A DNA stretch of 64,000 nt from Clostridia bacterium. Its GTDB lineage: Bacteria > Bacillota > Clostridia > RGIG7378. The position numbers and the translations under genes were made by a program. Under the pieces are notes generated by a model. The model saw nothing but the letters and a program-made list of their open reading frames with translations. It was not told the DNA's origin and made no database searches. The stretch lies in NCBI GenBank assembly GCA_045588325.1, contig JAZNEA010000057.1, positions 1,089 to 65,088 on the forward strand. Reading direction: 5' to 3'. Positions 1-64,000 of this stretch are shown in pieces. The first letter of the stretch is position 1, and each line of letters starts with the position of its first letter.

Positions 1-20
1 GGGAGTTTGTAGCGGCTTGG

Positions 21-617
21 ATGACGATGCTATTGGTGGGCATTGTGGTTTTTGTGATACTTCTTGTAGCTGGATTGAGATTTGAGGCGGCATATATGGG
101 GATGTTGCCAATCGTGTCGCCTGTATTTGTGCTTAAGGCCAGTAGAGCAAAAGCACTGTCTGCCAGGAGACAGATATCCATGGACATGCCTCAGATTATA
201 GGACTACTAACGATATTGCTGAACACAGGCCTTTCTCTGTCGTCGGCTATCGGGGGCATCGTTCGCGCGCAGGGGGACAAGAGGATTTTGAACAGATATC
301 TTGCAGAAACATTGAATGCTGTGGATAGAGGGGTACCTTTGGCAACTGCATGGACGGGGTTTGCCAACAAGTGCTCCACATCTGAGGCCTCTGCATTGGC
401 GACCCTGATAATCAGGGAGAACACCTTAGGAGCACAGGGAATCGTAGATAGTCTCCGTTCGATTAGCCAGTCGTCTGAGCAGACGAGGCGACGACAGGTG
501 TTAAAGGCAGGAGAAGTGGCCAGGACCAGACTGCTTATACCACAGACCATGATATTTGCATGCATTCTGTTGCTGATAGGATATCCGGCATTTGTAGCCC
601 TAGGGGGAGTTGTATGA
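21..617 (+). CDS. Type II secretion system F-domain membrane protein, TadC/TadB-like Flp-pilus assembly component. It may be 5'-partial, because there is no in-frame stop upstream of position 21.
   Basis: The ORF has two hydrophobic TM ends flanking a GspF/T2SSF-like cytoplasmic domain. It is followed by an FHA-domain gene, as in Tad loci. Confidence 0.5.
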   Translation: MTMLLVGIVVFVILLVAGLRFEAAYMGMLPIVSPVFVLKASRAKALSARRQISMDMPQIIGLLTILLNTGLSLSSAIGGIVRAQGDKRILNRYLAETLNAVDRGVPLATAWTGFANKCSTSEASALATLIIRENTLGAQGIVDSLRSISQSSEQTRRRQVLKAGEVARTRLLIPQTMIFACILLLIGYPAFVALGGVV

Positions 618-1585
618 ACACATACTCAATAGAGATAAAGGAAAATGCTAATATTTTGACATATCAGCTAAAGGTTGCTGAAAACTGCATGCCTGAGGGG
701 GTTATTGTTCCCAGGATTTCCGTAGAGCAGGGGAGGAGAAGGTTTGTATATGATGTGCAGGGATATAGTCCAGTATTTGCGACAAGGGTATCCAAAGAGG
801 ACGTGATCCTGGCGGAGCAGCAATACGCCCGTGTGTGCGAAGGCCTGAAGAACACTTTGTTGGAGCCAGGTAGGCTCCTATATTCCGACAGGGCTGTTTA
901 TAGGGACAGCAGTGGCAGGTTTTTCTTTTTATACTATCCAGCGGAGCCTGTGGATGATGAACTAAATGGAGCCGTCCTGGAGCAATCGGGAGAAGAATTC
1001 GTACGGGAAGCCAGTATTAACAAGGGGATAAAAGAAATAGGTGCGCATGTGGGATTTGCCATAGCATGTTATTGCCTGTTTGTACTGATCCAAGGCATAG
1101 TGTCGGGAGCGGCTATAATAGTTTTCGCCTTATACGGTGGACTATGTCTGCTCTATCATGTGTGGCCTCGATTAAAAAATATGAAAACGGCAGAAGTGAA
1201 TGAGGAATTGTCAGAGGAGGCCATTGCTCCTGAGCCGATCTGTTTTAACAGAGAGATAGAACATGATGAGGAGACAAGTCTGATGGAGGTAAGGGCCAAG
1301 CTGATCAGCGCATTTGACGAAACGGTTCAATATGACATTGGAAATCAAAATTTCATTATTGGGAGAAATATCAATTTGGTGCATTTATACATACCGGACA
1401 ATAAGATAAATCCCATACATGCGGAGATAGGTAACGAAGGAGAGGATTTTTATATTACTGACAGATGTAGCAGGAACGGAACTTATATAAATGGCACAAA
1501 AATCGAACCAGAAGTGAGGATTCCACTATATGGTGAGGAGGAAATAAGAGTAGGCCAGGAGGTGTTCTTCTTCAAAATTGCGTGA
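614..1585 (+). CDS. FHA-domain membrane protein, with a C-terminal forkhead-associated domain
   Basis: The C-terminus reads ...FIIGRNINLVHLYIPDNKINPIHAEIGNEGEDFYITDRCSRNGTYINGTKI..., which is an FHA fold. There is a central TM segment (AIACYCLFVLIQGIVSGAAIIVFALYGGLCLLY). A GGGGAG RBS precedes the ATG at about 614, and the gene overlaps the TadC-like gene. Confidence 0.6.
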   Translation: MNTYSIEIKENANILTYQLKVAENCMPEGVIVPRISVEQGRRRFVYDVQGYSPVFATRVSKEDVILAEQQYARVCEGLKNTLLEPGRLLYSDRAVYRDSSGRFFFLYYPAEPVDDELNGAVLEQSGEEFVREASINKGIKEIGAHVGFAIACYCLFVLIQGIVSGAAIIVFALYGGLCLLYHVWPRLKNMKTAEVNEELSEEAIAPEPICFNREIEHDEETSLMEVRAKLISAFDETVQYDIGNQNFIIGRNINLVHLYIPDNKINPIHAEIGNEGEDFYITDRCSRNGTYINGTKIEPEVRIPLYGEEEIRVGQEVFFFKIA

Positions 1586-1875
1586 TTGATTAGGTATAAT
1601 GTACACAAAGAGAATACTGGTTTTGTGAAAATTACATAACAAAAAGGTGCCAACCCGAAAAAAGTATGTGAATTAGTGAATATAGCCAAAGAGGGGTAGG
1701 GAGTCTATAATCTTTATTGTAAGTTAATTAACTTACATTTTGTTCCTCCTTTAGAAATAAAGCTGATCTGATATAATGTTACTTTGACGAAGCGCCGATT
1801 GAGCAGCTTCTTTTTTTTGCAAAAAAACAAGAAAATAAATACAGCAATATGTAAGTGTTGTAGTGGTGTGAATTG

Positions 1876-1904
1876 TTGCCAATGGTGGTGAAGTAATATA
1901 TAAT
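1876..1904 (+). promoter_or_regulatory. Sigma-A promoter for the SRP RNA: TTGCCA, a 17-nt spacer, then TATAAT
   Basis: The -35 and -10 hexamers are near-consensus with 17-nt spacing. The predicted +1 is about 7-9 nt upstream of the SRP RNA 5' helix. Confidence 0.6.
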
Positions 1905-1912
1905 TGCAACAA

Positions 1913-2051
1913 GTGTGCCTGCTTGATGGTATCAGTCGGGTCTTGCGCAATGAAAGCCTGTGAACCTTGTCAGGTCCGGAAGGAAGCAGCAATAAGCGGA
2001 TCCTTTCATGTGCCGTAAGTTAGCCTTGCTGATACCATCAAACGGGCACAC
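1913..2051 (+). ncRNA. ffs: Signal recognition particle RNA (4.5S/scRNA-type, ffs)
   Basis: It contains the invariant domain-IV motif CAGGUCCGGAAGGAAGCAGC. A long terminal helix pairs 5' GUGUGCCUGCUUGAUGGUAUCAG with 3' CUGAUACCAUCAAACGGGCACAC. It lies directly upstream of dnaX, as in B. subtilis scr-dnaX-yaaK-recR. Confidence 0.8.
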
Positions 2052-2073
2052 ACTTATTAAAAGGGAGGTAAGT

Positions 2074-3726
2074 ATGGCTTACACCGCAATGTACCGTAAG
2101 TATAGGCCTTTGGTCTTTTCTGACGTAGTTGGACAGGACCATATTGTCAAGGCTTTATCCAATAGCATTGCTACAGGACGACTTTCCCATGCTTATCTTT
2201 TCTGTGGCACCAGAGGTACAGGTAAGACCACTATGGCCAAGATATTCGCCAGAGCTATTAACTGTACAGATCCCCACGAGGGCAATCCATGCAACGTCTG
2301 CGACACATGCCGAGGCATATTGGACGAGAGCATCGTAGATGTTATGGAGATCGACGCTGCATCCAATAACGGCGTAGACAGCATCAGGGACATCAGAGAT
2401 GATGTGGCCTATACTCCGACTGTAGCCAAGTACAAGGTATATATCATAGACGAGGTGCACATGTTGTCAGGCCCAGCCTTTAATGCCTTGCTCAAGACAT
2501 TGGAGGAGCCGCCGGAGCACGCAGTATTCCTGTTGGCGACCACAGACCCTCAGCGCTTGCCGGACACGATACTATCACGAGTGCAGAGATTCAATCTGAG
2601 GCGCATTTCAGATCAGGACATTGCAGATAGGCTGCTCTATATTGCTGGTGACATGGGACTTTCCCTCAGTAGAGAGACTGCTCTGTATATTGCAAGACTG
2701 GCAGACGGTGCGTTGAGAGATGCCATCAGTATACTTGACAGATGTTATTCCGCAGGAGCGGATATTACCATGGATTTGGTAGCAGAGACTACGGGAACCC
2801 TCAGTCGCAGCTTTATTTACGACGCATGCACACATCTGCTGACGAGAGATCCATCAGGAGTGCTGGACAGCGTATCTAAGGTGGTAGCCCAGGGGCGCAG
2901 GCTGTCAGACTTTGCAGACAGTCTCATGGAGTCGCTTAAGGACTTGTTGGTATATTCCCTCTCTGGCAATAAGGATACCTATGATGTTAACGAGGGTCGC
3001 ACAGCATTTCTCCAGCAGGCCAGCCAGCTGACGACGCCCGAGATCCTTGTAAAAATGATTTCTGGCATCAACGAGGCCTCTGGCAATATGCGCTATAGCA
3101 GTGCTCCGGAAATTACGCTATCAGCAGCACTGGTCAGCCTGATGGCAGAGGAATCTACCGACGCACCCACAATCAACACATCTGGCTTTGCCAGATCATC
3201 CGAGAGCGATCGTCGTATTGCGGCATTGGAGCGCAGAGTAACAGAGCTCACATCCAAGTTGGATGAGGCGTTAGCCAAAGGCGTGTCGACAACTCATGCC
3301 ATGGTCGCGGAGCCCAAAGTTCAACCCCAGGCACCACAGGAGGATGTGGCAGCACAGATAAGCCGTAGCGGGACTCTGGACAAGTACCCTGTGTATAAGG
3401 ACAGATCAGAACTCATCACCAGAGTTAAGGATACCAGGAGCATGTTCCTGGCGGTGTATATTAAGGATAGACCCATGCTGGCTCCATCGGAGCAGCTGAT
3501 AGCCATTGTTTTTGACAAGGACAAGGAGGACATTCGCAGGTCTGTTGCCACAGCGGAGAACCTCAAGTTGTTGTCAGACTTGGCTACGGATATAGCGGGA
3601 CATACAATGAGAGTTGTTATGATCAGCAAGGAAAATGCCGACAGACAGTTGGCAGATGCAGAAAAGGAATTACAGGGAGCTCGTGATTTGGCAGAGAGTC
3701 TGGGCACGTCCCTGACTATAGAGTAA
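2074..3726 (+). CDS. dnaX: DNA polymerase III subunit gamma/tau
   Basis: An AAGGGAGG RBS precedes the ATG. The sequence carries the AAA+ Walker A CGTRGTGKTT, the zinc module CNVCDTC, and a typical tau C-terminal region. The ORF-track start at 2008 overlaps the SRP RNA and is rejected. Confidence 0.95.
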   Translation: MAYTAMYRKYRPLVFSDVVGQDHIVKALSNSIATGRLSHAYLFCGTRGTGKTTMAKIFARAINCTDPHEGNPCNVCDTCRGILDESIVDVMEIDAASNNGVDSIRDIRDDVAYTPTVAKYKVYIIDEVHMLSGPAFNALLKTLEEPPEHAVFLLATTDPQRLPDTILSRVQRFNLRRISDQDIADRLLYIAGDMGLSLSRETALYIARLADGALRDAISILDRCYSAGADITMDLVAETTGTLSRSFIYDACTHLLTRDPSGVLDSVSKVVAQGRRLSDFADSLMESLKDLLVYSLSGNKDTYDVNEGRTAFLQQASQLTTPEILVKMISGINEASGNMRYSSAPEITLSAALVSLMAEESTDAPTINTSGFARSSESDRRIAALERRVTELTSKLDEALAKGVSTTHAMVAEPKVQPQAPQEDVAAQISRSGTLDKYPVYKDRSELITRVKDTRSMFLAVYIKDRPMLAPSEQLIAIVFDKDKEDIRRSVATAENLKLLSDLATDIAGHTMRVVMISKENADRQLADAEKELQGARDLAESLGTSLTIE

Positions 3727-3737
3727 AGGAGATTATC

Positions 3738-4070
3738 ATGGCAAGAGGATTTGCAGGCGGCTACGGTGGTGGCAATAATATGCAGAATCTAATGAGACAG
3801 GCCCAAAAGATGCAGCAGGAGATGGAGAGAGTTAAGGCATCCATGCACGACTTGCTGGTCGAGGCAGAGAGCGCCGGTGGTGCTGTAAAGGTTGTTGCCA
3901 ATTGCGACAAGCAGATTACAGAGTTGGTAATTGATCCATCCATTGTGGATCCTGAGGATGTAGAGACATTGCAGGACTGCATTATCGTTGCAATCAACGA
4001 GGTAATGGATAAGGCAGAGGCAAAGTACAATGCCGAGATGTCCAAGGTGACAGGCGGTATCGGATTCTGA
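3738..4070 (+). CDS. ybaB: Nucleoid-associated protein YbaB/EbfC
   Basis: It is about 110 aa with the characteristic ...[10 protein letters not shown]...GGAVKV...ELVIDPS... motifs, and it sits between dnaX and recR as conserved. Confidence 0.9.
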
Positions 4071-4071
4071 T

Positions 4072-4674
4072 ATGAGAGCATTTGCACGCCCTATTAACGA
4101 GCTGATAGAGGAACTGGGCAAATTGCCGGGTGTAGGCCAAAAGTCTGCTCAGAGATTGGCATTTCACATCCTCAATATGCAGGATACCAAGGTGGATGCA
4201 TTGGTCAAGGCCATACAGACAGCCAGAGAGAGGACCAGGCTTTGTTCAGTTTGCTGCAATATTACAGACGAGGACCCATGTCCCATCTGTTCGGCGACAA
4301 ATAGAGATAGGAGCGTCATTTGCGTGGTACAGGACCCTAAGGATGTGGCCGCTATTGAGCGCACCATGGAGTACAAGGGATTGTATCACGTATTGCACGG
4401 TGCAGTCTCGCCCATGACAGGCATAGGCCCGGATGACATAAAGATCCGAGAGTTGTTGGTCAGATTGGGAGACGATCAGGTCAAGGAGGTAATCCTTGCC
4501 ACTAACCCCAACATTGAGGGAGAAACCACCGCATCTTATATAGCCAGACTTATGCGCACAATGAACGATATCAAGGTCACAAGGATTGCCCATGGTATTC
4601 CCGTAGGAGGGGACCTGGAATACGCAGATGAGGTTACCTTGGTTCGTGCCATAGAGGGCAGGAGAGAGATTTAA
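4072..4674 (+). CDS. recR: Recombination protein RecR
   Basis: It has an N-terminal HhH ([17 protein letters not shown]), a C4 zinc finger ([16 protein letters not shown]) and a Toprim domain. Confidence 0.95.
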
Positions 4675-4698
4675 TTTATTCGCAGGAGTATTTATTTA

Positions 4699-5961
4699 AT
4701 GGAAAAGAAAGTACCATTTAGTTTGTCAAGGGCTAAGGAGATTATTGCCGAATTCCCTACACCTTTCCATATTTATGATGAGGAGGGCATTCGTAGGACA
4801 GCCAGAGCATTGAACGATGCCTTTTCATGGAATCCAGGCTACAGGGAGTATTTCGCCGTAAAGGCATTGCCCAATCCCTTCATCATGAAGATTCTGCAGC
4901 AGGAAGGCTGCGGTGCAGATTGTTCCAGCTACACAGAATTGGAGTTGGCAGACAGCGTAGGATACAAGACAGAGGAGATAATGTTCTCATCCAATGAGAC
5001 ACCAGCCAACGAGTTCGAAAAGGCCCGTGAGCTTGGTGCTATTATCAACCTGGACGATATTACACATATCGACTTTTTAGCCAAGCACGGCGGCATACCG
5101 GAGAAGATCTGTTGCAGATACAATCCAGGTGGAGATTTCTTTATCGGCAATACCATCATGGGTAACCCCGGAGACGCCAAGTATGGTATGACTAAGCGTC
5201 AGTTGTTCGAGGCATTTGCAAAACTCAAGACCATGGGAGTAAAGGAGTTTGGTCTCCACGCATTCCTGGCCAGCAACATGACAGAGCAGGGATATTATCC
5301 CTCCCTCGCCAGGACTGTATTTGAGATAGCTGCAGAGTTACATAAGACCCTGGACGTTAAGATTTCTTTCATCAATTTGTCCGGCGGTATTGGCATTCCA
5401 TATACAACAGACGGAGAGCCTGTAGATATCAAACTGGTCGGAGAGGGCGTCCGCAAAGTCTACGAAGATACCATCCTGGCATCAGGTATGGATCACGTGG
5501 CCATTTATACAGAGCTTGGCAGATACATGACAGGCCCCTATGGTTATCTCGTAACAACAGTTGTCCACGAGAAGCATATATATAAGGATTATGTGGGCGT
5601 AGATGCATGCGCATGTAACCTCATGAGACCTGCAATGTATGGCGCATATCATCACCTGACAGTTTTGGGCAAGGAGAATAAGCCCTGTGACCACAAGTAC
5701 GATGTTGTAGGATCTCTCTGCGAGAACAACGACAAGTTTGCAGTTGACAGGATGATGCCCTTTACAGAGCCTGGAGATATTATCGTCATTCACGATACAG
5801 GAGCTCATGGATTCTCCATGGGATACCAGTATAATGGCAAGCTCCGTTCAGCAGAGCTCTTGCTGCGCCCGGATGGCTCAGTAAAGCTGATCCGCAGAGC
5901 AGAGACACCACAGGATTATTTCCAGACATTGGATTTTGCAAAGGGGAATTACGACGTATGA
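4699..5961 (+). CDS. PLP-dependent fold-III (Orn/DAP/Arg) decarboxylase, most likely diaminopimelate decarboxylase
   Basis: AVKALPN is the PLP-lysine motif, and the C-terminal GAHGFSMGYQYNGKLRSAELLL matches the LysA-family GAYxxSMxSNYNxRxRxAEVLV pattern. Carboxynorspermidine decarboxylase cannot be excluded without a search. Confidence 0.6.
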   Translation: MEKKVPFSLSRAKEIIAEFPTPFHIYDEEGIRRTARALNDAFSWNPGYREYFAVKALPNPFIMKILQQEGCGADCSSYTELELADSVGYKTEEIMFSSNETPANEFEKARELGAIINLDDITHIDFLAKHGGIPEKICCRYNPGGDFFIGNTIMGNPGDAKYGMTKRQLFEAFAKLKTMGVKEFGLHAFLASNMTEQGYYPSLARTVFEIAAELHKTLDVKISFINLSGGIGIPYTTDGEPVDIKLVGEGVRKVYEDTILASGMDHVAIYTELGRYMTGPYGYLVTTVVHEKHIYKDYVGVDACACNLMRPAMYGAYHHLTVLGKENKPCDHKYDVVGSLCENNDKFAVDRMMPFTEPGDIIVIHDTGAHGFSMGYQYNGKLRSAELLLRPDGSVKLIRRAETPQDYFQTLDFAKGNYDV

Positions 5962-6797
5962 TGCTTTTAGACGGTAAAAAATTAGCACAGGAGATAAAGA
6001 ATGATCTTAAACTCCGTGTTGCAGACATGGCAAACAAGGGAGTGGAGACCAGCTTGGCTGTTGTCCTCGTGGGAGATAATCCTGCATCTCACACATACGT
6101 TAATATGAAAGAAAAGGATTGCCATGAGCTTGGCATCAGATCCCTTAGATACGATTTGCCAGAGGACACAGATGAGGCTTCTCTGTTGGGACTTATCGAT
6201 CAGCTTAATGCAGATGATAGCGTTCACGGCATATTGGTTCAGTTGCCTTTGCCCAGACACCTGGACGAGCAAAAGGTTATCAGGGCTATTGATCCTGCCA
6301 AGGACGTGGACTGCTTTACTCCGGTTAACGTAGGCCTGTTGGCCACAGGAAAGCCTGTGTTTGCACCATGCACACCAGCTGGAATTGTGAGACTCATTAA
6401 GGCCAATGGCTTGGACATCGCAGGCAAGGACGTGGTTATCGTCAACAGGAGCAATATCGTAGGCAAGCCCCTCATGCACCTGATGCTCATGGAGAATGCA
6501 ACGGTTACAATTGCACATTCGCGCACAGCGAACCTCAAAGAGGTCTGCAGGAGGGCCGACATTTTGGTTGCTGCTGTTGGACGCAGAGAGATGTTCGATG
6601 AGTCCTATGTCAAGCCAGGAGCGGTTGTTATAGACGTTGGAGTAAATCGCAAGGAGGATGGCAAGCTGGCTGGCGACGTATGTTTTGAAAAGGTTGCCCC
6701 TATTGCTTCCGCCATAACACCTTGTGTAGGAGGCGTTGGTCCTATGACCAGAGCCATCCTCATGGAGAATACAGTGAGGGCCGCAGAGAATAAATAA
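5958..6797 (+). CDS. folD: Bifunctional methylene-THF dehydrogenase/methenyl-THF cyclohydrolase
   Basis: There is full-length similarity to FolD (...ASHTYVNMKEKDCHELGI...GILVQLPLP...GKDVVIVNRSNIVGKP...). It overlaps the upstream gene in an ATGA arrangement. Confidence 0.95.
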   Translation: MMLLDGKKLAQEIKNDLKLRVADMANKGVETSLAVVLVGDNPASHTYVNMKEKDCHELGIRSLRYDLPEDTDEASLLGLIDQLNADDSVHGILVQLPLPRHLDEQKVIRAIDPAKDVDCFTPVNVGLLATGKPVFAPCTPAGIVRLIKANGLDIAGKDVVIVNRSNIVGKPLMHLMLMENATVTIAHSRTANLKEVCRRADILVAAVGRREMFDESYVKPGAVVIDVGVNRKEDGKLAGDVCFEKVAPIASAITPCVGGVGPMTRAILMENTVRAAENK

Positions 6798-6805
6798 TGA
6801 CGCCA

Positions 6806-8491
6806 ATGGATTGTGACCCAGCAAAATTGTTCGGTATGATGCCGGACAAAGAGCAGATGTCAGCCATTACGGCTCCACAGGGAGTTAACATAGTGCTGGC
6901 AGGGCCCGGGTCTGGAAAGTCCACTGTCATAATTTGTCGAGTTTTGTACCTCGCAAAGGTGAAAAAAGTTAATACACGGGATATTACCATATTGGTATTT
7001 AATCGTGACGCAAAGGAAAGCCTGTCAAGACGGATGAAGTCCGCCTGCGACAGGCTTAATTTATTCATGCCAGAAATATGCACAATACATAGCAAGTGTT
7101 ACCACCTTGTGCGGGAGCAGATGGCCATGTCCCCAGACATAGTGGAGAGGAGTCCGGAATGGTATATGAAGGTGTTGGGAAAGTATGTCGAGGGCAAGGA
7201 CCTTAAGCGGGGCGACTATGTCAGGCTACATGAGACCCTGAGCAGAATCAGGGAAAATGGCCTGGATCCATCCACAATCCAGGCCCCAGGTTTCGGGGAC
7301 CTGACAGGGCTGATGGATGCTTTGGGTGCTGTGAGTCAAAAAGATGGAGCAATGAGCTTTGAAGAGATGAGCAGCGCTGCCCTGAACATACTTGAGAGGT
7401 CGCCTTCTGCCCGGATAGGACACCTTTTGGTGGACGAGGCTCAGGATATAACAGAGATGCAGTTCAGGATAATCCGCGCCATGGCAGGCGAGGATCTGTT
7501 TATGGTGGGAGACGGAGACCAGTGCATATACGGCTTTCGTCACGCCAGCAGCAGGTACATTGAGAGCCCGGACAAATATTTCTCCAGATTCACAAAATAC
7601 TACATAGGAACTAACTACAGGAGTACCTGCCAGATTGTTAGTTTGTCCACGGCCTTCATTAACAGGCTGTCGCCAGGGGTAGACAGACCGCATCTCAGAG
7701 CCAAGGCAGACAGAAAAGGGCCGGTTCCAGTTGTCAGAAAGGTCTCCAGACAGCGAGATCAATTCAGGTTTGTGCGAGACATCGCTGGGGAGTGCGCCGG
7801 GATGGGCAAAAGTTGTTGTGTCATCTATCGAAACAATAGCACAGGTGTGGCCCTGGCCAATTATCTGCTAAGCAACCGCATCAGGCCTGCCCATATAGGT
7901 GGAGACTGTGATTTCTTCAGGTCCCCTGCAGTCTCCCAGATACTGTCGCAGGTCAGGAGGCAGGTTGTAGGACGGGGAAAGGGAGAAACGCCTCATCCAG
8001 AGCAATTGGTGCGACATGTCGCCATTACATCGGGGATCATACCGGAGACAACTAAGTGGGCAGTACAGGAGCGAATGCCCAAAACAAATTACGTCCATGA
8101 CTATACTTTGCTGTTGGAAATTGCGGAGTCCTGTGCTACAGGAGAGGAATTTTTGGAGCGAACGGAGCAAATCACAAAACTACTGAGTGACAAGACGCCA
8201 CAGGATAATACGCTGTGCATAGCTACCGCTCATTCCGTCAAGGGCCTGGAGTTTCATACGGTTGTCTTGGTAGATATGGTGGAGGGAGTGTTCCCGGGAG
8301 AACAGCCGGGTTGCGACAAAAGGGATAACAGGGAAGAGGAGGCCAGGCTTATGTACGTGGCCATGACCCGGGCAACTGACAGACTTGTGATTATGTGGCC
8401 TGAGAGAATTCGAGGAAGAGTTTGTAAAGAATCCCAATTTGTGCACATACTAAACGAGATGCAACGTAAAAAGGAAAAAGGCGGACAATAA
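6806..8491 (+). CDS. UvrD/REP-family ATP-dependent DNA helicase (short form)
   Basis: It carries Walker A AGPGSGKST, a DEAQD box, GDGDQCIYGFR, YRSTCQIV, and C-terminal motifs ATAHSVKGLEFHTVVL and YVAMTRA. The start could be the ATG at about 6806 or 6836, whereas the track start at 6797 is a non-ATG. Confidence 0.8.
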   Translation: MDCDPAKLFGMMPDKEQMSAITAPQGVNIVLAGPGSGKSTVIICRVLYLAKVKKVNTRDITILVFNRDAKESLSRRMKSACDRLNLFMPEICTIHSKCYHLVREQMAMSPDIVERSPEWYMKVLGKYVEGKDLKRGDYVRLHETLSRIRENGLDPSTIQAPGFGDLTGLMDALGAVSQKDGAMSFEEMSSAALNILERSPSARIGHLLVDEAQDITEMQFRIIRAMAGEDLFMVGDGDQCIYGFRHASSRYIESPDKYFSRFTKYYIGTNYRSTCQIVSLSTAFINRLSPGVDRPHLRAKADRKGPVPVVRKVSRQRDQFRFVRDIAGECAGMGKSCCVIYRNNSTGVALANYLLSNRIRPAHIGGDCDFFRSPAVSQILSQVRRQVVGRGKGETPHPEQLVRHVAITSGIIPETTKWAVQERMPKTNYVHDYTLLLEIAESCATGEEFLERTEQITKLLSDKTPQDNTLCIATAHSVKGLEFHTVVLVDMVEGVFPGEQPGCDKRDNREEEARLMYVAMTRATDRLVIMWPERIRGRVCKESQFVHILNEMQRKKEKGGQ

Positions 8492-8527
8492 CTGCCCGCC
8501 CTCTCTACCATATTACTAATCAGTAAA

Positions 8528-8725
8528 TTACTTATTAGACATCTGGTCTTCAGCCATCTGAACCAACTTCTTAGTCATGGAACCGCCGATACGGCCAGCG
8601 TCCTTGGATGAAATGTTTCCGTTGTAGCCCTTGTTCAGTGTAACACCGATCTGATTTGCTACCTCATACTTCATCTGGTCAAGAGCCTGCTTTGCTGCAG
8701 GAACTTCGATTGATTTGTTAGACAT
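8528..8725 (-). CDS. Alpha/beta-type small acid-soluble spore protein
   Basis: It is 65 aa with the canonical SASP motifs (...KYEVANQIGV...GGSMTKKLVQMAE...). Confidence 0.9.
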   Translation of the reverse strand: MSNKSIEVPAAKQALDQMKYEVANQIGVTLNKGYNGNISSKDAGRIGGSMTKKLVQMAEDQMSNK

Positions 8726-8849
8726 GTTTTATCACCTCCGTAACCCTATCTTTCCCAATTTTTGAAATTTAATCACTGTTGAAAAATGTTATTGAATGTG
8801 ACTTTCTAAAGGTGATATAATTACAGGGACTATAGACAAGGAGTAGAAC

Positions 8850-10970
8850 ATGACTTATCGATCCATTCTAAAATCTCTTGCATTACTCATCATTTTTAGC
8901 ATGCTTATGTGTCCTGTTATTGGACAGGCAGCTACGGGTACCATCACAGGCAGTGACGTTAACCTTCGTCAAGGCGCTGGTACTAATTCAGCAGTTCTTA
9001 CCACTTTGGATAAGGGCGATGTTGTCAATGTTCTGAGTACACAGGGAGATTGGGTCAAGGTTACTTTTGGCAGTTATACAGGATACGTCTTTGGCACATA
9101 TGTTAAGACAACATCCGCAGGCACAGGTACTGTTACCGGAGATTATGTCAATCTCAGAGATGCAGCAGGTACCAACTCCAACGTTCTCACCTGCTTGAGG
9201 GCAGGCTCTAAGGTGGAGGTTATCGAGAAGACCGGCAACTGGTATAAGGTTCAGTATGGCAGTTACGTAGGATATATGTCTGCCAATTACATCAGCACAG
9301 GCGCAACGGTTACAACTCCTACTCCCACACCTACAGCAGCACCCACTGCCTCCCCCAACACAGGTACTAATGCGACACCTACAGCTGCACCTACAGCAGC
9401 ACCTACAGCTAAGCCTCAGGACGGCGCAGGCACAGGTATTCTCACAGGCGATTATGTCAACTTCCGCAAGGAGGCTAACAGCTCCAGCGCAGTTTTGGAT
9501 TGTCTGAGAGCAGGATCCAAGTTCACCGTATACGAGAAGGTGGGCAGCTGGCTCAAGATTAAGTACAACAACCAGACAGGATATATTTATGCATCCTACG
9601 TCAACGTTCAGTGGACAAATACATCCACTCCTGCACCTACACCAACCCCCTCTGGCAACCAGACCATCACTCTGGAAACAGGCACGGGCAAGGTTACAGG
9701 AGATGTGGTTAATGTAAGGTCTGGAGCAGGGACAAGCCACTCCGTAATTACATCCTATAAGTATGGCACAGAGGTTAAGGTCCTTGGAAAGTCTGGCGAG
9801 TGGTACAAGATTTCTAAGGGCAGCACTACAGGATATATGCATAGCGCATACGTTTCTGTTAAGTGGGACACAGTGACTGTCACACCTGCACCTACAGCAG
9901 CGCCAACAGCGACACCTACAACGGCACCTACAGCCACACCTACAACGGTACCCACAGAGCCTACACCTACACCTACGGCCACACCTACACCTACGGCCAC
10001 ACCGGTGCCTACACCTACGGTTAAGCCTACAGCAACTCCCAATCCCGATGCAGACTTTACTGTAAACGACAACGGAGTTATCGTACTGGACAAGGCATTG
10101 ACCGAGTATGTTTACGCCAAGATTAAGGTCACAGCTTCTGCTGTTAATGTCAGAGCCGGAGCGGGCACAAATTATGACGTTATCTATACTGTAACCAATG
10201 GCGATGAACTTATGCTCTTTGACATTGTTGGAGACTGGGCTCTTATAGCCTTTAACAATCAGTTTGGTTGGATCAGCAAGACGCTTACATCTGCGGCAGA
10301 TTGCCACAGACTTAAGATTACAGGATCTGACCTTAATGTCAGAGAGACCGTTCTCAGTGGCAAGGTTATCGGCCAGCTGCAGAAGGGCAACCTGGTATTG
10401 GGATGTCAGGTCAGCTACGGCTGGTACAATGTCATGAGCTATGATGGCAAGTACACTGGTGCCAAGAGTTGGATTTCTGGCAATTACACAACCAATGCAG
10501 ACGATGGTAAGATTATCAACGAGACAGTTCCCAAATATATCAGGGAGAACAACATTGTAACTGCAGAGGTAGTCAAGGAGACCGACAGAGACAAGATTAT
10601 CAATGCAGCAAAGCAGTACCTGGGAGTTCCCTATGTATACGGCGGACAGACCCCCAGTGGATTTGATTGCTCAGGTTACGTTTATTACGTATATCAGCAG
10701 GTTCTGGGCCTCGAGCTGGAGAGAGTTGCAGCCAGCCAGGCTACACAGGGAGTTCACAAGGTTCTCGCGGAGCTCCAGCCTGGAGACCTGGTGTTCTTTG
10801 ACACAGATGGTACAAGTAGCCACATCAACCATGTTGGTATCTACCTGGGAGACAACATGTTCATACACTCCTCATCAGGCAGTGGCAAGGTCGTTATCTC
10901 TCAGCTGTCCGGATTCTACTCCAGAACCTACATGACAGGCAGAAATATTATCGACTACATGGAGTATTAA
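8850..10970 (+). CDS. Secreted peptidoglycan endopeptidase with a signal peptide, five bacterial SH3 (SH3b) repeats separated by Pro/Thr-rich linkers, and a C-terminal NlpC/P60 domain
   Basis: The signal peptide is MTYRSILKSLALLIIFSMLMCPVIGQA. The GDxVNxRxGAGT...WxKV SH3b motif repeats five times. The NlpC/P60 catalytic Cys is in GFDCSGYVYYVY and the His in HVGIYLG. Confidence 0.85.
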   Translation: MTYRSILKSLALLIIFSMLMCPVIGQAATGTITGSDVNLRQGAGTNSAVLTTLDKGDVVNVLSTQGDWVKVTFGSYTGYVFGTYVKTTSAGTGTVTGDYVNLRDAAGTNSNVLTCLRAGSKVEVIEKTGNWYKVQYGSYVGYMSANYISTGATVTTPTPTPTAAPTASPNTGTNATPTAAPTAAPTAKPQDGAGTGILTGDYVNFRKEANSSSAVLDCLRAGSKFTVYEKVGSWLKIKYNNQTGYIYASYVNVQWTNTSTPAPTPTPSGNQTITLETGTGKVTGDVVNVRSGAGTSHSVITSYKYGTEVKVLGKSGEWYKISKGSTTGYMHSAYVSVKWDTVTVTPAPTAAPTATPTTAPTATPTTVPTEPTPTPTATPTPTATPVPTPTVKPTATPNPDADFTVNDNGVIVLDKALTEYVYAKIKVTASAVNVRAGAGTNYDVIYTVTNGDELMLFDIVGDWALIAFNNQFGWISKTLTSAADCHRLKITGSDLNVRETVLSGKVIGQLQKGNLVLGCQVSYGWYNVMSYDGKYTGAKSWISGNYTTNADDGKIINETVPKYIRENNIVTAEVVKETDRDKIINAAKQYLGVPYVYGGQTPSGFDCSGYVYYVYQQVLGLELERVAASQATQGVHKVLAELQPGDLVFFDTDGTSSHINHVGIYLGDNMFIHSSSGSGKVVISQLSGFYSRTYMTGRNIIDYMEY
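9889..10030 (+). repeat. Pro/Thr/Ala-rich tandem codon repeat (ACNCCNACN units) encoding linker [46 protein letters not shown] second tract lies at about 9300-9420.
   Basis: The low-complexity tandem repeat is visible in the DNA. Near-identical tracts recur in the genes at 12930-13000, 37200-37390 and 40200-40330. Confidence 0.8.
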
Positions 10971-10978
10971 ATAATGAG

Positions 10979-11006
10979 GTCCTCACAGAAATGTGGGGAC
11001 TTTTTT
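10979..11006 (+). terminator. Rho-independent terminator (GTCCTCACA...TGTGGGGAC + T6)
   Basis: A hairpin plus U-run sits immediately after the NlpC/P60 stop. Confidence 0.6.
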
Positions 11007-11063
11007 GATTGACAGAAAAGTTATATAATTTGTTTATAGATAAAAAGCTTTGGAGGAACAAAC

Positions 11064-13184
11064 ATGAAGAAGATATGTGTTATCACCGTTATTGTTTTGG
11101 CCGTGCTAGCTTTAGTATGCGGCGTATCCTTTGCTGACGAAAAGCCCACCTCTGGACAGTCAGGGGAAACTGTAACTTGGGTATACGATGAGGCCACTGC
11201 GACACTAACTTTTTCTGGAACGGGACCAACAGCACCTAGTTATGCTTCTGGACGACCTTGGGAAGTATGGAAGAATCAGGCAAAGCATATTGTGGTAGAA
11301 GAAGGAATAGATCAAATTCAATCCTCCTTTATTAAAGGATTTGAGAAGGTAGAGGATATATCTCTTCCTAGCACTTTAACATCTATAGGAGGTTCAGTCT
11401 TTGAGGGGTGTAAGAGCCTAAAATCCATAGTAATTCCAGAGGGTGTTACTTATTTGTCTCAACATGCATTTAAGGATTGTATTGCACTAGAAGACATAAA
11501 GTTGCCGGATTCTCTTTTGGAAGTAGAACCATATACTTTTGAGGGATGTACTTCTTTGCGTAGTATTGTTATCCCAGATAAGGTGAAAAAGGTAAGATTG
11601 ACCTGGTTTGCAGGTTGTACAAGCCTGATTTCCATAACATTTGGCGAAAGTGTACAGTCTATAAGGCATATGGACCAGGAGACACAGTATAGAATAAGGA
11701 CAATGATATTTAAGGGCAGTGCTCCAAATTTGGAGGAGTATACCTTGCATAGACTTACAGTAACGGTATATTGTCCAGCGGGGGACAGCTCATGGAATAA
11801 TTGGCCTGGAACAGAGCAATTCGATACAACAATCAAGCTTGTGCCAGTAAATGATCCGTCCAGCGTTGTTCCTAATTTGGATTTGAATATCTACTCAGGT
11901 TCTTGTGGACAAACGGCAAATTGGGAGTTAAAAAATGGTGTTTTAAAAATCACAGGAACAGGTAGCGTAACATCTTCTCCTTGGGATCCTGTCGCAGGTG
12001 AAGTGAAAAAGATTGTAATAGAAGATGGCATTACAGAAATTAATTGCAGTTCCGCTTTTGAACCATGCAAAAATGCAACGGAAGTGACCTTATCCAAGAA
12101 TTTAAAGAAATTGGGAGAGACTGCTTTCCAAGGATGTAACATCAAAACATTAACCATTCCTGGAAGCCTAAAGGTTATTCCTAAGAATGCGTTTAGTTAT
12201 TGCCATAAGTTGGAAAAGGTTGTAATTCAAGAAGGGGTAATTAGTATTGAAGACGATGCTTTTTCGAATTGTGAAAAGCTCACCTCTGTGGAAATGCCGG
12301 ATTCCTTGGAATCAATTGGAAAGAGAGTATTTTATAGATGCTCTGCAATGTCATCCCTGGTAATTCCCAAAAATGTTAAGTTCCTAGGGGAGGGATTCTT
12401 TCTGGGGATGAGTAGCCTAAAGGACATTTACTTTATGGGAGACAGGCCAGAGCATGAGCAGACGAACGTCTACGGATTCCAATCATTTACAATACATATT
12501 CCAAATTATTTGTCTTCTTGGAAGGGTGTTGGTGGAGCCTATGGAATAGCTCCAAATAGTGCAATGAGTGTTGTTAAGTACGATTGTACCCATTCTTGTG
12601 ATAAGTGGACCAATGCAGATGGTGACAAGCATACGGCCAAGTGTTCTAACTGCGGCCAAACCGTATCTGCATCACATACATGGACGGAAAAGAGCGTAGA
12701 CAAGACACCAACCTGCACAGAAGCAGGATCCAAGACAATGCAGTGCAAAACTTGTGGAGCAACAAAGGTTGAACCCATAGAGCCCACAGGTCACGCAGCA
12801 GACCGGTCTTTGAACTATCAGCAGAATGAGACCCACCACTGGAAGGACTGCCTAGTTTGTGGAGCCAAGGTAGACGAACAGGAGCACCAGGGAGCAGAGG
12901 AGTGCGAGGTGTGCAGGTATAAGCCAGAACCAACGCCTACACCGGAGCCCACCATAGCGCCTACACCGGAGTCAACGCCGGCACCAGAATCAACGGCAAA
13001 ACCGTCTGCCACTCCAATACCGGAGGCAGGAGACAAGGGCAATACTCCAACACCTGATCCAAGTCAGGACGTAGGAGATCCAAAGCCTGAGAAGAACGAA
13101 ATGCTATGGATAATCGTCGCTGCAGGAGTAGTCGTGGCAGGAGCGGCAGTTGCAGTGCCTATCCTGTTAAAGAGAAAGAAATAG
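11064..13184 (+). CDS. Cell-surface BspA-type leucine-rich-repeat (LRR_5) protein with a Cys-rich module, a Pro/Thr-rich stalk and a C-terminal TM anchor
   Basis: It has a signal peptide and many repeats of the ...FxxCxxLxxIxIPxxVxxIxxxAF... type. A C-x2-C-rich segment (CTHSCDKW...CSNCG...CKTCG...CLVCG...CEVC) precedes the PEPTPTPEPT stalk. The hydrophobic C-terminus ends KRKK. Confidence 0.75.
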   Translation: MKKICVITVIVLAVLALVCGVSFADEKPTSGQSGETVTWVYDEATATLTFSGTGPTAPSYASGRPWEVWKNQAKHIVVEEGIDQIQSSFIKGFEKVEDISLPSTLTSIGGSVFEGCKSLKSIVIPEGVTYLSQHAFKDCIALEDIKLPDSLLEVEPYTFEGCTSLRSIVIPDKVKKVRLTWFAGCTSLISITFGESVQSIRHMDQETQYRIRTMIFKGSAPNLEEYTLHRLTVTVYCPAGDSSWNNWPGTEQFDTTIKLVPVNDPSSVVPNLDLNIYSGSCGQTANWELKNGVLKITGTGSVTSSPWDPVAGEVKKIVIEDGITEINCSSAFEPCKNATEVTLSKNLKKLGETAFQGCNIKTLTIPGSLKVIPKNAFSYCHKLEKVVIQEGVISIEDDAFSNCEKLTSVEMPDSLESIGKRVFYRCSAMSSLVIPKNVKFLGEGFFLGMSSLKDIYFMGDRPEHEQTNVYGFQSFTIHIPNYLSSWKGVGGAYGIAPNSAMSVVKYDCTHSCDKWTNADGDKHTAKCSNCGQTVSASHTWTEKSVDKTPTCTEAGSKTMQCKTCGATKVEPIEPTGHAADRSLNYQQNETHHWKDCLVCGAKVDEQEHQGAEECEVCRYKPEPTPTPEPTIAPTPESTPAPESTAKPSATPIPEAGDKGNTPTPDPSQDVGDPKPEKNEMLWIIVAAGVVVAGAAVAVPILLKRKK

Positions 13185-13190
13185 CGCATA

Positions 13191-13225
13191 AACCACAGTG
13201 GGAAACTACTGTGGTTTTCTTTTTG
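13191..13225 (+). terminator. Rho-independent terminator after the LRR surface-protein gene
   Basis: CCACAGTGGGAAACTACTGTGG hairpin followed by TTTTCTTTTTG. Confidence 0.65.
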
Positions 13226-13306
13226 CCTGTTGCTTGTCGAAAATGGCCGTAAAGGGTCGGAATTTTTGTCTTGAGACTTTGCTTGTCGAAAGCCTAGAAT
13301 ACACCC

Positions 13307-15658
13307 ATGATCAAAACAGAGGAGTTTACAGGCAGAATCTTGGCCCTCGGATGTTGCGCATTTGTGGCAGGCGCAGCTACGTATGTGGACGGCAGTGCAT
13401 TTGGTGTACTGCTGCTTTTGGTATGCATAGGTATTTTCGCCTGCGGTGGCAGTAGGATTGAGACTAAAACCTGGCTTGTCCCCATGCTGTTTGTAACGCT
13501 GTTTTTGTTGGGATATCTCAGGATTTACACCAGCGACAACAGAGCCATTGGGACCATGCACGCCCTGGAGGGGCAGGATATTACTGCAGTGGCAATTGTG
13601 GAGCGAGAGTCCCAATACGGCTATTTGCTCCGAGTTGTGGAGGCGGATTGCGACATAATGGGCAGGCCTTATCTGGAGACTGAGCAGGAGCTGCGTCCCG
13701 GAGATGTTGTGAAGGTCCAAGGACAATGCCTGATGTACGACGGAGCGGAGAACCCAGGCGACTTTAGCTATATGAATTACATGAAATCCTGCGGTAATTT
13801 CTTTTTTATCCAGGGTGCCTGTCAGCCATATGCGGACTCCTTGATGTGGCACCACGTGTTGTTGGCCAGGTTATGCAGTTTGTTTGGCAATATTGGCAAC
13901 AGCGCCAGAGAACTTATTCAACGATTGTTTGGCGAAGATGCTCCCGTGATAATGGGGATGATCCTGGGCGACACAGATGCCATGCCCTACGGAGAGACCC
14001 AGATGTATAGACAGGCTGGCATTGGTCACTATTTTGCAGTCAGCGGTCTGCATATTGGCATGTTGGCCGGCGGAATCTCCTGGGCGTTCGGGTTAATTGG
14101 CCTTGGCAAAAAGGGAAAGGCCATTGCGGTGATGGTATCGGTGACTGTATTGTTGGCCCTTTGCGGTTTTACGCCCAGCAGTCTCAGGGCGGCCTTTATG
14201 TTGCTAATGTCGGCGGTGGCATATCTGGTCTATCGCCGCAGCGATGTTGTAACCACCGTATCCTTGTCGGCAGCCGTCTCTCTGTGCTTGACCCCCCATC
14301 TCATATACAATTCAGGCTTTATCCTGTCCCATGGTGCCATCATCTCCTTTGGGATTATAAACGCTAAGTTGGTTTCTCCCTTGATAAAAATGGCGGGACA
14401 GAGGCATCAAAAGGTATTGGAGACCTTGGCGGCTCCGCTGGTGTTCTGGTTAGTTACGGCCCCGGCTTCTGGTAGTATGTTTGGATCAGTGGCCACGTAT
14501 GGAGTCCTGTCAAATCTGGTGTGTTCGGGGCTGTTTTCCCTGGCCTTTGGCCTTGGATTGGCCTCACTGGCAGTGGGTGCCATGTGGTTCGATGCAGGTC
14601 AGGTGTTGGCCAGGAGCTGTAGCGCAGTGATTTCACTGGTTCGGAATATATGTAGCTGGATAACAAGCTTGCCAAATCCAGAGATAACGGGGATAAGTGC
14701 GTCCTTCCTGCTGTACGCGCTGCTGCTGTTGCCTGCGCTAGGCATCGGGCTGGCTCACTCAAGCCGTCATCGCCAGCGAGGGCCCTCCACCACACGCTGC
14801 ATCCGGGCCCTCCTGACCGCGCCAGTGGCCATCTGCGCCCTGATAGCTTTGGCGCAGGCTGCCACCACCCCCCTTGTGCAGGCCACCTACCTGTCTGTGG
14901 GCCAGGGCGACAGCACCGTGCTGCAGTTTGCCAACGGAGCCACCATGGTGGTGGACGGCTCCACAGAGTATTATGGCGACCGCCTGCTGGATTATCTGGA
15001 GCGGCGGGGCGTAGAGCATGTGGATGCACTGGTGCTTTCCCACGGTCATAGCGACCACGGGGGTGGCCTGCTGGGTGTGATGGGGTTGGTGCAGCGGGGC
15101 CAGCTGTCCCTGGGACGCCTGTATTTGTCGGGGGCGGACGAGACAGGACTGGCCCGGGCACTGGCCGATGCTGCTGCCACTGCAGGAGTGGATGTGGCCT
15201 GGTTGCATGCCGGAGATAGTTTTCAGGTGGGTGGCAACAGGGTGGATGTGATGTGGCCTGTGGCTGGGCATTCGTCCCTTAAGGAGGAGAACAATTATTC
15301 ATTGGTGCTGGCGTTGGAGGTTGGCCAGGACAGGTTTATTTTCACTGGCGATATTGAATCCAATGCAGAATCCTTTATAATTGACTATATGGATCCATGC
15401 TCGGTGCTTAAGGTTGCACACCACGGGTCCAACACGTCCTCTACGGCACCATTTTTGGAGGTGTTATCTCCTGAGATTTCACTTATTTCCGTAGGCAATA
15501 ACACATATGGACACCCCGCTCCGCAGGTTGTGGACAGGCTCACAGATGTGGGTAGCCTTGTTCATATTACCAGGAGAGATGGTGCGCTGATTGTTAGGTC
15601 TGATGGCAGGGGATGTAAGATTGTCAACTGGAAGGGTTTATGGGGATTAAGGAACTAA
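13307..15658 (+). CDS. comEC: DNA internalization-related competence protein ComEC/Rec2, with a ComEC channel domain and a C-terminal metallo-beta-lactamase domain
   Basis: It has a polytopic membrane N-terminus, a competence domain, and the MBL motif HGHSDHGGG followed by ...VAHHGSNTSST.... It is followed by holA, as in B. subtilis comEC-holA. Confidence 0.9.
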   Translation: MIKTEEFTGRILALGCCAFVAGAATYVDGSAFGVLLLLVCIGIFACGGSRIETKTWLVPMLFVTLFLLGYLRIYTSDNRAIGTMHALEGQDITAVAIVERESQYGYLLRVVEADCDIMGRPYLETEQELRPGDVVKVQGQCLMYDGAENPGDFSYMNYMKSCGNFFFIQGACQPYADSLMWHHVLLARLCSLFGNIGNSARELIQRLFGEDAPVIMGMILGDTDAMPYGETQMYRQAGIGHYFAVSGLHIGMLAGGISWAFGLIGLGKKGKAIAVMVSVTVLLALCGFTPSSLRAAFMLLMSAVAYLVYRRSDVVTTVSLSAAVSLCLTPHLIYNSGFILSHGAIISFGIINAKLVSPLIKMAGQRHQKVLETLAAPLVFWLVTAPASGSMFGSVATYGVLSNLVCSGLFSLAFGLGLASLAVGAMWFDAGQVLARSCSAVISLVRNICSWITSLPNPEITGISASFLLYALLLLPALGIGLAHSSRHRQRGPSTTRCIRALLTAPVAICALIALAQAATTPLVQATYLSVGQGDSTVLQFANGATMVVDGSTEYYGDRLLDYLERRGVEHVDALVLSHGHSDHGGGLLGVMGLVQRGQLSLGRLYLSGADETGLARALADAAATAGVDVAWLHAGDSFQVGGNRVDVMWPVAGHSSLKEENNYSLVLALEVGQDRFIFTGDIESNAESFIIDYMDPCSVLKVAHHGSNTSSTAPFLEVLSPEISLISVGNNTYGHPAPQVVDRLTDVGSLVHITRRDGALIVRSDGRGCKIVNWKGLWGLRN

Positions 15659-16632
15659 ACGATATTCTTAAGAGCAAACAGGTTCCGCAGGTGGTACTGT
15701 TATATGGCGTAGAGGACTATCTACGTCACTTTTATAGTGGTGCGCTGGCAGATATTTTGGTCCCCGACCGCGATGATTTTGCAAATAGAGTCGTCTTAGA
15801 TGAAAATGTGACATTAGAGACGGTTAAAGATGCCTGTGAGGCCTTGCCCTTTTTCTCAGAGTACAAGGTGGTCCTGGTTAAGGACGCAGGACTGCTCAAG
15901 GGCAAGATGGCCGGAGACTGGGACTTTGTCAGGACAATAGATGATTCCGTCAGGCTGATTATTTCGGAGAGAGAGGTCGACGCCAGGGGCAAGGGGTTTA
16001 AGATGCTCAGTCAGACAGCCTTTTGTTGTGAACTTGGGGAGCAGGACCAGATTACCCGCGAAAAGTGGTTGGCCAAGAGGTTGCGCAGCCAGGGAGTTCT
16101 GGCAGACGCTGAAATTATCCGCAGGATCGTTGAACTATGTGATGCAGATATGTACACCCTGGCCAACGAGTCAGATAAGCTCATCGCCTTTGCCGGTCAG
16201 GGAGGCACCATTACTGCAGAGGACGTAGATGCGCTGTGCACAGCTTCTATCAAGAGCGTGGTCTTTGACCTGACAGATGCAGTTTCTACAGGCAGGCCGG
16301 ACAGGGCATACAAGGTGCTGGAGGATATGAGACAGCTGAGGGAGGCAGACCAAAAGCTGTTCATCACAATGGCAGGTCATATATCCAAGATGTTGCGATA
16401 CAGGCTCATGTTAGAAAAGGGGGCCACAGATGGGGAGATTAACTCGGTGATGAAGATGCATCCCTTTGCCTTCCGCAAGATGAGTGGGCAGAGCAGGCGG
16501 TTTTCCACTGCCACCCTGAGGGAGATGCACAAATTCTGCGTGGATGCAGACGAAAAGTCTAAGAACGGATATTTGGATGCTGGCAAGGCTATGGAGTTGC
16601 TGATTGCCATGGCGGGGAGCAAACAGAAATGA
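15640..16632 (+). CDS. holA: DNA polymerase III delta subunit
   Basis: It is about 330 aa with an N-terminal ...VVLLYGVEDYL... motif typical of HolA. It overlaps the comEC end and is coupled to recJ. Confidence 0.85.
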   Translation: MGIKELNDILKSKQVPQVVLLYGVEDYLRHFYSGALADILVPDRDDFANRVVLDENVTLETVKDACEALPFFSEYKVVLVKDAGLLKGKMAGDWDFVRTIDDSVRLIISEREVDARGKGFKMLSQTAFCCELGEQDQITREKWLAKRLRSQGVLADAEIIRRIVELCDADMYTLANESDKLIAFAGQGGTITAEDVDALCTASIKSVVFDLTDAVSTGRPDRAYKVLEDMRQLREADQKLFITMAGHISKMLRYRLMLEKGATDGEINSVMKMHPFAFRKMSGQSRRFSTATLREMHKFCVDADEKSKNGYLDAGKAMELLIAMAGSKQK

Positions 16633-18359
16633 TTACCAGAGAGGAATGGTTCGTCAGAGGGACCAATACAGAGGATATAAACAGGTTGCAGAGAGAGGCT
16701 GGACTTTCTCCGGTTATGGCTCGCATTATGGCAGGCAGAGGAGTCAGAGACCCGAGGCAGGCCCAACTGGCTCTGCGCAACGACACCATGGGTCTATTGG
16801 ATGGATTTGACATGGCCGATATGACCAAGGGCGTGGAGATTGTAGCCAACGCTATCCGTCGTGGGGACAAGATACTGATTGTTGGGGACTATGACGCAGA
16901 CGGCATAACGGCCACCAGCATTCTCATTAAGGTGCTCAACGATTTGGGGGCACTCTACGCTTATCGGATTCCCAATCGAGTTACAGATGGATATGGCATT
17001 AGCATTGGCATAATTAACGAGGCCATCCTCAGCGGGGCGCGGGTTATATTGACCTGCGACAATGGAATTGCAGCAACAGAGCAGATAAATTACGCCATTA
17101 CAGCAGGACTTAGCGTGGTGGTTACAGACCATCACCAGGTACAGGGGTTCCTGCCTCCGGCACACGCAGTTATCAATCCCCACAGAGCAGATTGCGCTTA
17201 CCAGTACAAGGAACTGTGCGGCGCAGGCGTGGCGTACAAATTCGCCCAATGCCTGTACAGCCAGATGGGAGTGGATACATACGATGACGATTATTTGCTG
17301 GAGCTGGCCACCATAGGGACCATATGCGACGTAGTTCCCATGACAGGCGAGAACAGGATAATCGCCAGATATGGATTGGGATTGCTGTCGGACTCCAGGA
17401 ATACAGGGATCCGGGCGCTCTGCAGGGCCAATGGCATAGAGGCAAAGACGCAGACCACATATACGGTTGGATTTGTAATTGGGCCATGCCTGAATGCCAC
17501 CGGCAGGTTAGAGGACGCCACCCTGGCAGTAAAATTGTTAACCGAAACCAATGAGGAAAAGGCCACAGAGTTGGCAGGAGAGTTGACAGCGCTCAACAGA
17601 GAACGACAGAGGATTACGGATCAGGATGTGGCCACAGCTCTGGAACAGGTGAATGCTCACGATGCAGAGCAGCCCGTTATCGTGGTGTATTCCCCTAAGA
17701 TCAGCGAGAGCGTCGCAGGTATTGTGGCAGGCAGACTCAGGGAGACCTATGGCAGACCTGCAATTGTCTTGTGTGACTCCGGAGAGGAGGGCGTGGCCAA
17801 GGGATCGGCTCGTTCTGTGGAGGAGATAAACATTTACGAGATTTTGGCCAAGTGCAGCGACCTGATGATAAAGTTCGGTGGTCACCCCATGGCAGCAGGG
17901 TTGTCCATGGCAGCGGACAATATACCTGAGCTAAAGAGCAGGGTTAACCAGCTGGCCAGTTCCGATGGCGAAATTGTCACCAAGGTGATGATAGACGTAC
18001 CCATGAAGATTTCTGCGGCAACGCTGGAGATGGCACAGGATGTGGCCAGACTTGAACCATTTGGCAAGGACAATGACAAGCCTGTTTTCGCAGACAAGAA
18101 TCTCAAATTGGTGTCTTACCGGCCTCTGGGAGCCAAGGGCAAGGCCACAGAGTTACAGATGGCAGATACTGCGGGACACACTGTGCGAGCAGTTGTTTTT
18201 GGAGATGTGAACAAATTTGATGGATTTGCAAAGGGATGTGCAGGCATCGGGGACACATGCCTGGATGTATGCTATAATCTGAATGTTGACGCCTATGCTG
18301 GTCGAGAGAGGCTGGGCATAGTGGTCACCAATTACCGACAATCCAGGGGGAATGCCTGA
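16629..18359 (+). CDS. recJ: Single-stranded-DNA-specific exonuclease RecJ
   Basis: DHH motifs (ILIVGDYDADGITATSIL; VVVTDHH) and a DHHA1 domain are present. It overlaps holA in an ATGA arrangement. Confidence 0.9.
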   Translation: MITREEWFVRGTNTEDINRLQREAGLSPVMARIMAGRGVRDPRQAQLALRNDTMGLLDGFDMADMTKGVEIVANAIRRGDKILIVGDYDADGITATSILIKVLNDLGALYAYRIPNRVTDGYGISIGIINEAILSGARVILTCDNGIAATEQINYAITAGLSVVVTDHHQVQGFLPPAHAVINPHRADCAYQYKELCGAGVAYKFAQCLYSQMGVDTYDDDYLLELATIGTICDVVPMTGENRIIARYGLGLLSDSRNTGIRALCRANGIEAKTQTTYTVGFVIGPCLNATGRLEDATLAVKLLTETNEEKATELAGELTALNRERQRITDQDVATALEQVNAHDAEQPVIVVYSPKISESVAGIVAGRLRETYGRPAIVLCDSGEEGVAKGSARSVEEINIYEILAKCSDLMIKFGGHPMAAGLSMAADNIPELKSRVNQLASSDGEIVTKVMIDVPMKISAATLEMAQDVARLEPFGKDNDKPVFADKNLKLVSYRPLGAKGKATELQMADTAGHTVRAVVFGDVNKFDGFAKGCAGIGDTCLDVCYNLNVDAYAGRERLGIVVTNYRQSRGNA

Positions 18360-19099
18360 TGGCCAGATACTACGTGGATGCTCAGTATTTTACGGAGAGC
18401 ACCGTAACCATAACAGGGGATGACGTTAAGCATATTCGCAATGTTCTCCGTGGCGCAGTGGGAGACAGGCTGACCATATGCGATTGCTGTGGCACTGTTT
18501 ACCATGTGGAGATATCCTCCATTGACCAGGAGATCGTATGCAGGATTCTGGATAGGTGTCGAGATGAGAATGAGCCGGACGTGAGACTTACAGTTGTTCA
18601 GGCCATACCTAAGGGCGACAAGATGGAGTCCATTATTCAAAAGTGCGTGGAGCTGGGTGTTTCGAGGATAATACCAGTCTATTCAGAGTTCACCGTTGTT
18701 AAGTCTGACCCTAAGGGTGACGCCAACAAATTGCAGCGCTGGCAGAGGATAGCCAGGGAGGCGGCCAAGCAATGCTGCAGAGGCATTATTCCCACTGTAG
18801 ATGCGCCTGCCAGGCTCAAGGACGTGGCCAGACCCATGGAGGACGAGGTGGGACTTATGGCCTGGGAGAGAGGTGTGGGAGATCCCCGTGAGATCATCCA
18901 ATCCTGTGGACAGAGAGTCAGGATTCTGGTAGGCTCCGAGGGAGGGTTTTCCACACAGGAGGCCCAATGGGCACAGGACAATGGTTACACCCTTATCAGT
19001 ATGGGCCCCAGGATTTTGCGTAGTGAGACAGCAGGTCCGGCTCTTAGTGCAGCGATTATGTTTGCCACAGGCAATTGGAATAACAGACAGGAGAGATAG
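18359..19099 (+). CDS. rsmE: 16S rRNA (uracil1498-N3)-methyltransferase
   Basis: It has a RsmE-family PUA-like N-terminus and a SPOUT C-terminus (...ILVGSEGGFS...). It overlaps recJ in an ATGA arrangement. Confidence 0.85.
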   Translation: MARYYVDAQYFTESTVTITGDDVKHIRNVLRGAVGDRLTICDCCGTVYHVEISSIDQEIVCRILDRCRDENEPDVRLTVVQAIPKGDKMESIIQKCVELGVSRIIPVYSEFTVVKSDPKGDANKLQRWQRIAREAAKQCCRGIIPTVDAPARLKDVARPMEDEVGLMAWERGVGDPREIIQSCGQRVRILVGSEGGFSTQEAQWAQDNGYTLISMGPRILRSETAGPALSAAIMFATGNWNNRQER

Positions 19100-19101
19100 A
19101 G

Positions 19102-19980
19102 ATGATCAGGAGTATGACAGGCTTTGGTCGTGGAGAGGCCAGCGACAGCACATATAGATTCAGAGTTGAGATTAAGTCTGTAAATAGCAGATACGCAGAT
19201 ATTACCATTAAGGGTCCCAGGATTTTTGCCCCATACGAGGACAGGATCAAGGCCACTATTACTAAGAAACTCCGCCGTGGCAAGATGGATGTCTTTGTGT
19301 ATTACGAGACACTTAGCGTTACAGAGGGTATGGTAGGAGTTAACCTTCCACTGGCAGCTGCATACAGAGACGCCATAGCCGATTTGGGACAGCAGCTGGG
19401 CATGGAGAACGACATCAGACTGTCCAACATTATTCGCATGCCAGACGTATTCGGATCAGGCAATATGGATGTGAACATAGACGACAATTGGCCCACATTG
19501 GAGCAGGCCGTCAATATGGCAGCAGATCAGCTGCAGAGCATCAGCGCCAGAGAGGGCACCTATTTGATCGAGACAATTCGCCAGGGCAAGGACAAGATTA
19601 TGGCCAAGGTGGATGAGATTGCAGAGCGCTCCCCCGTGGCCATAGAGGCCAACTTTGCAAAATACAGGGCGCGCATTGAGAAACTGTTGGGAGATACTGC
19701 TGTGGATGAGGCCAGACTCCTGCAGGAGGCAGCCATCATGTCTGAGAAGTACGATATTAACGAGGAAATCGTCAGACTGCGCAGCCACTTTGTGCGCATG
19801 GAGGAGATTATTGCCGAGGACGACATGATTGGCAAAAAGTTGGACTTTCTCATTCAGGAGATGAACAGAGAGACCAACACCATTGGCTCCAAGGCCAACG
19901 ACACAGAGATTTCTCGCAGAGTCGTATTCATGAAGAACGAGATTGAGAAGATCCGCGAACAGGTCCAGAACCTGGAGTAA
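19102..19980 (+). CDS. yicC: YicC-family stress-induced protein
   Basis: The N-terminal MIRSMTGFGRGE... motif and a C-terminal DUF1732-type region are present. Confidence 0.9.
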   Translation: MIRSMTGFGRGEASDSTYRFRVEIKSVNSRYADITIKGPRIFAPYEDRIKATITKKLRRGKMDVFVYYETLSVTEGMVGVNLPLAAAYRDAIADLGQQLGMENDIRLSNIIRMPDVFGSGNMDVNIDDNWPTLEQAVNMAADQLQSISAREGTYLIETIRQGKDKIMAKVDEIAERSPVAIEANFAKYRARIEKLLGDTAVDEARLLQEAAIMSEKYDINEEIVRLRSHFVRMEEIIAEDDMIGKKLDFLIQEMNRETNTIGSKANDTEISRRVVFMKNEIEKIREQVQNLE

Positions 19981-20021
19981 AATAGATACAAACCTTGGTC
20001 TGAACGCAAATTGGAGGAAAC

Positions 20022-21422
20022 ATGATACCGTACGAAGGCAGGGAGCCATATATTTTCGTGAGTTATGCGCATAAGGATAGAGACATTGTCTTGTCCATAA
20101 TCGAGGCCATGTCTCAGCACGGATTTCGCATTTGGTATGATGCGGGCATAGAGGCCGGAACGGAGTGGCCTGAGTACATAGCTGAGCATCTGGAGAATGC
20201 AGCTGCGGTTATCGCGTTTCTGTCAGAATCCGCTTTGAGTTCTATTAACTGCCGTCAGGAGATTAATGAGGCCATCAATCAGAAAAAGGAGTTTCTGGCC
20301 ATTCACCTCCATGAGCTCACCATGACAGCAGGCATGCGTATGAGACTTAGCCTGATACAGGCAATGTTTATGTACCGACATACCAACATGGAGAGCTTTT
20401 ATAACTCTCTCTTCAATGCAAAGATTTTGAAACCATGCCTGAGTGAAATAGGACAAGTTGCTGAACAGCCAGTGACAGAGGTTGTACCTGAGACAAAAGC
20501 AGAGCCGGAGGCTTTGCCAGAATCCACCCCAGATGACTTTGTGATTAGTCAGGATGTGTTGATTTCATATAAGGGGAAAGGCGGTATTGTAGTCGTTCCT
20601 CAGGGAGTGAAAAGCCTTGGCTATGATATGATGGGGTATGGGTTGTGCGAAATAGCGACACCTGATTTTAAGAACGGATTCCAAAAAACCAATGAGATTA
20701 CAGAAGTTATTATTCCCGAAGGTGTAGAGGGTATTGGGTACAGAACCTTTGCTTATTGTGAGAATTTAGTCAGAGTTCACTTGCCAAAGAGCTTAAAATA
20801 CATAGATGACTTTGCTTTTTACAGATGTTTTGAGCTGCAGGAGGTAATTATCCCCCAGGATAGCCAGCTTGAGAGTATAGGCACAAGCGCCTTTGAGAAC
20901 TGTGCCAGTCTTACAAAGATGAGACTCCCAAAGAGAGTGACCTTTATTGGCAAGGATGCATTCAGGGCATGCAGGAGTTTGTCACATGTAAGTATCCCCT
21001 TGGATGCAAAGTTGGATAGGGTGCAGGAGGATACCTTTCACAACTGTTCGGGTCTTGAGGAGGTAACTCTTCCCAATAGCGTCGTAACTATTGAACCGAG
21101 AGCTTTTTATGGTTGCGAGTCCCTGTGGGACATAAACATACCTAATTCTTTGAAAGAGATCAAAGAGGCGGCATTCAAAAACTGCGAAAAGCTAGAATTA
21201 GTAGATTGTGGATGGCATAGTTCCCTGGAGAATATCGAAAAAGAGGCTTTCAGAGGATGCAGGTCATTGAAAACAATAAGTCTTTCGGATACCCTAAAGA
21301 CGATTGATGAGGATGCATTTGCAGAGTGTATGTCTTTGGCCAGTGCAGAGGTACCTAAGAAGACAAAAATGCCAGCGTTTAAGCAGGTATTCCCAAAGCA
21401 TACTGTTGTTAAGCGCACTTAG
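20022..21422 (+). CDS. Cytoplasmic TIR_2-domain protein fused to BspA-type leucine-rich repeats (TIR-LRR)
   Basis: The N-terminal ~130 aa (PYIFVSYAHKDRDIVLSIIEAMSQHGFRIWYDAGIEAGTEWPEYIAEHLENAAAVIAFLSESALSSINCRQEINEA) is a bacterial TIR_2 fold. There is no signal peptide. The C-terminal ~300 aa are LRR_5 repeats. A good RBS AATTGGAGGAAACATG precedes the start. Confidence 0.8.
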   Translation: MIPYEGREPYIFVSYAHKDRDIVLSIIEAMSQHGFRIWYDAGIEAGTEWPEYIAEHLENAAAVIAFLSESALSSINCRQEINEAINQKKEFLAIHLHELTMTAGMRMRLSLIQAMFMYRHTNMESFYNSLFNAKILKPCLSEIGQVAEQPVTEVVPETKAEPEALPESTPDDFVISQDVLISYKGKGGIVVVPQGVKSLGYDMMGYGLCEIATPDFKNGFQKTNEITEVIIPEGVEGIGYRTFAYCENLVRVHLPKSLKYIDDFAFYRCFELQEVIIPQDSQLESIGTSAFENCASLTKMRLPKRVTFIGKDAFRACRSLSHVSIPLDAKLDRVQEDTFHNCSGLEEVTLPNSVVTIEPRAFYGCESLWDINIPNSLKEIKEAAFKNCEKLELVDCGWHSSLENIEKEAFRGCRSLKTISLSDTLKTIDEDAFAECMSLASAEVPKKTKMPAFKQVFPKHTVVKRT

Positions 21423-21443
21423 AGGATAAAGGAGTCAATAGCA

Positions 21444-21725
21444 ATGAAATTAGTTAACGTAGGATTTGGCAATATGGTTTCCAGCGATAAGCTTGTGGCG
21501 ATTGTCGGTCACCAGTCTGCCCCTGTCAAGAGAATGATTCAGGAGGCCAGAGATTCAGGTTACCTTATTGACGCCACCTATGGCCGCAAGACCAGGGCAG
21601 TTATCATCATGGACAGCGGGCATATTGTGCTCTCTGCTATTCAGCCAGAGACAGTGGCAGGCAGATTCGAGGATAACGGAGATGCACCAATTGGAGAAGA
21701 AGAGGAGGAAAACCGGGAAAATTAA
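21444..21725 (+). CDS. remA: Extracellular matrix/biofilm regulator RemA (DUF370)
   Basis: [21 protein letters not shown]...[20 protein letters not shown] is the highly conserved RemA/YlzA sequence. Confidence 0.85.
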
Positions 21726-21737
21726 CCCGGTTTTTTC
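21712..21737 (+). terminator. Rho-independent terminator overlapping the remA stop (ACCGGGAAAATTAACCCGGTTTTTT)
   Basis: Perfect 6-bp stem plus T6. Confidence 0.6.
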
Positions 21738-21826
21738 TGTGACTTGAAAAAAAGCCCTATATGGTATATTATTAATCGGTTAAATTAGCATTTTTGGGTC
21801 CAGTACCCAGATTCGGAGGAAATATA

Positions 21827-22117
21827 ATGATTTTAAGCCCATCCATTACAGGATTGCTGGAGAAGGTAGACAGCAGATACACATTGGTAGTTCTCGCTGC
21901 TAAGAGAGCCAGAGAGATTAACAATTCCAGACTGGGACAGCCCGAGCCTGATGACGATGTCAAGGCTGTTACTATCGCTGTCAACGAGATCCTCGACGAC
22001 AAGATTACCTATACCAGAGAGCCCCACAAGGACACATGCTGCCAGGAGTGCGCAGAGGATGAGATTGAGGTAACAACGGAGACACCTGCTAGTTCAGAGG
22101 AGACTCCCGCAGAATAA
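21827..22117 (+). CDS. rpoZ: DNA-directed RNA polymerase subunit omega
   Basis: [31 protein letters not shown] matches RpoZ. It has an RBS GGAGGAAATATAATG and an acidic C-terminal tail. Confidence 0.85.
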
Positions 22118-22134
22118 TTTTTTTGGAGAAGACT

Positions 22135-23523
22135 ATGGCTGTAGAAAAGACAATGGAAAAGATTGTTGCCCTGGCTAAGAACAGAGGCTTCGTTTTTCCC
22201 GGATCCGACATCTATGGTGGTTTGGCCAACGCATGGGATTTTGGCCCCCTAGGTGTAGAACTTAAGAATAATGTTAAGAAGGCGTGGTGGCGCAAGTTTG
22301 TACAGGAGAGCAAGTACAATGTAGGCGTAGACTGCGCTATTTTAATGAATCCCCAGGTTTGGGTTGCAACAGGACACGTTACATCTTTTAACGATCCCCT
22401 TATCGATTGCAAGTCCTGCAAGGCCAGATACAGAGCAGACAAGTTGGTTGAGGATTGGTCCAAGGAGAATGGCGTAGAGGTTAATACCGAGGCCATGACC
22501 AACGATGACTTCACTGCATTTATCGCAGAGCACAACATTGCATGCCCCACATGTGGCAAGCACGACTTTTCCGGCATCCGCAAGTTTAACCTGATGTTCA
22601 AGACATTCCAGGGTGTTACAGAGGATTCCGCATCCGAGGTATACTTAAGGCCAGAGACCGCACAGGGTATCTTTGTTAACTTTAACAACGTTCAGCGTTC
22701 CACAAGACGCAAGGTTCCCTTTGGTATTGCACAGGTAGGTAAGTCCTTCCGTAACGAGATTACTCCCGGCAACTTTATTTTCAGAACACGTGAGTTCGAG
22801 CAGATGGAGCTGGAGTTCTTCTGCAAGCCTGGTACAGACCTTGAGTGGTTCGAGTATTGGAGACAGTACTGCATCGACTGGATTCAGACCCTGGGCATCA
22901 AGGCTGAGAATATGCGTCTTCGCGACCATTCACCTGAGGAGTTGGCATTCTACTCCAAGGCTACTACAGACATTGAGTACTTGTTCCCATTCGGATGGGG
23001 CGAGCTGTGGGGTATCGCAGATCGTACAGATTACGACCTCAAGCAGCATATCGACCACTCCCACAAGGATATGCAGTACTTTGATCCCACAACTAACGAG
23101 CATTATATCCCATATGTTGTAGAGCCTTCACTGGGTGCCGATCGTGTTACATTGGCATTCCTTTGCGAGGCATATGACGAGGAGGAGGTAGGAGAGGGCG
23201 ACGTTCGTACAGTATTGCGTTTCCACCCTGCATTGGCTCCTATTAAGGTTGCTGTACTTCCCCTGTCCAAGAAGCTGGGCGACAAGGCCTACGAGCTCTA
23301 CGAGGACCTTTGCAAGGAGTACATGTGCGAATATGACGAGACAGGATCTATCGGTAAGCGCTACAGGAGACAGGACGAGATCGGTACTCCCTACTGCGTG
23401 ACATTTGACTTTGATTCACTGGAGGACAACTGCGTCACTATCAGAGAGCGCGACTCCATGGAGCAGGTCAGATTGCCGATTTCTGAGCTCAAGAACTGGT
23501 TAAGCGACAAGTTTACTTTCTAA
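22135..23523 (+). CDS. glyQS: Glycine--tRNA ligase (class II, homodimeric GlyQS-type)
   Basis: The N-terminus (...[42 protein letters not shown]...), class-II motifs and an anticodon-binding C-terminus are all present. The ATG lies 6 nt after a GGAG. Confidence 0.95.
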
Positions 23524-23545
23524 TATATAAATGGAGGACACTAAT

Positions 23546-26173
23546 ATGGCAAACAAGTATTGTTACCTCTTTACAGAGGGCGACGCCAGCATGAGAGAGC
23601 TGCTGGGCGGCAAGGGTGCTAACCTGGCCGAGATGACCAAGATTGGTCTCCCTGTACCTCAGGGATTCACAATCTCCACAGAGGCATGTACTCAGTATTA
23701 CGAGGATGGCCGTCAGATCAACCCCGCAATTCAGGCAGAGATCAATGACTACATCGGCAAGATGGAGGAGATTACAGGCAAGAAGTTCGGAGACCTGGAG
23801 AATCCTCTGCTGGTTTCTGTACGTTCCGGTGCTCGCGCATCCATGCCTGGTATGATGGATACAATTTTGAACCTGGGTCTTAATGAGCAGGTTGTAGAGG
23901 TTATGGCCAGAAAGTCTGGCAATGCTCGTTGGGCATATGACTGCTACAGAAGATTCATCCAGATGTATTCCGACGTTGTTATGGAGGTGGGCAAAAAGTA
24001 TTTCGAGGAGCTCACCGACAAGATGAAGGAAGAGAAGGGCGTTAAGCTGGACGTTGAACTTACAGCAGACGACCTTAAGGAACTGGCAAACCAGTTCAAG
24101 GCAGAGTACAAGGCCAAGATCGGACAGGACTTCCCTTCCGATCCCAGAGAGCAGCTCATGGGTGCTGTTAAGGCCGTATTCCGCAGCTGGGACAACCCCC
24201 GTGCTAACGTATACCGTCGTGACAACGATATCCCTTATTCTTGGGGTACAGCCGTTAACGTTCAGGCCATGGCATTTGGTAACATGGGCGATGACTGCGG
24301 TACTGGCGTAGCATTCACCAGAGATCCCGCCACAGGTGAGAAGAAGCTCATGGGCGAGTTCCTGACAAATGCTCAGGGTGAGGACGTTGTAGCTGGTGTT
24401 CGTACACCAATGCCCATCGCACAGATGGCAGACAAGTTCCCCAAGGCATTTGAGCAGTTCCAGAACGTATGTCAGATTTTGGAGAACCACTACCACGACA
24501 TGCAGGATATGGAGTTCACCATTGAGAATGAGAAGCTCTACATGCTGCAGACACGTAATGGTAAGAGAACAGCACAGGCAGCTCTCCAGATTGCAGTTGA
24601 CCTGGTAGCTGAGGGCCACAAGACCAAGGAGGAGGCAGTCCTCATGATCGACCCTCGTAACTTGGACACATTGCTCCACCCTCAGTTTGACGTAAAGGCT
24701 CTTAAGGCCTCTACTCCTATGGGCAAGGGCTTGGGAGCATCTCCCGGAGCCGCATGCGGACAGGTTGTATTCTCCGCAGAGGATGCAGAGGTTTGGAACA
24801 ACGCAGGCAAGAAGGTTATCCTCGTTCGTCTCGAGACATCTCCCGAGGATATTACAGGTATGAAGGCAGCTCAGGGTATCCTGACAGTTCGTGGTGGTAT
24901 GACATCCCACGCAGCTGTTGTTGCCCGCGGTATGGGTAAGTGCTGTGTTTCCGGTTGTGAGAAGATTGTCATGGACGAGGAGAACAAGCAGTTCTCTTTG
25001 GCAGGCAAGACATTCCACGAGGGAGACTACATCTCCATCGATGGTTCTACAGGTAACATCTACGATGGCGTTATCCCAACAGTAGATGCTGAGATCTCCG
25101 GCAACTTTGGCACTATCATGGGCTGGGCTGACGAGTTCCGCACACTTAAGGTCAGAACAAATGCAGATACACCTACAGATGCTAAGAAGGCTCGTGAGCT
25201 GGGCGCAGAGGGTATCGGTCTTTGCCGTACAGAGCACATGTTCTTTGAGGCAGAGAGAATTGCTGCTTTCCGTGAGATGATTTGCTCCGACACAGCAGAG
25301 GAGAGAGAGGTTGCTCTCGCTAAGATCCTGCCTTATCAGCAGTCCGACTTCGAGCCACTGTATGAGGCACTGGAGGGAACTCCTGTTTGCATCCGTTTCC
25401 TGGATCCACCACTCCACGAGTTCGTACCCACAGAGGACGCAGACATCGAGGCATTGGCTAAGGCTCAGGGCAAGGAAGTTGACGAGATTAGGGCAATTAT
25501 CACATCTCTCCATGAGTTCAACCCCATGATGGGACACCGTGGATGCCGTCTGGCAGTAACATATCCCGAGATTGCCAAGATGCAGACAGCTGCAGTTATC
25601 CGCGCAGCTATCAACGTACAGAAGAAGCATCCTGAGTGGAAGGTTCGTCCCGAGATTATGATTCCTCTGGTAGGCGACGTTAAGGAGCTCAAGTTTGTTA
25701 AGAACGTAGTTACAGCAACTGCAGATGCTGAGATTGCAGCAGCAGGCGTTGAGCTGGACTATGAGGTTGGTACAATGATCGAGATCCCCAGAGCATGTCT
25801 CACAGCTGATGAAATCGCAGCTAACGCAGACTTCTTCTGCTTTGGTACAAACGACCTTACTCAGATGACATACGGCTTCTCCCGTGACGATGCAGGTAAG
25901 TTCTTGAATGCCTACTACGATGGCAAGATCTTTGAGAACGATCCCTTTGCTAAGCTGGACCAGACAGGTGTTGGCAGGCTGATGAACATGGCAATTTCCT
26001 TGGGTAGACCAGTTAACCCCAACTTGCACGTAGGTATCTGCGGCGAGCACGGCGGTGATCCTACATCCGTTGAGTTCTGCCACCAGTTGGGTCTGGATTA
26101 CGTATCCTGCTCACCTTACAGAGTTCCGATTGCAAGACTTGCAGCAGCACAGGCTGCTATAAAGAGCAAGTAA
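23546..26173 (+). CDS. ppdK: Pyruvate, phosphate dikinase
   Basis: It is 876 aa, with the phospho-His domain (...GGMTSHAAVVARGMGKCCVSGC...) and a PEP-utilising TIM barrel (...NDLTQMTYGFSRDD...). Confidence 0.95.
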   Translation: MANKYCYLFTEGDASMRELLGGKGANLAEMTKIGLPVPQGFTISTEACTQYYEDGRQINPAIQAEINDYIGKMEEITGKKFGDLENPLLVSVRSGARASMPGMMDTILNLGLNEQVVEVMARKSGNARWAYDCYRRFIQMYSDVVMEVGKKYFEELTDKMKEEKGVKLDVELTADDLKELANQFKAEYKAKIGQDFPSDPREQLMGAVKAVFRSWDNPRANVYRRDNDIPYSWGTAVNVQAMAFGNMGDDCGTGVAFTRDPATGEKKLMGEFLTNAQGEDVVAGVRTPMPIAQMADKFPKAFEQFQNVCQILENHYHDMQDMEFTIENEKLYMLQTRNGKRTAQAALQIAVDLVAEGHKTKEEAVLMIDPRNLDTLLHPQFDVKALKASTPMGKGLGASPGAACGQVVFSAEDAEVWNNAGKKVILVRLETSPEDITGMKAAQGILTVRGGMTSHAAVVARGMGKCCVSGCEKIVMDEENKQFSLAGKTFHEGDYISIDGSTGNIYDGVIPTVDAEISGNFGTIMGWADEFRTLKVRTNADTPTDAKKARELGAEGIGLCRTEHMFFEAERIAAFREMICSDTAEEREVALAKILPYQQSDFEPLYEALEGTPVCIRFLDPPLHEFVPTEDADIEALAKAQGKEVDEIRAIITSLHEFNPMMGHRGCRLAVTYPEIAKMQTAAVIRAAINVQKKHPEWKVRPEIMIPLVGDVKELKFVKNVVTATADAEIAAAGVELDYEVGTMIEIPRACLTADEIAANADFFCFGTNDLTQMTYGFSRDDAGKFLNAYYDGKIFENDPFAKLDQTGVGRLMNMAISLGRPVNPNLHVGICGEHGGDPTSVEFCHQLGLDYVSCSPYRVPIARLAAAQAAIKSK

Positions 26174-26463
26174 TTGAGCCAACATGTTTTTTAGGAACAT
26201 TTGAGATCCCAAAGGATTTCATGAGGAAGAGCGGAAAGCTATATTATGGCGAACACCGTGCCTTCCGGTTCCCGGAAAAGCTTGAATTTAAGTTATTTCT
26301 AGTATAGGGAGTCTGTTAAAGACCCCCTATATTTTTTTATCAAAAATATAAGGTGCTATAAACGGATTAGTATATATGAATCTGTTGTTTGCATTTTTTT
26401 GAAGCGTTCGAGGTATTTTAACAAGAAAATTTCCCGAGCGCTTTTTTGCGTTTGGGGCAAAAG

Positions 26464-26479
26464 CGGAAACATGTTTCCG
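26464..26479 (+). promoter_or_regulatory. Perfect 16-bp palindrome CGGAAACATGTTTCCG just upstream of the XRE gene's RBS. It is a candidate operator.
   Basis: The palindrome is self-complementary and about 20 nt upstream of the TTG start. Confidence 0.4.
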
Positions 26480-26498
26480 GTTGAAGGAGGTTTAAAAA

Positions 26499-26834
26499 TT
26501 GTCGAGTTTTACAGCAAAAATGATAAAAGAGGCAAGGATTAATGCTAATCTGTCACAAGAAGAAGCAGCAAAAGCGTTAGGTATTACAGACCGAACTCTA
26601 AGGTCATTTGAAAACAATCAGCATCCGGTTTCGGTTGATGATTTATTGAATATGGCTAAGCTTTATAAAACGGACGTAAGGGAGTTCATCCTAGAAAACT
26701 ATGTTGAGGAAAAAGAAGAGCAGATTCTATGTAATCGGTATGGTTCTTTCCTAAAATTATATGATCAGCTATCGGATAGAGACAAGGAAGATGTAGTTTG
26801 GGTAATCAAGCAAAGAATCAATGGCACAATATAA
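26499..26834 (+). CDS. XRE-family helix-turn-helix transcriptional regulator
   Basis: The HTH_3 motif is ...LSQEEAAKALGITDRTLRSFENNQHPVSVDDLLNMAKLY.... It has a TTG start with an AAGGAGG RBS. Confidence 0.7.
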   Translation: MSSFTAKMIKEARINANLSQEEAAKALGITDRTLRSFENNQHPVSVDDLLNMAKLYKTDVREFILENYVEEKEEQILCNRYGSFLKLYDQLSDRDKEDVVWVIKQRINGTI

Positions 26835-26870
26835 ATATATGCTAATAGCATATACCAAAATGTGATAGAA

Positions 26871-26897
26871 TAAGCATATGCATTACGCATATGCTTA
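26871..26897 (+). terminator. Inverted repeat TAAGCATATGC-ATTAC-GCATATGCTTA followed by a T-rich tract. It is a terminator and/or operator between the XRE gene and the 421-aa gene.
   Basis: 11-bp perfect arms followed by TTTGTT. Confidence 0.45.
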
Positions 26898-26924
26898 TTT
26901 GTTATATACGAGATTATATGTTGA

Positions 26925-28190
26925 GTGTATGCTTATATCAAGCAAGTGATATGGAGGTGTCTTTCGATGTATAGAACAGAGGAAAGCAGCAAAATAGGTG
27001 AATATATTGGAAAGTTGATTGCTAGAAAGTATGGTAAGGATCGTCAGTTTGCAATTGAATATATAAAGTTAAGAGATGGGATAGATGAAGAGCCGGCCCT
27101 AGACGAAATTCAACGTGTAGCAAACAAAATATGTCAGATGAAAAAGATCGGAAAGGGAATACAGATTAATGATTTGCCAATTCTCTCAGAGTTATTGGAA
27201 GTTTCTGTTGATAGTATTCTCAGTGCTGGAAAGGTAGCCAAGCCAGCTCCTACCAGGACGACAAATTATTCTGTAGCTTTTTCCAAAGATAAAAAGATTT
27301 GGAAGGAATATATTGAGAGACCGGATAAACTAATTCTAAATGAGGACGAGTACGGAAAGACAGTTATTGATTATGCGATTGAGTTCGGAAATTATGGTTT
27401 ACTGAAATATTTGATTGATAACGATTATATTTATTTGATTGATGAGGATCAGCAAAAATATTGGGGAACATTTGGTTCAGGTACAACCATAGAAAGAAGA
27501 CCGCCTTTTGAATACGATTTGCTTGAATATAAGATGAAACAGAATGATAGCCTGAGAACAAGTATTATAGCTTTGGCCTTAGAGAATAAAGATTATGGGA
27601 TTCTTGATGAAGCAAAGGCGAGAGAAATACCTTCCCTATATGAAGCATCTTATTTCTATGGCACAGCTCTGGATGTTAAGAAGTATTACAATCAGCAGTT
27701 TATGGATCAGGTTGCCAGGGCATCGGATGAGGTGTTGGTCTACTTCTCATCAGAATTTGAGATAGAAACTAATAGGAAAGCTTTATGCAGATTGACTTTC
27801 CCTTATTTAGGAAAGCTGATTGATATGGCAATTAAGGCCAATAGAAAAGCTACAGCAACTATGTTAAAGAATGCTTCGAAGCATAACCAAGATGTGTTAA
27901 AGGAACTGAAAAAGATTGGCAAAGCTGCTGAAGATTCATTTTCTAGTATTCGACAGTATATGGATGAAAAATCTCTTATGGAAGGAATAATGCAGGATTA
28001 TCATTTTTACGAAGAGAATGATACAGTGTGCTTTCATTCGGGGATAAATTCAGCCGGGAACTTCCAGGGATTATTCTCGACTGTTGTACGAGTAAGTGTT
28101 TCATCTAAGGATGAATATATTAAATCTTTGATTGATGATGTTAATCGTTCATATAATCAGGTTAAGGATTTTGTTTACAAGGAGGTTTGA
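26925..28190 (+). CDS. Hypothetical protein with a split XRE-like HTH at the N-terminus and a ~330-aa helical C-terminal domain, reminiscent of RNPP/Rgg-type peptide-sensing regulators
   Basis: The N-terminus has ...IGEYIGKLIARKYGKDRQFAIEY...KIGKGIQINDLPILSELLEVSVDSIL, an HTH_XRE-like pattern, and the remainder is alpha-helical. The true start may be the ATG at about 26967 (MYRTEE...). Confidence 0.5.
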   Translation: MYAYIKQVIWRCLSMYRTEESSKIGEYIGKLIARKYGKDRQFAIEYIKLRDGIDEEPALDEIQRVANKICQMKKIGKGIQINDLPILSELLEVSVDSILSAGKVAKPAPTRTTNYSVAFSKDKKIWKEYIERPDKLILNEDEYGKTVIDYAIEFGNYGLLKYLIDNDYIYLIDEDQQKYWGTFGSGTTIERRPPFEYDLLEYKMKQNDSLRTSIIALALENKDYGILDEAKAREIPSLYEASYFYGTALDVKKYYNQQFMDQVARASDEVLVYFSSEFEIETNRKALCRLTFPYLGKLIDMAIKANRKATATMLKNASKHNQDVLKELKKIGKAAEDSFSSIRQYMDEKSLMEGIMQDYHFYEENDTVCFHSGINSAGNFQGLFSTVVRVSVSSKDEYIKSLIDDVNRSYNQVKDFVYKEV

Positions 28191-28193
28191 TTT

Positions 28194-28367
28194 ATGTGTA
28201 AGAGCTTTATGGATATGGAAGACGGAGATTTTTGTTTTACTACATCTGACAATATGGCAATGGACTCTGAGGGGCATATGATGATGCGTATGGGTGATAA
28301 CATGGCTATGGATATGGACTCGGGTGAATTACATATGGTTTCTTCATGGGATGACGATGATGAATAG
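28194..28367 (+). CDS. Small Met/Asp-rich acidic peptide (57 aa) not present in the ORF track: MCKSFMDMEDGDFCFTTSDNMAMDSEGHMMMRMGDNMAMDMDSGELHMVSSWDDDDE
   Basis: An ATG sits 3 nt after the upstream stop. There is an unusual run of MxM/MMM motifs, and no signal peptide. Confidence 0.3.
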   Translation: MCKSFMDMEDGDFCFTTSDNMAMDSEGHMMMRMGDNMAMDMDSGELHMVSSWDDDDE

Positions 28368-28388
28368 GTGATTTCTTTTGAATTTTCG

Positions 28389-28444
28389 TTGACGCATACG
28401 GAATCCGTGTACATAATAAAGGTAGGTATATACGAAATCCGTAT
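28389..28444 (+). promoter_or_regulatory. Promoter (TTGACG, 17 nt, CATAAT) with two near-palindromic operator-like sites, TACGGAATCCGTGTA in the spacer and TACGAAATCCGTATA at about +15
   Basis: Two copies of a TACGNAATCCGTRTA dyad spaced about 33 bp apart, immediately upstream of the HTH gene at 28459. Confidence 0.5.
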
Positions 28445-28458
28445 ACAGGAGGTGCAAG

Positions 28459-28731
28459 ATGAAAGACTTAGAGTATATCGTAAACGGAATCATTGTTGAA
28501 GATGAGAATAAGGCAGAGCAAGATGAAGCCAGAAAGAAAAGAATGCTTGCATCTGCTTTTGTAATGGTAAGAAACAAGACCGGTATGAATCGCAAAGAGT
28601 TTGCTGCATGGCTAGGAATACCTTATCGAACAATGCAGGATTGGGAACTCGGCAACTCACAGGTCCCTGAATATGTTCTTAGACTCGTTGCCTATAAGGT
28701 AATGATTGAAAAGGAAAGGGGGAACATATAA
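28459..28731 (+). CDS. Small helix-turn-helix DNA-binding protein (90 aa)
   Basis: ...MNRKEFAAWLGIPYRTMQDWELGNSQ... is an HTH of the XRE/Cro type. It is translationally coupled (ATGA) to the downstream membrane protein. Confidence 0.6.
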   Translation: MKDLEYIVNGIIVEDENKAEQDEARKKRMLASAFVMVRNKTGMNRKEFAAWLGIPYRTMQDWELGNSQVPEYVLRLVAYKVMIEKERGNI

Positions 28732-29036
28732 TGAGAATACTAAAAGCGATTTTGATGGCACCAGTTAGAGTGATCGTATTTTTTATCCAGCTTGTATTAA
28801 CGTTGGGTGTAGCTATATTTGGCGCAGCCGGTGGCATTGTTACAAAGGCTGGAGAAATAGTAGGAGGCCTTTTGATTTTAGGATGCCTTCTTTGTGTTGC
28901 ATCCGGACAGATTTCTGGAGATATCTTTTTAAAGATGTTCCTTGGTGGAGTTGCATTCGGAGCAATCCCTGCTGCTGTTACAAAGCTTGGTGAAGAGGGA
29001 ATTTTTGCTATTAAAGGTATCATAGGAAGAATTTAG
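28731..29036 (+). CDS. Small glycine-zipper membrane protein (101 aa, 3 predicted TM helices)
   Basis: It has hydrophobic GxxxG-rich segments (GVAIFGAAGGIV; GGLLILGCLLCVASG; GGVAFGAIPAAV). Confidence 0.5.
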   Translation: MRILKAILMAPVRVIVFFIQLVLTLGVAIFGAAGGIVTKAGEIVGGLLILGCLLCVASGQISGDIFLKMFLGGVAFGAIPAAVTKLGEEGIFAIKGIIGRI

Positions 29037-29046
29037 AAGAAAAGAG

Positions 29047-29079
29047 AATGCTTAGAGGCCAGTTCCATCAATTTGGAAT
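29047..29079 (+). terminator. Rho-independent terminator after the membrane-protein gene (GGCCAGTTCCA...TTGGAATTGGCC + TTTTT)
   Basis: A ~12-bp stem with one mismatch, followed by a T-run. Confidence 0.55.
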
Positions 29080-29162
29080 TGGCCTTTTTCAATATTGTAC
29101 TTTATTGAAAAAAGAGTTTGACAATCTCCTTCAATATTGTATAATGGTCTTGACCAATAATG
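29080..29162 (+). promoter_or_regulatory. Sigma-A promoter (TTGACA, 16 nt, TATAAT) embedded in three related operator-like sites. Two are CAATATTGTA half-palindromes and one is a perfect 18-bp palindrome CAATAATGTACATTATTG.
   Basis: Near-consensus -35 and -10 hexamers. The repeated dyad overlaps the -10 and the +1, as expected for an autorepressed RHH/HTH operator. Confidence 0.55.
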
Positions 29163-29188
29163 TACATTATTGAAGGAGATTGAAACAG

Positions 29189-29557
29189 ATGCATAATTTA
29201 GCATTACATTTAACTGATGTTCAATATGGCGAATTATTTGTAAAATCGCAAATTGAGGGATTATCCATAGACGCTTATATAAAAAAGACACTTTTCGAAA
29301 CCGATCCGGGAATATTCACTCCTAAAGAGGCTATCAGAAGAGCTATGGAAAAATATGACATAGGGGAATATTTTGAGCTTAGGGATCTATATTCAGATGA
29401 AGAATGGTCAAGTATGGAGCGCGGAGAAAGAATTGCTTTTGGACGAAACTTTTTTTCTTTTACCAGTGTCATTGAACCAGGAAAAGTAAAACTTGTTCAA
29501 GATACGGGAAATAATGGTAGAAGAGCAAAGTACGAATTATTAAAGAAGAAAATGTAG
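29189..29557 (+). CDS. Hypothetical protein with an N-terminal ribbon-helix-helix (CopG/Arc/ParD-like) DNA-binding domain and a ~70-aa C-terminal extension
   Basis: NLALHLTDVQYGELFVKSQIEGLSIDAYIKKTLF fits the RHH beta-alpha-alpha pattern. An AAGGAG RBS lies upstream. Confidence 0.45.
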   Translation: MHNLALHLTDVQYGELFVKSQIEGLSIDAYIKKTLFETDPGIFTPKEAIRRAMEKYDIGEYFELRDLYSDEEWSSMERGERIAFGRNFFSFTSVIEPGKVKLVQDTGNNGRRAKYELLKKKM

Positions 29558-29587
29558 AGAGGAGCCTTTGTTAGGAGGGGATGCTTC

Positions 29588-30025
29588 ATGACAACAAGAG
29601 AATTGAAAGAAAAGCTTAAAAACTCTCAGGAGACATATCCAGTATCAAGTGCATATGATGCAACTCATGGTCAAAGGAAAGGTGTTCATTGGAACAATCA
29701 AAAGGAACACCTTTTGCCGTGGCTTGATGCACAGGAGACTCATGGTTATGGTGGGTTTACTAGATTAAATATCAATACGGATGCCGAAAGAATGTACAAT
29801 CATCTGTCGTGTCCAGAATGTCTTTTATGGTTATGCGAAGCTTCTGGAGTGCCTTATGATGTTGTTAATGCGGCAGCTGAAAAAGCAAAGCTTCATGAAA
29901 AAGTAGTTTCCAGAGCAGCTTCAATTCGTAGAGATATACCGTGGAGTGAGGTAGAGAATAGGCTTAATATACCAATAGAGAGAACAAACACTTGCTTGGC
30001 TTTGCAAACACGTCACAATGTGTAA
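29588..30025 (+). CDS. Hypothetical protein (145 aa), with no recognisable domain
   Basis: The ORF has a GGAGGGGATGCTTCATG RBS context. It has island-type AT-rich codon usage. Confidence 0.45.
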   Translation: MTTRELKEKLKNSQETYPVSSAYDATHGQRKGVHWNNQKEHLLPWLDAQETHGYGGFTRLNINTDAERMYNHLSCPECLLWLCEASGVPYDVVNAAAEKAKLHEKVVSRAASIRRDIPWSEVENRLNIPIERTNTCLALQTRHNV

Positions 30026-30125
30026 TCGTATGTTTCTGGAAAAGCGGTAGCATTTCTTCCTTTTGCCCTATTTGGGAGTTTGATCGAGAAAAAAAGGTTG
30101 GGAAATCAGTTATAACGAACAACGC

Positions 30126-30518
30126 ATGAAGAAGAATCCAATTATTCAGAACCTCCATTTTTCGGACAAAACAGACGAATTTAAGGAAATACTTTTGGAT
30201 ATAGGAAAGTTTGCAACAGCAATAGAACAGCCCTATTTTGCAGATGTTTTTCGTAATGCATACGAGTCTTTGTGCGGTTCAGAAACTATCGAAGACGACA
30301 ATATTCCCAAACAACTCCCCAACGAGTTCAAATCTATATATTATGCGGTAGATAAAGCCGATGTGTTTGGTGCTATGGGGTCTTGGAACGATTCGCCGCC
30401 TTATTATGCGCACCAAAAAGGATTGGATAAGGAATATAATGAGTTATCAAACGGTCTGCTTGTTCAAATACGCTATCATTTGATGTATGTTACCAATGAG
30501 TGTTGGAAAAGAGATTGA
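30126..30518 (+). CDS. Hypothetical protein (130 aa), possibly an orphan immunity-type protein
   Basis: A small soluble protein in an array of unrelated small ORFs next to an RHS-CT cassette. Confidence 0.4.
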   Translation: MKKNPIIQNLHFSDKTDEFKEILLDIGKFATAIEQPYFADVFRNAYESLCGSETIEDDNIPKQLPNEFKSIYYAVDKADVFGAMGSWNDSPPYYAHQKGLDKEYNELSNGLLVQIRYHLMYVTNECWKRD

Positions 30519-30705
30519 GTACCATCTCCATCTTTGCGTGCAACAACTATTAAGAGCAAATAATAGGACAAGCTTAATAGACAAATTAAATCTCCCTACT
30601 GAGAAAGCGGTGGGGAGATTTTGCTTTTGTTGAATTATCAGAGTTCTTATATTATGCTTATGGTGTAGAGCAGATAAAGGTGTGTTCCTGAGTTGGAGTA
30701 GATAT

Positions 30706-31191
30706 ATGATCGTTTCATTTGATTTGGATGATACCCTTTTTGTTTCACCAGACAGGGCAAAAACAGAAAAAGAGTTAGTCTTTCCTTTGAATAAGATCTA
30801 TAAGGAGAGAATGAGACAGGGGACAAGAGACCTGTTCCAGCAGCTACATGCAAGAAACATTGACACATGGATATATACGACGTCCTTTCGAACAGAAAAG
30901 TATATTCGGAGATTGTTTAAGCACTATGGCATAAAAATCACGAATGTTGTTAATGGGGAAAAACATTTAAAAGAGGTCCAGGGAATCAAAAAGGATCCCA
31001 TGCCGTCGAAATATCCTTCGAGATATCGTATTGATTTGCATATAGATGACGATATTTCCGTCGCACAAAATGGCAAATTGTATGGCTTTAAGGTGCTAAT
31101 TATTAAGGAAGAAGATGATGAATGGGCATCTAGTATTCTGGCAACCGTGGACGGAATGTTGCAACGAACCAAGCAAGGAAAATCGGAATAG
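30706..31191 (+). CDS. HAD-superfamily hydrolase-like protein
   Basis: The N-terminal motif I is SFDLDDTLF (DxDxT), with downstream ...IDDDISV... (motif IV-like). Confidence 0.55.
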   Translation: MIVSFDLDDTLFVSPDRAKTEKELVFPLNKIYKERMRQGTRDLFQQLHARNIDTWIYTTSFRTEKYIRRLFKHYGIKITNVVNGEKHLKEVQGIKKDPMPSKYPSRYRIDLHIDDDISVAQNGKLYGFKVLIIKEEDDEWASSILATVDGMLQRTKQGKSE

Positions 31192-31251
31192 CTAAGTATA
31201 TTGTTATCTTTTTGTAAAATGATATATTTTTTATGTAAGGAGGATTGTTTT

Positions 31252-31911
31252 ATGAAAAAGTTATTATGTTTGTTTTTGGCAATTGTTATGCTGTTGGGCC
31301 TTTGCGGCTGCTTTGATGGTGGCACAGATGATATTCGTGGCGAGATTAACGCCGAGCCTACCCCTAACGAGCCGGAGTTCTCACTTGGCGCCACGTCTGG
31401 CAACTCTTATACCAATGATTTCCTGGGACTAAGTTGTGTTCTGCCTGCGGGATGGGTTTTTTATACTGACGAGCAGATTATGGAACTCAATAACATAGCA
31501 AAGGATATGATTGACGACGAACAGGTTTCCGACCTCCTCAAAAATGCAACCATTGTTTATGATATGACCGCTTCTCATCCAGATGGTAGTTCTATAAACA
31601 TAAATATGGAAAAGCTTAACGCTGTTCAGCAGCTGACCCTCAATTTGAAAAGTATGCTGGAGGGACAGATTAGCACGATTGTCTCTACTTATCAGAACAT
31701 GGGATTTACCGATGTCAATGTGGAATACCAAAAGATAATGGTCGATGGCAAGGAGTTTGATGGATTAAAACTTACTGCAAAGATTCAGGGTATTGCATAT
31801 TACGGAGAGCTCCTTGCATTTAAGAGGGGTAGCTATGTTGCGAATGTTTCAATTGGATCTATTCAGACAGACAAGAGTGAGATTATTTGGAGTTGCTTTG
31901 AGGTTGAATAG
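31252..31911 (+). CDS. Lipoprotein of unknown function
   Basis: The signal peptide has a lipobox (MKKLLCLFLAIVMLLGLCGC). An AAGGAGG RBS lies upstream. Confidence 0.6.
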   Translation: MKKLLCLFLAIVMLLGLCGCFDGGTDDIRGEINAEPTPNEPEFSLGATSGNSYTNDFLGLSCVLPAGWVFYTDEQIMELNNIAKDMIDDEQVSDLLKNATIVYDMTASHPDGSSININMEKLNAVQQLTLNLKSMLEGQISTIVSTYQNMGFTDVNVEYQKIMVDGKEFDGLKLTAKIQGIAYYGELLAFKRGSYVANVSIGSIQTDKSEIIWSCFEVE

Positions 31912-32052
31912 AGTGCCATGGCAAAATTAGGACGTATTCTTAAAGGATCTTCTAATTCATGACGTTTTCCAGGCCCCGCTCTTTGGTTTGCACAAATCAA
32001 AGAGCGGGGTCAAATATATGGAGGAAAATATGAAAATATATTCTATTAAGAA

Positions 32053-32110
32053 ATGGACTGCGCGCAATAATGTAACACCCTCTGTGCTACCATATGCATA
32101 GAGTAGGAAC
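32053..32110 (+). repeat. Direct repeat copy 1 (~57 nt, imperfect): ...TGGACTGCGCGCAATAATGTAACACCCTCTGTGCTACCATATGCATAGAGTAGGAAC
   Basis: It matches 34083-34141 (core 35 nt, 31/35 identical, plus an upstream arm resembling the 3' end of the immunity-like gene). Confidence 0.65.
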
Positions 32111-32387
32111 TATTGGATCCGTGGTATAAACGCACTATAGTTAACCAGGCCAGGTCAGGGTTAAAATTCCTGCCCTGGCCTTTGTTTTCTAATTAGGATT
32201 CTAGCTTTATAACTATAGCCGTATTAATTACGGATATACGTAATCCACCTCGTTTTCTTTTTGATTAGAAGGCGCCTTGCCTAAAATGGCACGAATTTGT
32301 TTCTCTAGGTAACGACGACCTTGTTGACGAATAGGAATAGATGTTCCTTTGGCTGTATTTCCGTTTGTTCCATCAGTAGCAGATTAA

Positions 32388-33380
32388 ACTGTATCCTATG
32401 GTTACACAGATAGCAGCTGGGCAGATTTGCTTACATCTTACAAGGGAAAAACCATAACCTATGATGCAATAGGCAATCCCCTAGACGATGGTACATGGGA
32501 CTATGTATGGGAGAGAGGCAGACAGCTTAAGTCCATGGAGGGAGCATCTGTAAAGTGGACATACACCTACGATGCAAATGGTCAGAGATTGACTAAGACC
32601 AACAATACTCTCACATATCACTATATCTATGATGGCATCCAGTTAAAGTATCTAAAGGTAACACAGAAATCCGGACAGAGTACAAACACGGTATGTGAGA
32701 TGTACTTTGAGTATGGACAGACAGGTCTCATGGCCATACAATATATTAGTAGCAGCTTGACAGACACATACTATGTAGTAACCAATGCTCAGGGAGACGT
32801 TGTAGCCTTGGTGGATGGTAATGGCACGGTGGTTGTAAACTACACCTATGACGCATGGGGTAAGCTACAGGCCATGACAGGCTCTAAAGCCAGCACCGTA
32901 GGCAAGTATAACCCCATCCGATATAGGGGATATGTCTACGACACAGAGACACAGCTGTACTACCTGAACACAAGGTACTATAACCCAGACATGGGTAGGT
33001 TCATTAATGCGGATTCCTTACTTAGCCGAGGATCTGTTCTTGGAAGCAATATGTTTGCCTATTGTCTTAACAATCCGGCAAACATGGCAGATACCACAGG
33101 TGAACTTCCATTTTTCCTTGTGACTGCTGCTATAGGTGCAGTTATTGGCGCTATCATTGGTGGTGTAGTTGCTGCAAAGAGTGGCGGAAATGTTTGGGCT
33201 GGCATAGGGATTGGCGCTGCTGCCGGAGGACTAGCAGGAGCGGGTTTGGGCGCAGCGGCTGGAGTGTTGTTGGCTGGCAGTGCTACGGCTAGCACAGCAG
33301 CAGTAGTGTCTGGTGCAGGAATGGTTGCAATGGCAGCAAGTACTGGTGGTGTGGTCGCAAGCTTCTGCTGCATTTTGTAA
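32388..33380 (+). pseudogene. Orphan, 5'-truncated RHS/YD-repeat protein C-terminal fragment with a glycine-zipper hydrophobic toxin tip
   Basis: YD repeats are visible (YDANGQRLTK, YDAWGKL, YRGYVYDTETQLYYLNTRYYNPDMGRFINADSL). The RHS core-end motif is ...NPANMADTTGE. A 95-aa Gly/Ala-rich hydrophobic C-terminal tip follows. The only in-frame stop is 3 nt upstream of the start, there is no ATG or RBS, and no RHS N-terminal part anywhere upstream. Confidence 0.7.
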
Positions 33381-33515
33381 TCAAGCAAGTGGTGTAGTAA
33401 ATGCATTTATTTCAAACAGTCTCTATCGTGGAGTAGATAGTGTCTTTTGGAAGGTCGAAATGACTGCGCTCTTAAACAACCCTAGAGTTACAGAAATAAT
33501 CATTCATATTTTCGA

Positions 33516-34106
33516 ATGAGTTTGGAGGAATGTGTGAAACGTTATTTTTATATCACAATTCACTTCTCTCCTGATTATGAAGGGACAGTGTTTTCAAAAT
33601 ACCATGATGATCTTTATATAAATACCGAAACAGGAGAGATATATCGCAAAAGATTGTTGTATGATTTTGGTTGGGGGCAAGAGAATGGATTTGAATTAAC
33701 ACCGCAGTTGTCATTCGAGGAGTTGATTCAATTGGTTGAGAGTCCAATGGTATTACCTCGAAAGAAGTTTTGGAAAAAATACACCAAAGAGGAAATTCAA
33801 CAAGCTGATATTTGGCGTAGCAACTTATATGGTGCAGTTGCGGTGATAATGCAAGATTATGTAAAAGATCTTATTGAGTTCCTATCGGCCAGGGTTGAGA
33901 CAGATTACTTTTCAAATCCAAGTATACGAGATAATTTCAAATGTTTCTCTTTTGACTCGGAAAAAACAAGAGCGGAGGGTAAGATTCCAGGTGGAGTTCT
34001 TACACAATCATATGAAGACATTTTTAAGAAATACCCTCAATGGGAAAGAATTTCTTCGAAGATTATTAACCAAGTATACGTACTGGACTGCGGCGAAAAT
34101 AAGTAG
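33516..34106 (+). CDS. Putative cognate immunity protein of the RHS C-terminal toxin (196 aa, unknown family)
   Basis: It lies immediately downstream of the toxin tip on the same strand and is a soluble protein. This position is conserved for polymorphic-toxin immunity genes. Confidence 0.45.
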   Translation: MSLEECVKRYFYITIHFSPDYEGTVFSKYHDDLYINTETGEIYRKRLLYDFGWGQENGFELTPQLSFEELIQLVESPMVLPRKKFWKKYTKEEIQQADIWRSNLYGAVAVIMQDYVKDLIEFLSARVETDYFSNPSIRDNFKCFSFDSEKTRAEGKIPGGVLTQSYEDIFKKYPQWERISSKIINQVYVLDCGENK

Positions 34107-34141
34107 CACCCTCTGTGATACCATATGGGTAGAGTAGGAGC
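34083..34141 (+). repeat. Direct repeat copy 2, covering the last ~24 nt of the immunity-like gene plus 35 nt downstream
   Basis: See copy 1. Confidence 0.65.
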
Positions 34142-34524
34142 GGGCAAGGCAAACAATAATAGTAAATACGTGATATGTAGTTGGCTAGGAGCATACCGAA
34201 GAAAACAGTGTGGCACAAAGAAAGAAGAAAGCATGGCGCGTTCCAATACATAGAGCTATTCTATAAAAGGAAATGTTCCCAACATGTAGGGTATAGGCAT
34301 TTATCGAACAAATATCTAAAGTTTAACCTGAGGTATGGTAGTTGCAAATATGTCTATGTAGGTTGTTATTCGAGTCATCAAATTAATATTATAAAATCTA
34401 CGCTAAATAAGGATTAGGTTGTAGGTAATGCTGGACAAAAGCAAAATATGGATGTTTTGGTTTAGTAGTTACTAATGTATCTTTTTTGATAGTGTCGTTT
34501 GGGAAGCAGCACAGGAGACTAACA

Positions 34525-34980
34525 ATGGAATATATAATAATTTTATTTATCCAAATTTTGATCATGTCTTTAATCCTTTTCGGCAGGAAAGATAATGCGC
34601 GTTTGATAAAAAAACTAGATAGTACTTTTTTAATAGTCATGTGGATTTTTCAGGGATTATGTATTATAGGTAATGTCGTTTTATTGTTTGTTGCTAAAGA
34701 TATGATGATGTATGTTCTTGAATTCCATGTTTTTATAGCAGGTATCATACTGATGATATTTGATCCTATTGGAAAAAGACTACACTTTCAAAGGTTAACG
34801 AATATTTTAATAGAAGATAATCTGATTTCATTAGATACGGGATCTATTAGACGATATATAGTAGAAAAATACGGCTTGATATATTCTACAAAAGAGATTG
34901 ATAAATACATAACTAAAATTATAGAGAATCAAAAGAAAATAGATCTAAAACATCAGAAAAAGGGAAAAAACGATAGATAA
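34525..34980 (+). CDS. Small polytopic membrane protein (about 150 aa)
   Basis: It has four hydrophobic helices (IIILFIQILIMSLILF; FLIVMWIFQGLCIIGNVVLLFV; FHVFIAGIILMIF). Start taken at MEYIII.... Confidence 0.4.
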   Translation: MEYIIILFIQILIMSLILFGRKDNARLIKKLDSTFLIVMWIFQGLCIIGNVVLLFVAKDMMMYVLEFHVFIAGIILMIFDPIGKRLHFQRLTNILIEDNLISLDTGSIRRYIVEKYGLIYSTKEIDKYITKIIENQKKIDLKHQKKGKNDR

Positions 34981-35099
34981 TTAATTCGCTAGTATTATTC
35001 AGCATTTGCGATTTCCCAGCGGGCATATTGCTTCAGTTGCCTTATTTCTGCATTTTGATGTAAACTAAACCTACAAATACTTATTCGGAGACAAAATGT

Positions 35100-36083
35100 A
35101 TGTTAGTTGTTTTAGTTGGCGGCACGTTAAAGGTGGCTAAGGACAGCCGCAAGTATTTTCAAGATAATGGGTTCCAGATAATCCAGAAGTACAACTATTG
35201 GCCCCAGGATACCATAACCGAGCATTATGATAAGTTTGAAACATGCACAGAAGAGGAGATCAACCTGTGTGAGTTCCAGTACCCTGTCCACAACGGAATA
35301 ACAGGATTCCGAAAGGCGCAGATTATTGACGCTGTCAGAGGTAGGACCAATGCCCTCATGACAGGGTCTCCGGACAATCTCGACTTTTTTAGACAGTTAA
35401 AGGCAGCTTTCAACAAGAATATCAGGTTGGTTTACCTGTACATCGACAAGACAAGCCTTGAAAGCATGACTCGCAAATTCATCGAGAGTGAGGAGGATAT
35501 CCAGCGCAGACTCAAAAAGGGTGGCGAGCTCCGCAAGATGTATATTAGTGAAAAGGCTCTGTTTGACAGGATTGTTGTGTATGAAGAGGACGGCGAACTG
35601 GGCATGGAGGCCTTGCACGTACAATACGACAGCATAATAGAGGAGGCAAAGAAAAATAACAACATTGTGGATCTGCCATATACGGGCTCGGACGGTTACA
35701 TATTTGTAAGTTATTCCCACGCGGATGATAATGAAGTTATGTCTGTGTTATCTGAATTACAAAAAGAAGGCTATAGAATCTGGTATGACGAGGGAATATA
35801 CGGTGGAGCAAACTGGAAAATCATGCTTGGAGAGAGGCTAGAGGGATGCACCGACTTTTTATTATTCTCGTCAAAGAGCTCTACCAAATCGAGAAATGTG
35901 TTTGCAGAGGTTGGTATGGCCCTGGATTTGCCGGAGGCTCATCCCATAGTTATCCGATTGGACGATGCAACCTTCCCCTCTGGGTATGAAATGTACTTAA
36001 AGGAGTATCAGAACATTCTTGCTAGCAAGGATAATCTGATGGATAAGCTGAAAAAAGCTTTGTCACCGGAGACAAAGCAATAG
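35100..36083 (+). CDS. TIR_2-domain protein with a ~190-aa N-terminal domain of unknown function, a paralogue of the TIR domain at 20022
   Basis: The C-terminal GYIFVSYSHADDNEVMSVLSELQKEGYRIWYDEGIYGGANWKIMLGERLEGCTDFLLFSSKSSTKSRNVFAEVGMA aligns motif-for-motif with the 20022 TIR (YIFVSY[AS]H.D...RIWYD.GI..G..W). The N-terminal MLVVLVGGTLKVAKDSRK... is weakly kinase/P-loop-like but not a canonical Walker A. Confidence 0.75.
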   Translation: MLVVLVGGTLKVAKDSRKYFQDNGFQIIQKYNYWPQDTITEHYDKFETCTEEEINLCEFQYPVHNGITGFRKAQIIDAVRGRTNALMTGSPDNLDFFRQLKAAFNKNIRLVYLYIDKTSLESMTRKFIESEEDIQRRLKKGGELRKMYISEKALFDRIVVYEEDGELGMEALHVQYDSIIEEAKKNNNIVDLPYTGSDGYIFVSYSHADDNEVMSVLSELQKEGYRIWYDEGIYGGANWKIMLGERLEGCTDFLLFSSKSSTKSRNVFAEVGMALDLPEAHPIVIRLDDATFPSGYEMYLKEYQNILASKDNLMDKLKKALSPETKQ

Positions 36084-36109
36084 GGATTTAGCCAACGATA
36101 TACGATTAT

Positions 36110-36145
36110 ACAGGCAGGGCGCGCTTTGTGTCCCTGCCTATTTCT
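36110..36145. terminator. Bidirectional hairpin (AGGCAGGG...CCCTGCCT) between the convergent TIR and DedA genes
   Basis: An 8-bp GC-rich stem with T-rich flanks on both strands. Confidence 0.45.
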
Positions 36146-36872
36146 CTGTAGATTCACCCTTGGTCATTTTGCCATAAATAACGTACCCAATGAGGCTGAC
36201 GATGGCAATGCCAGCAAAGATGTATATGGCCACCATGAGCCTGGATTCGCCCAACTCGTTGCCTGCAATTGTGGAAGAGATGATCGAAGGAATGCGGGCA
36301 AAGGTCGTGAGCAGCAGGTACTGCCATATTTTCATGTCGGTGAGGCCAACCACGTAGGACAGCATGTCCTTGGGCGTGCCGGGGATCAGGAACAGCAAAA
36401 ATGTCAGGGAGTTGCGCTGAACAGGATTGTTCAGAATGGGCAGGGAGTTAAGGTCCGTGTCTGGGAAAAATGTGTAGAATAACTTTAGTCCAAACTTGCG
36501 GGTCAGCAGTATGGCAGTGACACTTCCCAGGATTGCACCGATAAGCACATAAATAGTGCCCCATAGACCACCAAATACGTATCCGGCTGCTACCTCCACA
36601 AGTTCGCCTGGGATAAACGCTACCACAACCTGCAGGGCAGTTACCAGGATCATAATCAGGACGCCCAGCCAGTAGTTCTGCTCAACCAAAGCGCGTATTG
36701 GCCCAGCATCCGTAAAATACTGGCGCATGAGAATTACGCCTAAAACTGTAGCACCCACAAATAGAGCAGAGATAATGCTAAGCACTGTGGCCGCTTTGAT
36801 TTTGGCCCCTCTGGAAACGCGGGGCGTGGTGGATCCATTATGCTCATGTGTCTGATAATCGTTATTGTCCAT
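36138..36872 (-). CDS. TVP38/TMEM64 (DedA/SNARE-associated) family membrane protein
   Basis: It is a polytopic membrane protein carrying the family motif ...FIPGELVEVAAGYVFG.... An RBS GGGAGGA lies upstream on the minus strand. Confidence 0.8.
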   Translation of the reverse strand: MDNNDYQTHEHNGSTTPRVSRGAKIKAATVLSIISALFVGATVLGVILMRQYFTDAGPIRALVEQNYWLGVLIMILVTALQVVVAFIPGELVEVAAGYVFGGLWGTIYVLIGAILGSVTAILLTRKFGLKLFYTFFPDTDLNSLPILNNPVQRNSLTFLLFLIPGTPKDMLSYVVGLTDMKIWQYLLLTTFARIPSIISSTIAGNELGESRLMVAIYIFAGIAIVSLIGYVIYGKMTKGESTEK

Positions 36873-37011
36873 ATTATCCTCCCTAGGTTACATGCAGTAT
36901 AACACAAATCTCCTGTTATATAATCATTGGCCAGCTTTTATGGAAAAATTATGTTAACTGTTGTATACTTAACGGAAATAGTTCCTAAAGATAGAGAGGA
37001 CGGGAGGAGAG

Positions 37012-38874
37012 ATGAATCTGCGACGCTACTTGGTATGTTTGATGCTGCTGGTTATAACCATCTCAGTAGTAACAGGCTGCAATATCAGGCTGGTGTTCAA
37101 TCAGACAGAGGATTTGCCGACTCATAGTCCTGTTCCATCTGCTAGTCCGTCGTCTACGCCTACATCTACACATACGACGACGCATTCCCCTACAAATAGC
37201 CCTAGTTTTACTCCCGTGGCAACAGCCACACCTACAGCCACACCAACGGCCACGCCCACGGTTACACCTACAGCCACGCCCACGGAGACACCTACAGCCA
37301 CACCTACGGCTACTCCAACTCCGACACCCACCCCAACCCCTAAGCCAACACCAACCCCTAAGCCTACGCCCACGCCCACTCCACCCAGTGAGCCAATGCC
37401 TGACTCCTGGTGGTACGTGATTACAACTACAGCCAAGCTGCGTGCTGACTCCAGATCCTCTGCTGAGGTGCTGGAGGTTATCGACAATGGCCAGCTGATT
37501 AAGGTAATCTCCCAGCGAAACGGATTCGTTAAGGTGAAGTATAACGGCCGGGAGGGATATGTGTTGAGATCCAGTATCCAGCCAGTGGAGAACAAGGAGG
37601 ATTGCCCTCTGCCTAAGCTATGGCAGGCCAACTGCAACGAATACATAACATTGCGCAAAACTCCAGGAGGCTACGGCATCGACACGATTCCGGTAGGAGG
37701 AGTGATGGAGCTTAAGGAATGGCACGGCATATACGCCAAGGTAAAGTACGGCAACCTGACAGGCTATGTGCTGACCAGCCATATCAAACCTGCAGGAGAC
37801 AAATATTTTAAGAATCTGCTTAAGATTGTAGAGATTACCAGCCAGTATTCCTACTCCCAGATGTTGGAGGATATACAGGCGTTACAGAAAAAATACCCAG
37901 GTCTGATTACTCTGGACTCAATAGGCACCAGCGAACAGGGCAGGGATATTCCCGTCATGCGCATTGGCAACCCGGATGCGGAGCGCCACATAATGATCCA
38001 CGGTTCAATCCATGCCAGAGAGCATATGACAACCTGGCTCCTGATGGCCATGGTGGAGTACCAGCTGTCCCATGATACGGACTTTCTGGCAGATGTCTGC
38101 ATCCACATTGTGCCAATGGTCAATCCCGATGGAGTTATGCTGTCACAGACGGCCTCCTTTGCCCAGGCCCAGCTCAAGATATACAATGACGACCTGCAGC
38201 ACAAGAATACCTGGTACGGTAAGGCCCAGTATGCCAGCAAGTGGAAGGCCAACGCATTAGGAGTAGACCTTAACCGCAATTTCCCTGCAGGGTGGGAGGA
38301 TATTCCATCCAGGGGATTGCCCTCATCAGAAAAATTCAACGGAACTGAGCCGTTGGACGCAGCGGAGTCTCGCGCTCTGGCTGAATATACGCTAAAATAC
38401 ACGTGGGTGGCCACCATTAGCTACCACTCCTACGGCAGTTTGATTTATCACAACTTTGGCGAGAGGCAGGACATCAATCGCCAGTCCACATCCCTGGCCG
38501 AGGCGGTCAAGGCTGTCACAGGATACCTGTTGTCGGATGGAGACGAGGTCGAGGGTGGAGGCTACAGAGATTGGGCCATCGACGCCCTTGGCATCCCATC
38601 CATAACCGTGGAGGTAGGGTGCGCAGAACCGCCCCTGTTGGACAGAGAGTTATATTGCCTGTTTGCCAGGAATTATGACGTAATGCGTGCAGTGGCAGAG
38701 TGGGCTATGGAACAGGAGGTTCCACCAGAGAGGACAGAGGGTGACCCAGGACAGGAGACTCCTCCGGAACCAACAGAGGATATAGGTCAGGAGGCACCCC
38801 CGGAGCAAACAGAGGGACCTGAGCAAACAGAAGGAACAGAAGGAACAGAAGGAACGAATGGAGACATTGAATAA
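37012..38874 (+). CDS. Lipoprotein zinc carboxypeptidase of the M14 family (gamma-D-Glu-DAP peptidase-like) with a Pro/Thr linker, two SH3b domains and an acidic C-terminal repeat
   Basis: It has a lipobox (VTGC), two SH3b-like repeats (...[12 protein letters not shown]...; ...[17 protein letters not shown]...), and the M14 zinc motif [11 protein letters not shown] with a downstream ...SYHSYGS... motif. Confidence 0.8.
37198..37392 (+). repeat. Pro/Thr-rich tandem codon repeat (ACNCCNACN) encoding a [22 protein letters not shown]...[18 protein letters not shown] linker
   Basis: Visible tandem repeat, near-identical in unit sequence to the tracts at 9889-10030 and 40200-40330. Confidence 0.8.
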
Positions 38875-40084
38875 GACATATCAATACATGTTCGCATTGC
38901 TGCGCAGCAGTATCTGGGGCACAGACAGATTCCCCATAGAGCCCGCCGAGGACATTGCTTGGGAGGAACTGTACCAGGAGTTGCGAAATCAGACGGTTAA
39001 TCGCCTGGTTGCAGATGTGCTCTGCCCTATGGACACCCCGGTGAGCCAGCAATGCCTTAAGGAGACATCTGTCGGCCTGCTCAGCTGGCACAAGCTCATG
39101 AACGTTCAGCAGCATCTTAAAGGTGTGCTGGACCAGGGGGGCATTCCATTTGTAGTGTTAAAGGGTGCTGCAGCCTGCATTAATTATCCCAAACCAACGT
39201 ACAGGAGCATGGGCGACATAGATGTTATGGTCCAGCCGGACAGATACCAGGAGGCCCTCGAGCTCCTGGCAGCCAACGGATATACTTTAGGCAAGAGAGA
39301 GGGCGACCGTCACAAGGAGTTATCCCGCAATGGCGTGGAGATTGAGCTGCATAGGTATTACTCCCTTTTCGCCCAAAAGGAGGCCTTTGAACTTTTGGAC
39401 GGCCTCATTATAGAGAACATTCCCAATGCCATTCAGGCGCAGATAGAGGGGTACGACTTCCCGATGCTGCCTCCCTGTGAGAACGGCCTGGTGTTCCTGG
39501 AGCATATTGATCACCATCTGCAAGGTGGCATAGGCCTGCGCCAGATAATCGACTGGATGATGTTTGTGGACAGACATGTTACCGATGCCATGTGGGAGCA
39601 CCAGCTAGGACCCAGGACTGAGGCAATAGGTCTGCATACCATGGCGGTTGTGGTCACGCACATGTGTCAGATGTACCTGGGCCTCAGGGATGACATCGAG
39701 TGGTGCAAGGGGGCAGATGAGGAATTGTGCCGCCAATTGATGGACATCATACTGGAGAGGGGCAACTTTGGTCGCAAGGACAGGAGCCACAATAATGTGT
39801 CTGTGGTTTTGCACTCTATGTCGGGAGTGACAAATACTTTCAGAATGTTACAATATAGGGGCAAGATTAATTGGCAGGCGTTGAGGCGCTACCCTTGGCT
39901 AAAGCCATTTGCATGGGTATACCAGATATGCAGATATATACGCAGAGGATTTATGCTGGACAGGCCGATTCGCAGTCTATTCAAGAGGGCCCATAGCACT
40001 GCCTCACAGAGAGAGGTGTTTGACAAGCTGGGGGCAACGCGACAGGGCGAGGGAGTACATACCCCCACTGGTAAGAGATACTGA
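38858..40084 (+). CDS. Nucleotidyltransferase-family protein (NTP_transf_5-like, uncharacterised)
   Basis: ...[48 protein letters not shown]... is the pattern of the 'putative nucleotidyltransferase' family. It overlaps the M14 gene end by about 17 nt. Confidence 0.55.
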
Positions 40085-40117
40085 GATCAGAGACAGAGCT
40101 GTTATTTAGGAGGATAC

Positions 40118-41446
40118 ATGAAAAAGCAGGCGATTCTATTTTTTATATGCATTGTGTGCTTTGTGGCCATCATTTTGTTGGTGGCACAGGAGGGCCCCAC
40201 TCCCACAGGAGATGTGGCGACCAATACTGCAACACCAACTCCGGTTGCAATGCCGACGGCTACCCCCAATGGCACTCCGACAGATCCGTCAACAGCTACA
40301 CCAGGACCCACATCTACGCCGGAGCCCGATCCTCTCAAGGCAGAAAGGGATGCTATGATTGCAAAGCTGAACAAGATGATTGCACAGTATATGTACGATG
40401 AGGCCATCGCAGAGATTGATGCCAACCCACAGCTGGCCAACGATCAGACTGCTGCTCTCTCACAGCAGGCGGCAGACCTTAAGGCCAAGCTGGTCAAGTA
40501 TGATGGCAAGCTGTACCACATTTTCTTCCACAGTCTTGTAGTATATCCGGAGTTAGCCTTTGATTATGACTCGGACCACTATACCTACTGGGATTACATG
40601 GCCACCGTTACAGAGTTTAAGCGCGTCATTCAGTTGCTCTATGATGGCGGATTTGTGCTTTTTGATTATGACTATATAGTGCAGTTCGATTCCAATGGCA
40701 ATGCCACTTATAAGGATATCTATTTGCCGGAGGGAAAGAAGCCAGTTATTGTGTCCTTTGACGATGTCAACTATTACGAGTACATGAAGGACGATGGTTT
40801 CGCAGATTGTCTGGCCATTAACGAAAAGGGAGACCTGGTTAATAAGATCGTCAGGCCGGATGGCACAGTTGAGTACTCCTACGAGGCCGACGGTATGCCG
40901 ATTTTGAATACATTTGTAGACCAACACCCGGACTTCTCCTACAAGGGGGCCAAAGGTATTGTAGCCCTGACAGGATATGAGGGAGCCTTTGGATATAACT
41001 ATACAAAGATGTCTGGAGCGGAGAAGGATGCAGCTATTGCAGAGTGCAAAAAGATTGCCCAAAAGCTCAAGGACGATGGATGGAAAATCGCATGTCACAG
41101 TTATACTCACAAGGTTAGTTTCACAACAGAGACCATTACAGCCTCAGAACTCGCCATAGACAATGCACGCTGGCTCGACGAGGTAGGACAGATAGTGGGA
41201 GAGACTAATCTATACATCTCTCCATTTGGAGCCTATTTTACGGACAGCAGACGAGATGAGTGGGTCAAATCCGGATTTACAATTATCATGCCTGTTTACT
41301 ATATTCAGGATTATTACAAAGGACCCAGGTTCATGGTTCACAACCGCTGCAATATCGACGGTATTACCATGGTAAAGCACCCAGAGAGGCTGGCAGACTT
41401 CTTTGATCCTGCGCTGGTTGTGGATGAGAACAGACCCGCCAGGTAA
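40118..41446 (+). CDS. Membrane-anchored polysaccharide deacetylase-family protein with a Pro/Thr linker
   Basis: It has an N-terminal TM helix, a PT-rich linker, and the ...HIFFHSLVVYPELAF...VIVSFDDVNYYEY...CHSYTHK pattern of a CE4-like deacetylase family common in Clostridia. Confidence 0.65.
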   Translation: MKKQAILFFICIVCFVAIILLVAQEGPTPTGDVATNTATPTPVAMPTATPNGTPTDPSTATPGPTSTPEPDPLKAERDAMIAKLNKMIAQYMYDEAIAEIDANPQLANDQTAALSQQAADLKAKLVKYDGKLYHIFFHSLVVYPELAFDYDSDHYTYWDYMATVTEFKRVIQLLYDGGFVLFDYDYIVQFDSNGNATYKDIYLPEGKKPVIVSFDDVNYYEYMKDDGFADCLAINEKGDLVNKIVRPDGTVEYSYEADGMPILNTFVDQHPDFSYKGAKGIVALTGYEGAFGYNYTKMSGAEKDAAIAECKKIAQKLKDDGWKIACHSYTHKVSFTTETITASELAIDNARWLDEVGQIVGETNLYISPFGAYFTDSRRDEWVKSGFTIIMPVYYIQDYYKGPRFMVHNRCNIDGITMVKHPERLADFFDPALVVDENRPAR

Positions 41447-41605
41447 GGGTTATCTATTATAGTATTTGGTAGTCAACAAGCGCCTTATCCATGAACAATT
41501 CATGGGTCAGGCGTTTTTTGTAATGTTTGCAAAATTGACTTTGTGCTTGCAAATAGGCTATAATTTGTTAGATTCGGTTACTATGCCAGATTGGAGGAAC
41601 TGCAT

Positions 41606-41905
41606 ATGGCAAAGAGAATAGAGAACCCCATATTACACGACTTGTCCTGTGCCATTATGGCATTGAAGAACGAGGACGAGTGCATCGATTTTCTCAACGA
41701 CCTGTTGACCATCAAGGAGATGAACGCCATCGCCCAGAGATGGCAGGTTGCTGTTATGTTGCGGTCGGGAGCCACATATGCAGATGTATGTGAGACCACA
41801 GGAGCCAGCTCAGCCACCATCAGCAGAGTCAGCAAGTGCATTGAGAACGGCGAGGACGGATACACCAGATTATTAGATAGATTATACCCAGAGGTAAATG
41901 AGTAA
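41606..41905 (+). CDS. YerC/YecD-family (TrpR-like) DNA-binding protein
   Basis: ...LTIKEMNAIAQRWQVAVMLRSGATYADVCETTGASSATISRVSKCIENGE... matches the TrpR/YerC fold. An RBS GGAGGA and a promoter (TTGACT, 18 nt, TATAAT) lie upstream. Confidence 0.75.
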   Translation: MAKRIENPILHDLSCAIMALKNEDECIDFLNDLLTIKEMNAIAQRWQVAVMLRSGATYADVCETTGASSATISRVSKCIENGEDGYTRLLDRLYPEVNE

Positions 41906-44716
41906 ATGTTCAAGAATATTATTGACGGCATTATTGGCACATATAGTGATAGAGCCCTTAAGAAGGTGCGCCCGATAGCAGATCAGGTGGAGGCATTGGA
42001 GCCACAGTTCCAGCAACTCACCGATGACCAGCTACGCCTTAAGACACAGGAGTTTAAGGATCGTTATGTAGCAGGCGAGACATTGGATCAGCTGTTGCCA
42101 GAGGCCTTTGCCAACGTCAGAGAGGCCTTTGTCCGCACACTTAAAAAGCGCCCCTTCTACGTACAGATACTGGGCGGTATTGTTCTGCATCAGGGCAGGA
42201 TTTCTGAGATGAAGACTGGTGAGGGTAAGACTTTTGTAGCCGTTTTGCCAGCATACCTTAACGCCTTGTCCGGCAAGGGAGTACACATCGTTACAGTTAA
42301 CGATTACCTGGCCAAGTTCCAGAGTGAGCAGATGGGTCTGGTTCTTAATTTCCTGGGCATGTCTGTCGGATGTATACTCCACGGACTAACCAACGAACAG
42401 AGACGCAAGGCATACGCCTGCGATGTAACATACGGCACCAACAACGAGTTCGGATTTGACTATCTGAGGGACAACATGGTAATGGACCTGTCGGAGAAGG
42501 TTCAGCGCAAGCTTAACTTTGCCATCGTGGACGAGGTGGACAGTATCCTTATTGATGAGGCTCGTACACCCCTTATCATCTCCGGCATGGGAGATAAGTC
42601 ATCTGACCTGTATGTCAAGGCTGACCAGCTGGCAAAGAGGATGTCATCCTTTGTGATTCAGGAGGTCGAGAGCCGCACATTTACCGAGGATGTCAACAAC
42701 GAGGCCGACTATATTGTTAACGAAAAGCAAAAGTCAGTTACTCTCACAGCCAAGGGTAGCGCTAAGGCGGAGAAGTTCTTTGGCATAGAGAGCCTTTCTG
42801 ACCCGGACAACATCACTCTGCTCCACCACGTCAACCAGGCCATTCGCGCCTATGGCATCATGAAGAGGGACAGGGATTACGTTGTAAGAGATGGGCAGGT
42901 TCTCATCGTAGACGAGTTCACAGGTCGTCTCATGTATGGACGTCGCTTTAACGAGGGCTTGCATCAGGCTATCGAGGCCAAGGAGGGTGTCAAGATTGAG
43001 AAGGAGAGCCGCACATTGGCTACCATTACCTTCCAGAATTATTTCAGACTATACGAAAAGCTATCTGGTATGACAGGTACCGCCCTTACAGAGGAGGACG
43101 AGTTTGACCAGATTTATAGCATGGACGTAATCGCCATCCCAACCAACAGGCCCATGATTCGCTGTGACGAGAACGATGCCATATATAAGAACGAGACTGC
43201 CAAGCTGAGGGCCGTTGTGGAGGACGTAGTAGAATCCCACAAGAATGGCCAGCCTATTTTGGTAGGTACTATCTCTGTAGAGAAGAGTGAGCAGCTCAGC
43301 GCCATGCTCCGCAGGAGAGGCGTGGAGCACAATGTTCTGAACGCCAAGTTCCACGACAAGGAGGCAGAGATTGTGGCACAGGCCGGCAGATTCGGCGCAG
43401 TTACAATTGCCACTAATATGGCTGGTAGAGGTACCGATATTCTCCTGGGCGGTAACGCAGAGTTCCTGACAAAGCAGCAGCTGAGGCAGGAGGGCTATGG
43501 CGAGCAGGCAGTTGCAGAGGCCAACGCATATGGCAAGACCCAGGACCAGGAGGTGCTGTCAGCCAGAGCCAGATATGCAGAGCTATATAGTGAGAACGAG
43601 AAGGTGACAGACCAGGAGAAGGCCAGAGTAGTGGAGGCCGGAGGTCTCTATATCATCGGCACCGAGAGGCATGAGTCCCGCCGTATTGATAACCAGCTGA
43701 GAGGACGTTCCGGCAGACAGGGCGACCCCGGCAAGTCCAGGTTCTACATCTCACTGGAGGACGACTTGATGCGACTGTTCGGCGGCGACAGGACATACGC
43801 CCTGGTAGAGAGATTGGGTCTGCCTGAGGATATGCCCATAGAGGCAGGTATGTTGAGCAATGCCATCGAATCTGCACAAAAGAGGGTTGAGGGCAGGAAC
43901 TTTGATATTCGTAAGAACGTTCTGCAGTACGACGACGTCATGAACCAGCAGCGCACCATCATCTATGATCAGAGAGACAGGATTTTGGGAGGCGCAGATA
44001 TTCACCAGCAGTATATTAAGATTATGGCTTCGTTGGTGGACCAGATGGTACACACCTTCTGCACCGAGTCATCCAAATCCTCTGACTGGGACTGGTCTGC
44101 GATAGAGGGATACCTCTGCGACATATTCTTTGACAGAGACGAACTGGACGCATTAGCTATAGACAGGGAGGGCATCAGCAGAGAGCAGTTCCGCAGGACT
44201 ATCCAGGATGCAGTGGCCCAAAAGTACGCAGCCAGAGAGCAAGAATTTGGTCCAGAGACCATGAGACAGATAGAGAGAGTTGTTATGCTCCGTCACGTAA
44301 ACGAGCGCTGGATGGCACATATCGACGCCATGGCAGATCTCAAGAACGGCATCGGACTGAGAGCTGTTGGACAGAGAGACCCTGTGCAGGAGTACAAATT
44401 CGAGGGCTTTAACATGTTTGACGACATGAACAGAGCTATACGAGAGGACTCCGTCAAGGTGATGATGAGAGGCCGCATGGTAATGCCACAGCAGCCCCAG
44501 GCCAACCAAAGGCGTATGGACATCAGGACCATCAAAGAGGATGCCGAGACTGTATTAAAGCGTGACATGAATCAGTTCGAAAAGGCAGGCACTGCCATGG
44601 GCAAATCCGCCCCTGTCAAGCAGCCAGCAGTTAACGATAACAAGGTAGGCAGAAATGATCCCTGCCCCTGCGGATCAGGCAAAAAGTACAAGAATTGTTG
44701 CGGAAAGAACGGATGA
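41906..44716 (+). CDS. secA: Preprotein translocase ATPase SecA
   Basis: There is full-length similarity to SecA, with the DEAD motor (MKTGEGKT; DEVDSILIDEARTPLIIS) and a C-terminal zinc finger CPCGSGKKYKNCCG. Confidence 0.97.
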   Translation: MFKNIIDGIIGTYSDRALKKVRPIADQVEALEPQFQQLTDDQLRLKTQEFKDRYVAGETLDQLLPEAFANVREAFVRTLKKRPFYVQILGGIVLHQGRISEMKTGEGKTFVAVLPAYLNALSGKGVHIVTVNDYLAKFQSEQMGLVLNFLGMSVGCILHGLTNEQRRKAYACDVTYGTNNEFGFDYLRDNMVMDLSEKVQRKLNFAIVDEVDSILIDEARTPLIISGMGDKSSDLYVKADQLAKRMSSFVIQEVESRTFTEDVNNEADYIVNEKQKSVTLTAKGSAKAEKFFGIESLSDPDNITLLHHVNQAIRAYGIMKRDRDYVVRDGQVLIVDEFTGRLMYGRRFNEGLHQAIEAKEGVKIEKESRTLATITFQNYFRLYEKLSGMTGTALTEEDEFDQIYSMDVIAIPTNRPMIRCDENDAIYKNETAKLRAVVEDVVESHKNGQPILVGTISVEKSEQLSAMLRRRGVEHNVLNAKFHDKEAEIVAQAGRFGAVTIATNMAGRGTDILLGGNAEFLTKQQLRQEGYGEQAVAEANAYGKTQDQEVLSARARYAELYSENEKVTDQEKARVVEAGGLYIIGTERHESRRIDNQLRGRSGRQGDPGKSRFYISLEDDLMRLFGGDRTYALVERLGLPEDMPIEAGMLSNAIESAQKRVEGRNFDIRKNVLQYDDVMNQQRTIIYDQRDRILGGADIHQQYIKIMASLVDQMVHTFCTESSKSSDWDWSAIEGYLCDIFFDRDELDALAIDREGISREQFRRTIQDAVAQKYAAREQEFGPETMRQIERVVMLRHVNERWMAHIDAMADLKNGIGLRAVGQRDPVQEYKFEGFNMFDDMNRAIREDSVKVMMRGRMVMPQQPQANQRRMDIRTIKEDAETVLKRDMNQFEKAGTAMGKSAPVKQPAVNDNKVGRNDPCPCGSGKKYKNCCGKNG

Positions 44717-45849
44717 TAGACATTTCAGGCGAGATAAACAGATATAGGAGCCTTAACGAAAACTGTGCCGAGGGCGACAGGAATATGGCATACAACCGAG
44801 TTCTCGATAGAGTCAAGCTGGGTGGATACGATGTTGCCATTTTGGAGTTGAGAGGCATTATTCGTGACAACCCCGACTTTACAGAGGCCAGGGTTTTGTT
44901 GGGCCTGTGTCTCATAGCCACAGAAAAGTACGAGGAGTCCTACGCAGAACTGGAGTACGCCGTTCGCCAGCAGCCAGCCGGCATTATGGCTATCAAGTAT
45001 ATAGATAGCATGGTTGAGGATGGTATCAAGATTGGAGACATCGGAGAGGGCTACAGGCAGGTCCTGCAGAACAGAGAATTCAACCTGGACAAGTTGCCAC
45101 GACTGGAGCGCGAAAAGCGCATCTATCTCCCGGCAGGCATACTGACAGGAACGTGGGCCAAGCAGATATGCTTCTTTGTAATGGGATGCGTTATTACATT
45201 CTTTATTGCCTCGGGCCTATATTCCGGCGAGGGTAGCGGAGTTGTCAACACTACACCAATTCCCACAGCCAGTGTCTCGGATATGGCCGCCATGGCTCAG
45301 AGGATTCAGGAGCTGGAAAATCAGGTCACAGGACTGACGCAGGGCATCAATATTGCAAACGCAGAGGCCGAGTACTGGAAGGCCGCGGCCAAGGTGTACA
45401 CCCTTGGAAATTTGTTCGAAAATGGCCTATATTCCGACGCTATGGCATTGTTGGAGAAAATAGCGGAATTAAATGTACGCGATAGTGAAGACAAGTACCT
45501 TGACGAAGTTATTTATGATGATAAACTTCCATCCTATATGGCATCTGTTTTGTCACAGATGGACGCCAAGCTGGCCCAGGGAGACAAGGAGTCAGCTCTG
45601 AGTCTGGGACTGGAGGCAGTCAGGTGCGGACAAGTTTACTATAGAGGAGAGCAGTTGCTGACTGGATATGACAAGGCTCTGTACACATGCGGTCTATGCA
45701 CCGAGGAGCAGGATCCTGATGCAGCTATCAAGTATTATAAGAATATAACCAAGCTATTCCCAGAGGATAACAATTATTATGGATTAGCGCTGGATAGGAT
45801 TAATGCGTTGACCCAGGAGGTCACAACGGATACGGGGGAGACTGAGTAA
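44713..45849 (+). CDS. Bitopic membrane protein with TPR-like N- and C-terminal helical domains (function unknown)
   Basis: It contains a TM helix (ICFFVMGCVITFFIASGLY). Its start overlaps the secA stop (ATGA), and an alternative ATG lies at about 44785. Confidence 0.45.
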   Translation: MIDISGEINRYRSLNENCAEGDRNMAYNRVLDRVKLGGYDVAILELRGIIRDNPDFTEARVLLGLCLIATEKYEESYAELEYAVRQQPAGIMAIKYIDSMVEDGIKIGDIGEGYRQVLQNREFNLDKLPRLEREKRIYLPAGILTGTWAKQICFFVMGCVITFFIASGLYSGEGSGVVNTTPIPTASVSDMAAMAQRIQELENQVTGLTQGINIANAEAEYWKAAAKVYTLGNLFENGLYSDAMALLEKIAELNVRDSEDKYLDEVIYDDKLPSYMASVLSQMDAKLAQGDKESALSLGLEAVRCGQVYYRGEQLLTGYDKALYTCGLCTEEQDPDAAIKYYKNITKLFPEDNNYYGLALDRINALTQEVTTDTGETE

Positions 45850-47336
45850 TGAAGTATATTAGCACCAGAGGACAATCGCCTGCTGTCACAGCATCAGAGG
45901 CTATTTTGAGAGGGCTTGCCCCAGACGGAGGTCTGTATTGTCCTGAGAGGATACCTGCCATTGGAGAGGATTTTATCCAGGAGCTCTGTCAGGTAGATTA
46001 TAACATCAGAGCAGCTAAGGTCCTTTCTCTGTTCCTGGAGGAATTTACCCAGGATCAGATTCTCAAGGAGGCAACAGAGGCGTACAGCACATTTGACGAG
46101 TTCGGCGTGGCTCCGTTGGTACAGCTTGGCCAGGAGTGCAATATTATGGAGCTGTGGCATGGTCCCACATGTGCCTTCAAGGACGTGGCTCTCCAGATGT
46201 TGCCCAGGTTGCTCAGGATGAGCAAGGAGCAGTTGGGAGTTCAGGAGGAGACCTGCATTTTGGTAGCCACATCCGGAGATACAGGCAAGGCCGCATTGGA
46301 GGGCTTTAAGGACGCCCCCGGTGTATCTGTCACTGTATTCTACCCCAACCAGGGCGTCAGCGCCGTTCAGCGCATGCAGATGGTCACTCAGCAGGGCAAC
46401 AACGTCCATGTTGCCGCAGTAGAGGGCAACTTTGACGATGCCCAGAGTGGAGTTAAGCGCATTTTTGGAGACGCTGGATTCGCTGACGAATTGGCCACTC
46501 GCGGACAAAAGCTCAGCTCTGCCAACAGCATTAACTGGGGCAGATTGGCACCACAGATTGTATATTACTTCTCTGCATACGCAGATATGGTCAATTCGGA
46601 TCAAATTAAGCTGGGAGACAAGGTGAACTTTTGCGTTCCCACAGGCAATTTTGGAGACATTTTGGCTGGCTGGTATGCCAAGGCCATGGGACTGCCCGTT
46701 GGCAAGCTGATCTGCGCATCTAACTCCAACAAGGTGTTGACGGACTTTTTTGCAACAGGCACATACAATAAGAATAGAGAGTTCTATAAGACGGGTTCTC
46801 CATCCATGGACATCCTCATCTCCAGCAATCTGGAGAGAATGCTGTACCACGCTACAGGATGCGCCGAAAAGGTGGCAGACCTGATGCATAGGCTGGTGAC
46901 AGAGGGCGAGTACACATTGGACCAGGCAACTATGGATGCCCTGCGTCAGGAGTATGCCGCAGGGTATGCAGATGACGAGGCGTGTGCTGCAACCATCGCC
47001 GAGGTGTTCCACAAGTACTCATATGTGTGCGATACTCACACTGCAGTTGCATATGCAGTATATAAGGATTATGTCGCCAATACTGGAGACGAGACACCTG
47101 CTGTTGTATTGTCAACAGCCAGCCCCTTTAAGTTTGTGGGATTTGTGCTCAGCGCACTGACAGGCAAGCAGGACGAGGGTGTGTCTGAGTTCAGACTCCT
47201 GGAGGAGCTTAGCTCAATGTCCGGAGACAGAATTCCAGCTCCTCTTAGAGGGTTGGAGACCAGACAGGTGCTCCATGACACTCTCTGCAGCAAAGAGGAC
47301 ATGAAAAAGACAGTAAACGACTTCCTAAAGAGATAA
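45849..47336 (+). CDS. thrC: Threonine synthase (long form)
   Basis: The N-terminus is MKYISTRGQSP... and the PLP-lysine motif CAFKD is present. It is about 495 aa, like B. subtilis ThrC-type long threonine synthases. Confidence 0.9.
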   Translation: MKYISTRGQSPAVTASEAILRGLAPDGGLYCPERIPAIGEDFIQELCQVDYNIRAAKVLSLFLEEFTQDQILKEATEAYSTFDEFGVAPLVQLGQECNIMELWHGPTCAFKDVALQMLPRLLRMSKEQLGVQEETCILVATSGDTGKAALEGFKDAPGVSVTVFYPNQGVSAVQRMQMVTQQGNNVHVAAVEGNFDDAQSGVKRIFGDAGFADELATRGQKLSSANSINWGRLAPQIVYYFSAYADMVNSDQIKLGDKVNFCVPTGNFGDILAGWYAKAMGLPVGKLICASNSNKVLTDFFATGTYNKNREFYKTGSPSMDILISSNLERMLYHATGCAEKVADLMHRLVTEGEYTLDQATMDALRQEYAAGYADDEACAATIAEVFHKYSYVCDTHTAVAYAVYKDYVANTGDETPAVVLSTASPFKFVGFVLSALTGKQDEGVSEFRLLEELSSMSGDRIPAPLRGLETRQVLHDTLCSKEDMKKTVNDFLKR

Positions 47337-47346
47337 GACGACTAAA

Positions 47347-47793
47347 ATGAAGGGAAAAAGCTCAGAATTCATACTTGTGGATAAGAATGTCCTGCCCCCC
47401 GTGATTTCCAAGGTGCTGGAGGCCAAGCTCATTTTGGCCCAAAATCCAGGCAGATCAGTTCAGAGTGTGGTGGAGGATCAGGGCATTAGCCGTAGCGCCT
47501 ACTACAAGTATAAGGATAACGTTCATCCCTTTTATGAGGCGTCGTACGGCAGAGTTATTACAGTTATTTTTGTGGTGGAGGACGTATCGGGGATACTGTC
47601 CAACATTATAAACATAATGGCTAGGGCGAACCTGAACATCGTTACCATCAATCAGAATATGCCCATTAACGGATTGGCAGACATATCCATATCCGTCGAA
47701 ACAAACAAGATGGATGGTCCCATGGGAGATCTGATAGGCAGACTCAAGGCCATACCAGGCGTTCGAAAGTGCGAAATAATCGCCAGAGATTAA
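47347..47793 (+). CDS. ACT-domain regulatory protein (UPF0735/ACT family) preceding homoserine dehydrogenase
   Basis: The C-terminal ...RVITVIFVVEDVSGILSNIINIMARANLNIVTINQNMP... is an ACT fold. The ACT-hom gene pair is conserved in Clostridia. Confidence 0.7.
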   Translation: MKGKSSEFILVDKNVLPPVISKVLEAKLILAQNPGRSVQSVVEDQGISRSAYYKYKDNVHPFYEASYGRVITVIFVVEDVSGILSNIINIMARANLNIVTINQNMPINGLADISISVETNKMDGPMGDLIGRLKAIPGVRKCEIIARD

Positions 47794-47817
47794 ATTACCA
47801 TACGAAAGGGTAGAAAA

Positions 47818-49077
47818 ATGGCAAAGAAAATTACTGTAGCAGTTATGGGATACGGAGTAGTAGGCTCCGGTGTGTGCAGTATTTTGGCAGACAGACAGGC
47901 CAAGACCAGCGAATACGCGGGGGCAGAGATTCGCCTCAAGCGCATTTTGGATGTCAGAGATTATCCAGACAGCCTGTTTATTAACCTGTTCACAAAGAAT
48001 TTTGACGATATTCTGGAGGATGCAGAGATTAACGTGGTGGCGGAGTGCATCGGCGGAACCGGCGTTGCATACAAGTTCACTAAGGCCCTCCTGGAGAGGG
48101 GAAAGAGCGTTGTAACCTCCAACAAGGCAATGGTGGCTGCTCACGGTTGCGAAATGCTGCAGATTGCTAAGGACAATGGCTGCCACTACATATTTGAGGC
48201 AGCAGTAGGTGGAGGCATACCGATTATCCGCACCCTGCGCAACAGCTATGCATGCGAGCACATTAACGAGATATTTGGCATATTGAACGGCACAACCAAC
48301 TATATGCTGACAAAGATGCGTTACGATGGCACCGACTACAACGAGGCCCTGGAGGATGCTCGCAAGAAAGGCTATGCAGAGGCAGATCCCACCGACGATG
48401 TGGAGGGATACGATGCTTGCCGTAAGATCGCTATATTGGCATCCCTGGCATGGAATCGCTTTGTTGACTACAGAGATATAGATGTTACTGGTATTTCTAA
48501 GATTACTGCGGCCGACATTGCAATTGCCAACGCCACAGGAAATGTGATTAAGCTGGTGGGTCGCTGCAGGATGGACAACGACAAGCTGTACGCCATGGTT
48601 TCTCCCGTTATGGTTAAGGAGGACAATCCATTGGCTGGAGTCAATGAGTCTTATAACTCCATCCTGGTAAACTCCGACAACCTGGATAATTGTATGTTCT
48701 ACGGCAGGGGAGCAGGTAGACTACCTACAGCCAGTGCAGTGGTGTCTGACATAGTGGACGTTGCTTCCGGACTTAAGCCGATCTACTACAACTGGAAGGC
48801 CGATCAGACAACCAAGGTAGAGTCTAGCGACGAGTTCTACTCCGAATTCTTCGTATATGTGGAGACTGCAGATGCAGCAAAGACTGAGGCATCCATCAAG
48901 GAACTCCTCAAGTCCAAGGCACAGATGGTCAACATCGATAACAGCGAGCTTAAGGCAGGCGCAGTGGCATTTACCACAGGCAAGATGTGCTACAGGGATC
49001 TCAAGGTTTCACTGGAACTGTTGGCAGATATGCCAGGCAATGGCAAAATCAGATTGTGTATGCCAGCCGTTCTGTAA
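47818..49077 (+). CDS. hom: Homoserine dehydrogenase
   Basis: It has an N-terminal Rossmann VAVMGYGVVGSGV, a catalytic domain and a C-terminal ACT domain. Confidence 0.9.
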   Translation: MAKKITVAVMGYGVVGSGVCSILADRQAKTSEYAGAEIRLKRILDVRDYPDSLFINLFTKNFDDILEDAEINVVAECIGGTGVAYKFTKALLERGKSVVTSNKAMVAAHGCEMLQIAKDNGCHYIFEAAVGGGIPIIRTLRNSYACEHINEIFGILNGTTNYMLTKMRYDGTDYNEALEDARKKGYAEADPTDDVEGYDACRKIAILASLAWNRFVDYRDIDVTGISKITAADIAIANATGNVIKLVGRCRMDNDKLYAMVSPVMVKEDNPLAGVNESYNSILVNSDNLDNCMFYGRGAGRLPTASAVVSDIVDVASGLKPIYYNWKADQTTKVESSDEFYSEFFVYVETADAAKTEASIKELLKSKAQMVNIDNSELKAGAVAFTTGKMCYRDLKVSLELLADMPGNGKIRLCMPAVL

Positions 49078-49210
49078 TATAGCAACAGATTTGATGCAAG
49101 GGTGTAATCCAACAGGGTTGCACCTTTTTCTTGCGCAAAAAACCTCGGCATATAGCCGAGGTAGATAATACAACTCTTTAAAACTATCTGTTAGAATTCG
49201 GGCACTATCC

Positions 49211-49546
49211 CTACTCGTCGTACTTGTTGCCAACGATAGCATAGATAGCCTGTGTCAGCTCGTTGTATGCCTTGTAAATAGACTTGGCATGCTCAAGTCC
49301 TGCTGGCTCCAAATGGTAGTACACCCTGGGGCGGCGACCGTAGTAGGTTGTGTATGTGCTGATGTAGTTCTTCTCAGTGAGCTTGTACAGGATGGGGTAC
49401 AAAGCACCCTCCTTAAGCACATACTTACCATCTGTCAGCTTAAGTATGTTCTGAACAAGCTGATATCCGTACATATCGGACTCCATAAGCATACTCAGAA
49501 CTACGATCTCAACAGTACCCTTTTTCATACTATCAAAAAGCGTCAT
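49211..49546 (-). CDS. PadR-family transcriptional regulator
   Basis: ...IVVLSMLMESDMYGYQLVQNILKLTDGKYVLKEGALYPILYKLTEKNYISTY... is the PadR winged helix. A strong RBS AGGAGG lies upstream, and a terminator hairpin CCTCGGCTATATGCCGAGG + T6 lies downstream on the minus strand. Confidence 0.85.
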   Translation of the reverse strand: MTLFDSMKKGTVEIVVLSMLMESDMYGYQLVQNILKLTDGKYVLKEGALYPILYKLTEKNYISTYTTYYGRRPRVYYHLEPAGLEHAKSIYKAYNELTQAIYAIVGNKYDE

Positions 49547-49714
49547 ATTATGTCCTCCTATTTCTGCATTATTACACACGAATTTAATATATCACAACGA
49601 GTACAAAAAAGCACACAAAAAAATAAAAAAATAGAGTTTTTTTAAAACTTTAGTTTTATTCTCTTATATTGTATAATTTAAAAGTTATGAGTGAACTAAC
49701 CTGGAGGTCAAATT

Positions 49715-50797
49715 ATGCTGGATAAGCTCAGGAGTATCGAGGATAGATACGAGGAGATCAATTTTAAATTAGCAGAGCCTGACATTACTACTAAGCAAAA
49801 GGAATACCGTATGCTTATGAAGGAGTATGCAGATCTGACAGAGTTGGTCAATCAGATAGGCGAATATCGCCGTGCAATATCGGAGCTGGCAGATGTTGAG
49901 GCCATGTTGGATGAGGTGTTTGATGACGCAGATATGGAACAGATGCTCAGGGAGGAGTTTGCTCAGCTCAAGGAAAAGATTCCTGCAATGGAGGAGAATA
50001 TCCGCATCCTGATGACGCCCAAGGACCCTGCCGACGATAAGAACGTTATCATCGAGATTAAGGGCGGAGTAGGCGGCGAGGAGGCAGCCCTCTTTGTTGG
50101 AGACCTCTTCAGAATGTATTCTAAGTACGCCGAGTCCAAGGGGTGGAGCATTTCCGTCAGCGACTCCAGTGAGACGGAGTTAGGAGGATATAAGTCCGTT
50201 GAGTTCACCGTAGAGGGACAGGGCGCCTACAGCAGATTCAAGTATGAGGGCGGTGGACACAGAGTTCAGAGAGTTCCAGAGACAGAATCTCAGGGACGCG
50301 TCCACACATCGGCAGTTACTGTTTCGGTTACGCCTGAGATGGACGATTTTGAGTTCGAGATGAATATGAATGACCTCAAGATTGACACCTATCGTTCCGG
50401 AGGCGCAGGAGGACAGCATGTTAACAAGACTGACTCCGCCATCCGTATTACACATATTCCGTCCGGACTGGTGGTTACTTGTCAGGATGAGCGATCACAG
50501 CTCAAGAACAAGGAGAGGGCCATCAAAATAATGCGTTCCAAACTATATTCTATCGAGTTGGAGGAGCGCGAGAATAAGCTGAAGTCCGACAAAAAATCTC
50601 AGGTTGGTAGTGGCGATCGCAACAGCCGTATCAGGACATACAACTTCCCCCAGGGACGAGTTACTGACCACCGCATAGGACTTACACTGTACAAACTGAC
50701 AACATTTATCAATGGCGATATGGACGAGATGATCAATGCCCTGACAACGGCAGACCGTGCCAATAAGTTGGGCAGTGGAGATAGTGCTGATGACTAA
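49715..50797 (+). CDS. prfA: Peptide chain release factor 1
   Basis: It has the PxT-type recognition region and the GGQ motif (RSGGAGGQHVNKTDSA). An extended -10 promoter (TGTATAAT) lies upstream. Confidence 0.95.
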   Translation: MLDKLRSIEDRYEEINFKLAEPDITTKQKEYRMLMKEYADLTELVNQIGEYRRAISELADVEAMLDEVFDDADMEQMLREEFAQLKEKIPAMEENIRILMTPKDPADDKNVIIEIKGGVGGEEAALFVGDLFRMYSKYAESKGWSISVSDSSETELGGYKSVEFTVEGQGAYSRFKYEGGGHRVQRVPETESQGRVHTSAVTVSVTPEMDDFEFEMNMNDLKIDTYRSGGAGGQHVNKTDSAIRITHIPSGLVVTCQDERSQLKNKERAIKIMRSKLYSIELEERENKLKSDKKSQVGSGDRNSRIRTYNFPQGRVTDHRIGLTLYKLTTFINGDMDEMINALTTADRANKLGSGDSADD

Positions 50798-51872
50798 TGA
50801 GCAGAACCTGGGGGTGCAGAGCGCACCTGACAGGAAAACTGCATATAGGAGTTTGGGCACTCCAGAGGACAGTGCCATATTTGAGGAGGCCGGACGCATC
50901 CTGAGAGCAGGCGGCGTTGTGGCATTCCCCACAGAGACAGTGTACGGCTTGGGAGCGGCAGTGTATTGTGAGGAGGCCATAGAGCAGGTATTCAGAGCAA
51001 AGGGCAGACCCAATGACAATCCTCTCATTGCCCATGTGGCAGATATGGATGGGTTAGATCAGCTGGTATCACACATTCCAGATACTGCTCGCCAGTTGGC
51101 AGAGGCCTACTGGCCAGGTCCCATGACACTGGTATTGCCCAAGTTGCCTCTGGTGCCCGACGCTGTGACTGCAGGGTTGGACACAGTGGGTGTCAGGATC
51201 CCATCAGATCCTAATGCCAGAGCTATGTTGCGTGCAGCTGGTATTCCCGTAGCGGCACCTAGTGCTAACAGGTCCGGCAAACCTAGTCCCACCAGGGCAC
51301 AACATGTCCTGCAGGATATGGATGGCCGCATAGATATGATTCTTGACGGAGGCGAGTGTGCGTGTGGCCTGGAGAGTACAGTTATAGACTGCTCCGGTCA
51401 GGGCATAACAATCCTCCGACCAGGATATATTACGGCACAGATGATACAGGATGTCACAGGCATTGTGCCTGCTATAGGGTATGGCAGGTCCGTAGGTGCG
51501 GAGGCGCCCAGGGCACCTGGCATGAAATACCGTCACTATGCCCCTAAGGGACGCCTGATTTTGGCTAAATCGGAGGGAACACAGGAGGAGCAGTGCAGGG
51601 CTATTGTCAATGCCTATGACCAAAATTTTGCTCTGGGCCACAAATGTGTTATTCTTGTTACAGAGCAGGATCGTAGCCTGTTTGGGGACAGGGAGCAGAT
51701 TCTCATAGGAGACAGAGGGGATTTGTCCACCATTGCCCACAGCGTGTTCAGGGCCTTTAGGGACTGTGACAGCAGGGGATATGATTTAATTTATATGCGC
51801 GGAGTCCCAGAGGAGGGAGTTGGCGCAGCCATTATGAACAGAGTTGTTAAGGCTTCGGCCGGAACTGTTTGA
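50790..51872 (+). CDS. L-threonylcarbamoyladenylate synthase (Sua5/YwlC, TsaC type with a Sua5 C-terminal domain)
   Basis: The YrdC fold is ...[18 protein letters not shown]...[12 protein letters not shown].... It overlaps the prfA end. Confidence 0.9.
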
Positions 51873-51889
51873 TAGCGAAAGGAGACAAT

Positions 51890-52333
51890 ATGGGCAGACC
51901 GAGTTGGGACGATTATTTTATGGATATTGTCGAGGTGGTCAAGACTCGCAGTACATGTATTCGCAGACAGGTGGGTGCAGTTATCGTTAAGGATAACCGT
52001 ATCTTGGCAACAGGATACAATGGAGCACCTAGTGGTTGCAGACATTGTGAGGATATTGGCTGTCTGAGACAGCAGCTAGGCATTCCATCTGGACAGCGAC
52101 ACGAGTTGTGCAGAGCTATTCACGCCGAGCAGAACGCAATAGTCCAGGCCGCGGCAGCTGGCATCAGCATTCAGGGCGCAACCTTGTACTGCACAACACA
52201 GCCCTGCGTGCTTTGCGCAAAGATGATGATCAATGCTGGCATTAAGCGTATTTTGTATAAGGGAGATTATCCGGACGAGCTCTCTCTCAGTTTGCTGAGT
52301 GAGGCTGGTGTGGAGGTCATCAGAGTAGAATAA
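51890..52333 (+). CDS. Deoxycytidylate (dCMP) deaminase, ComEB-like
   Basis: The zinc-deaminase motifs are HAEQNAI and [11 protein letters not shown]. An RBS AAGGAGAC lies upstream. Confidence 0.85.
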
Positions 52334-53901
52334 TGTATTATCAATATTTGATTGCCTTTGCGGTGGCCTTTTTGCTGTCATTCGCATTGGTACCACTTGC
52401 CAAGAAAATAGCATGTGCCTTGGGTGTTATAGATGTTCCCAAGTCCCGTGGCATGCACCGTAAGCCAGTTCCCCTTATGGGAGGCTTGGCCGTTTTTTGG
52501 TCTTTTATGGTAACCCTAATGGGTTTGTGCGTGTTCAAGGTATTCGGAATTGGCGACATCCCCATGGATTCCAGATTATGGATGTTGTTGGCTGGTTGTG
52601 TGATTATCGAGGTAATAGGCGTTTCTGATGATTTGTACGACCTGTCGTACAAGGTCAGGATGCCCTTCCAGATGATTGCTGCAGTTCTGGTCGCTTTCAA
52701 CAGTCGCATCGAGTATATAACCAACCCATTCAACGAGATGGGATACTCCATATTGCCCACTTGGCTGTCATGGGTAGTCACAATCCTCTGGATTGTTGGT
52801 ATGACTAACGCGACTAACCTAATCGACGGATTGGACGGATTGTCCAGCGGCTTGTCCGCCATCACGTCCATATGTATGTTCACAATCGCCATGATGAATG
52901 GCGATGTGCTGGGAGCATTCACCTCCGTGGTCTTGCTGGGCAGCGTACTTGGATTCCTGCCATACAATATGTTCCCCGCATCGGTGTTTATTGGAGATTC
53001 TGGGGCACCTCTTATGGGATTTATACTGGCGGCCATATCTATAGGTGGTTCGTACAAGATGACGGCAACCATATCCGTTATCGTTCCCTTGTTTGTTATG
53101 ATAGTCCCACTATTTGACACGGCATCTTCTATCATCCGCAGAGTGGCCAACGGACAGTCTCCGATGCAGGCCGACAGACAGCATCTGCACCATAAGTTGG
53201 TGGACCTGGGCTTTAGCCAAAAGGAGGCCGTACTGATACTGTATGCAGTATGTATGGCGTTTGGCGTTATGGCCATCGTCCTGACAGGAGTTGGACCAGT
53301 TGCCGCCATCGGAGTGTTTGTAGTTCTGGCTATAGCCATGGCTATTGCCCTTGTGTTCAGTTACAGGAACAGACACAAATTCAATGTCCACGCAGATGTG
53401 GCCCGCGAGGAAAGAGAGGCACCTCTGGAGGGACATAAGATAATGTTTGTAACGTCCTATAAGCTAATCGAGAACATCGCACCCCATGCCAAGGCTTGTG
53501 TGTCGGCGGGGTTGGACACCACAGTTTGTGTAGTAGGCAGATTTGCAGAGCAGGATATCGAGGAACATGGACTTACAGGTTTTGCTCAGGCAGTTCATAA
53601 GGATGGCTGGAATGACTCCATTCGGGCCGTAGCTTTGGACAAGCAGCCAGAATTGGCTGTTGTTTCCGGAGAGGACAAGATTGCATACGGAACGGTTAAA
53701 TACTTCACAGAGGAGACGCAAACCCCTGTTGCACATCTGATGAGACTCAGGACAAAGATCCGCACCGCTGAGGAAAAGTACATAATAGACAAATCCACTG
53801 ACACCATCCGTACCAGAGATCTGGGTGAGACAGATGAGGAAAAGATCGGAGCAAACTTCCTGGTCTACTTGAAAAATAATATTTTTATATCAGAGGATTA
53901 A
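52333..53901 (+). CDS. Glycosyltransferase family 4 polyprenyl-phosphate sugar-1-phosphate transferase (WecA/TagO/MraY-like) with a ~170-aa C-terminal soluble extension
   Basis: It is a polytopic membrane protein with the motifs ...NATNLIDGLDGLSSG... and ...VFIGDSGAPLMGF.... The C-terminal third is hydrophilic. Confidence 0.8.
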   Translation: MYYQYLIAFAVAFLLSFALVPLAKKIACALGVIDVPKSRGMHRKPVPLMGGLAVFWSFMVTLMGLCVFKVFGIGDIPMDSRLWMLLAGCVIIEVIGVSDDLYDLSYKVRMPFQMIAAVLVAFNSRIEYITNPFNEMGYSILPTWLSWVVTILWIVGMTNATNLIDGLDGLSSGLSAITSICMFTIAMMNGDVLGAFTSVVLLGSVLGFLPYNMFPASVFIGDSGAPLMGFILAAISIGGSYKMTATISVIVPLFVMIVPLFDTASSIIRRVANGQSPMQADRQHLHHKLVDLGFSQKEAVLILYAVCMAFGVMAIVLTGVGPVAAIGVFVVLAIAMAIALVFSYRNRHKFNVHADVAREEREAPLEGHKIMFVTSYKLIENIAPHAKACVSAGLDTTVCVVGRFAEQDIEEHGLTGFAQAVHKDGWNDSIRAVALDKQPELAVVSGEDKIAYGTVKYFTEETQTPVAHLMRLRTKIRTAEEKYIIDKSTDTIRTRDLGETDEEKIGANFLVYLKNNIFISED

Positions 53902-53952
53902 TCGTCGCAGAGGCGTGGAAAAATATATTCCAAGGATAGATTGGGAGAAGTA

Positions 53953-55221
53953 ATGGCAAAGTACGTTATACAACCATATAAGGGAAAACTCAATTGCAGA
54001 GTCAAGATTTCCGGATGCAAGAATGCAGCCCTGCCTATTATGTGCGCCGCCGCATTGTCCAATGAGGTCAGCACAATTACAGAGATCCCGGATCTTATTG
54101 ACATCAACATAATGAAGGACATCCTGGTTCATTTGGGAGCCGATATTCATTATGACAAGAACACGGCAACTATGACGGTTGCATATTCTGGCAATGGTTC
54201 CTTTGAGGCACCTTATGATATGGTTGACAAGCTGAGGGCTTCTGTCCTCAGCATGGGCGTTCTGCTGGCAACCAAGGGCATGGCTAAGGTGGCATCACCA
54301 GGAGGTTGTCCCATCGGAGCCAGACCTATTGACCTGCACCTTAAGGGATTTGCCGCTATGGGAGCGGAGATTCAGCAGGGACACGGATATGTCATGGCAA
54401 TGGCCAGCAAGGGCCTGCACGGTGCCACAATTTATCTGGACTTTCCCAGCGTGGGAGCCACTGAGAATATCATGTTGGCGGCAGTTACAGCCAGGGGAGA
54501 GACGATTATAGATAATGCAGCCAACGAGCCCGAAATTGTGGATTTGGCCACATTTCTGTCATCCATGGGAGCAGATATTTCTGGCGCAGGCACAGACAAG
54601 ATTAAGATTCAGGGAGTCAAAAAGCTCCATGCTGCAGAGCATGCCATCATGCCCGACAGAATTGAGACAGAGTCCTTTATGACAATTGGTGCTGCCCTAG
54701 GAGGCAGGTTGGAGATCGTAAATGCCATTCCTGAGCACGTTAAGCCTGTTACAGCTAAGCTGAGAGAGATGGGATGTAAGGTTTCTGACGATGGAGGCAG
54801 TATTGTGGTTGAGGTAGAGGACGTCAGCAAGCTCAAGGCCGTTGACATCAAGACATTGCCCCACCCAGGATTCCCTACAGACATGCAGGCTCCATTTACA
54901 GCTCTGCTGTGCAGGAGTTCGGGTACGGGAATTATCACAGAGACCGTATTTGAGAACAGGTTCCTCCATGTACAGGAGTTAAAGCGTATGGGCGCCAACA
55001 TCAAGATTGATGGCCGTACTGCATACATCGAGGGAGGATTGCCTCTGACTGGCACTAAGGTCAGGGCCATGGACCTGAGGGCAGGTATGGCTATGATTGT
55101 GGCGGGCCTGTTTGCAGAGGGAGCTACCGAGATTGAGGATATTTACCATGTAGAGAGGGGCTACGAGGACCTGCCAGGCAAGTTGCGCAGCATGGGTATC
55201 GAAATAGCCAGAATCGACTGA
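53953..55221 (+). CDS. murA: UDP-N-acetylglucosamine 1-carboxyvinyltransferase
   Basis: There is full-length MurA similarity, with the catalytic Cys in ...GGCPIGARPIDLH.... An RBS GGGAGAAG lies upstream. Confidence 0.95.
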   Translation: MAKYVIQPYKGKLNCRVKISGCKNAALPIMCAAALSNEVSTITEIPDLIDINIMKDILVHLGADIHYDKNTATMTVAYSGNGSFEAPYDMVDKLRASVLSMGVLLATKGMAKVASPGGCPIGARPIDLHLKGFAAMGAEIQQGHGYVMAMASKGLHGATIYLDFPSVGATENIMLAAVTARGETIIDNAANEPEIVDLATFLSSMGADISGAGTDKIKIQGVKKLHAAEHAIMPDRIETESFMTIGAALGGRLEIVNAIPEHVKPVTAKLREMGCKVSDDGGSIVVEVEDVSKLKAVDIKTLPHPGFPTDMQAPFTALLCRSSGTGIITETVFENRFLHVQELKRMGANIKIDGRTAYIEGGLPLTGTKVRAMDLRAGMAMIVAGLFAEGATEIEDIYHVERGYEDLPGKLRSMGIEIARID

Positions 55222-55222
55222 T

Positions 55223-57613
55223 ATGGGACGCAGCAAGATAGAATTATTGTGTCCGGCAGGCAATATGGAGTCGGCAAAGGCCGCCATTCAGATGGGGGCA
55301 GATGCCATATATCTTGGCATGCAAAAGTTTAATGCCAGGGCCAATGCAGGCAATTTTTCTGACGAACAGCTAAAGGAGTGCATACAGTACGCCCATCTGC
55401 TGGGAGTAAAGGTGTTTCTTACATCCAACACATTAGTGCACGAGGACGAGACAGAACTCGCCCTGGAGCAGATCGAAATCGCATACAAATTGGGGATAGA
55501 TGCCGTTATCCTGCAGGACTTGGGACTAGCATCCCTGGTACATAGCAGATTGCCAAACCTCCCCATGCATGCCAGTACACAGTTGACAATATATAACAGA
55601 GAGGGAGCCCTGGCCATGAAGGCTATGGGCTTTAGTCGCGTTATTCTGGCCAGAGAGTGTGGCATTGAGGATATCAGGGACATTTGTTCTGCCTGCGGAG
55701 ATGACATGGAGGTAGAGGTGTTCGTCCATGGCGCAGTATGCGTCAGCTATTCCGGCCAGTGCCTCATGAGCTCCAAATTGGCCAACAGGAGCGGTAACAG
55801 GGGACAGTGCGCTCAGTTGTGCCGCATGTGCTACAGCATTAATACAGACAAAAATACACCCCCATACCTGCTGAGTCCTAAGGACTTGTGTTTGCTGGAC
55901 AGGCTGGAGGAGCTGGGCGAGGCGGGAGTGTGTTGCCTCAAAATAGAGGGACGCATGAAGACTCCCGAATACGTAGGTGCTGTTACAGAGGTGTATAGGC
56001 GACGTCTGGACGGACACAGAGCTCAGATAGACAGGCAGGACCTGTTGCAGGCATTCAATCGCAATGGATTTACAGAACTCTATTATGATACCAGGGCAGC
56101 GGTGAATAAGCCTGGATTGGATCAGATGTCCGCCGCAAAGCCTAAGAATTGGGGACTGCCGCTGGGCAAGATCGTCGGAATTCGCAGGGAATATGATCGT
56201 ACCGCCAATATGAAATTCCTCATGGTGAACGTTAGGTTACAGACACCGGTGGCCTTGGGGGATGGCATAGAGATCATGACTGGAGGCACCACAGACGATC
56301 CCGGAACCATAGTTACAGAAATCGTAGTGGCCAAGGGACGCAAAACTACAGCCCAGGCAGGAGAAACTGTCTGGCTAGGACGTCTGCCCCAGGATGGGCG
56401 GATCCAGGTAGGCATGGAGCTGCGAAAGACAGGCGATGCCCAAAGCCGCAAGGCCATTTTGCACACAGTCCAGCAGGAGTCCCGCAAGAGGCCGATTGCC
56501 ATGGAGATGATGGTAGACACGACAGGTCAGGGCACATTGGTAGCCAGAGCAGGTCACATAGAGGCCAGGGGCACAGAGCAAATACTGGCTCAGGTAGATC
56601 GTCCAGGCCCATATACAGACAGATTGAGACAGCAACTTACAAAGACAGGCAACACACCATTTGTGGTGGAGCACCTGGAGATAGGCGGAGATGCCCAGGG
56701 GGCATTGATTGTGTCTGCCGTAAATGGCTTGAGGCGCAAGGTGCTGGAGAGCCTGTCGCAGGCCATCCTACAGGATAGCCAGAGGGACATCAGGATAGTG
56801 GACTGTGCCATGGAGCCCAAGGTATATCCAGCAGAGATCGTCCACGAACCAATCAACGCGCTGTGCGTAGAGACTGCAAAGGAGGCTCTGGAGGCCAGCG
56901 CCACAGGAGAATACAACCAATACATCCTGCCAATTAGTAGTGTCTGGAACCAGGACTACAGGGAGTTGGATGCTCTGGGATTGGCGTACAGATTCAGATT
57001 GCCCGCCATTTCCAGGGGCACAGTAGATAGACAGCTCCGTTCCGGACAGGAGGCATTGACCCATGCCCTAAAGGGGGAAAACTGCCAGGGCCTTATCCTG
57101 GGCAACATCGGGCAGTTGTGGTTGGCCCCACTATGCAAGGAACTGGGCAAAACCGTCACAGCAGACTACACATTCAATATATGCAATATAGCAGCCGCCA
57201 GGGCATGCCTTGACCTGGGCGTAGATTATCTGTTCCCCTCTGTTGAGGTGGAGGAGGACCAGGAGTTCATGGAAAGCCTGTGCGCCTCTTTGCCTGGCAG
57301 AATCGAGCTTAGGAACCATGGATTCATCCCCCTGATGACGTCGGACTTTTGCCCTGTGGGGGCTTACCTGGGAGGCAAAAAAACTAGTCGCCATACCTGT
57401 TCGCACCCCTGCACGGAGGGACGGTACACCATACAGGACAGCCGAGGCAGGGTGTTTCCTCTGGTGTGTCAGAGACAGGATTGTCGCTGCGTCATAATGT
57501 CAAACGAGGCAATAGAGAACCCCGCCCTGGCAAATGGCATTCCCGAGGGAGTCAGAGGCATTCGCCAGGACAAAGATATGTCAGAACATCTTGCTAACAG
57601 TAAACATGTCTGA
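55223..57613 (+). CDS. Peptidase U32 family protein (collagenase-like, long form with a C-terminal extension)
   Basis: The N-terminus MGRSKIELLCPAGNMESAKAAIQMGADAIYLG and the conserved Cys cluster (CVSYSGQCLMSS...CAQLCRMC) identify U32. Confidence 0.85.
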   Translation: MGRSKIELLCPAGNMESAKAAIQMGADAIYLGMQKFNARANAGNFSDEQLKECIQYAHLLGVKVFLTSNTLVHEDETELALEQIEIAYKLGIDAVILQDLGLASLVHSRLPNLPMHASTQLTIYNREGALAMKAMGFSRVILARECGIEDIRDICSACGDDMEVEVFVHGAVCVSYSGQCLMSSKLANRSGNRGQCAQLCRMCYSINTDKNTPPYLLSPKDLCLLDRLEELGEAGVCCLKIEGRMKTPEYVGAVTEVYRRRLDGHRAQIDRQDLLQAFNRNGFTELYYDTRAAVNKPGLDQMSAAKPKNWGLPLGKIVGIRREYDRTANMKFLMVNVRLQTPVALGDGIEIMTGGTTDDPGTIVTEIVVAKGRKTTAQAGETVWLGRLPQDGRIQVGMELRKTGDAQSRKAILHTVQQESRKRPIAMEMMVDTTGQGTLVARAGHIEARGTEQILAQVDRPGPYTDRLRQQLTKTGNTPFVVEHLEIGGDAQGALIVSAVNGLRRKVLESLSQAILQDSQRDIRIVDCAMEPKVYPAEIVHEPINALCVETAKEALEASATGEYNQYILPISSVWNQDYRELDALGLAYRFRLPAISRGTVDRQLRSGQEALTHALKGENCQGLILGNIGQLWLAPLCKELGKTVTADYTFNICNIAAARACLDLGVDYLFPSVEVEEDQEFMESLCASLPGRIELRNHGFIPLMTSDFCPVGAYLGGKKTSRHTCSHPCTEGRYTIQDSRGRVFPLVCQRQDCRCVIMSNEAIENPALANGIPEGVRGIRQDKDMSEHLANSKHV

Positions 57614-58726
57614 GAGGACTTGCCACGCAGGCCTATACAAGTATTGCAGGTTCCAATAGCTAACCCCGCCCAATCCATATTCATTTATCAGCTCCAGCTG
57701 AGCTCTCTGGCTCCTGGGGTCTTCGAACCATACTACATGACTGTTGCCGCTGGTATCCGTATAGTTGTAATAGGGCGTCTGGCTGTCCTGGTCAAATTCG
57801 ATGGTAGCACCCATAGTTACTGCGCGATTGAGGGCGGCGTTGGGCGATAGTATTTCTGCAGCAGTTCCCTGGCGGTAGGGGAGAGTCCAGTCGTAGCCAT
57901 ACAGGGGCATTCCCAGCAGTATTTTCTCAGGAGGTATCTGAGTTACGGCATAGTCCAAAACCTTGCGAACCTGATTGACGGGGGCAGTTGACATGGGCGG
58001 GCCATACAGGTAACCCCATTCGTAGGTCATAAGGATTACATAATCCGCCACTTGACCATGGAATGCGTAGTCATGGGCCTCGTACAGCAAACCCTGTTGT
58101 GTACCCGACTGTTTCGGGGCCAGGGCTGTCATGAGCACATATCCACCCGGCTGCAGCAGTTCCGATAGCTCCGAAATAAAGGAATTGTAGGTGGCACGGT
58201 CCTGGGGATAAAGATATTCCAGATCGACATTGATCCCAAAATAGCTCTTGGACTCCAATGTGGCCAAAATGTTCTGCATCAGAGTGGACCTTAGGGCAGG
58301 ATCGTTCAGTACCTGTGAGGCTGTCTCACTGGAAAATCCTCCAGAGGCCCTGGTGTTTGTGAGAACCATGAGGGGAGCGGTGGAGGTGGCATAACTGCTG
58401 CGAATAAGTCGTGCATCGTCCACAGGTTCCAGACTGCCGTCGGCCTCCATCCTGTAGGAGAATATGGACAGATAGGTCAAGTAGGGGAGTGCGCTGGCCA
58501 ATGCCACATTCCCTATGGTGGGATAGGCGTAGCCGTTGACAACAATGGTGGGTTTGGGCACAGGACTCTCAGTTACCTCGCCCCCTGGGATAATCAGTGA
58601 TTGGCCTGGCACAAGGCGATTGGGATATGTGAGCTGATTTACATAGGCTAAGGCCTCTGCATTGGTGCCGGTTCTGTCGGCGATGGAGTACAGGGTATCA
58701 CCTCGTCTGACTTCGTAAATTTCCAT
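57581..58726 (-). CDS. LysM-domain glycoside hydrolase family 18 (YaaH/YdhD/SleL-like spore peptidoglycan hydrolase)
   Basis: The N-terminal LysM (YEVRRGDTLYSIADRTGTNAEALAYVNQL) is followed by a GH18 TIM barrel whose catalytic motif is GINVDLEYL. Confidence 0.85.
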   Translation of the reverse strand: MEIYEVRRGDTLYSIADRTGTNAEALAYVNQLTYPNRLVPGQSLIIPGGEVTESPVPKPTIVVNGYAYPTIGNVALASALPYLTYLSIFSYRMEADGSLEPVDDARLIRSSYATSTAPLMVLTNTRASGGFSSETASQVLNDPALRSTLMQNILATLESKSYFGINVDLEYLYPQDRATYNSFISELSELLQPGGYVLMTALAPKQSGTQQGLLYEAHDYAFHGQVADYVILMTYEWGYLYGPPMSTAPVNQVRKVLDYAVTQIPPEKILLGMPLYGYDWTLPYRQGTAAEILSPNAALNRAVTMGATIEFDQDSQTPYYNYTDTSGNSHVVWFEDPRSQRAQLELINEYGLGGVSYWNLQYLYRPAWQVLSDMFTVSKMF

Positions 58727-58778
58727 TTTTCCTCGACAAAAAGAGGCTTCTGATTATCTATATGCCGGAGCGGAAAGT

Positions 58779-58809
58779 TTTGACAGCCTTTTTGGGCAGG
58801 TGCTATAAT
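58779..58809 (+). promoter_or_regulatory. Sigma-A promoter for tRNA-Ala (TTGACA, 18-19 nt, TATAAT)
   Basis: Consensus hexamers, with the -10 about 10 nt upstream of the tRNA 5' end. Confidence 0.55.
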
Positions 58810-58819
58810 CTATGAGCTC

Positions 58820-58895
58820 GGGGCATTAGCACAGTTGGTAGCGCGCTACATTCGCATTGTAGAGGTCGCCGGTTCGACTCCGGTATGCTCCACCA
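58820..58895 (+). tRNA. tRNA-Ala (anticodon CGC) with encoded CCA
   Basis: It folds into a cloverleaf with acceptor GGGGCAU/AUGCUCC, including the G3:U70 Ala identity pair. The anticodon loop is UUCGCAU, the T-arm is GCCGG-UUCGACU-CCGGU, and CCA is at the 3' end. A terminator hairpin GCCTCT...AGAGGC + T5 follows. Confidence 0.85.
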
Positions 58896-59001
58896 AGAGA
58901 GGCCTCTATTGCCGCCAGTGCAACAGAGGCTTTTTACATATTGGTAATGGGTGTGTTATAATGAGTTTAAATTTGTCGAAACCATTTAGAGGATATATAC
59001 A

Positions 59002-59463
59002 ATGAACTGGCTTGTAGATCTAATATTGAATCCCTTTCTGAGCACTGCCATATCGTCATGGCTGATTGCCCAGCTACTAAAATTGGTTATTCACACAGCT
59101 GTCAATAAAAAGTTTGCTATAGAGAGGCTGTTTGGCGACGGAGGCATGCCCAGCGGACACTCGGCTACAGTTGTTTCGTTGGCAACCATGGCTGCCCTCA
59201 CATATGGACCAGCGTCGTTTGAATTTGCTGCCACATTTGTGTTGGCTACTATAGTTTGCCACGATGCAATGGGAGTTCGACTGGAGACAGGCAAGCAGGC
59301 CATGCTGATTAACGAGATTATCGAGTCGTTTGACCTGTTGGCCTCGGAGAAACTGCCAGAGGTTAAGCTCAAAGAGTTGGTTGGTCATACACCGCTGCAG
59401 GTGGTGGCAGGATCCATCCTCGGCATTATAAATGCAGTGATTATGTATTATTGGGTATTTTGA
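59002..59463 (+). CDS. Divergent PAP2-family membrane protein (YuiD/DUF212)
   Basis: ...FGDGGMPSGHSATVVSLATMAA...CHDAMGVRLETGKQA... matches the YuiD acid-phosphatase/haloperoxidase-related family. Confidence 0.8.
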   Translation: MNWLVDLILNPFLSTAISSWLIAQLLKLVIHTAVNKKFAIERLFGDGGMPSGHSATVVSLATMAALTYGPASFEFAATFVLATIVCHDAMGVRLETGKQAMLINEIIESFDLLASEKLPEVKLKELVGHTPLQVVAGSILGIINAVIMYYWVF

Positions 59464-59470
59464 TATGAGC

Positions 59471-59499
59471 ACTCCCGGGAGAACGGGGGTGTTTTTTTG
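59471..59499 (+). terminator. Rho-independent terminator (ACTCCCGGGAGAACGGGGGTG + T7)
   Basis: Hairpin plus T-run directly after the yuiD-like stop. Confidence 0.6.
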
Positions 59500-59560
59500 T
59501 GGTTGTCTCAACCACCCCACACAAATCAAAAGCCGTCGGGATCAACTCGACGGCCTTGTT

Positions 59561-60238
59561 TTACAGTTTTAATTCAAATTTCCCACTCCTTAGCACCTTG
59601 GCCAGTTCCTGGGTGGTGTGCACCCTATGCTCCAGCACCACGCCGTTGGCATCGTCAAAGTTTGTGTCGTGCCAGTCGCTGCCGGCTATGGCGATCAGCC
59701 CCTCGGGCGAGAGTCGCGTCATGGCCTCCTGATTCTCCAGCGGGGTGTTGCTCCTGTTGTATCCCTCAAATCCATCCACCAGATCGATCATGCCAGGCAT
59801 GGGCATTGGCCATGGGATATATGATTTTGTTCTGAAGGGGTGAGCGAATGCAATAAATCCGCCTGCGCCTCTCACAACCTCACTCCATGTGGGCAGGTCT
59901 GCAGCTCTGAGCTCTGGATGTTCCAGCAGGAACTCCGGATCTATGCCGTACACCAGGGCCTCCTTGCCTCTGGCGTAGCCCTGTTCCACTCCAAACAGCA
60001 GGTCAAAGTCCAATTCCCTGGCTGTTTTTAGCCCCTCATAGTAGCAGGAGCAGAATTCCTCTACCAGCTGTTCCCAGGGCAGGCCTATGTCAACAGAAGT
60101 GTTGCCGCCGGTAAAGTGATTGGTCACTACAGCTCCTGTAAAACCCACCTCTTTGTATCTGCGGATCATGTCGTGAATGGATGAGTGGGCGCATTTGCTG
60201 CCCTCCATGGTATGCATATGCAGTTCGTACAGGTACAT
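59561..60238 (-). CDS. PHP-domain (polymerase/histidinol-phosphatase-like) metal-dependent phosphoesterase
   Basis: The N-terminus reads YELHMHTMEGSKCAHSS, and downstream His-rich motifs follow (AFAHPFR...DWHD). Confidence 0.75.
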   Translation of the reverse strand: MYLYELHMHTMEGSKCAHSSIHDMIRRYKEVGFTGAVVTNHFTGGNTSVDIGLPWEQLVEEFCSCYYEGLKTARELDFDLLFGVEQGYARGKEALVYGIDPEFLLEHPELRAADLPTWSEVVRGAGGFIAFAHPFRTKSYIPWPMPMPGMIDLVDGFEGYNRSNTPLENQEAMTRLSPEGLIAIAGSDWHDTNFDDANGVVLEHRVHTTQELAKVLRSGKFELKL

Positions 60239-60253
60239 ATTCGTCTCCTTATC

Positions 60254-60964
60254 TTATATTTTGTCTGCTAAGTAGTTCAAAAGGTCATTCAGGCTGCCCT
60301 GGGGGTAATTTGCTATGTCCAGCCCCTTGCTGTTGATGAGGCAGTCGGTGACCAGGTATACCTCCATGCCAAGGTTGGATGCAATCATATCCTCGGCCAC
60401 ATCATTGCCCACCATGAGGCACTCCTTGGGATCCAATCCCATCTTATCCAGTATCTCCTCGTAGTACTTGATGTTAGGCTTACAGAAGTGACTGTTCTCA
60501 TAGGTGGTGACCAGGGCAAAATCCTCGCAGTCCAGCCCAGCCCATCTGATGCGGCTGTTGGTAGCAACCGCGGGGAACACAGGATTAGTGGCCAGTATGA
60601 GAGTTATCCCCTTGTCCTTCAGGAACTTTACCACCTGATTTGCCATGGGGTCGTATCCACATGCATTGGCAACCTCCTGGAACTTGTCCTGGTAGAACTC
60701 CTCAAAGATGGCCATATCGCTCTTTACCTGGTCGCCACACATGGATGTGATGGTCTGCCAGAACATATCCTCGTTGCTCAGGGTGCCGTCCGCCTTAATC
60801 ACAGCCATGGTGCTGGCCCAGATGGACTTGACCAATGTTTCCGGCTCATATCCATGGGGTGCCATGTGCGCAGCCAGCTTGCCCATGTATGCCTTGAGAA
60901 ATATTTCCTGGTCCATAGGAAGCAGCGTTCCGTCCAGGTCAAACAGTACTGTCTTGATGCTCAT
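60254..60964 (-). CDS. HAD-superfamily hydrolase (YjjG/5'-nucleotidase-like)
   Basis: Motif I is VLFDLDGTL, and motif IV is MVGNDVAEDMIAS. Confidence 0.8.
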   Translation of the reverse strand: MSIKTVLFDLDGTLLPMDQEIFLKAYMGKLAAHMAPHGYEPETLVKSIWASTMAVIKADGTLSNEDMFWQTITSMCGDQVKSDMAIFEEFYQDKFQEVANACGYDPMANQVVKFLKDKGITLILATNPVFPAVATNSRIRWAGLDCEDFALVTTYENSHFCKPNIKYYEEILDKMGLDPKECLMVGNDVAEDMIASNLGMEVYLVTDCLINSKGLDIANYPQGSLNDLLNYLADKI

Positions 60965-61137
60965 ATTTGCTCCTGAAAATAGGTTTTTGTCGGACGATTC
61001 TATCCTAATCTAAACTGCATGGTTTTTGCAAGAAAAATAGCAAAAATTTGGACAGATAATCTATTGACTTTATTAATAGGCGTTAGTATATTTCCCTTGA
61101 TGATGAGAGCTTGACTATTAGGATTGCGCGGAGAGAT

Positions 61138-62532
61138 ATGAGAGGCTTTTTTAGCAAGTTTATTGGGGACAAGAACTTCTATCGCAGAGTGGTGGCGGTA
61201 ACCTTGCCCATTATGCTGCAGAACGTTATTACAAACTTTGTCAGCTTGCTGGACAATGTCATGGTTGGCCAGATAGGAACGGAGCAGATGACAGGTGTTT
61301 CCATCGTGAACCAGCTGCTCTTTGTGTTCAATCTGTGCATTTTTGGAGGCGTGGCAGGTCCGGGTATTTTCTCAGCTCAGTTCTCCGGCAAGGGGGATAC
61401 CGACGGAGTCAGATATAGCTTCAGAGCCAAGATTATTATGGCCATTGCTGTTACCGGTATATTTGTGACAGCGCTTATTCCGTGGCACGACCAGCTCATA
61501 TCCCTCTTTATCCACCAGGGAGAGGAGAACCTGGATATGGTCGCCACACTGGCATTTGGCAAGCAGTACCTGTGGATTATGCTGCTGGGATTGCCGGCCT
61601 TTGCCTTGTCTAATTGCTACGCCAGCACCCTTAGAGAGTGTGGAGAGACAGTACTCCCCATGAAGGCCGGAGTTGCTGCAGTTGTGATTAACTGCCTGCT
61701 GAACTACGTGCTGATTTTTGGCAAGCTGGGTGCTCCTCAGCTGGGCGTACAGGGCGCAGCTATTGCCACCGTCGTTTCCAGATATGTTGAGGTTGGCATT
61801 CTGATTGCCTGGACACATATGAACAAGGCCAAGAATCCATTTATTGTTGGGGCATACAGGAGTTTGAGAGTTCCTAAGGCCCTGGCCCTGGACATTATTA
61901 TCAAGGGAGCCCCCTTACTGATTAATGAGGGACTTTGGTCTGCAGGCATGACCATGCTCAACCAGTGCTATTCCACACGAGGACTGGAGGTGGTTTCGGC
62001 GGTTAATATATCATCCACCGTTTCCAATCTGTTCTTCTGTGCATTCTTCGCCTTTGGCAATGCTGTTTCCATCATGGTGGGTCAGCTGTTAGGTGCAGGC
62101 GAACTGGAAAAGGCCAGAGACGAGGACCGCAAACTTATCGCCTGCTCAGTCATAACCAGTACGGTTATGGGCATAGTGTTGTTCCTGACAGCCCGTCATA
62201 TTCCGGAGCTCTACAACACCACACCCATGGTCAAGGAGATAGCCAGCCAATTCCTCATGGTCAACGCATTGTTTATGCCCATCAACGGCTTTATTCACAC
62301 GGTGTATTTCACCCTGAGGTGCGGAGGCAAGACTATCATCACATTCCTGTTTGATAGCGCGTTCACCTGGTGCCTGTGCGTTCCCGTTGCATTTGTGCTA
62401 TCCAGGTTTACTGGCTTGTACGTTGTATACATTTTCCTGGCAGTATACAGTTGCGACCTTATTAAAACGGTAGTAGGATCTGTCCTTTTGAAAAAGGGCA
62501 GTTGGATTAACAATCTTGTTGCAGAAAAGTAG
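61138..62532 (+). CDS. MATE-family efflux transporter
   Basis: It has 12 TM helices and is MatE/NorM-like (...LPIMLQNVITNFVSLLDNVMVGQIG...). Confidence 0.85.
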   Translation: MRGFFSKFIGDKNFYRRVVAVTLPIMLQNVITNFVSLLDNVMVGQIGTEQMTGVSIVNQLLFVFNLCIFGGVAGPGIFSAQFSGKGDTDGVRYSFRAKIIMAIAVTGIFVTALIPWHDQLISLFIHQGEENLDMVATLAFGKQYLWIMLLGLPAFALSNCYASTLRECGETVLPMKAGVAAVVINCLLNYVLIFGKLGAPQLGVQGAAIATVVSRYVEVGILIAWTHMNKAKNPFIVGAYRSLRVPKALALDIIIKGAPLLINEGLWSAGMTMLNQCYSTRGLEVVSAVNISSTVSNLFFCAFFAFGNAVSIMVGQLLGAGELEKARDEDRKLIACSVITSTVMGIVLFLTARHIPELYNTTPMVKEIASQFLMVNALFMPINGFIHTVYFTLRCGGKTIITFLFDSAFTWCLCVPVAFVLSRFTGLYVVYIFLAVYSCDLIKTVVGSVLLKKGSWINNLVAEK

Positions 62533-62546
62533 GTTTACAAAGTAGT

Positions 62547-63923
62547 ATGAAGAGTTTGTTTAAAGAAAGACGAATCGTGGATATGACCGTGGGCAGCCCG
62601 CTGAGGTTGATTCTGGTGTTCGCTATCCCCATGTTCATGGGCAACATCTTCCAACAGTTGTACAATATCTTTGACACCATGGTGGCGGGATATGCTCTGG
62701 GAGATGACGTCATCGCCGCTATCAGTTCCACCACACAGTTCTCGTTTTTGATTATCGGATTCGCCAATGGCATGAACAGCGGTTTTGGCATGATGATTGC
62801 CAGGGCATTTGGAAACAAGGACCCATATAAGGTTAAGCATACTGTGGCCATGGCACTGATTCTGAACACAGTTTCTGCTGTGATATTCACGACCCTGTCA
62901 GTGAGCCTCATGAGGACCATGTTGGAGTTCTTGGAGACACCTACAGATATCTTTGATGACGCCTACGCATATGCCATAATCATAGTTGCAGGCCTCTGCA
63001 CAAACTTGTTCTTTAACATGGGGTCAGGACTCATGAGCGCAGTGGGCAACAGCATTAAGCCCCTGATGTTCCTGATTATTTCGTGCTTTATGAATATCGG
63101 TATGGATGTGTTATTTGTGGTTGTTCTCGACCTGAAGGTTGCTGGATTGGCTCTGGCTACTGTTATTGCTCAGGGAGCATCTGCGATAATGTGTTTTTCC
63201 TACGTACTCAGGAATTACCCGGAACTGGTGCCGTCCAGAGAGCATTTCCGCATAGAGTGGAAGTATTTGTTTGATATGTTCGGCACAGGCCTTGCCATGG
63301 GCTTTACCAGTTCCATTTACGCCATTGGTTCCGTCGCAATGCAGCGCTCCATCAACCTGCTGGGCAAGACCTACATCACAGCCAATGCAGATGCGCGTAA
63401 GCTGCTGAGTTTGGGCATGCAGCCCTTGTCCACAATTGGTACTGCTACGGCAACATATGCTGCCCAGAACTACGGCGCAGGCAAGGTTGACAGAGTTTCC
63501 AAGGGCTTTAAGCAGGTCATCCTCATTGGTTTTGCGTGGACTGCCGTTTCCACAGCGTTTATCTATGTGGCAGCACCATTCCTGGTCAGAATTATGACAG
63601 GTACTGACAATCCGGATGTTATCGCTAATGCTCACCTGTTCCTCAAGTTAAACTATCCCTTCTATCTGGCACTGGGCCCGTTGTTCGTTCTGCGACTGGG
63701 ACTTCAGGCATTGGGAGTCAAGGTGATGCCGGTTATTTCCAGCCTTATCGAGCTGTTTGGCAAGCTGATCTCGGCAATATGGTTTGTGCCTGTATATGGA
63801 TTTGTAGCTGTATGTCTCACAGAGCCCGTGTTGTGGGTGGCCTGTGCAGTATGGCTGGTCTTCTCCTATATGGTGAACATGCCACGATTGAGAAGGGCAT
63901 TGGAACAAAAACAAGCAACCTGA
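62547..63923 (+). CDS. MATE-family efflux transporter (second, tandem)
   Basis: It has 12 TM helices and is MatE-like (...PMFMGNIFQQLYNIFDTMVAGYALG...). It is a paralogue of the upstream gene. Confidence 0.85.
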   Translation: MKSLFKERRIVDMTVGSPLRLILVFAIPMFMGNIFQQLYNIFDTMVAGYALGDDVIAAISSTTQFSFLIIGFANGMNSGFGMMIARAFGNKDPYKVKHTVAMALILNTVSAVIFTTLSVSLMRTMLEFLETPTDIFDDAYAYAIIIVAGLCTNLFFNMGSGLMSAVGNSIKPLMFLIISCFMNIGMDVLFVVVLDLKVAGLALATVIAQGASAIMCFSYVLRNYPELVPSREHFRIEWKYLFDMFGTGLAMGFTSSIYAIGSVAMQRSINLLGKTYITANADARKLLSLGMQPLSTIGTATATYAAQNYGAGKVDRVSKGFKQVILIGFAWTAVSTAFIYVAAPFLVRIMTGTDNPDVIANAHLFLKLNYPFYLALGPLFVLRLGLQALGVKVMPVISSLIELFGKLISAIWFVPVYGFVAVCLTEPVLWVACAVWLVFSYMVNMPRLRRALEQKQAT

Positions 63924-63948
63924 TTTGTTGAAAATTAAAAGCACCCTT

Positions 63949-63990
63949 GAGAGAGACACTTCGTAAGGAAGTTGTCTCTCTCGTTTTTTA
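63949..63990 (+). terminator. Rho-independent terminator (GAGAGAGACACTTC-GTAAG-GAAGTTGTCTCTCTC + T-run)
   Basis: A ~14-bp stem with one bulge, followed by GTTTTTTA. Confidence 0.7.
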
Positions 63991-64000
63991 TCTACACAAA

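Follow-up and report, generated by a model that had tools for sequence, protein, structure and literature searches.

The open reading frame at 35100..36083 (+ strand) of the window, by which we mean the whole 64,000-nucleotide stretch of DNA analyzed, encodes from an ATG start a 327-residue protein in which a diverged and predicted kinase-dead guanylate-kinase (GK)-like domain is joined through a PYxG linker to a TIR domain. We propose, with moderate confidence, that this protein is a stand-alone, single-polypeptide TIR NADase of the abortive-infection type, in which the GK-derived pseudokinase would act as the sensor. What is new here is which domain serves as the partner; the pairing of a sensor with a TIR domain is itself a well-known design in bacterial immunity. 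A fusion of a GK or pseudokinase domain with TIR is not described in Pfam, in PADLOC, or in the literature searched, from which many subscription papers lay out of reach, and the assignment gives a name to a blank domain in proteins annotated only as "TIR domain-containing protein."

The N-terminal guanylate-kinase-like domain

Residues 1 to 186 (35100..35657, +) are predicted to adopt the guanylate kinase fold, with secondary structure elements in the same order as in Gmk (β1-α1-β2-[lobe β/β]-α3-β-α4-β-α5-α6(LID)-β-α7). The AF2 model of the full-length protein has a pLDDT of 87.7 and a pTM of 0.83, and a separate model, made for the homologous domain of protein P0139, returned guanylate kinases for all of its top 50 Foldseek matches, with E values down to 6e-9. 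The original prediction had left this region unassigned, as a domain of ~190 residues with a kinase- or P-loop-like start but no Walker A motif. The structure search that it called for yields an NMP-kinase (guanylate kinase) fold with dead motifs and shortens the domain to ~186 residues.

Direct sequence methods were blank for this domain, and the link to guanylate kinases surfaced solely through structure and intermediate sequences. Pfam, NCBIfam, and PADLOC gave no match to the N-terminal domain, PF00625 was matched in none of 50 family members with the limit relaxed to E ≤ 1, searches of PDB sequences by phmmer and hmmsearch retrieved TIR matches only, and hhalign of the family profile against the single E. 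coli Gmk sequence gave a probability of 0.2%. Through intermediates, the hhalign chain runs from the family to a set of intact GK-like kinases (99.2%) and from these to E. coli Gmk (97.3%). A profile search (A2) of a library of 1.84 billion proteins likewise matched proteins scoring above the Pfam Guanylate_kin threshold (P0163, E = 2.8e-14; P0184, E = 2e-7). On these sequences and models we assign the domain to a diverged GK fold, whose homology to PF00625 is only transitive, by way of intermediates that pass the threshold; descent from an active guanylate-kinase-like nucleotide kinase is the best explanation. The intact GK-like kinases, which are the closest relatives of the domain, form a separate clade of small kinases, and at one locus (L093) their gene overlaps that of a NUDIX hydrolase in an operon. 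No bona fide gmk was found in the window or in the 92 loci searched for one in order to build a local Gmk profile.

The motifs of an active kinase are degenerate across the family, for which residue frequencies were taken from 50 aligned members. The remnant of the Walker A motif or P-loop, GGTLKVAKDSR (residues 7 to 17; 35118..35150, +), follows the family pattern G-x-T-[LV]-x-[VM]-[GA]-x-x-S-R and holds no conserved lysine in either the alignment with E. coli Gmk (A3) or the hhalign alignments. Depending on the alignment, the equivalent of the Walker lysine is position 14, a lysine in 25 of the 50 members, or position 13, a glycine or alanine; the pattern GxxxxGK[ST] has no match anywhere in the 327 residues. 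In the AF2 model, the helix begins at residue 10 and the loop is just three residues long. The former GMP-binding motif S/K-x-T-T-R-x-P-R now reads KYNYWPQD (residues 30 to 37; 35187..35210, +), with TTR changed to YNY and the second arginine to aspartate. Both arginines of the TTR..R site are gone family-wide, with K30 invariant, and at this position the intact GK-like kinases carry KKxTTRxPR. The sole canonical GK active-site residue that is kept is the LID-helix arginine, R137 (codon at 35508..35510, +), present in 49 of the 50 members, with equivalents in the bridging kinases and in the Gmk of E. coli and P. aeruginosa.

With its degenerate Walker A motif and its replaced TTR..R site, the N-terminal domain is predicted to be kinase-dead, and phosphotransfer is unlikely because there is no Walker lysine or Ser/Thr. 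The conserved polar residues T9, S16, R17, K30, R80, S90, D116, and R137 would, on alignment to Gmk, cluster in the cleft.

The module is not confined to the single-TIR arrangement. It also stands at the head of 700-residue double-TIR proteins and of 490- to 520-residue proteins in which a YRNxAAH (Rx4H) motif is invariant. A C terminus of the type found in P0139 could be HEPN-like, an assignment that is unproven: its Pfam HEPN matches are subthreshold (0.047 and 0.057), a profile search of the PDB returned nothing for it, and the AF2 model of P0139 (pLDDT 62 overall) is poor in its C-terminal half, with Foldseek output dominated by the GK half. The gene for a 733-residue form has CinA fragments and a further TIR gene as neighbors.

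A pseudoenzyme fused to a putative immune effector and kept without its catalytic motifs recalls the integrated decoys carried by plant NLRs. By that model, the dead GK-like domain would mimic a host or phage NMP kinase that is bound or modified by a phage factor, and this factor, on engaging the decoy, would trigger TIR assembly. The sharing of the module among several putative effector domains fits this idea, and guanylate kinase does matter to at least some phages, as gmk missense mutations confer resistance, at a step after adsorption, to a myovirus of S. aureus (reviewed in PMC6532042). However, the domain is not recognizably similar to housekeeping Gmk, as the 0.2% hhalign probability attests, its closest relatives belong to a separate kinase clade, and the surfaces that a mimic would need, the P-loop and TTR..R, are exactly those that have been altered. 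We consider a decoy unlikely.

The TIR domain and its relation to TIR-LRR proteins

A linker of 13 residues (187 to 199; 35658..35696, +), in which P193-Y194-x-G196 is invariant, leads into the TIR domain (residues 200 to 327; 35697..36080, +). The C-terminal domain has the flavodoxin-like TIR fold, with βA YIFVSYSH.D, R226-x-W228-x-D230, G236..W239, βC FLLFSS, and αC S264..V267..E270. The original prediction of a real TIR_2 domain with a glutamate at the catalytic position is borne out: Pfam TIR_2 (PF13676) matches residues 201 to 289 with E = 7.4e-14 and 52.7 bits, against a cutoff of 28, and is matched in all 50 aligned family members.

The glutamate that had been described as lying near the end of the domain is intact at the catalytic position and can now be specified as E270 (GAG codon, 35907..35909, +), which is a glutamate in 50 of 50 members; a second one, E297, is nearly invariant (47 of 50). 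The AF2 model places E270 within helix 265-276, which follows strand 252-257. Its counterpart in the TIR-LRR protein encoded at 20022 in the window is E80 (BLASTP alignment), and it also aligns with the glutamates of Cat1 (SDWCWDELEQA, the SxWCxxE motif) and of TIR-APAZ (8qlo, VLKEI), which we take to be the catalytic residues of those enzymes. The closest solved structures by sequence profile are NADases (TIR-APAZ, Cat1, AbTir, and SARM1), and to our knowledge nearly all characterized bacterial TIR domains with such a glutamate are NADases. A bona fide kinase joined to a degenerate TIR domain, which the original prediction had named as the outcome that would count against it, does not describe this protein, where the kinase motifs are dead and the TIR glutamate is intact. 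A TIR domain that serves as a nonenzymatic assembly scaffold, engaged in protein-protein signaling only, is highly improbable given the invariance of the catalytic-position glutamate and the NADases that dominate the nearest structures.

The protein encoded at 20022..21422 combines TIR_2 with LRR_5. Its TIR domain and that of the 327-residue protein share 42 of 130 identities (32%, E = 1e-21, BLASTP), in an alignment that reproduces the motif-by-motif correspondence noted from the sequence (YIFVSY[SA]H.D ... RIWYD.GI.G..W). The PYxG motif precedes this TIR domain as well (MIPYEG...), and TIR-LRR proteins are the best nonfamily matches of the 327-residue query. The domain order differs, with TIR N-terminal in the TIR-LRR protein and C-terminal in GK-TIR. 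The two had been called paralogues. They do belong to the same subfamily, but the 20022 TIR resembles the copy in the window (32%) no more than it does the family members from many species (30 to 39%), so that the two are not a recent duplication within this genome.

A modular immune-receptor family, as the original prediction framed it, finds some support in the adjacency of GK-TIR, TIR-only, and TIR-LRR_5 genes in L096/L097 and in the presence of the GK-like module on other C-terminal domains. However, unlike a hypervariable sensor of the LRR type, the GK-like domain changes at the same slow pace as the TIR domain (see below).

Genomic setting, family distribution, and neighborhoods

The TIR gene is preceded by a GGAGA ribosome-binding site (35087-35091) 8 nt 5' of its start and ends with a stop codon at 36081-36083 (+). 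It is the final gene of a low-GC stretch at ~26-35 kb (32 to 43% GC versus ~50% in the flanks) and converges with a VTT/DedA-family gene at 36138..36872 (−), so that the GC profile and gene order agree with its initial placement as the last gene of an AT-rich island, at the edge and convergent with DedA. The 54-nt gap between the two genes harbors a GC-rich hairpin (36112..36139, unstranded; RNA fold of 36084-36150, MFE −20.2 kcal/mol, z = −2.2) that is a plausible bidirectional terminator by this folding, and that a consensus terminator scan did not call. A consensus promoter scan near the TIR gene found promoter-like sites at chance level.

The presumed promoter and 5'UTR (34987..35099, +) is 92% identical to the region 5' of paralogue 1 in close relatives that carry a tandem pair of genes, encoding 330 and 327 residues (L001-L003, with a contig-cut copy in L004). 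By blastn, window positions 34987-35147 match L001 1307-1468, in the region of paralogue 1, at 92%, and positions 35083-38714 match L001 2446-6058, where the gene body is that of paralogue 2, at 79%. An upstream region of the paralogue 1 type joined to a body of the paralogue 2 type points to a recombination or deletion junction. Since close relatives have two tandem paralogues and the window has one, the single copy might be an incomplete system. Tandem pairing as a general rule was rejected, as it was found in the closest relatives of the window only.

The family is small and patchily distributed. About 80 homologs in Clostridia of the gut and rumen share the full-length architecture (327 to 354 residues). 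Among 185,579 species genomes scanned, GK-TIR was placed in about 24 species, nearly all of them gut or rumen Clostridia, plus one member of the Eggerthellaceae. Both domains are under purifying selection: relative to the orthologue in L001/L007, dN/dS is 0.077 for the whole gene, 0.053 for the GK-like part, where selection is strong, and 0.092 for the TIR domain. Their rates of divergence are correlated (mean pairwise identity 46% for the GK-like domain and 51% for TIR, r = 0.86). The GK-like domain is not hypervariable and evolves slowly, like the TIR domain, and this speaks against a sensor that directly recognizes phage proteins that evolve fast. No family member was found in any of the three collections of phage, plasmid, and viral-contig sequences searched.

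Eight other genomic contexts of the family were sampled; as raw counts, five are defense or conflict islands, one is rich in TIR and NAD genes, and two are housekeeping regions. Individual contexts include type III CRISPR RAMPs with AAA_21 and Uma2 (L087); a 1395-residue DUF4062 protein (L089), from a family reported as TIR-like NADases in defense (bioRxiv 10.64898/2026.05.01.722283); AAA_15/21 with a reverse transcriptase (L090); AbiEii, TIR, TIR-LRR, Card1_endonuc, and NADAR-DarT1 (L096); and Card1_endonuc, an ATPase_2/AAA_22 ATPase, VWA, and PP2C (L098). In the window's own island no recognized defense system was found; the co-occurrence with known defense genes that had been suggested as a check was seen in the five sampled contexts counted as defense or conflict islands.

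The two plain housekeeping regions, L005 (with PnuC/NMN_transporter five genes upstream) and L100, where the gene sits among transporters and metabolic genes, fit a protein that is not immune at all, either a regulated NAD+-consuming enzyme in the cell's own physiology (dormancy, stress, or coupling of NAD and nucleotide pools) or a toxin-like selfish gene that gathers in variable regions. The slow, correlated evolution of both domains under strong purifying selection and the lack of family members in the phage, plasmid, and viral-contig collections are in keeping with such a role. Against it stand the patchy distribution (about 24 of 185,579 species), the location in a low-GC variable island, the variation in copy number between close relatives, and the predominance of defense and conflict islands among the sampled neighborhoods; we regard a nonimmune role as rather improbable.

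No partner gene is conserved across the family. SIR2, SLOG, and Macro domains are absent from the 14 island ORFs, ThsA is not among the best 25 families listed for the 38 other window genes (a list that reaches ~1e-16), and across 25 family loci there is no conserved neighbor and no ThsA beside any member. The earlier statement that no ThsA-like partner is visible thus holds for the island ORFs and the 25 loci, and for the other window genes as regards strong matches. The one ORF that recurs, a lipoprotein-like protein of ~235 residues, does so in a few related lineages and was rejected as a conserved partner.

These results bear on a second immune scheme, in which the TIR domain would, like ThsB, make a nucleotide of the cADPR type or one derived from ADPR, and the GK-like domain would either bind or modify the product through a noncanonical site or gate its production, with the receptor or effector elsewhere in the genome. 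ThsB-type matches do occur, if weakly: PADLOC recognizes the TIR part only, with ThsB1 at E = 1.2e-6, and Pfam ThsB_TIR matches 43 of the 50 members at relaxed E. Basic and polar residues, R137 included, survive at former active-site positions, and the operon of intact GK-like kinases with a NUDIX hydrolase and the 733-residue form beside CinA fragments and a TIR gene count in its favor as well. On the other side, the island yielded no ThsA, SIR2, SLOG, or Macro gene, the other window genes gave no strong ThsA match, and the 25 loci have no neighbor in common; ThsB_TIR (PF08937) scores 16 bits in the 327-residue protein, below the 21.2 cutoff; and phosphotransfer by the degenerate domain is unlikely. 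We consider a signal-producing pair of this kind improbable.

Proposed mechanism and comparison with known systems

Returning to the single-polypeptide NADase that we favor, the loss of kinase motifs combined with strong conservation makes the GK-like domain most likely a regulatory or sensor module. The C-terminal TIR domain would be a NAD+ glycohydrolase or cyclase using E270, active only upon self-association into composite active sites, as in other TIR NADases. In uninfected cells the GK-like domain would keep the TIR domain off, and its autoinhibitory packing on the TIR domain is a guess prompted by the pTM of 0.83. A conserved trigger might then bind the remnant nucleotide cleft and allow TIR assembly and NAD+ depletion; a nucleotide-like small molecule is the most likely trigger and a conserved protein a less likely one. 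The NADase activity, the anti-phage role, the sensor role of the GK-like domain, and the nature of the trigger are all inferred from sequence and models. The proposal is easy to test, as the protein has only 327 residues, comes from one gene, and offers obvious positions for point mutation (E270; R17, K30, R80, and R137).

More tentatively, and with considerable doubt, GK-derived pseudokinases may represent a type of immune sensor new to bacteria, one that reads the state of the pool of guanine or other nucleotides (for instance an alarmone, or a nucleotide that a phage makes or depletes) or acts as a nucleotide-kinase decoy, and that is interchangeable among single-TIR, double-TIR, and Rx4H/HEPN-like effectors. 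If true, this would parallel, independently, the path from guanylate kinase to the MAGUK binding domain in eukaryotes. If the domain senses a nucleotide, surveillance of the nucleotide pool would be coupled directly to NAD+ depletion in one small protein.

Among the known systems that come close is SpbK (YddK of B. subtilis ICEBs1), an abortive-infection protein likewise encoded by one gene, with its sensor at the N terminus and its TIR domain at the C terminus, whose NADase is switched on by trigger-induced TIR self-association (PMC12847820). GK-TIR similarly unites a predicted sensor and a TIR domain in a single chain that needs no obligate partner, an architecture conserved in ~79 homologs, with no conserved neighbor at 25 loci. 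The N-terminal domain of SpbK is ~100 residues long and binds the SPbeta portal protein YonE, and no kinase fold is described for it; that of GK-TIR is a predicted 186-residue guanylate kinase derivative.

Thoeris ThsB offers a TIR_2/ThsB-like TIR domain with a catalytic glutamate, to which GK-TIR is alike down to its weak PADLOC ThsB matches, but for GK-TIR no ThsA was found in the island or beside family members, nor a strong ThsA match in the rest of the window, ThsB_TIR stays below threshold, and there is an additional N-terminal GK-like domain. The TIR-LRR_5 proteins of gut Clostridia share PYxG-x3-YIFVSY[SA]H.D, RIWYD.GI, and the glutamate in αC, and differ in having an N-terminal TIR domain and a BspA-type LRR partner.

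On the kinase side, the N-terminal domain departs from Gmk (PF00625, EC 2.7.4.8) in lacking Walker A, TTR..R, and any Pfam match, and as part of a TIR fusion it is not the housekeeping enzyme. In having a GK fold without a P-loop it resembles the noncatalytic GK domains of eukaryotic MAGUK and CaV-beta proteins. Unlike these, it appears to have arisen independently in bacteria from another GK-like clade, carries no SH3 or PDZ domain, and is fused to an enzymatic effector. The absence of SH3 and PDZ, together with homology to the bacterial GK-like clade, makes the likeness to MAGUK proteins one of analogy and not of membership.

The GK-TIR gene and its island

The open reading frame at 35100..36083 (+) begins with an ATG 8 nt downstream of a GGAGA ribosome-binding site and encodes a protein of 327 amino acids, GK-TIR, in which a guanylate kinase (GK)-like domain (residues 1-186) precedes a TIR domain. 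As originally predicted, the latter is recognized as TIR_2 (Pfam; residues 201-289, E = 7.4e-14; score 52.7 bits, cut-off 28). The window's second TIR protein, TIR-LRR (20022..21422), combines TIR_2 with LRR_5 (Pfam). The two TIR regions share 32% identity over 130 residues (E = 1e-21), reproducing the motifs by which they had been called paralogs. That term has to be weakened to a relationship at subfamily level: the TIR of TIR-LRR is no closer to the window's GK-TIR (32%) than to family members in other species (up to 39%).

GK-TIR closes a low-GC stretch at ~26-35 kb (32-43% GC versus ~50% in the flanks) and converges with a VTT/DedA gene (36138..36872; Pfam), in agreement with its predicted place at an island edge. 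The 54-nt gap between the two genes holds a GC-rich hairpin (36112-36139; MFE -20.2 kcal/mol, z = -2.2). The island encodes an HTH_3 regulator, a DUF1413 protein, a weak HAD-like protein, an orphan RHS fragment, and several ORFs without assignment; Pfam and PADLOC recognized in it neither a defense system nor any SIR2, SLOG, or Macro gene, which bears out the reported lack of a ThsA partner. Outside the island, the window consists of housekeeping genes. PADLOC gave a strong dCTPase match there (E = 1.6e-41) and many GajB-type matches to a UvrD/PcrA-like helicase, all outside 26-36 kb and probably housekeeping homologs rather than defense genes.

The RHS fragment (32427..33380), the C-terminal part of an RHS-repeat protein, carries a glycine-zipper tail with a weak Rick_17kDa_Anti match. 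Behind it come two ORFs without family, one of 196 aa (33516..34106) and a membrane-like one of 164 aa (34486..34980), the second in the window's lowest-GC kilobase (31.6%). Together, the elements at 32427-34980 might be the remnant of a toxin-tip and immunity unit. A lipoprotein-like ORF of ~235 aa, without a Pfam family, lies directly 5' of GK-TIR in two Oscillospiraceae relatives (L005, 7194-7898; L010, 9195-9899); in the window (31201-31911) it lies 3 kb 5' of GK-TIR, with the RHS segment inserted between. In the window (23531-36083) and in a 53%-identical relative (L089, 1-9002) alike, a variable segment begins just after pyruvate phosphate dikinase (PPDK) and has GK-TIR at its other end. 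The content between PPDK and GK-TIR differs; this segment may be an integration hot spot.

Origin and conservation of the two domains

Searching 5.8 billion clustered proteins turned up ~79 full-length homologs of 327-354 aa with the same two-part layout, whose existing annotation goes no further than TIR. The architecture is absent from Pfam, from PADLOC as a system, and from the literature searched. In a family alignment of 50 sequences, no member has a Pfam match in its N-terminal half, and NCBIfam and PDB sequence searches with this half were also blank.

Foldseek matches the N-terminal domain to the guanylate kinase fold; CASK, ZO-1, PALS1, and CaV-beta, whose GK-like domains are non-catalytic, come next, ahead of other P-loop kinases. 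When the homologous domain was modeled independently in the metagenomic protein P0139, which has another architecture, all 50 of the top 50 matches were guanylate kinases (E down to 6e-9). A direct sequence link to the housekeeping guanylate kinase Gmk is invisible, hhalign of the N-terminal alignment against E. coli Gmk (identical to PDB 2an9_A) giving 0.2%. Run as a profile exhaustively through 1.84 billion representatives, this alignment yielded 167 proteins, with proteins of ~195-205 aa among the weaker yet significant matches, as well as P0163, a tandem version (E = 2.8e-14). By Pfam Guanylate_kin (cut-off 25.2 bits), these GK-like proteins pass at 31.6, 32.1, and 27.1 bits or, for P0202, lie at the limit with 25.1. 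They have intact GxSGxGK[ST] and KKxTTRxPR motifs and share with the TIR-fused family a C[DE][FY]xY...YGF block and an LFD strand. They bridge the gap by hhalign, to the family at 99.2% (E = 3.5e-19, 156 columns) and to E. coli Gmk at 97.3% (E = 2.7e-11, 172 columns). From this two-link profile-profile chain and the fold matches, we therefore conclude that the N-terminal domain is a diverged member of the guanylate kinase superfamily, from a clade of small, active-looking GK-like kinases.

Such intact kinases are encoded in an operon of overlapping genes (L093, 3000-4796, and also L094) comprising a 212-aa ORF without assignment, the 195-aa kinase, and a 195-aa NUDIX protein; its neighbors are a HepT/MNT toxin-antitoxin pair and a nuclease of the DUF1016/YhcG type. 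This operon is a putative nucleotide-modifying module.

The P-loop-like start without a canonical Walker A motif, noted in the original prediction, corresponds to a degenerate Walker A position in this diverged fold, G7-x-T9-[LV]-x-[VM]-[GA]13-x14, where the equivalent of the Walker lysine falls, depending on the alignment, at position 13 (Gly/Ala) or 14 (Lys in 25 of 50, otherwise R/L/S/Y/E/H). In the model, helix α1 begins at residue 10, and a three-residue loop occupies the P-loop position; in the family alignments, Y-N-Y..[DE] replaces the GMP-binding TTR..R. Features of GK that are kept include K30, G69 (the glycine of the YG[TF] turn), the FD strand, and the LID-helix arginine R137, found in 49 of 50 members and unchanged in the alignment that extends to E. 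coli Gmk, alongside a family-specific polar set (T9, S16, R17, Q74, D77, R80, S90, and D116). Judged from sequence, the TIR-fused domain is predicted to be kinase-dead yet maintained.

Across the 50 sequences, the N-terminal half is conserved as strongly as the TIR half, with invariant M1, L2, K30, G69, F70, G81, and F96 and near-invariant G7, T9, S16, R17, C57, Y61, Q74, D77, R80, S90, Y114, D116, R137, F155, and Q175. Mean pairwise identity is 46% for the GK-like half versus 51% for the TIR half, the two evolving at similar and correlated rates (r = 0.86), and dN/dS against a 91%-identical ortholog is 0.077 for the whole gene, 0.053 for the GK-like part, and 0.092 for the TIR part. The GK-like domain thus appears to be a selected pseudoenzyme, not a decaying one, and to behave unlike a hypervariable recognition surface. 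We consider it rather unlikely that the domain serves as an integrated decoy of a nucleotide kinase.

The TIR half carries a glutamate, E270, in 50 of 50 members. In Cat1 and TIR-APAZ, its counterpart is the glutamate of a SxWCxxE-type motif, the catalytic residue of these enzymes; it also aligns with E80 of TIR-LRR, and the model places it on the helix that follows strand βC. F202, S204, Y205, D209, R226, W228, D230, G236, W239, and S264 are likewise invariant. Instead of the degenerate TIR-like part that the original prediction had allowed for, the domain therefore looks intact at its signature positions, and a role for it as a scaffold only seems highly improbable.

The TIR-LRR gene (20022..21422) is wedged into a housekeeping cluster, between yicC (19102..19980) and remA (21444..21725); the ORF 3' of remA (21794..22117) is presumably rpoZ. 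In Firmicutes, gmk normally lies between remA and rpoZ. Only 68 nt separate the two here, and no gmk was found anywhere in the window. This absence is noteworthy given the putatively dead guanylate kinase domain in the window's other TIR protein; their occurrence in one window may be coincidence. A second BspA-type LRR_5 protein (11064-13184), without TIR, is 27-34% identical to the LRR part of TIR-LRR.

Distribution, neighborhoods, and module reuse

In a scan of 185,579 species, one genome each, full-length GK-TIR occurs in ~24, nearly all gut or rumen Clostridia (Oscillospiraceae, Lachnospiraceae, Faecousia, Ruminococcoides intestinale, Dorea ammoniilytica, Fusicatenibacter, Faecalibacterium, and Blautia) plus one Eggerthellaceae; the nearest match, at 91%, comes from a Clostridia MAG of sheep colon. 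GK-TIR is absent from 50,697 phage records, apart from one weak TIR-only match, and from PLSDB plasmids, as is the GK-like domain from IMG/VR contigs.

Two tandem GK-TIR paralogs (330 and 327 aa, 63% identical) adjoin the same DedA gene in the window's closest relatives (L001-L003, with a contig-cut copy in L004), and the window has a single copy. Its positions 34987-35147, 113 nt upstream plus the first 48 nt of the gene, match paralog 1 of L001 at 92%, and the body of the gene matches paralog 2 (1307-3445 of L001). Since the duplication is old, the simplest reading would be loss of one unit through recombination between the similar 5' ends.

Neighbor clustering over 25 loci revealed no conserved partner gene. 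GK-TIR could be a signal-generating enzyme whose receptor is unlinked, which we regard as quite unlikely; single-protein action is the reading we favor below. Individual neighborhoods include type III CRISPR RAMPs, S_4TM, Uma2, and AAA_21 (L087); a 1395-aa DUF4062 protein at L089, in a segment directly 3' of PPDK, as in the window; and AAA_15/21 with a reverse transcriptase (L090). DUF4062 has been described as a family of TIR-like NADases in 2026 preprints (bioRxiv 10.64898/2026.05.01.722283). Within a conjugative-element (T4SS-bearing) region, L096 and L097 carry a TIR gene cluster (5814-15020 in L096) in the order AbiEii, GK-TIR (339 aa), TIR-only (262 aa), a 45-aa ORF, TIR-LRR_5 (461 aa), a 943-aa Card1_endonuc protein, and NADAR-DarT1. 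L098 combines Card1_endonuc, VWA, and PP2C with an ATPase whose matches to ATPase_2/AAA_22 are weak or faint. At L095 (6503-10517), two fragments of CinA (NMN-deamidase family) lie ahead of a 733-aa GK-like/TIR/spacer/TIR protein, and after it come a TIR_2 gene of 371 aa and a Metallophos gene; the neighbors in L005 and L100 are ordinary housekeeping genes. We consider a non-immune, NAD+-regulating role for GK-TIR unlikely.

The GK-like module also heads ~700-735-aa proteins with two TIR_2 domains, a 485-aa form with a weak TIR match, and metagenomic proteins of ~490-520 aa (P0139, P0140, P0142, and P0148; 491-521 aa). In the last, the C terminus is all-alpha; its YRN[AP]AAH (Rx4H) motif is invariant, and it also contains an ATSALENELK helix. 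Because its HEPN-clan Pfam matches are sub-threshold (HEPN_Swt1 and HEPN_RiboL-PSP; 0.047 and 0.057) and the structure model is poor there, a pseudokinase-HEPN RNase architecture is a possible lead rather than a result.

Proposed mechanism

The reading that we favor, with about even confidence, is that GK-TIR is an autonomous, single-protein abortive-infection TIR NADase. The GK-derived pseudokinase would be its regulatory or sensor part, and self-association of the TIR domains would switch on NADase activity. Because the sensor domain evolves slowly, the trigger is probably a conserved ligand, and the basic and polar residues that survive at former active-site positions in the alignments suggest that it may be nucleotide-like. 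Activation by TIR self-association has been demonstrated for SpbK, TIR-STING, and TIR-SAVED (PMC12847820), and the same scheme is proposed here for GK-TIR.
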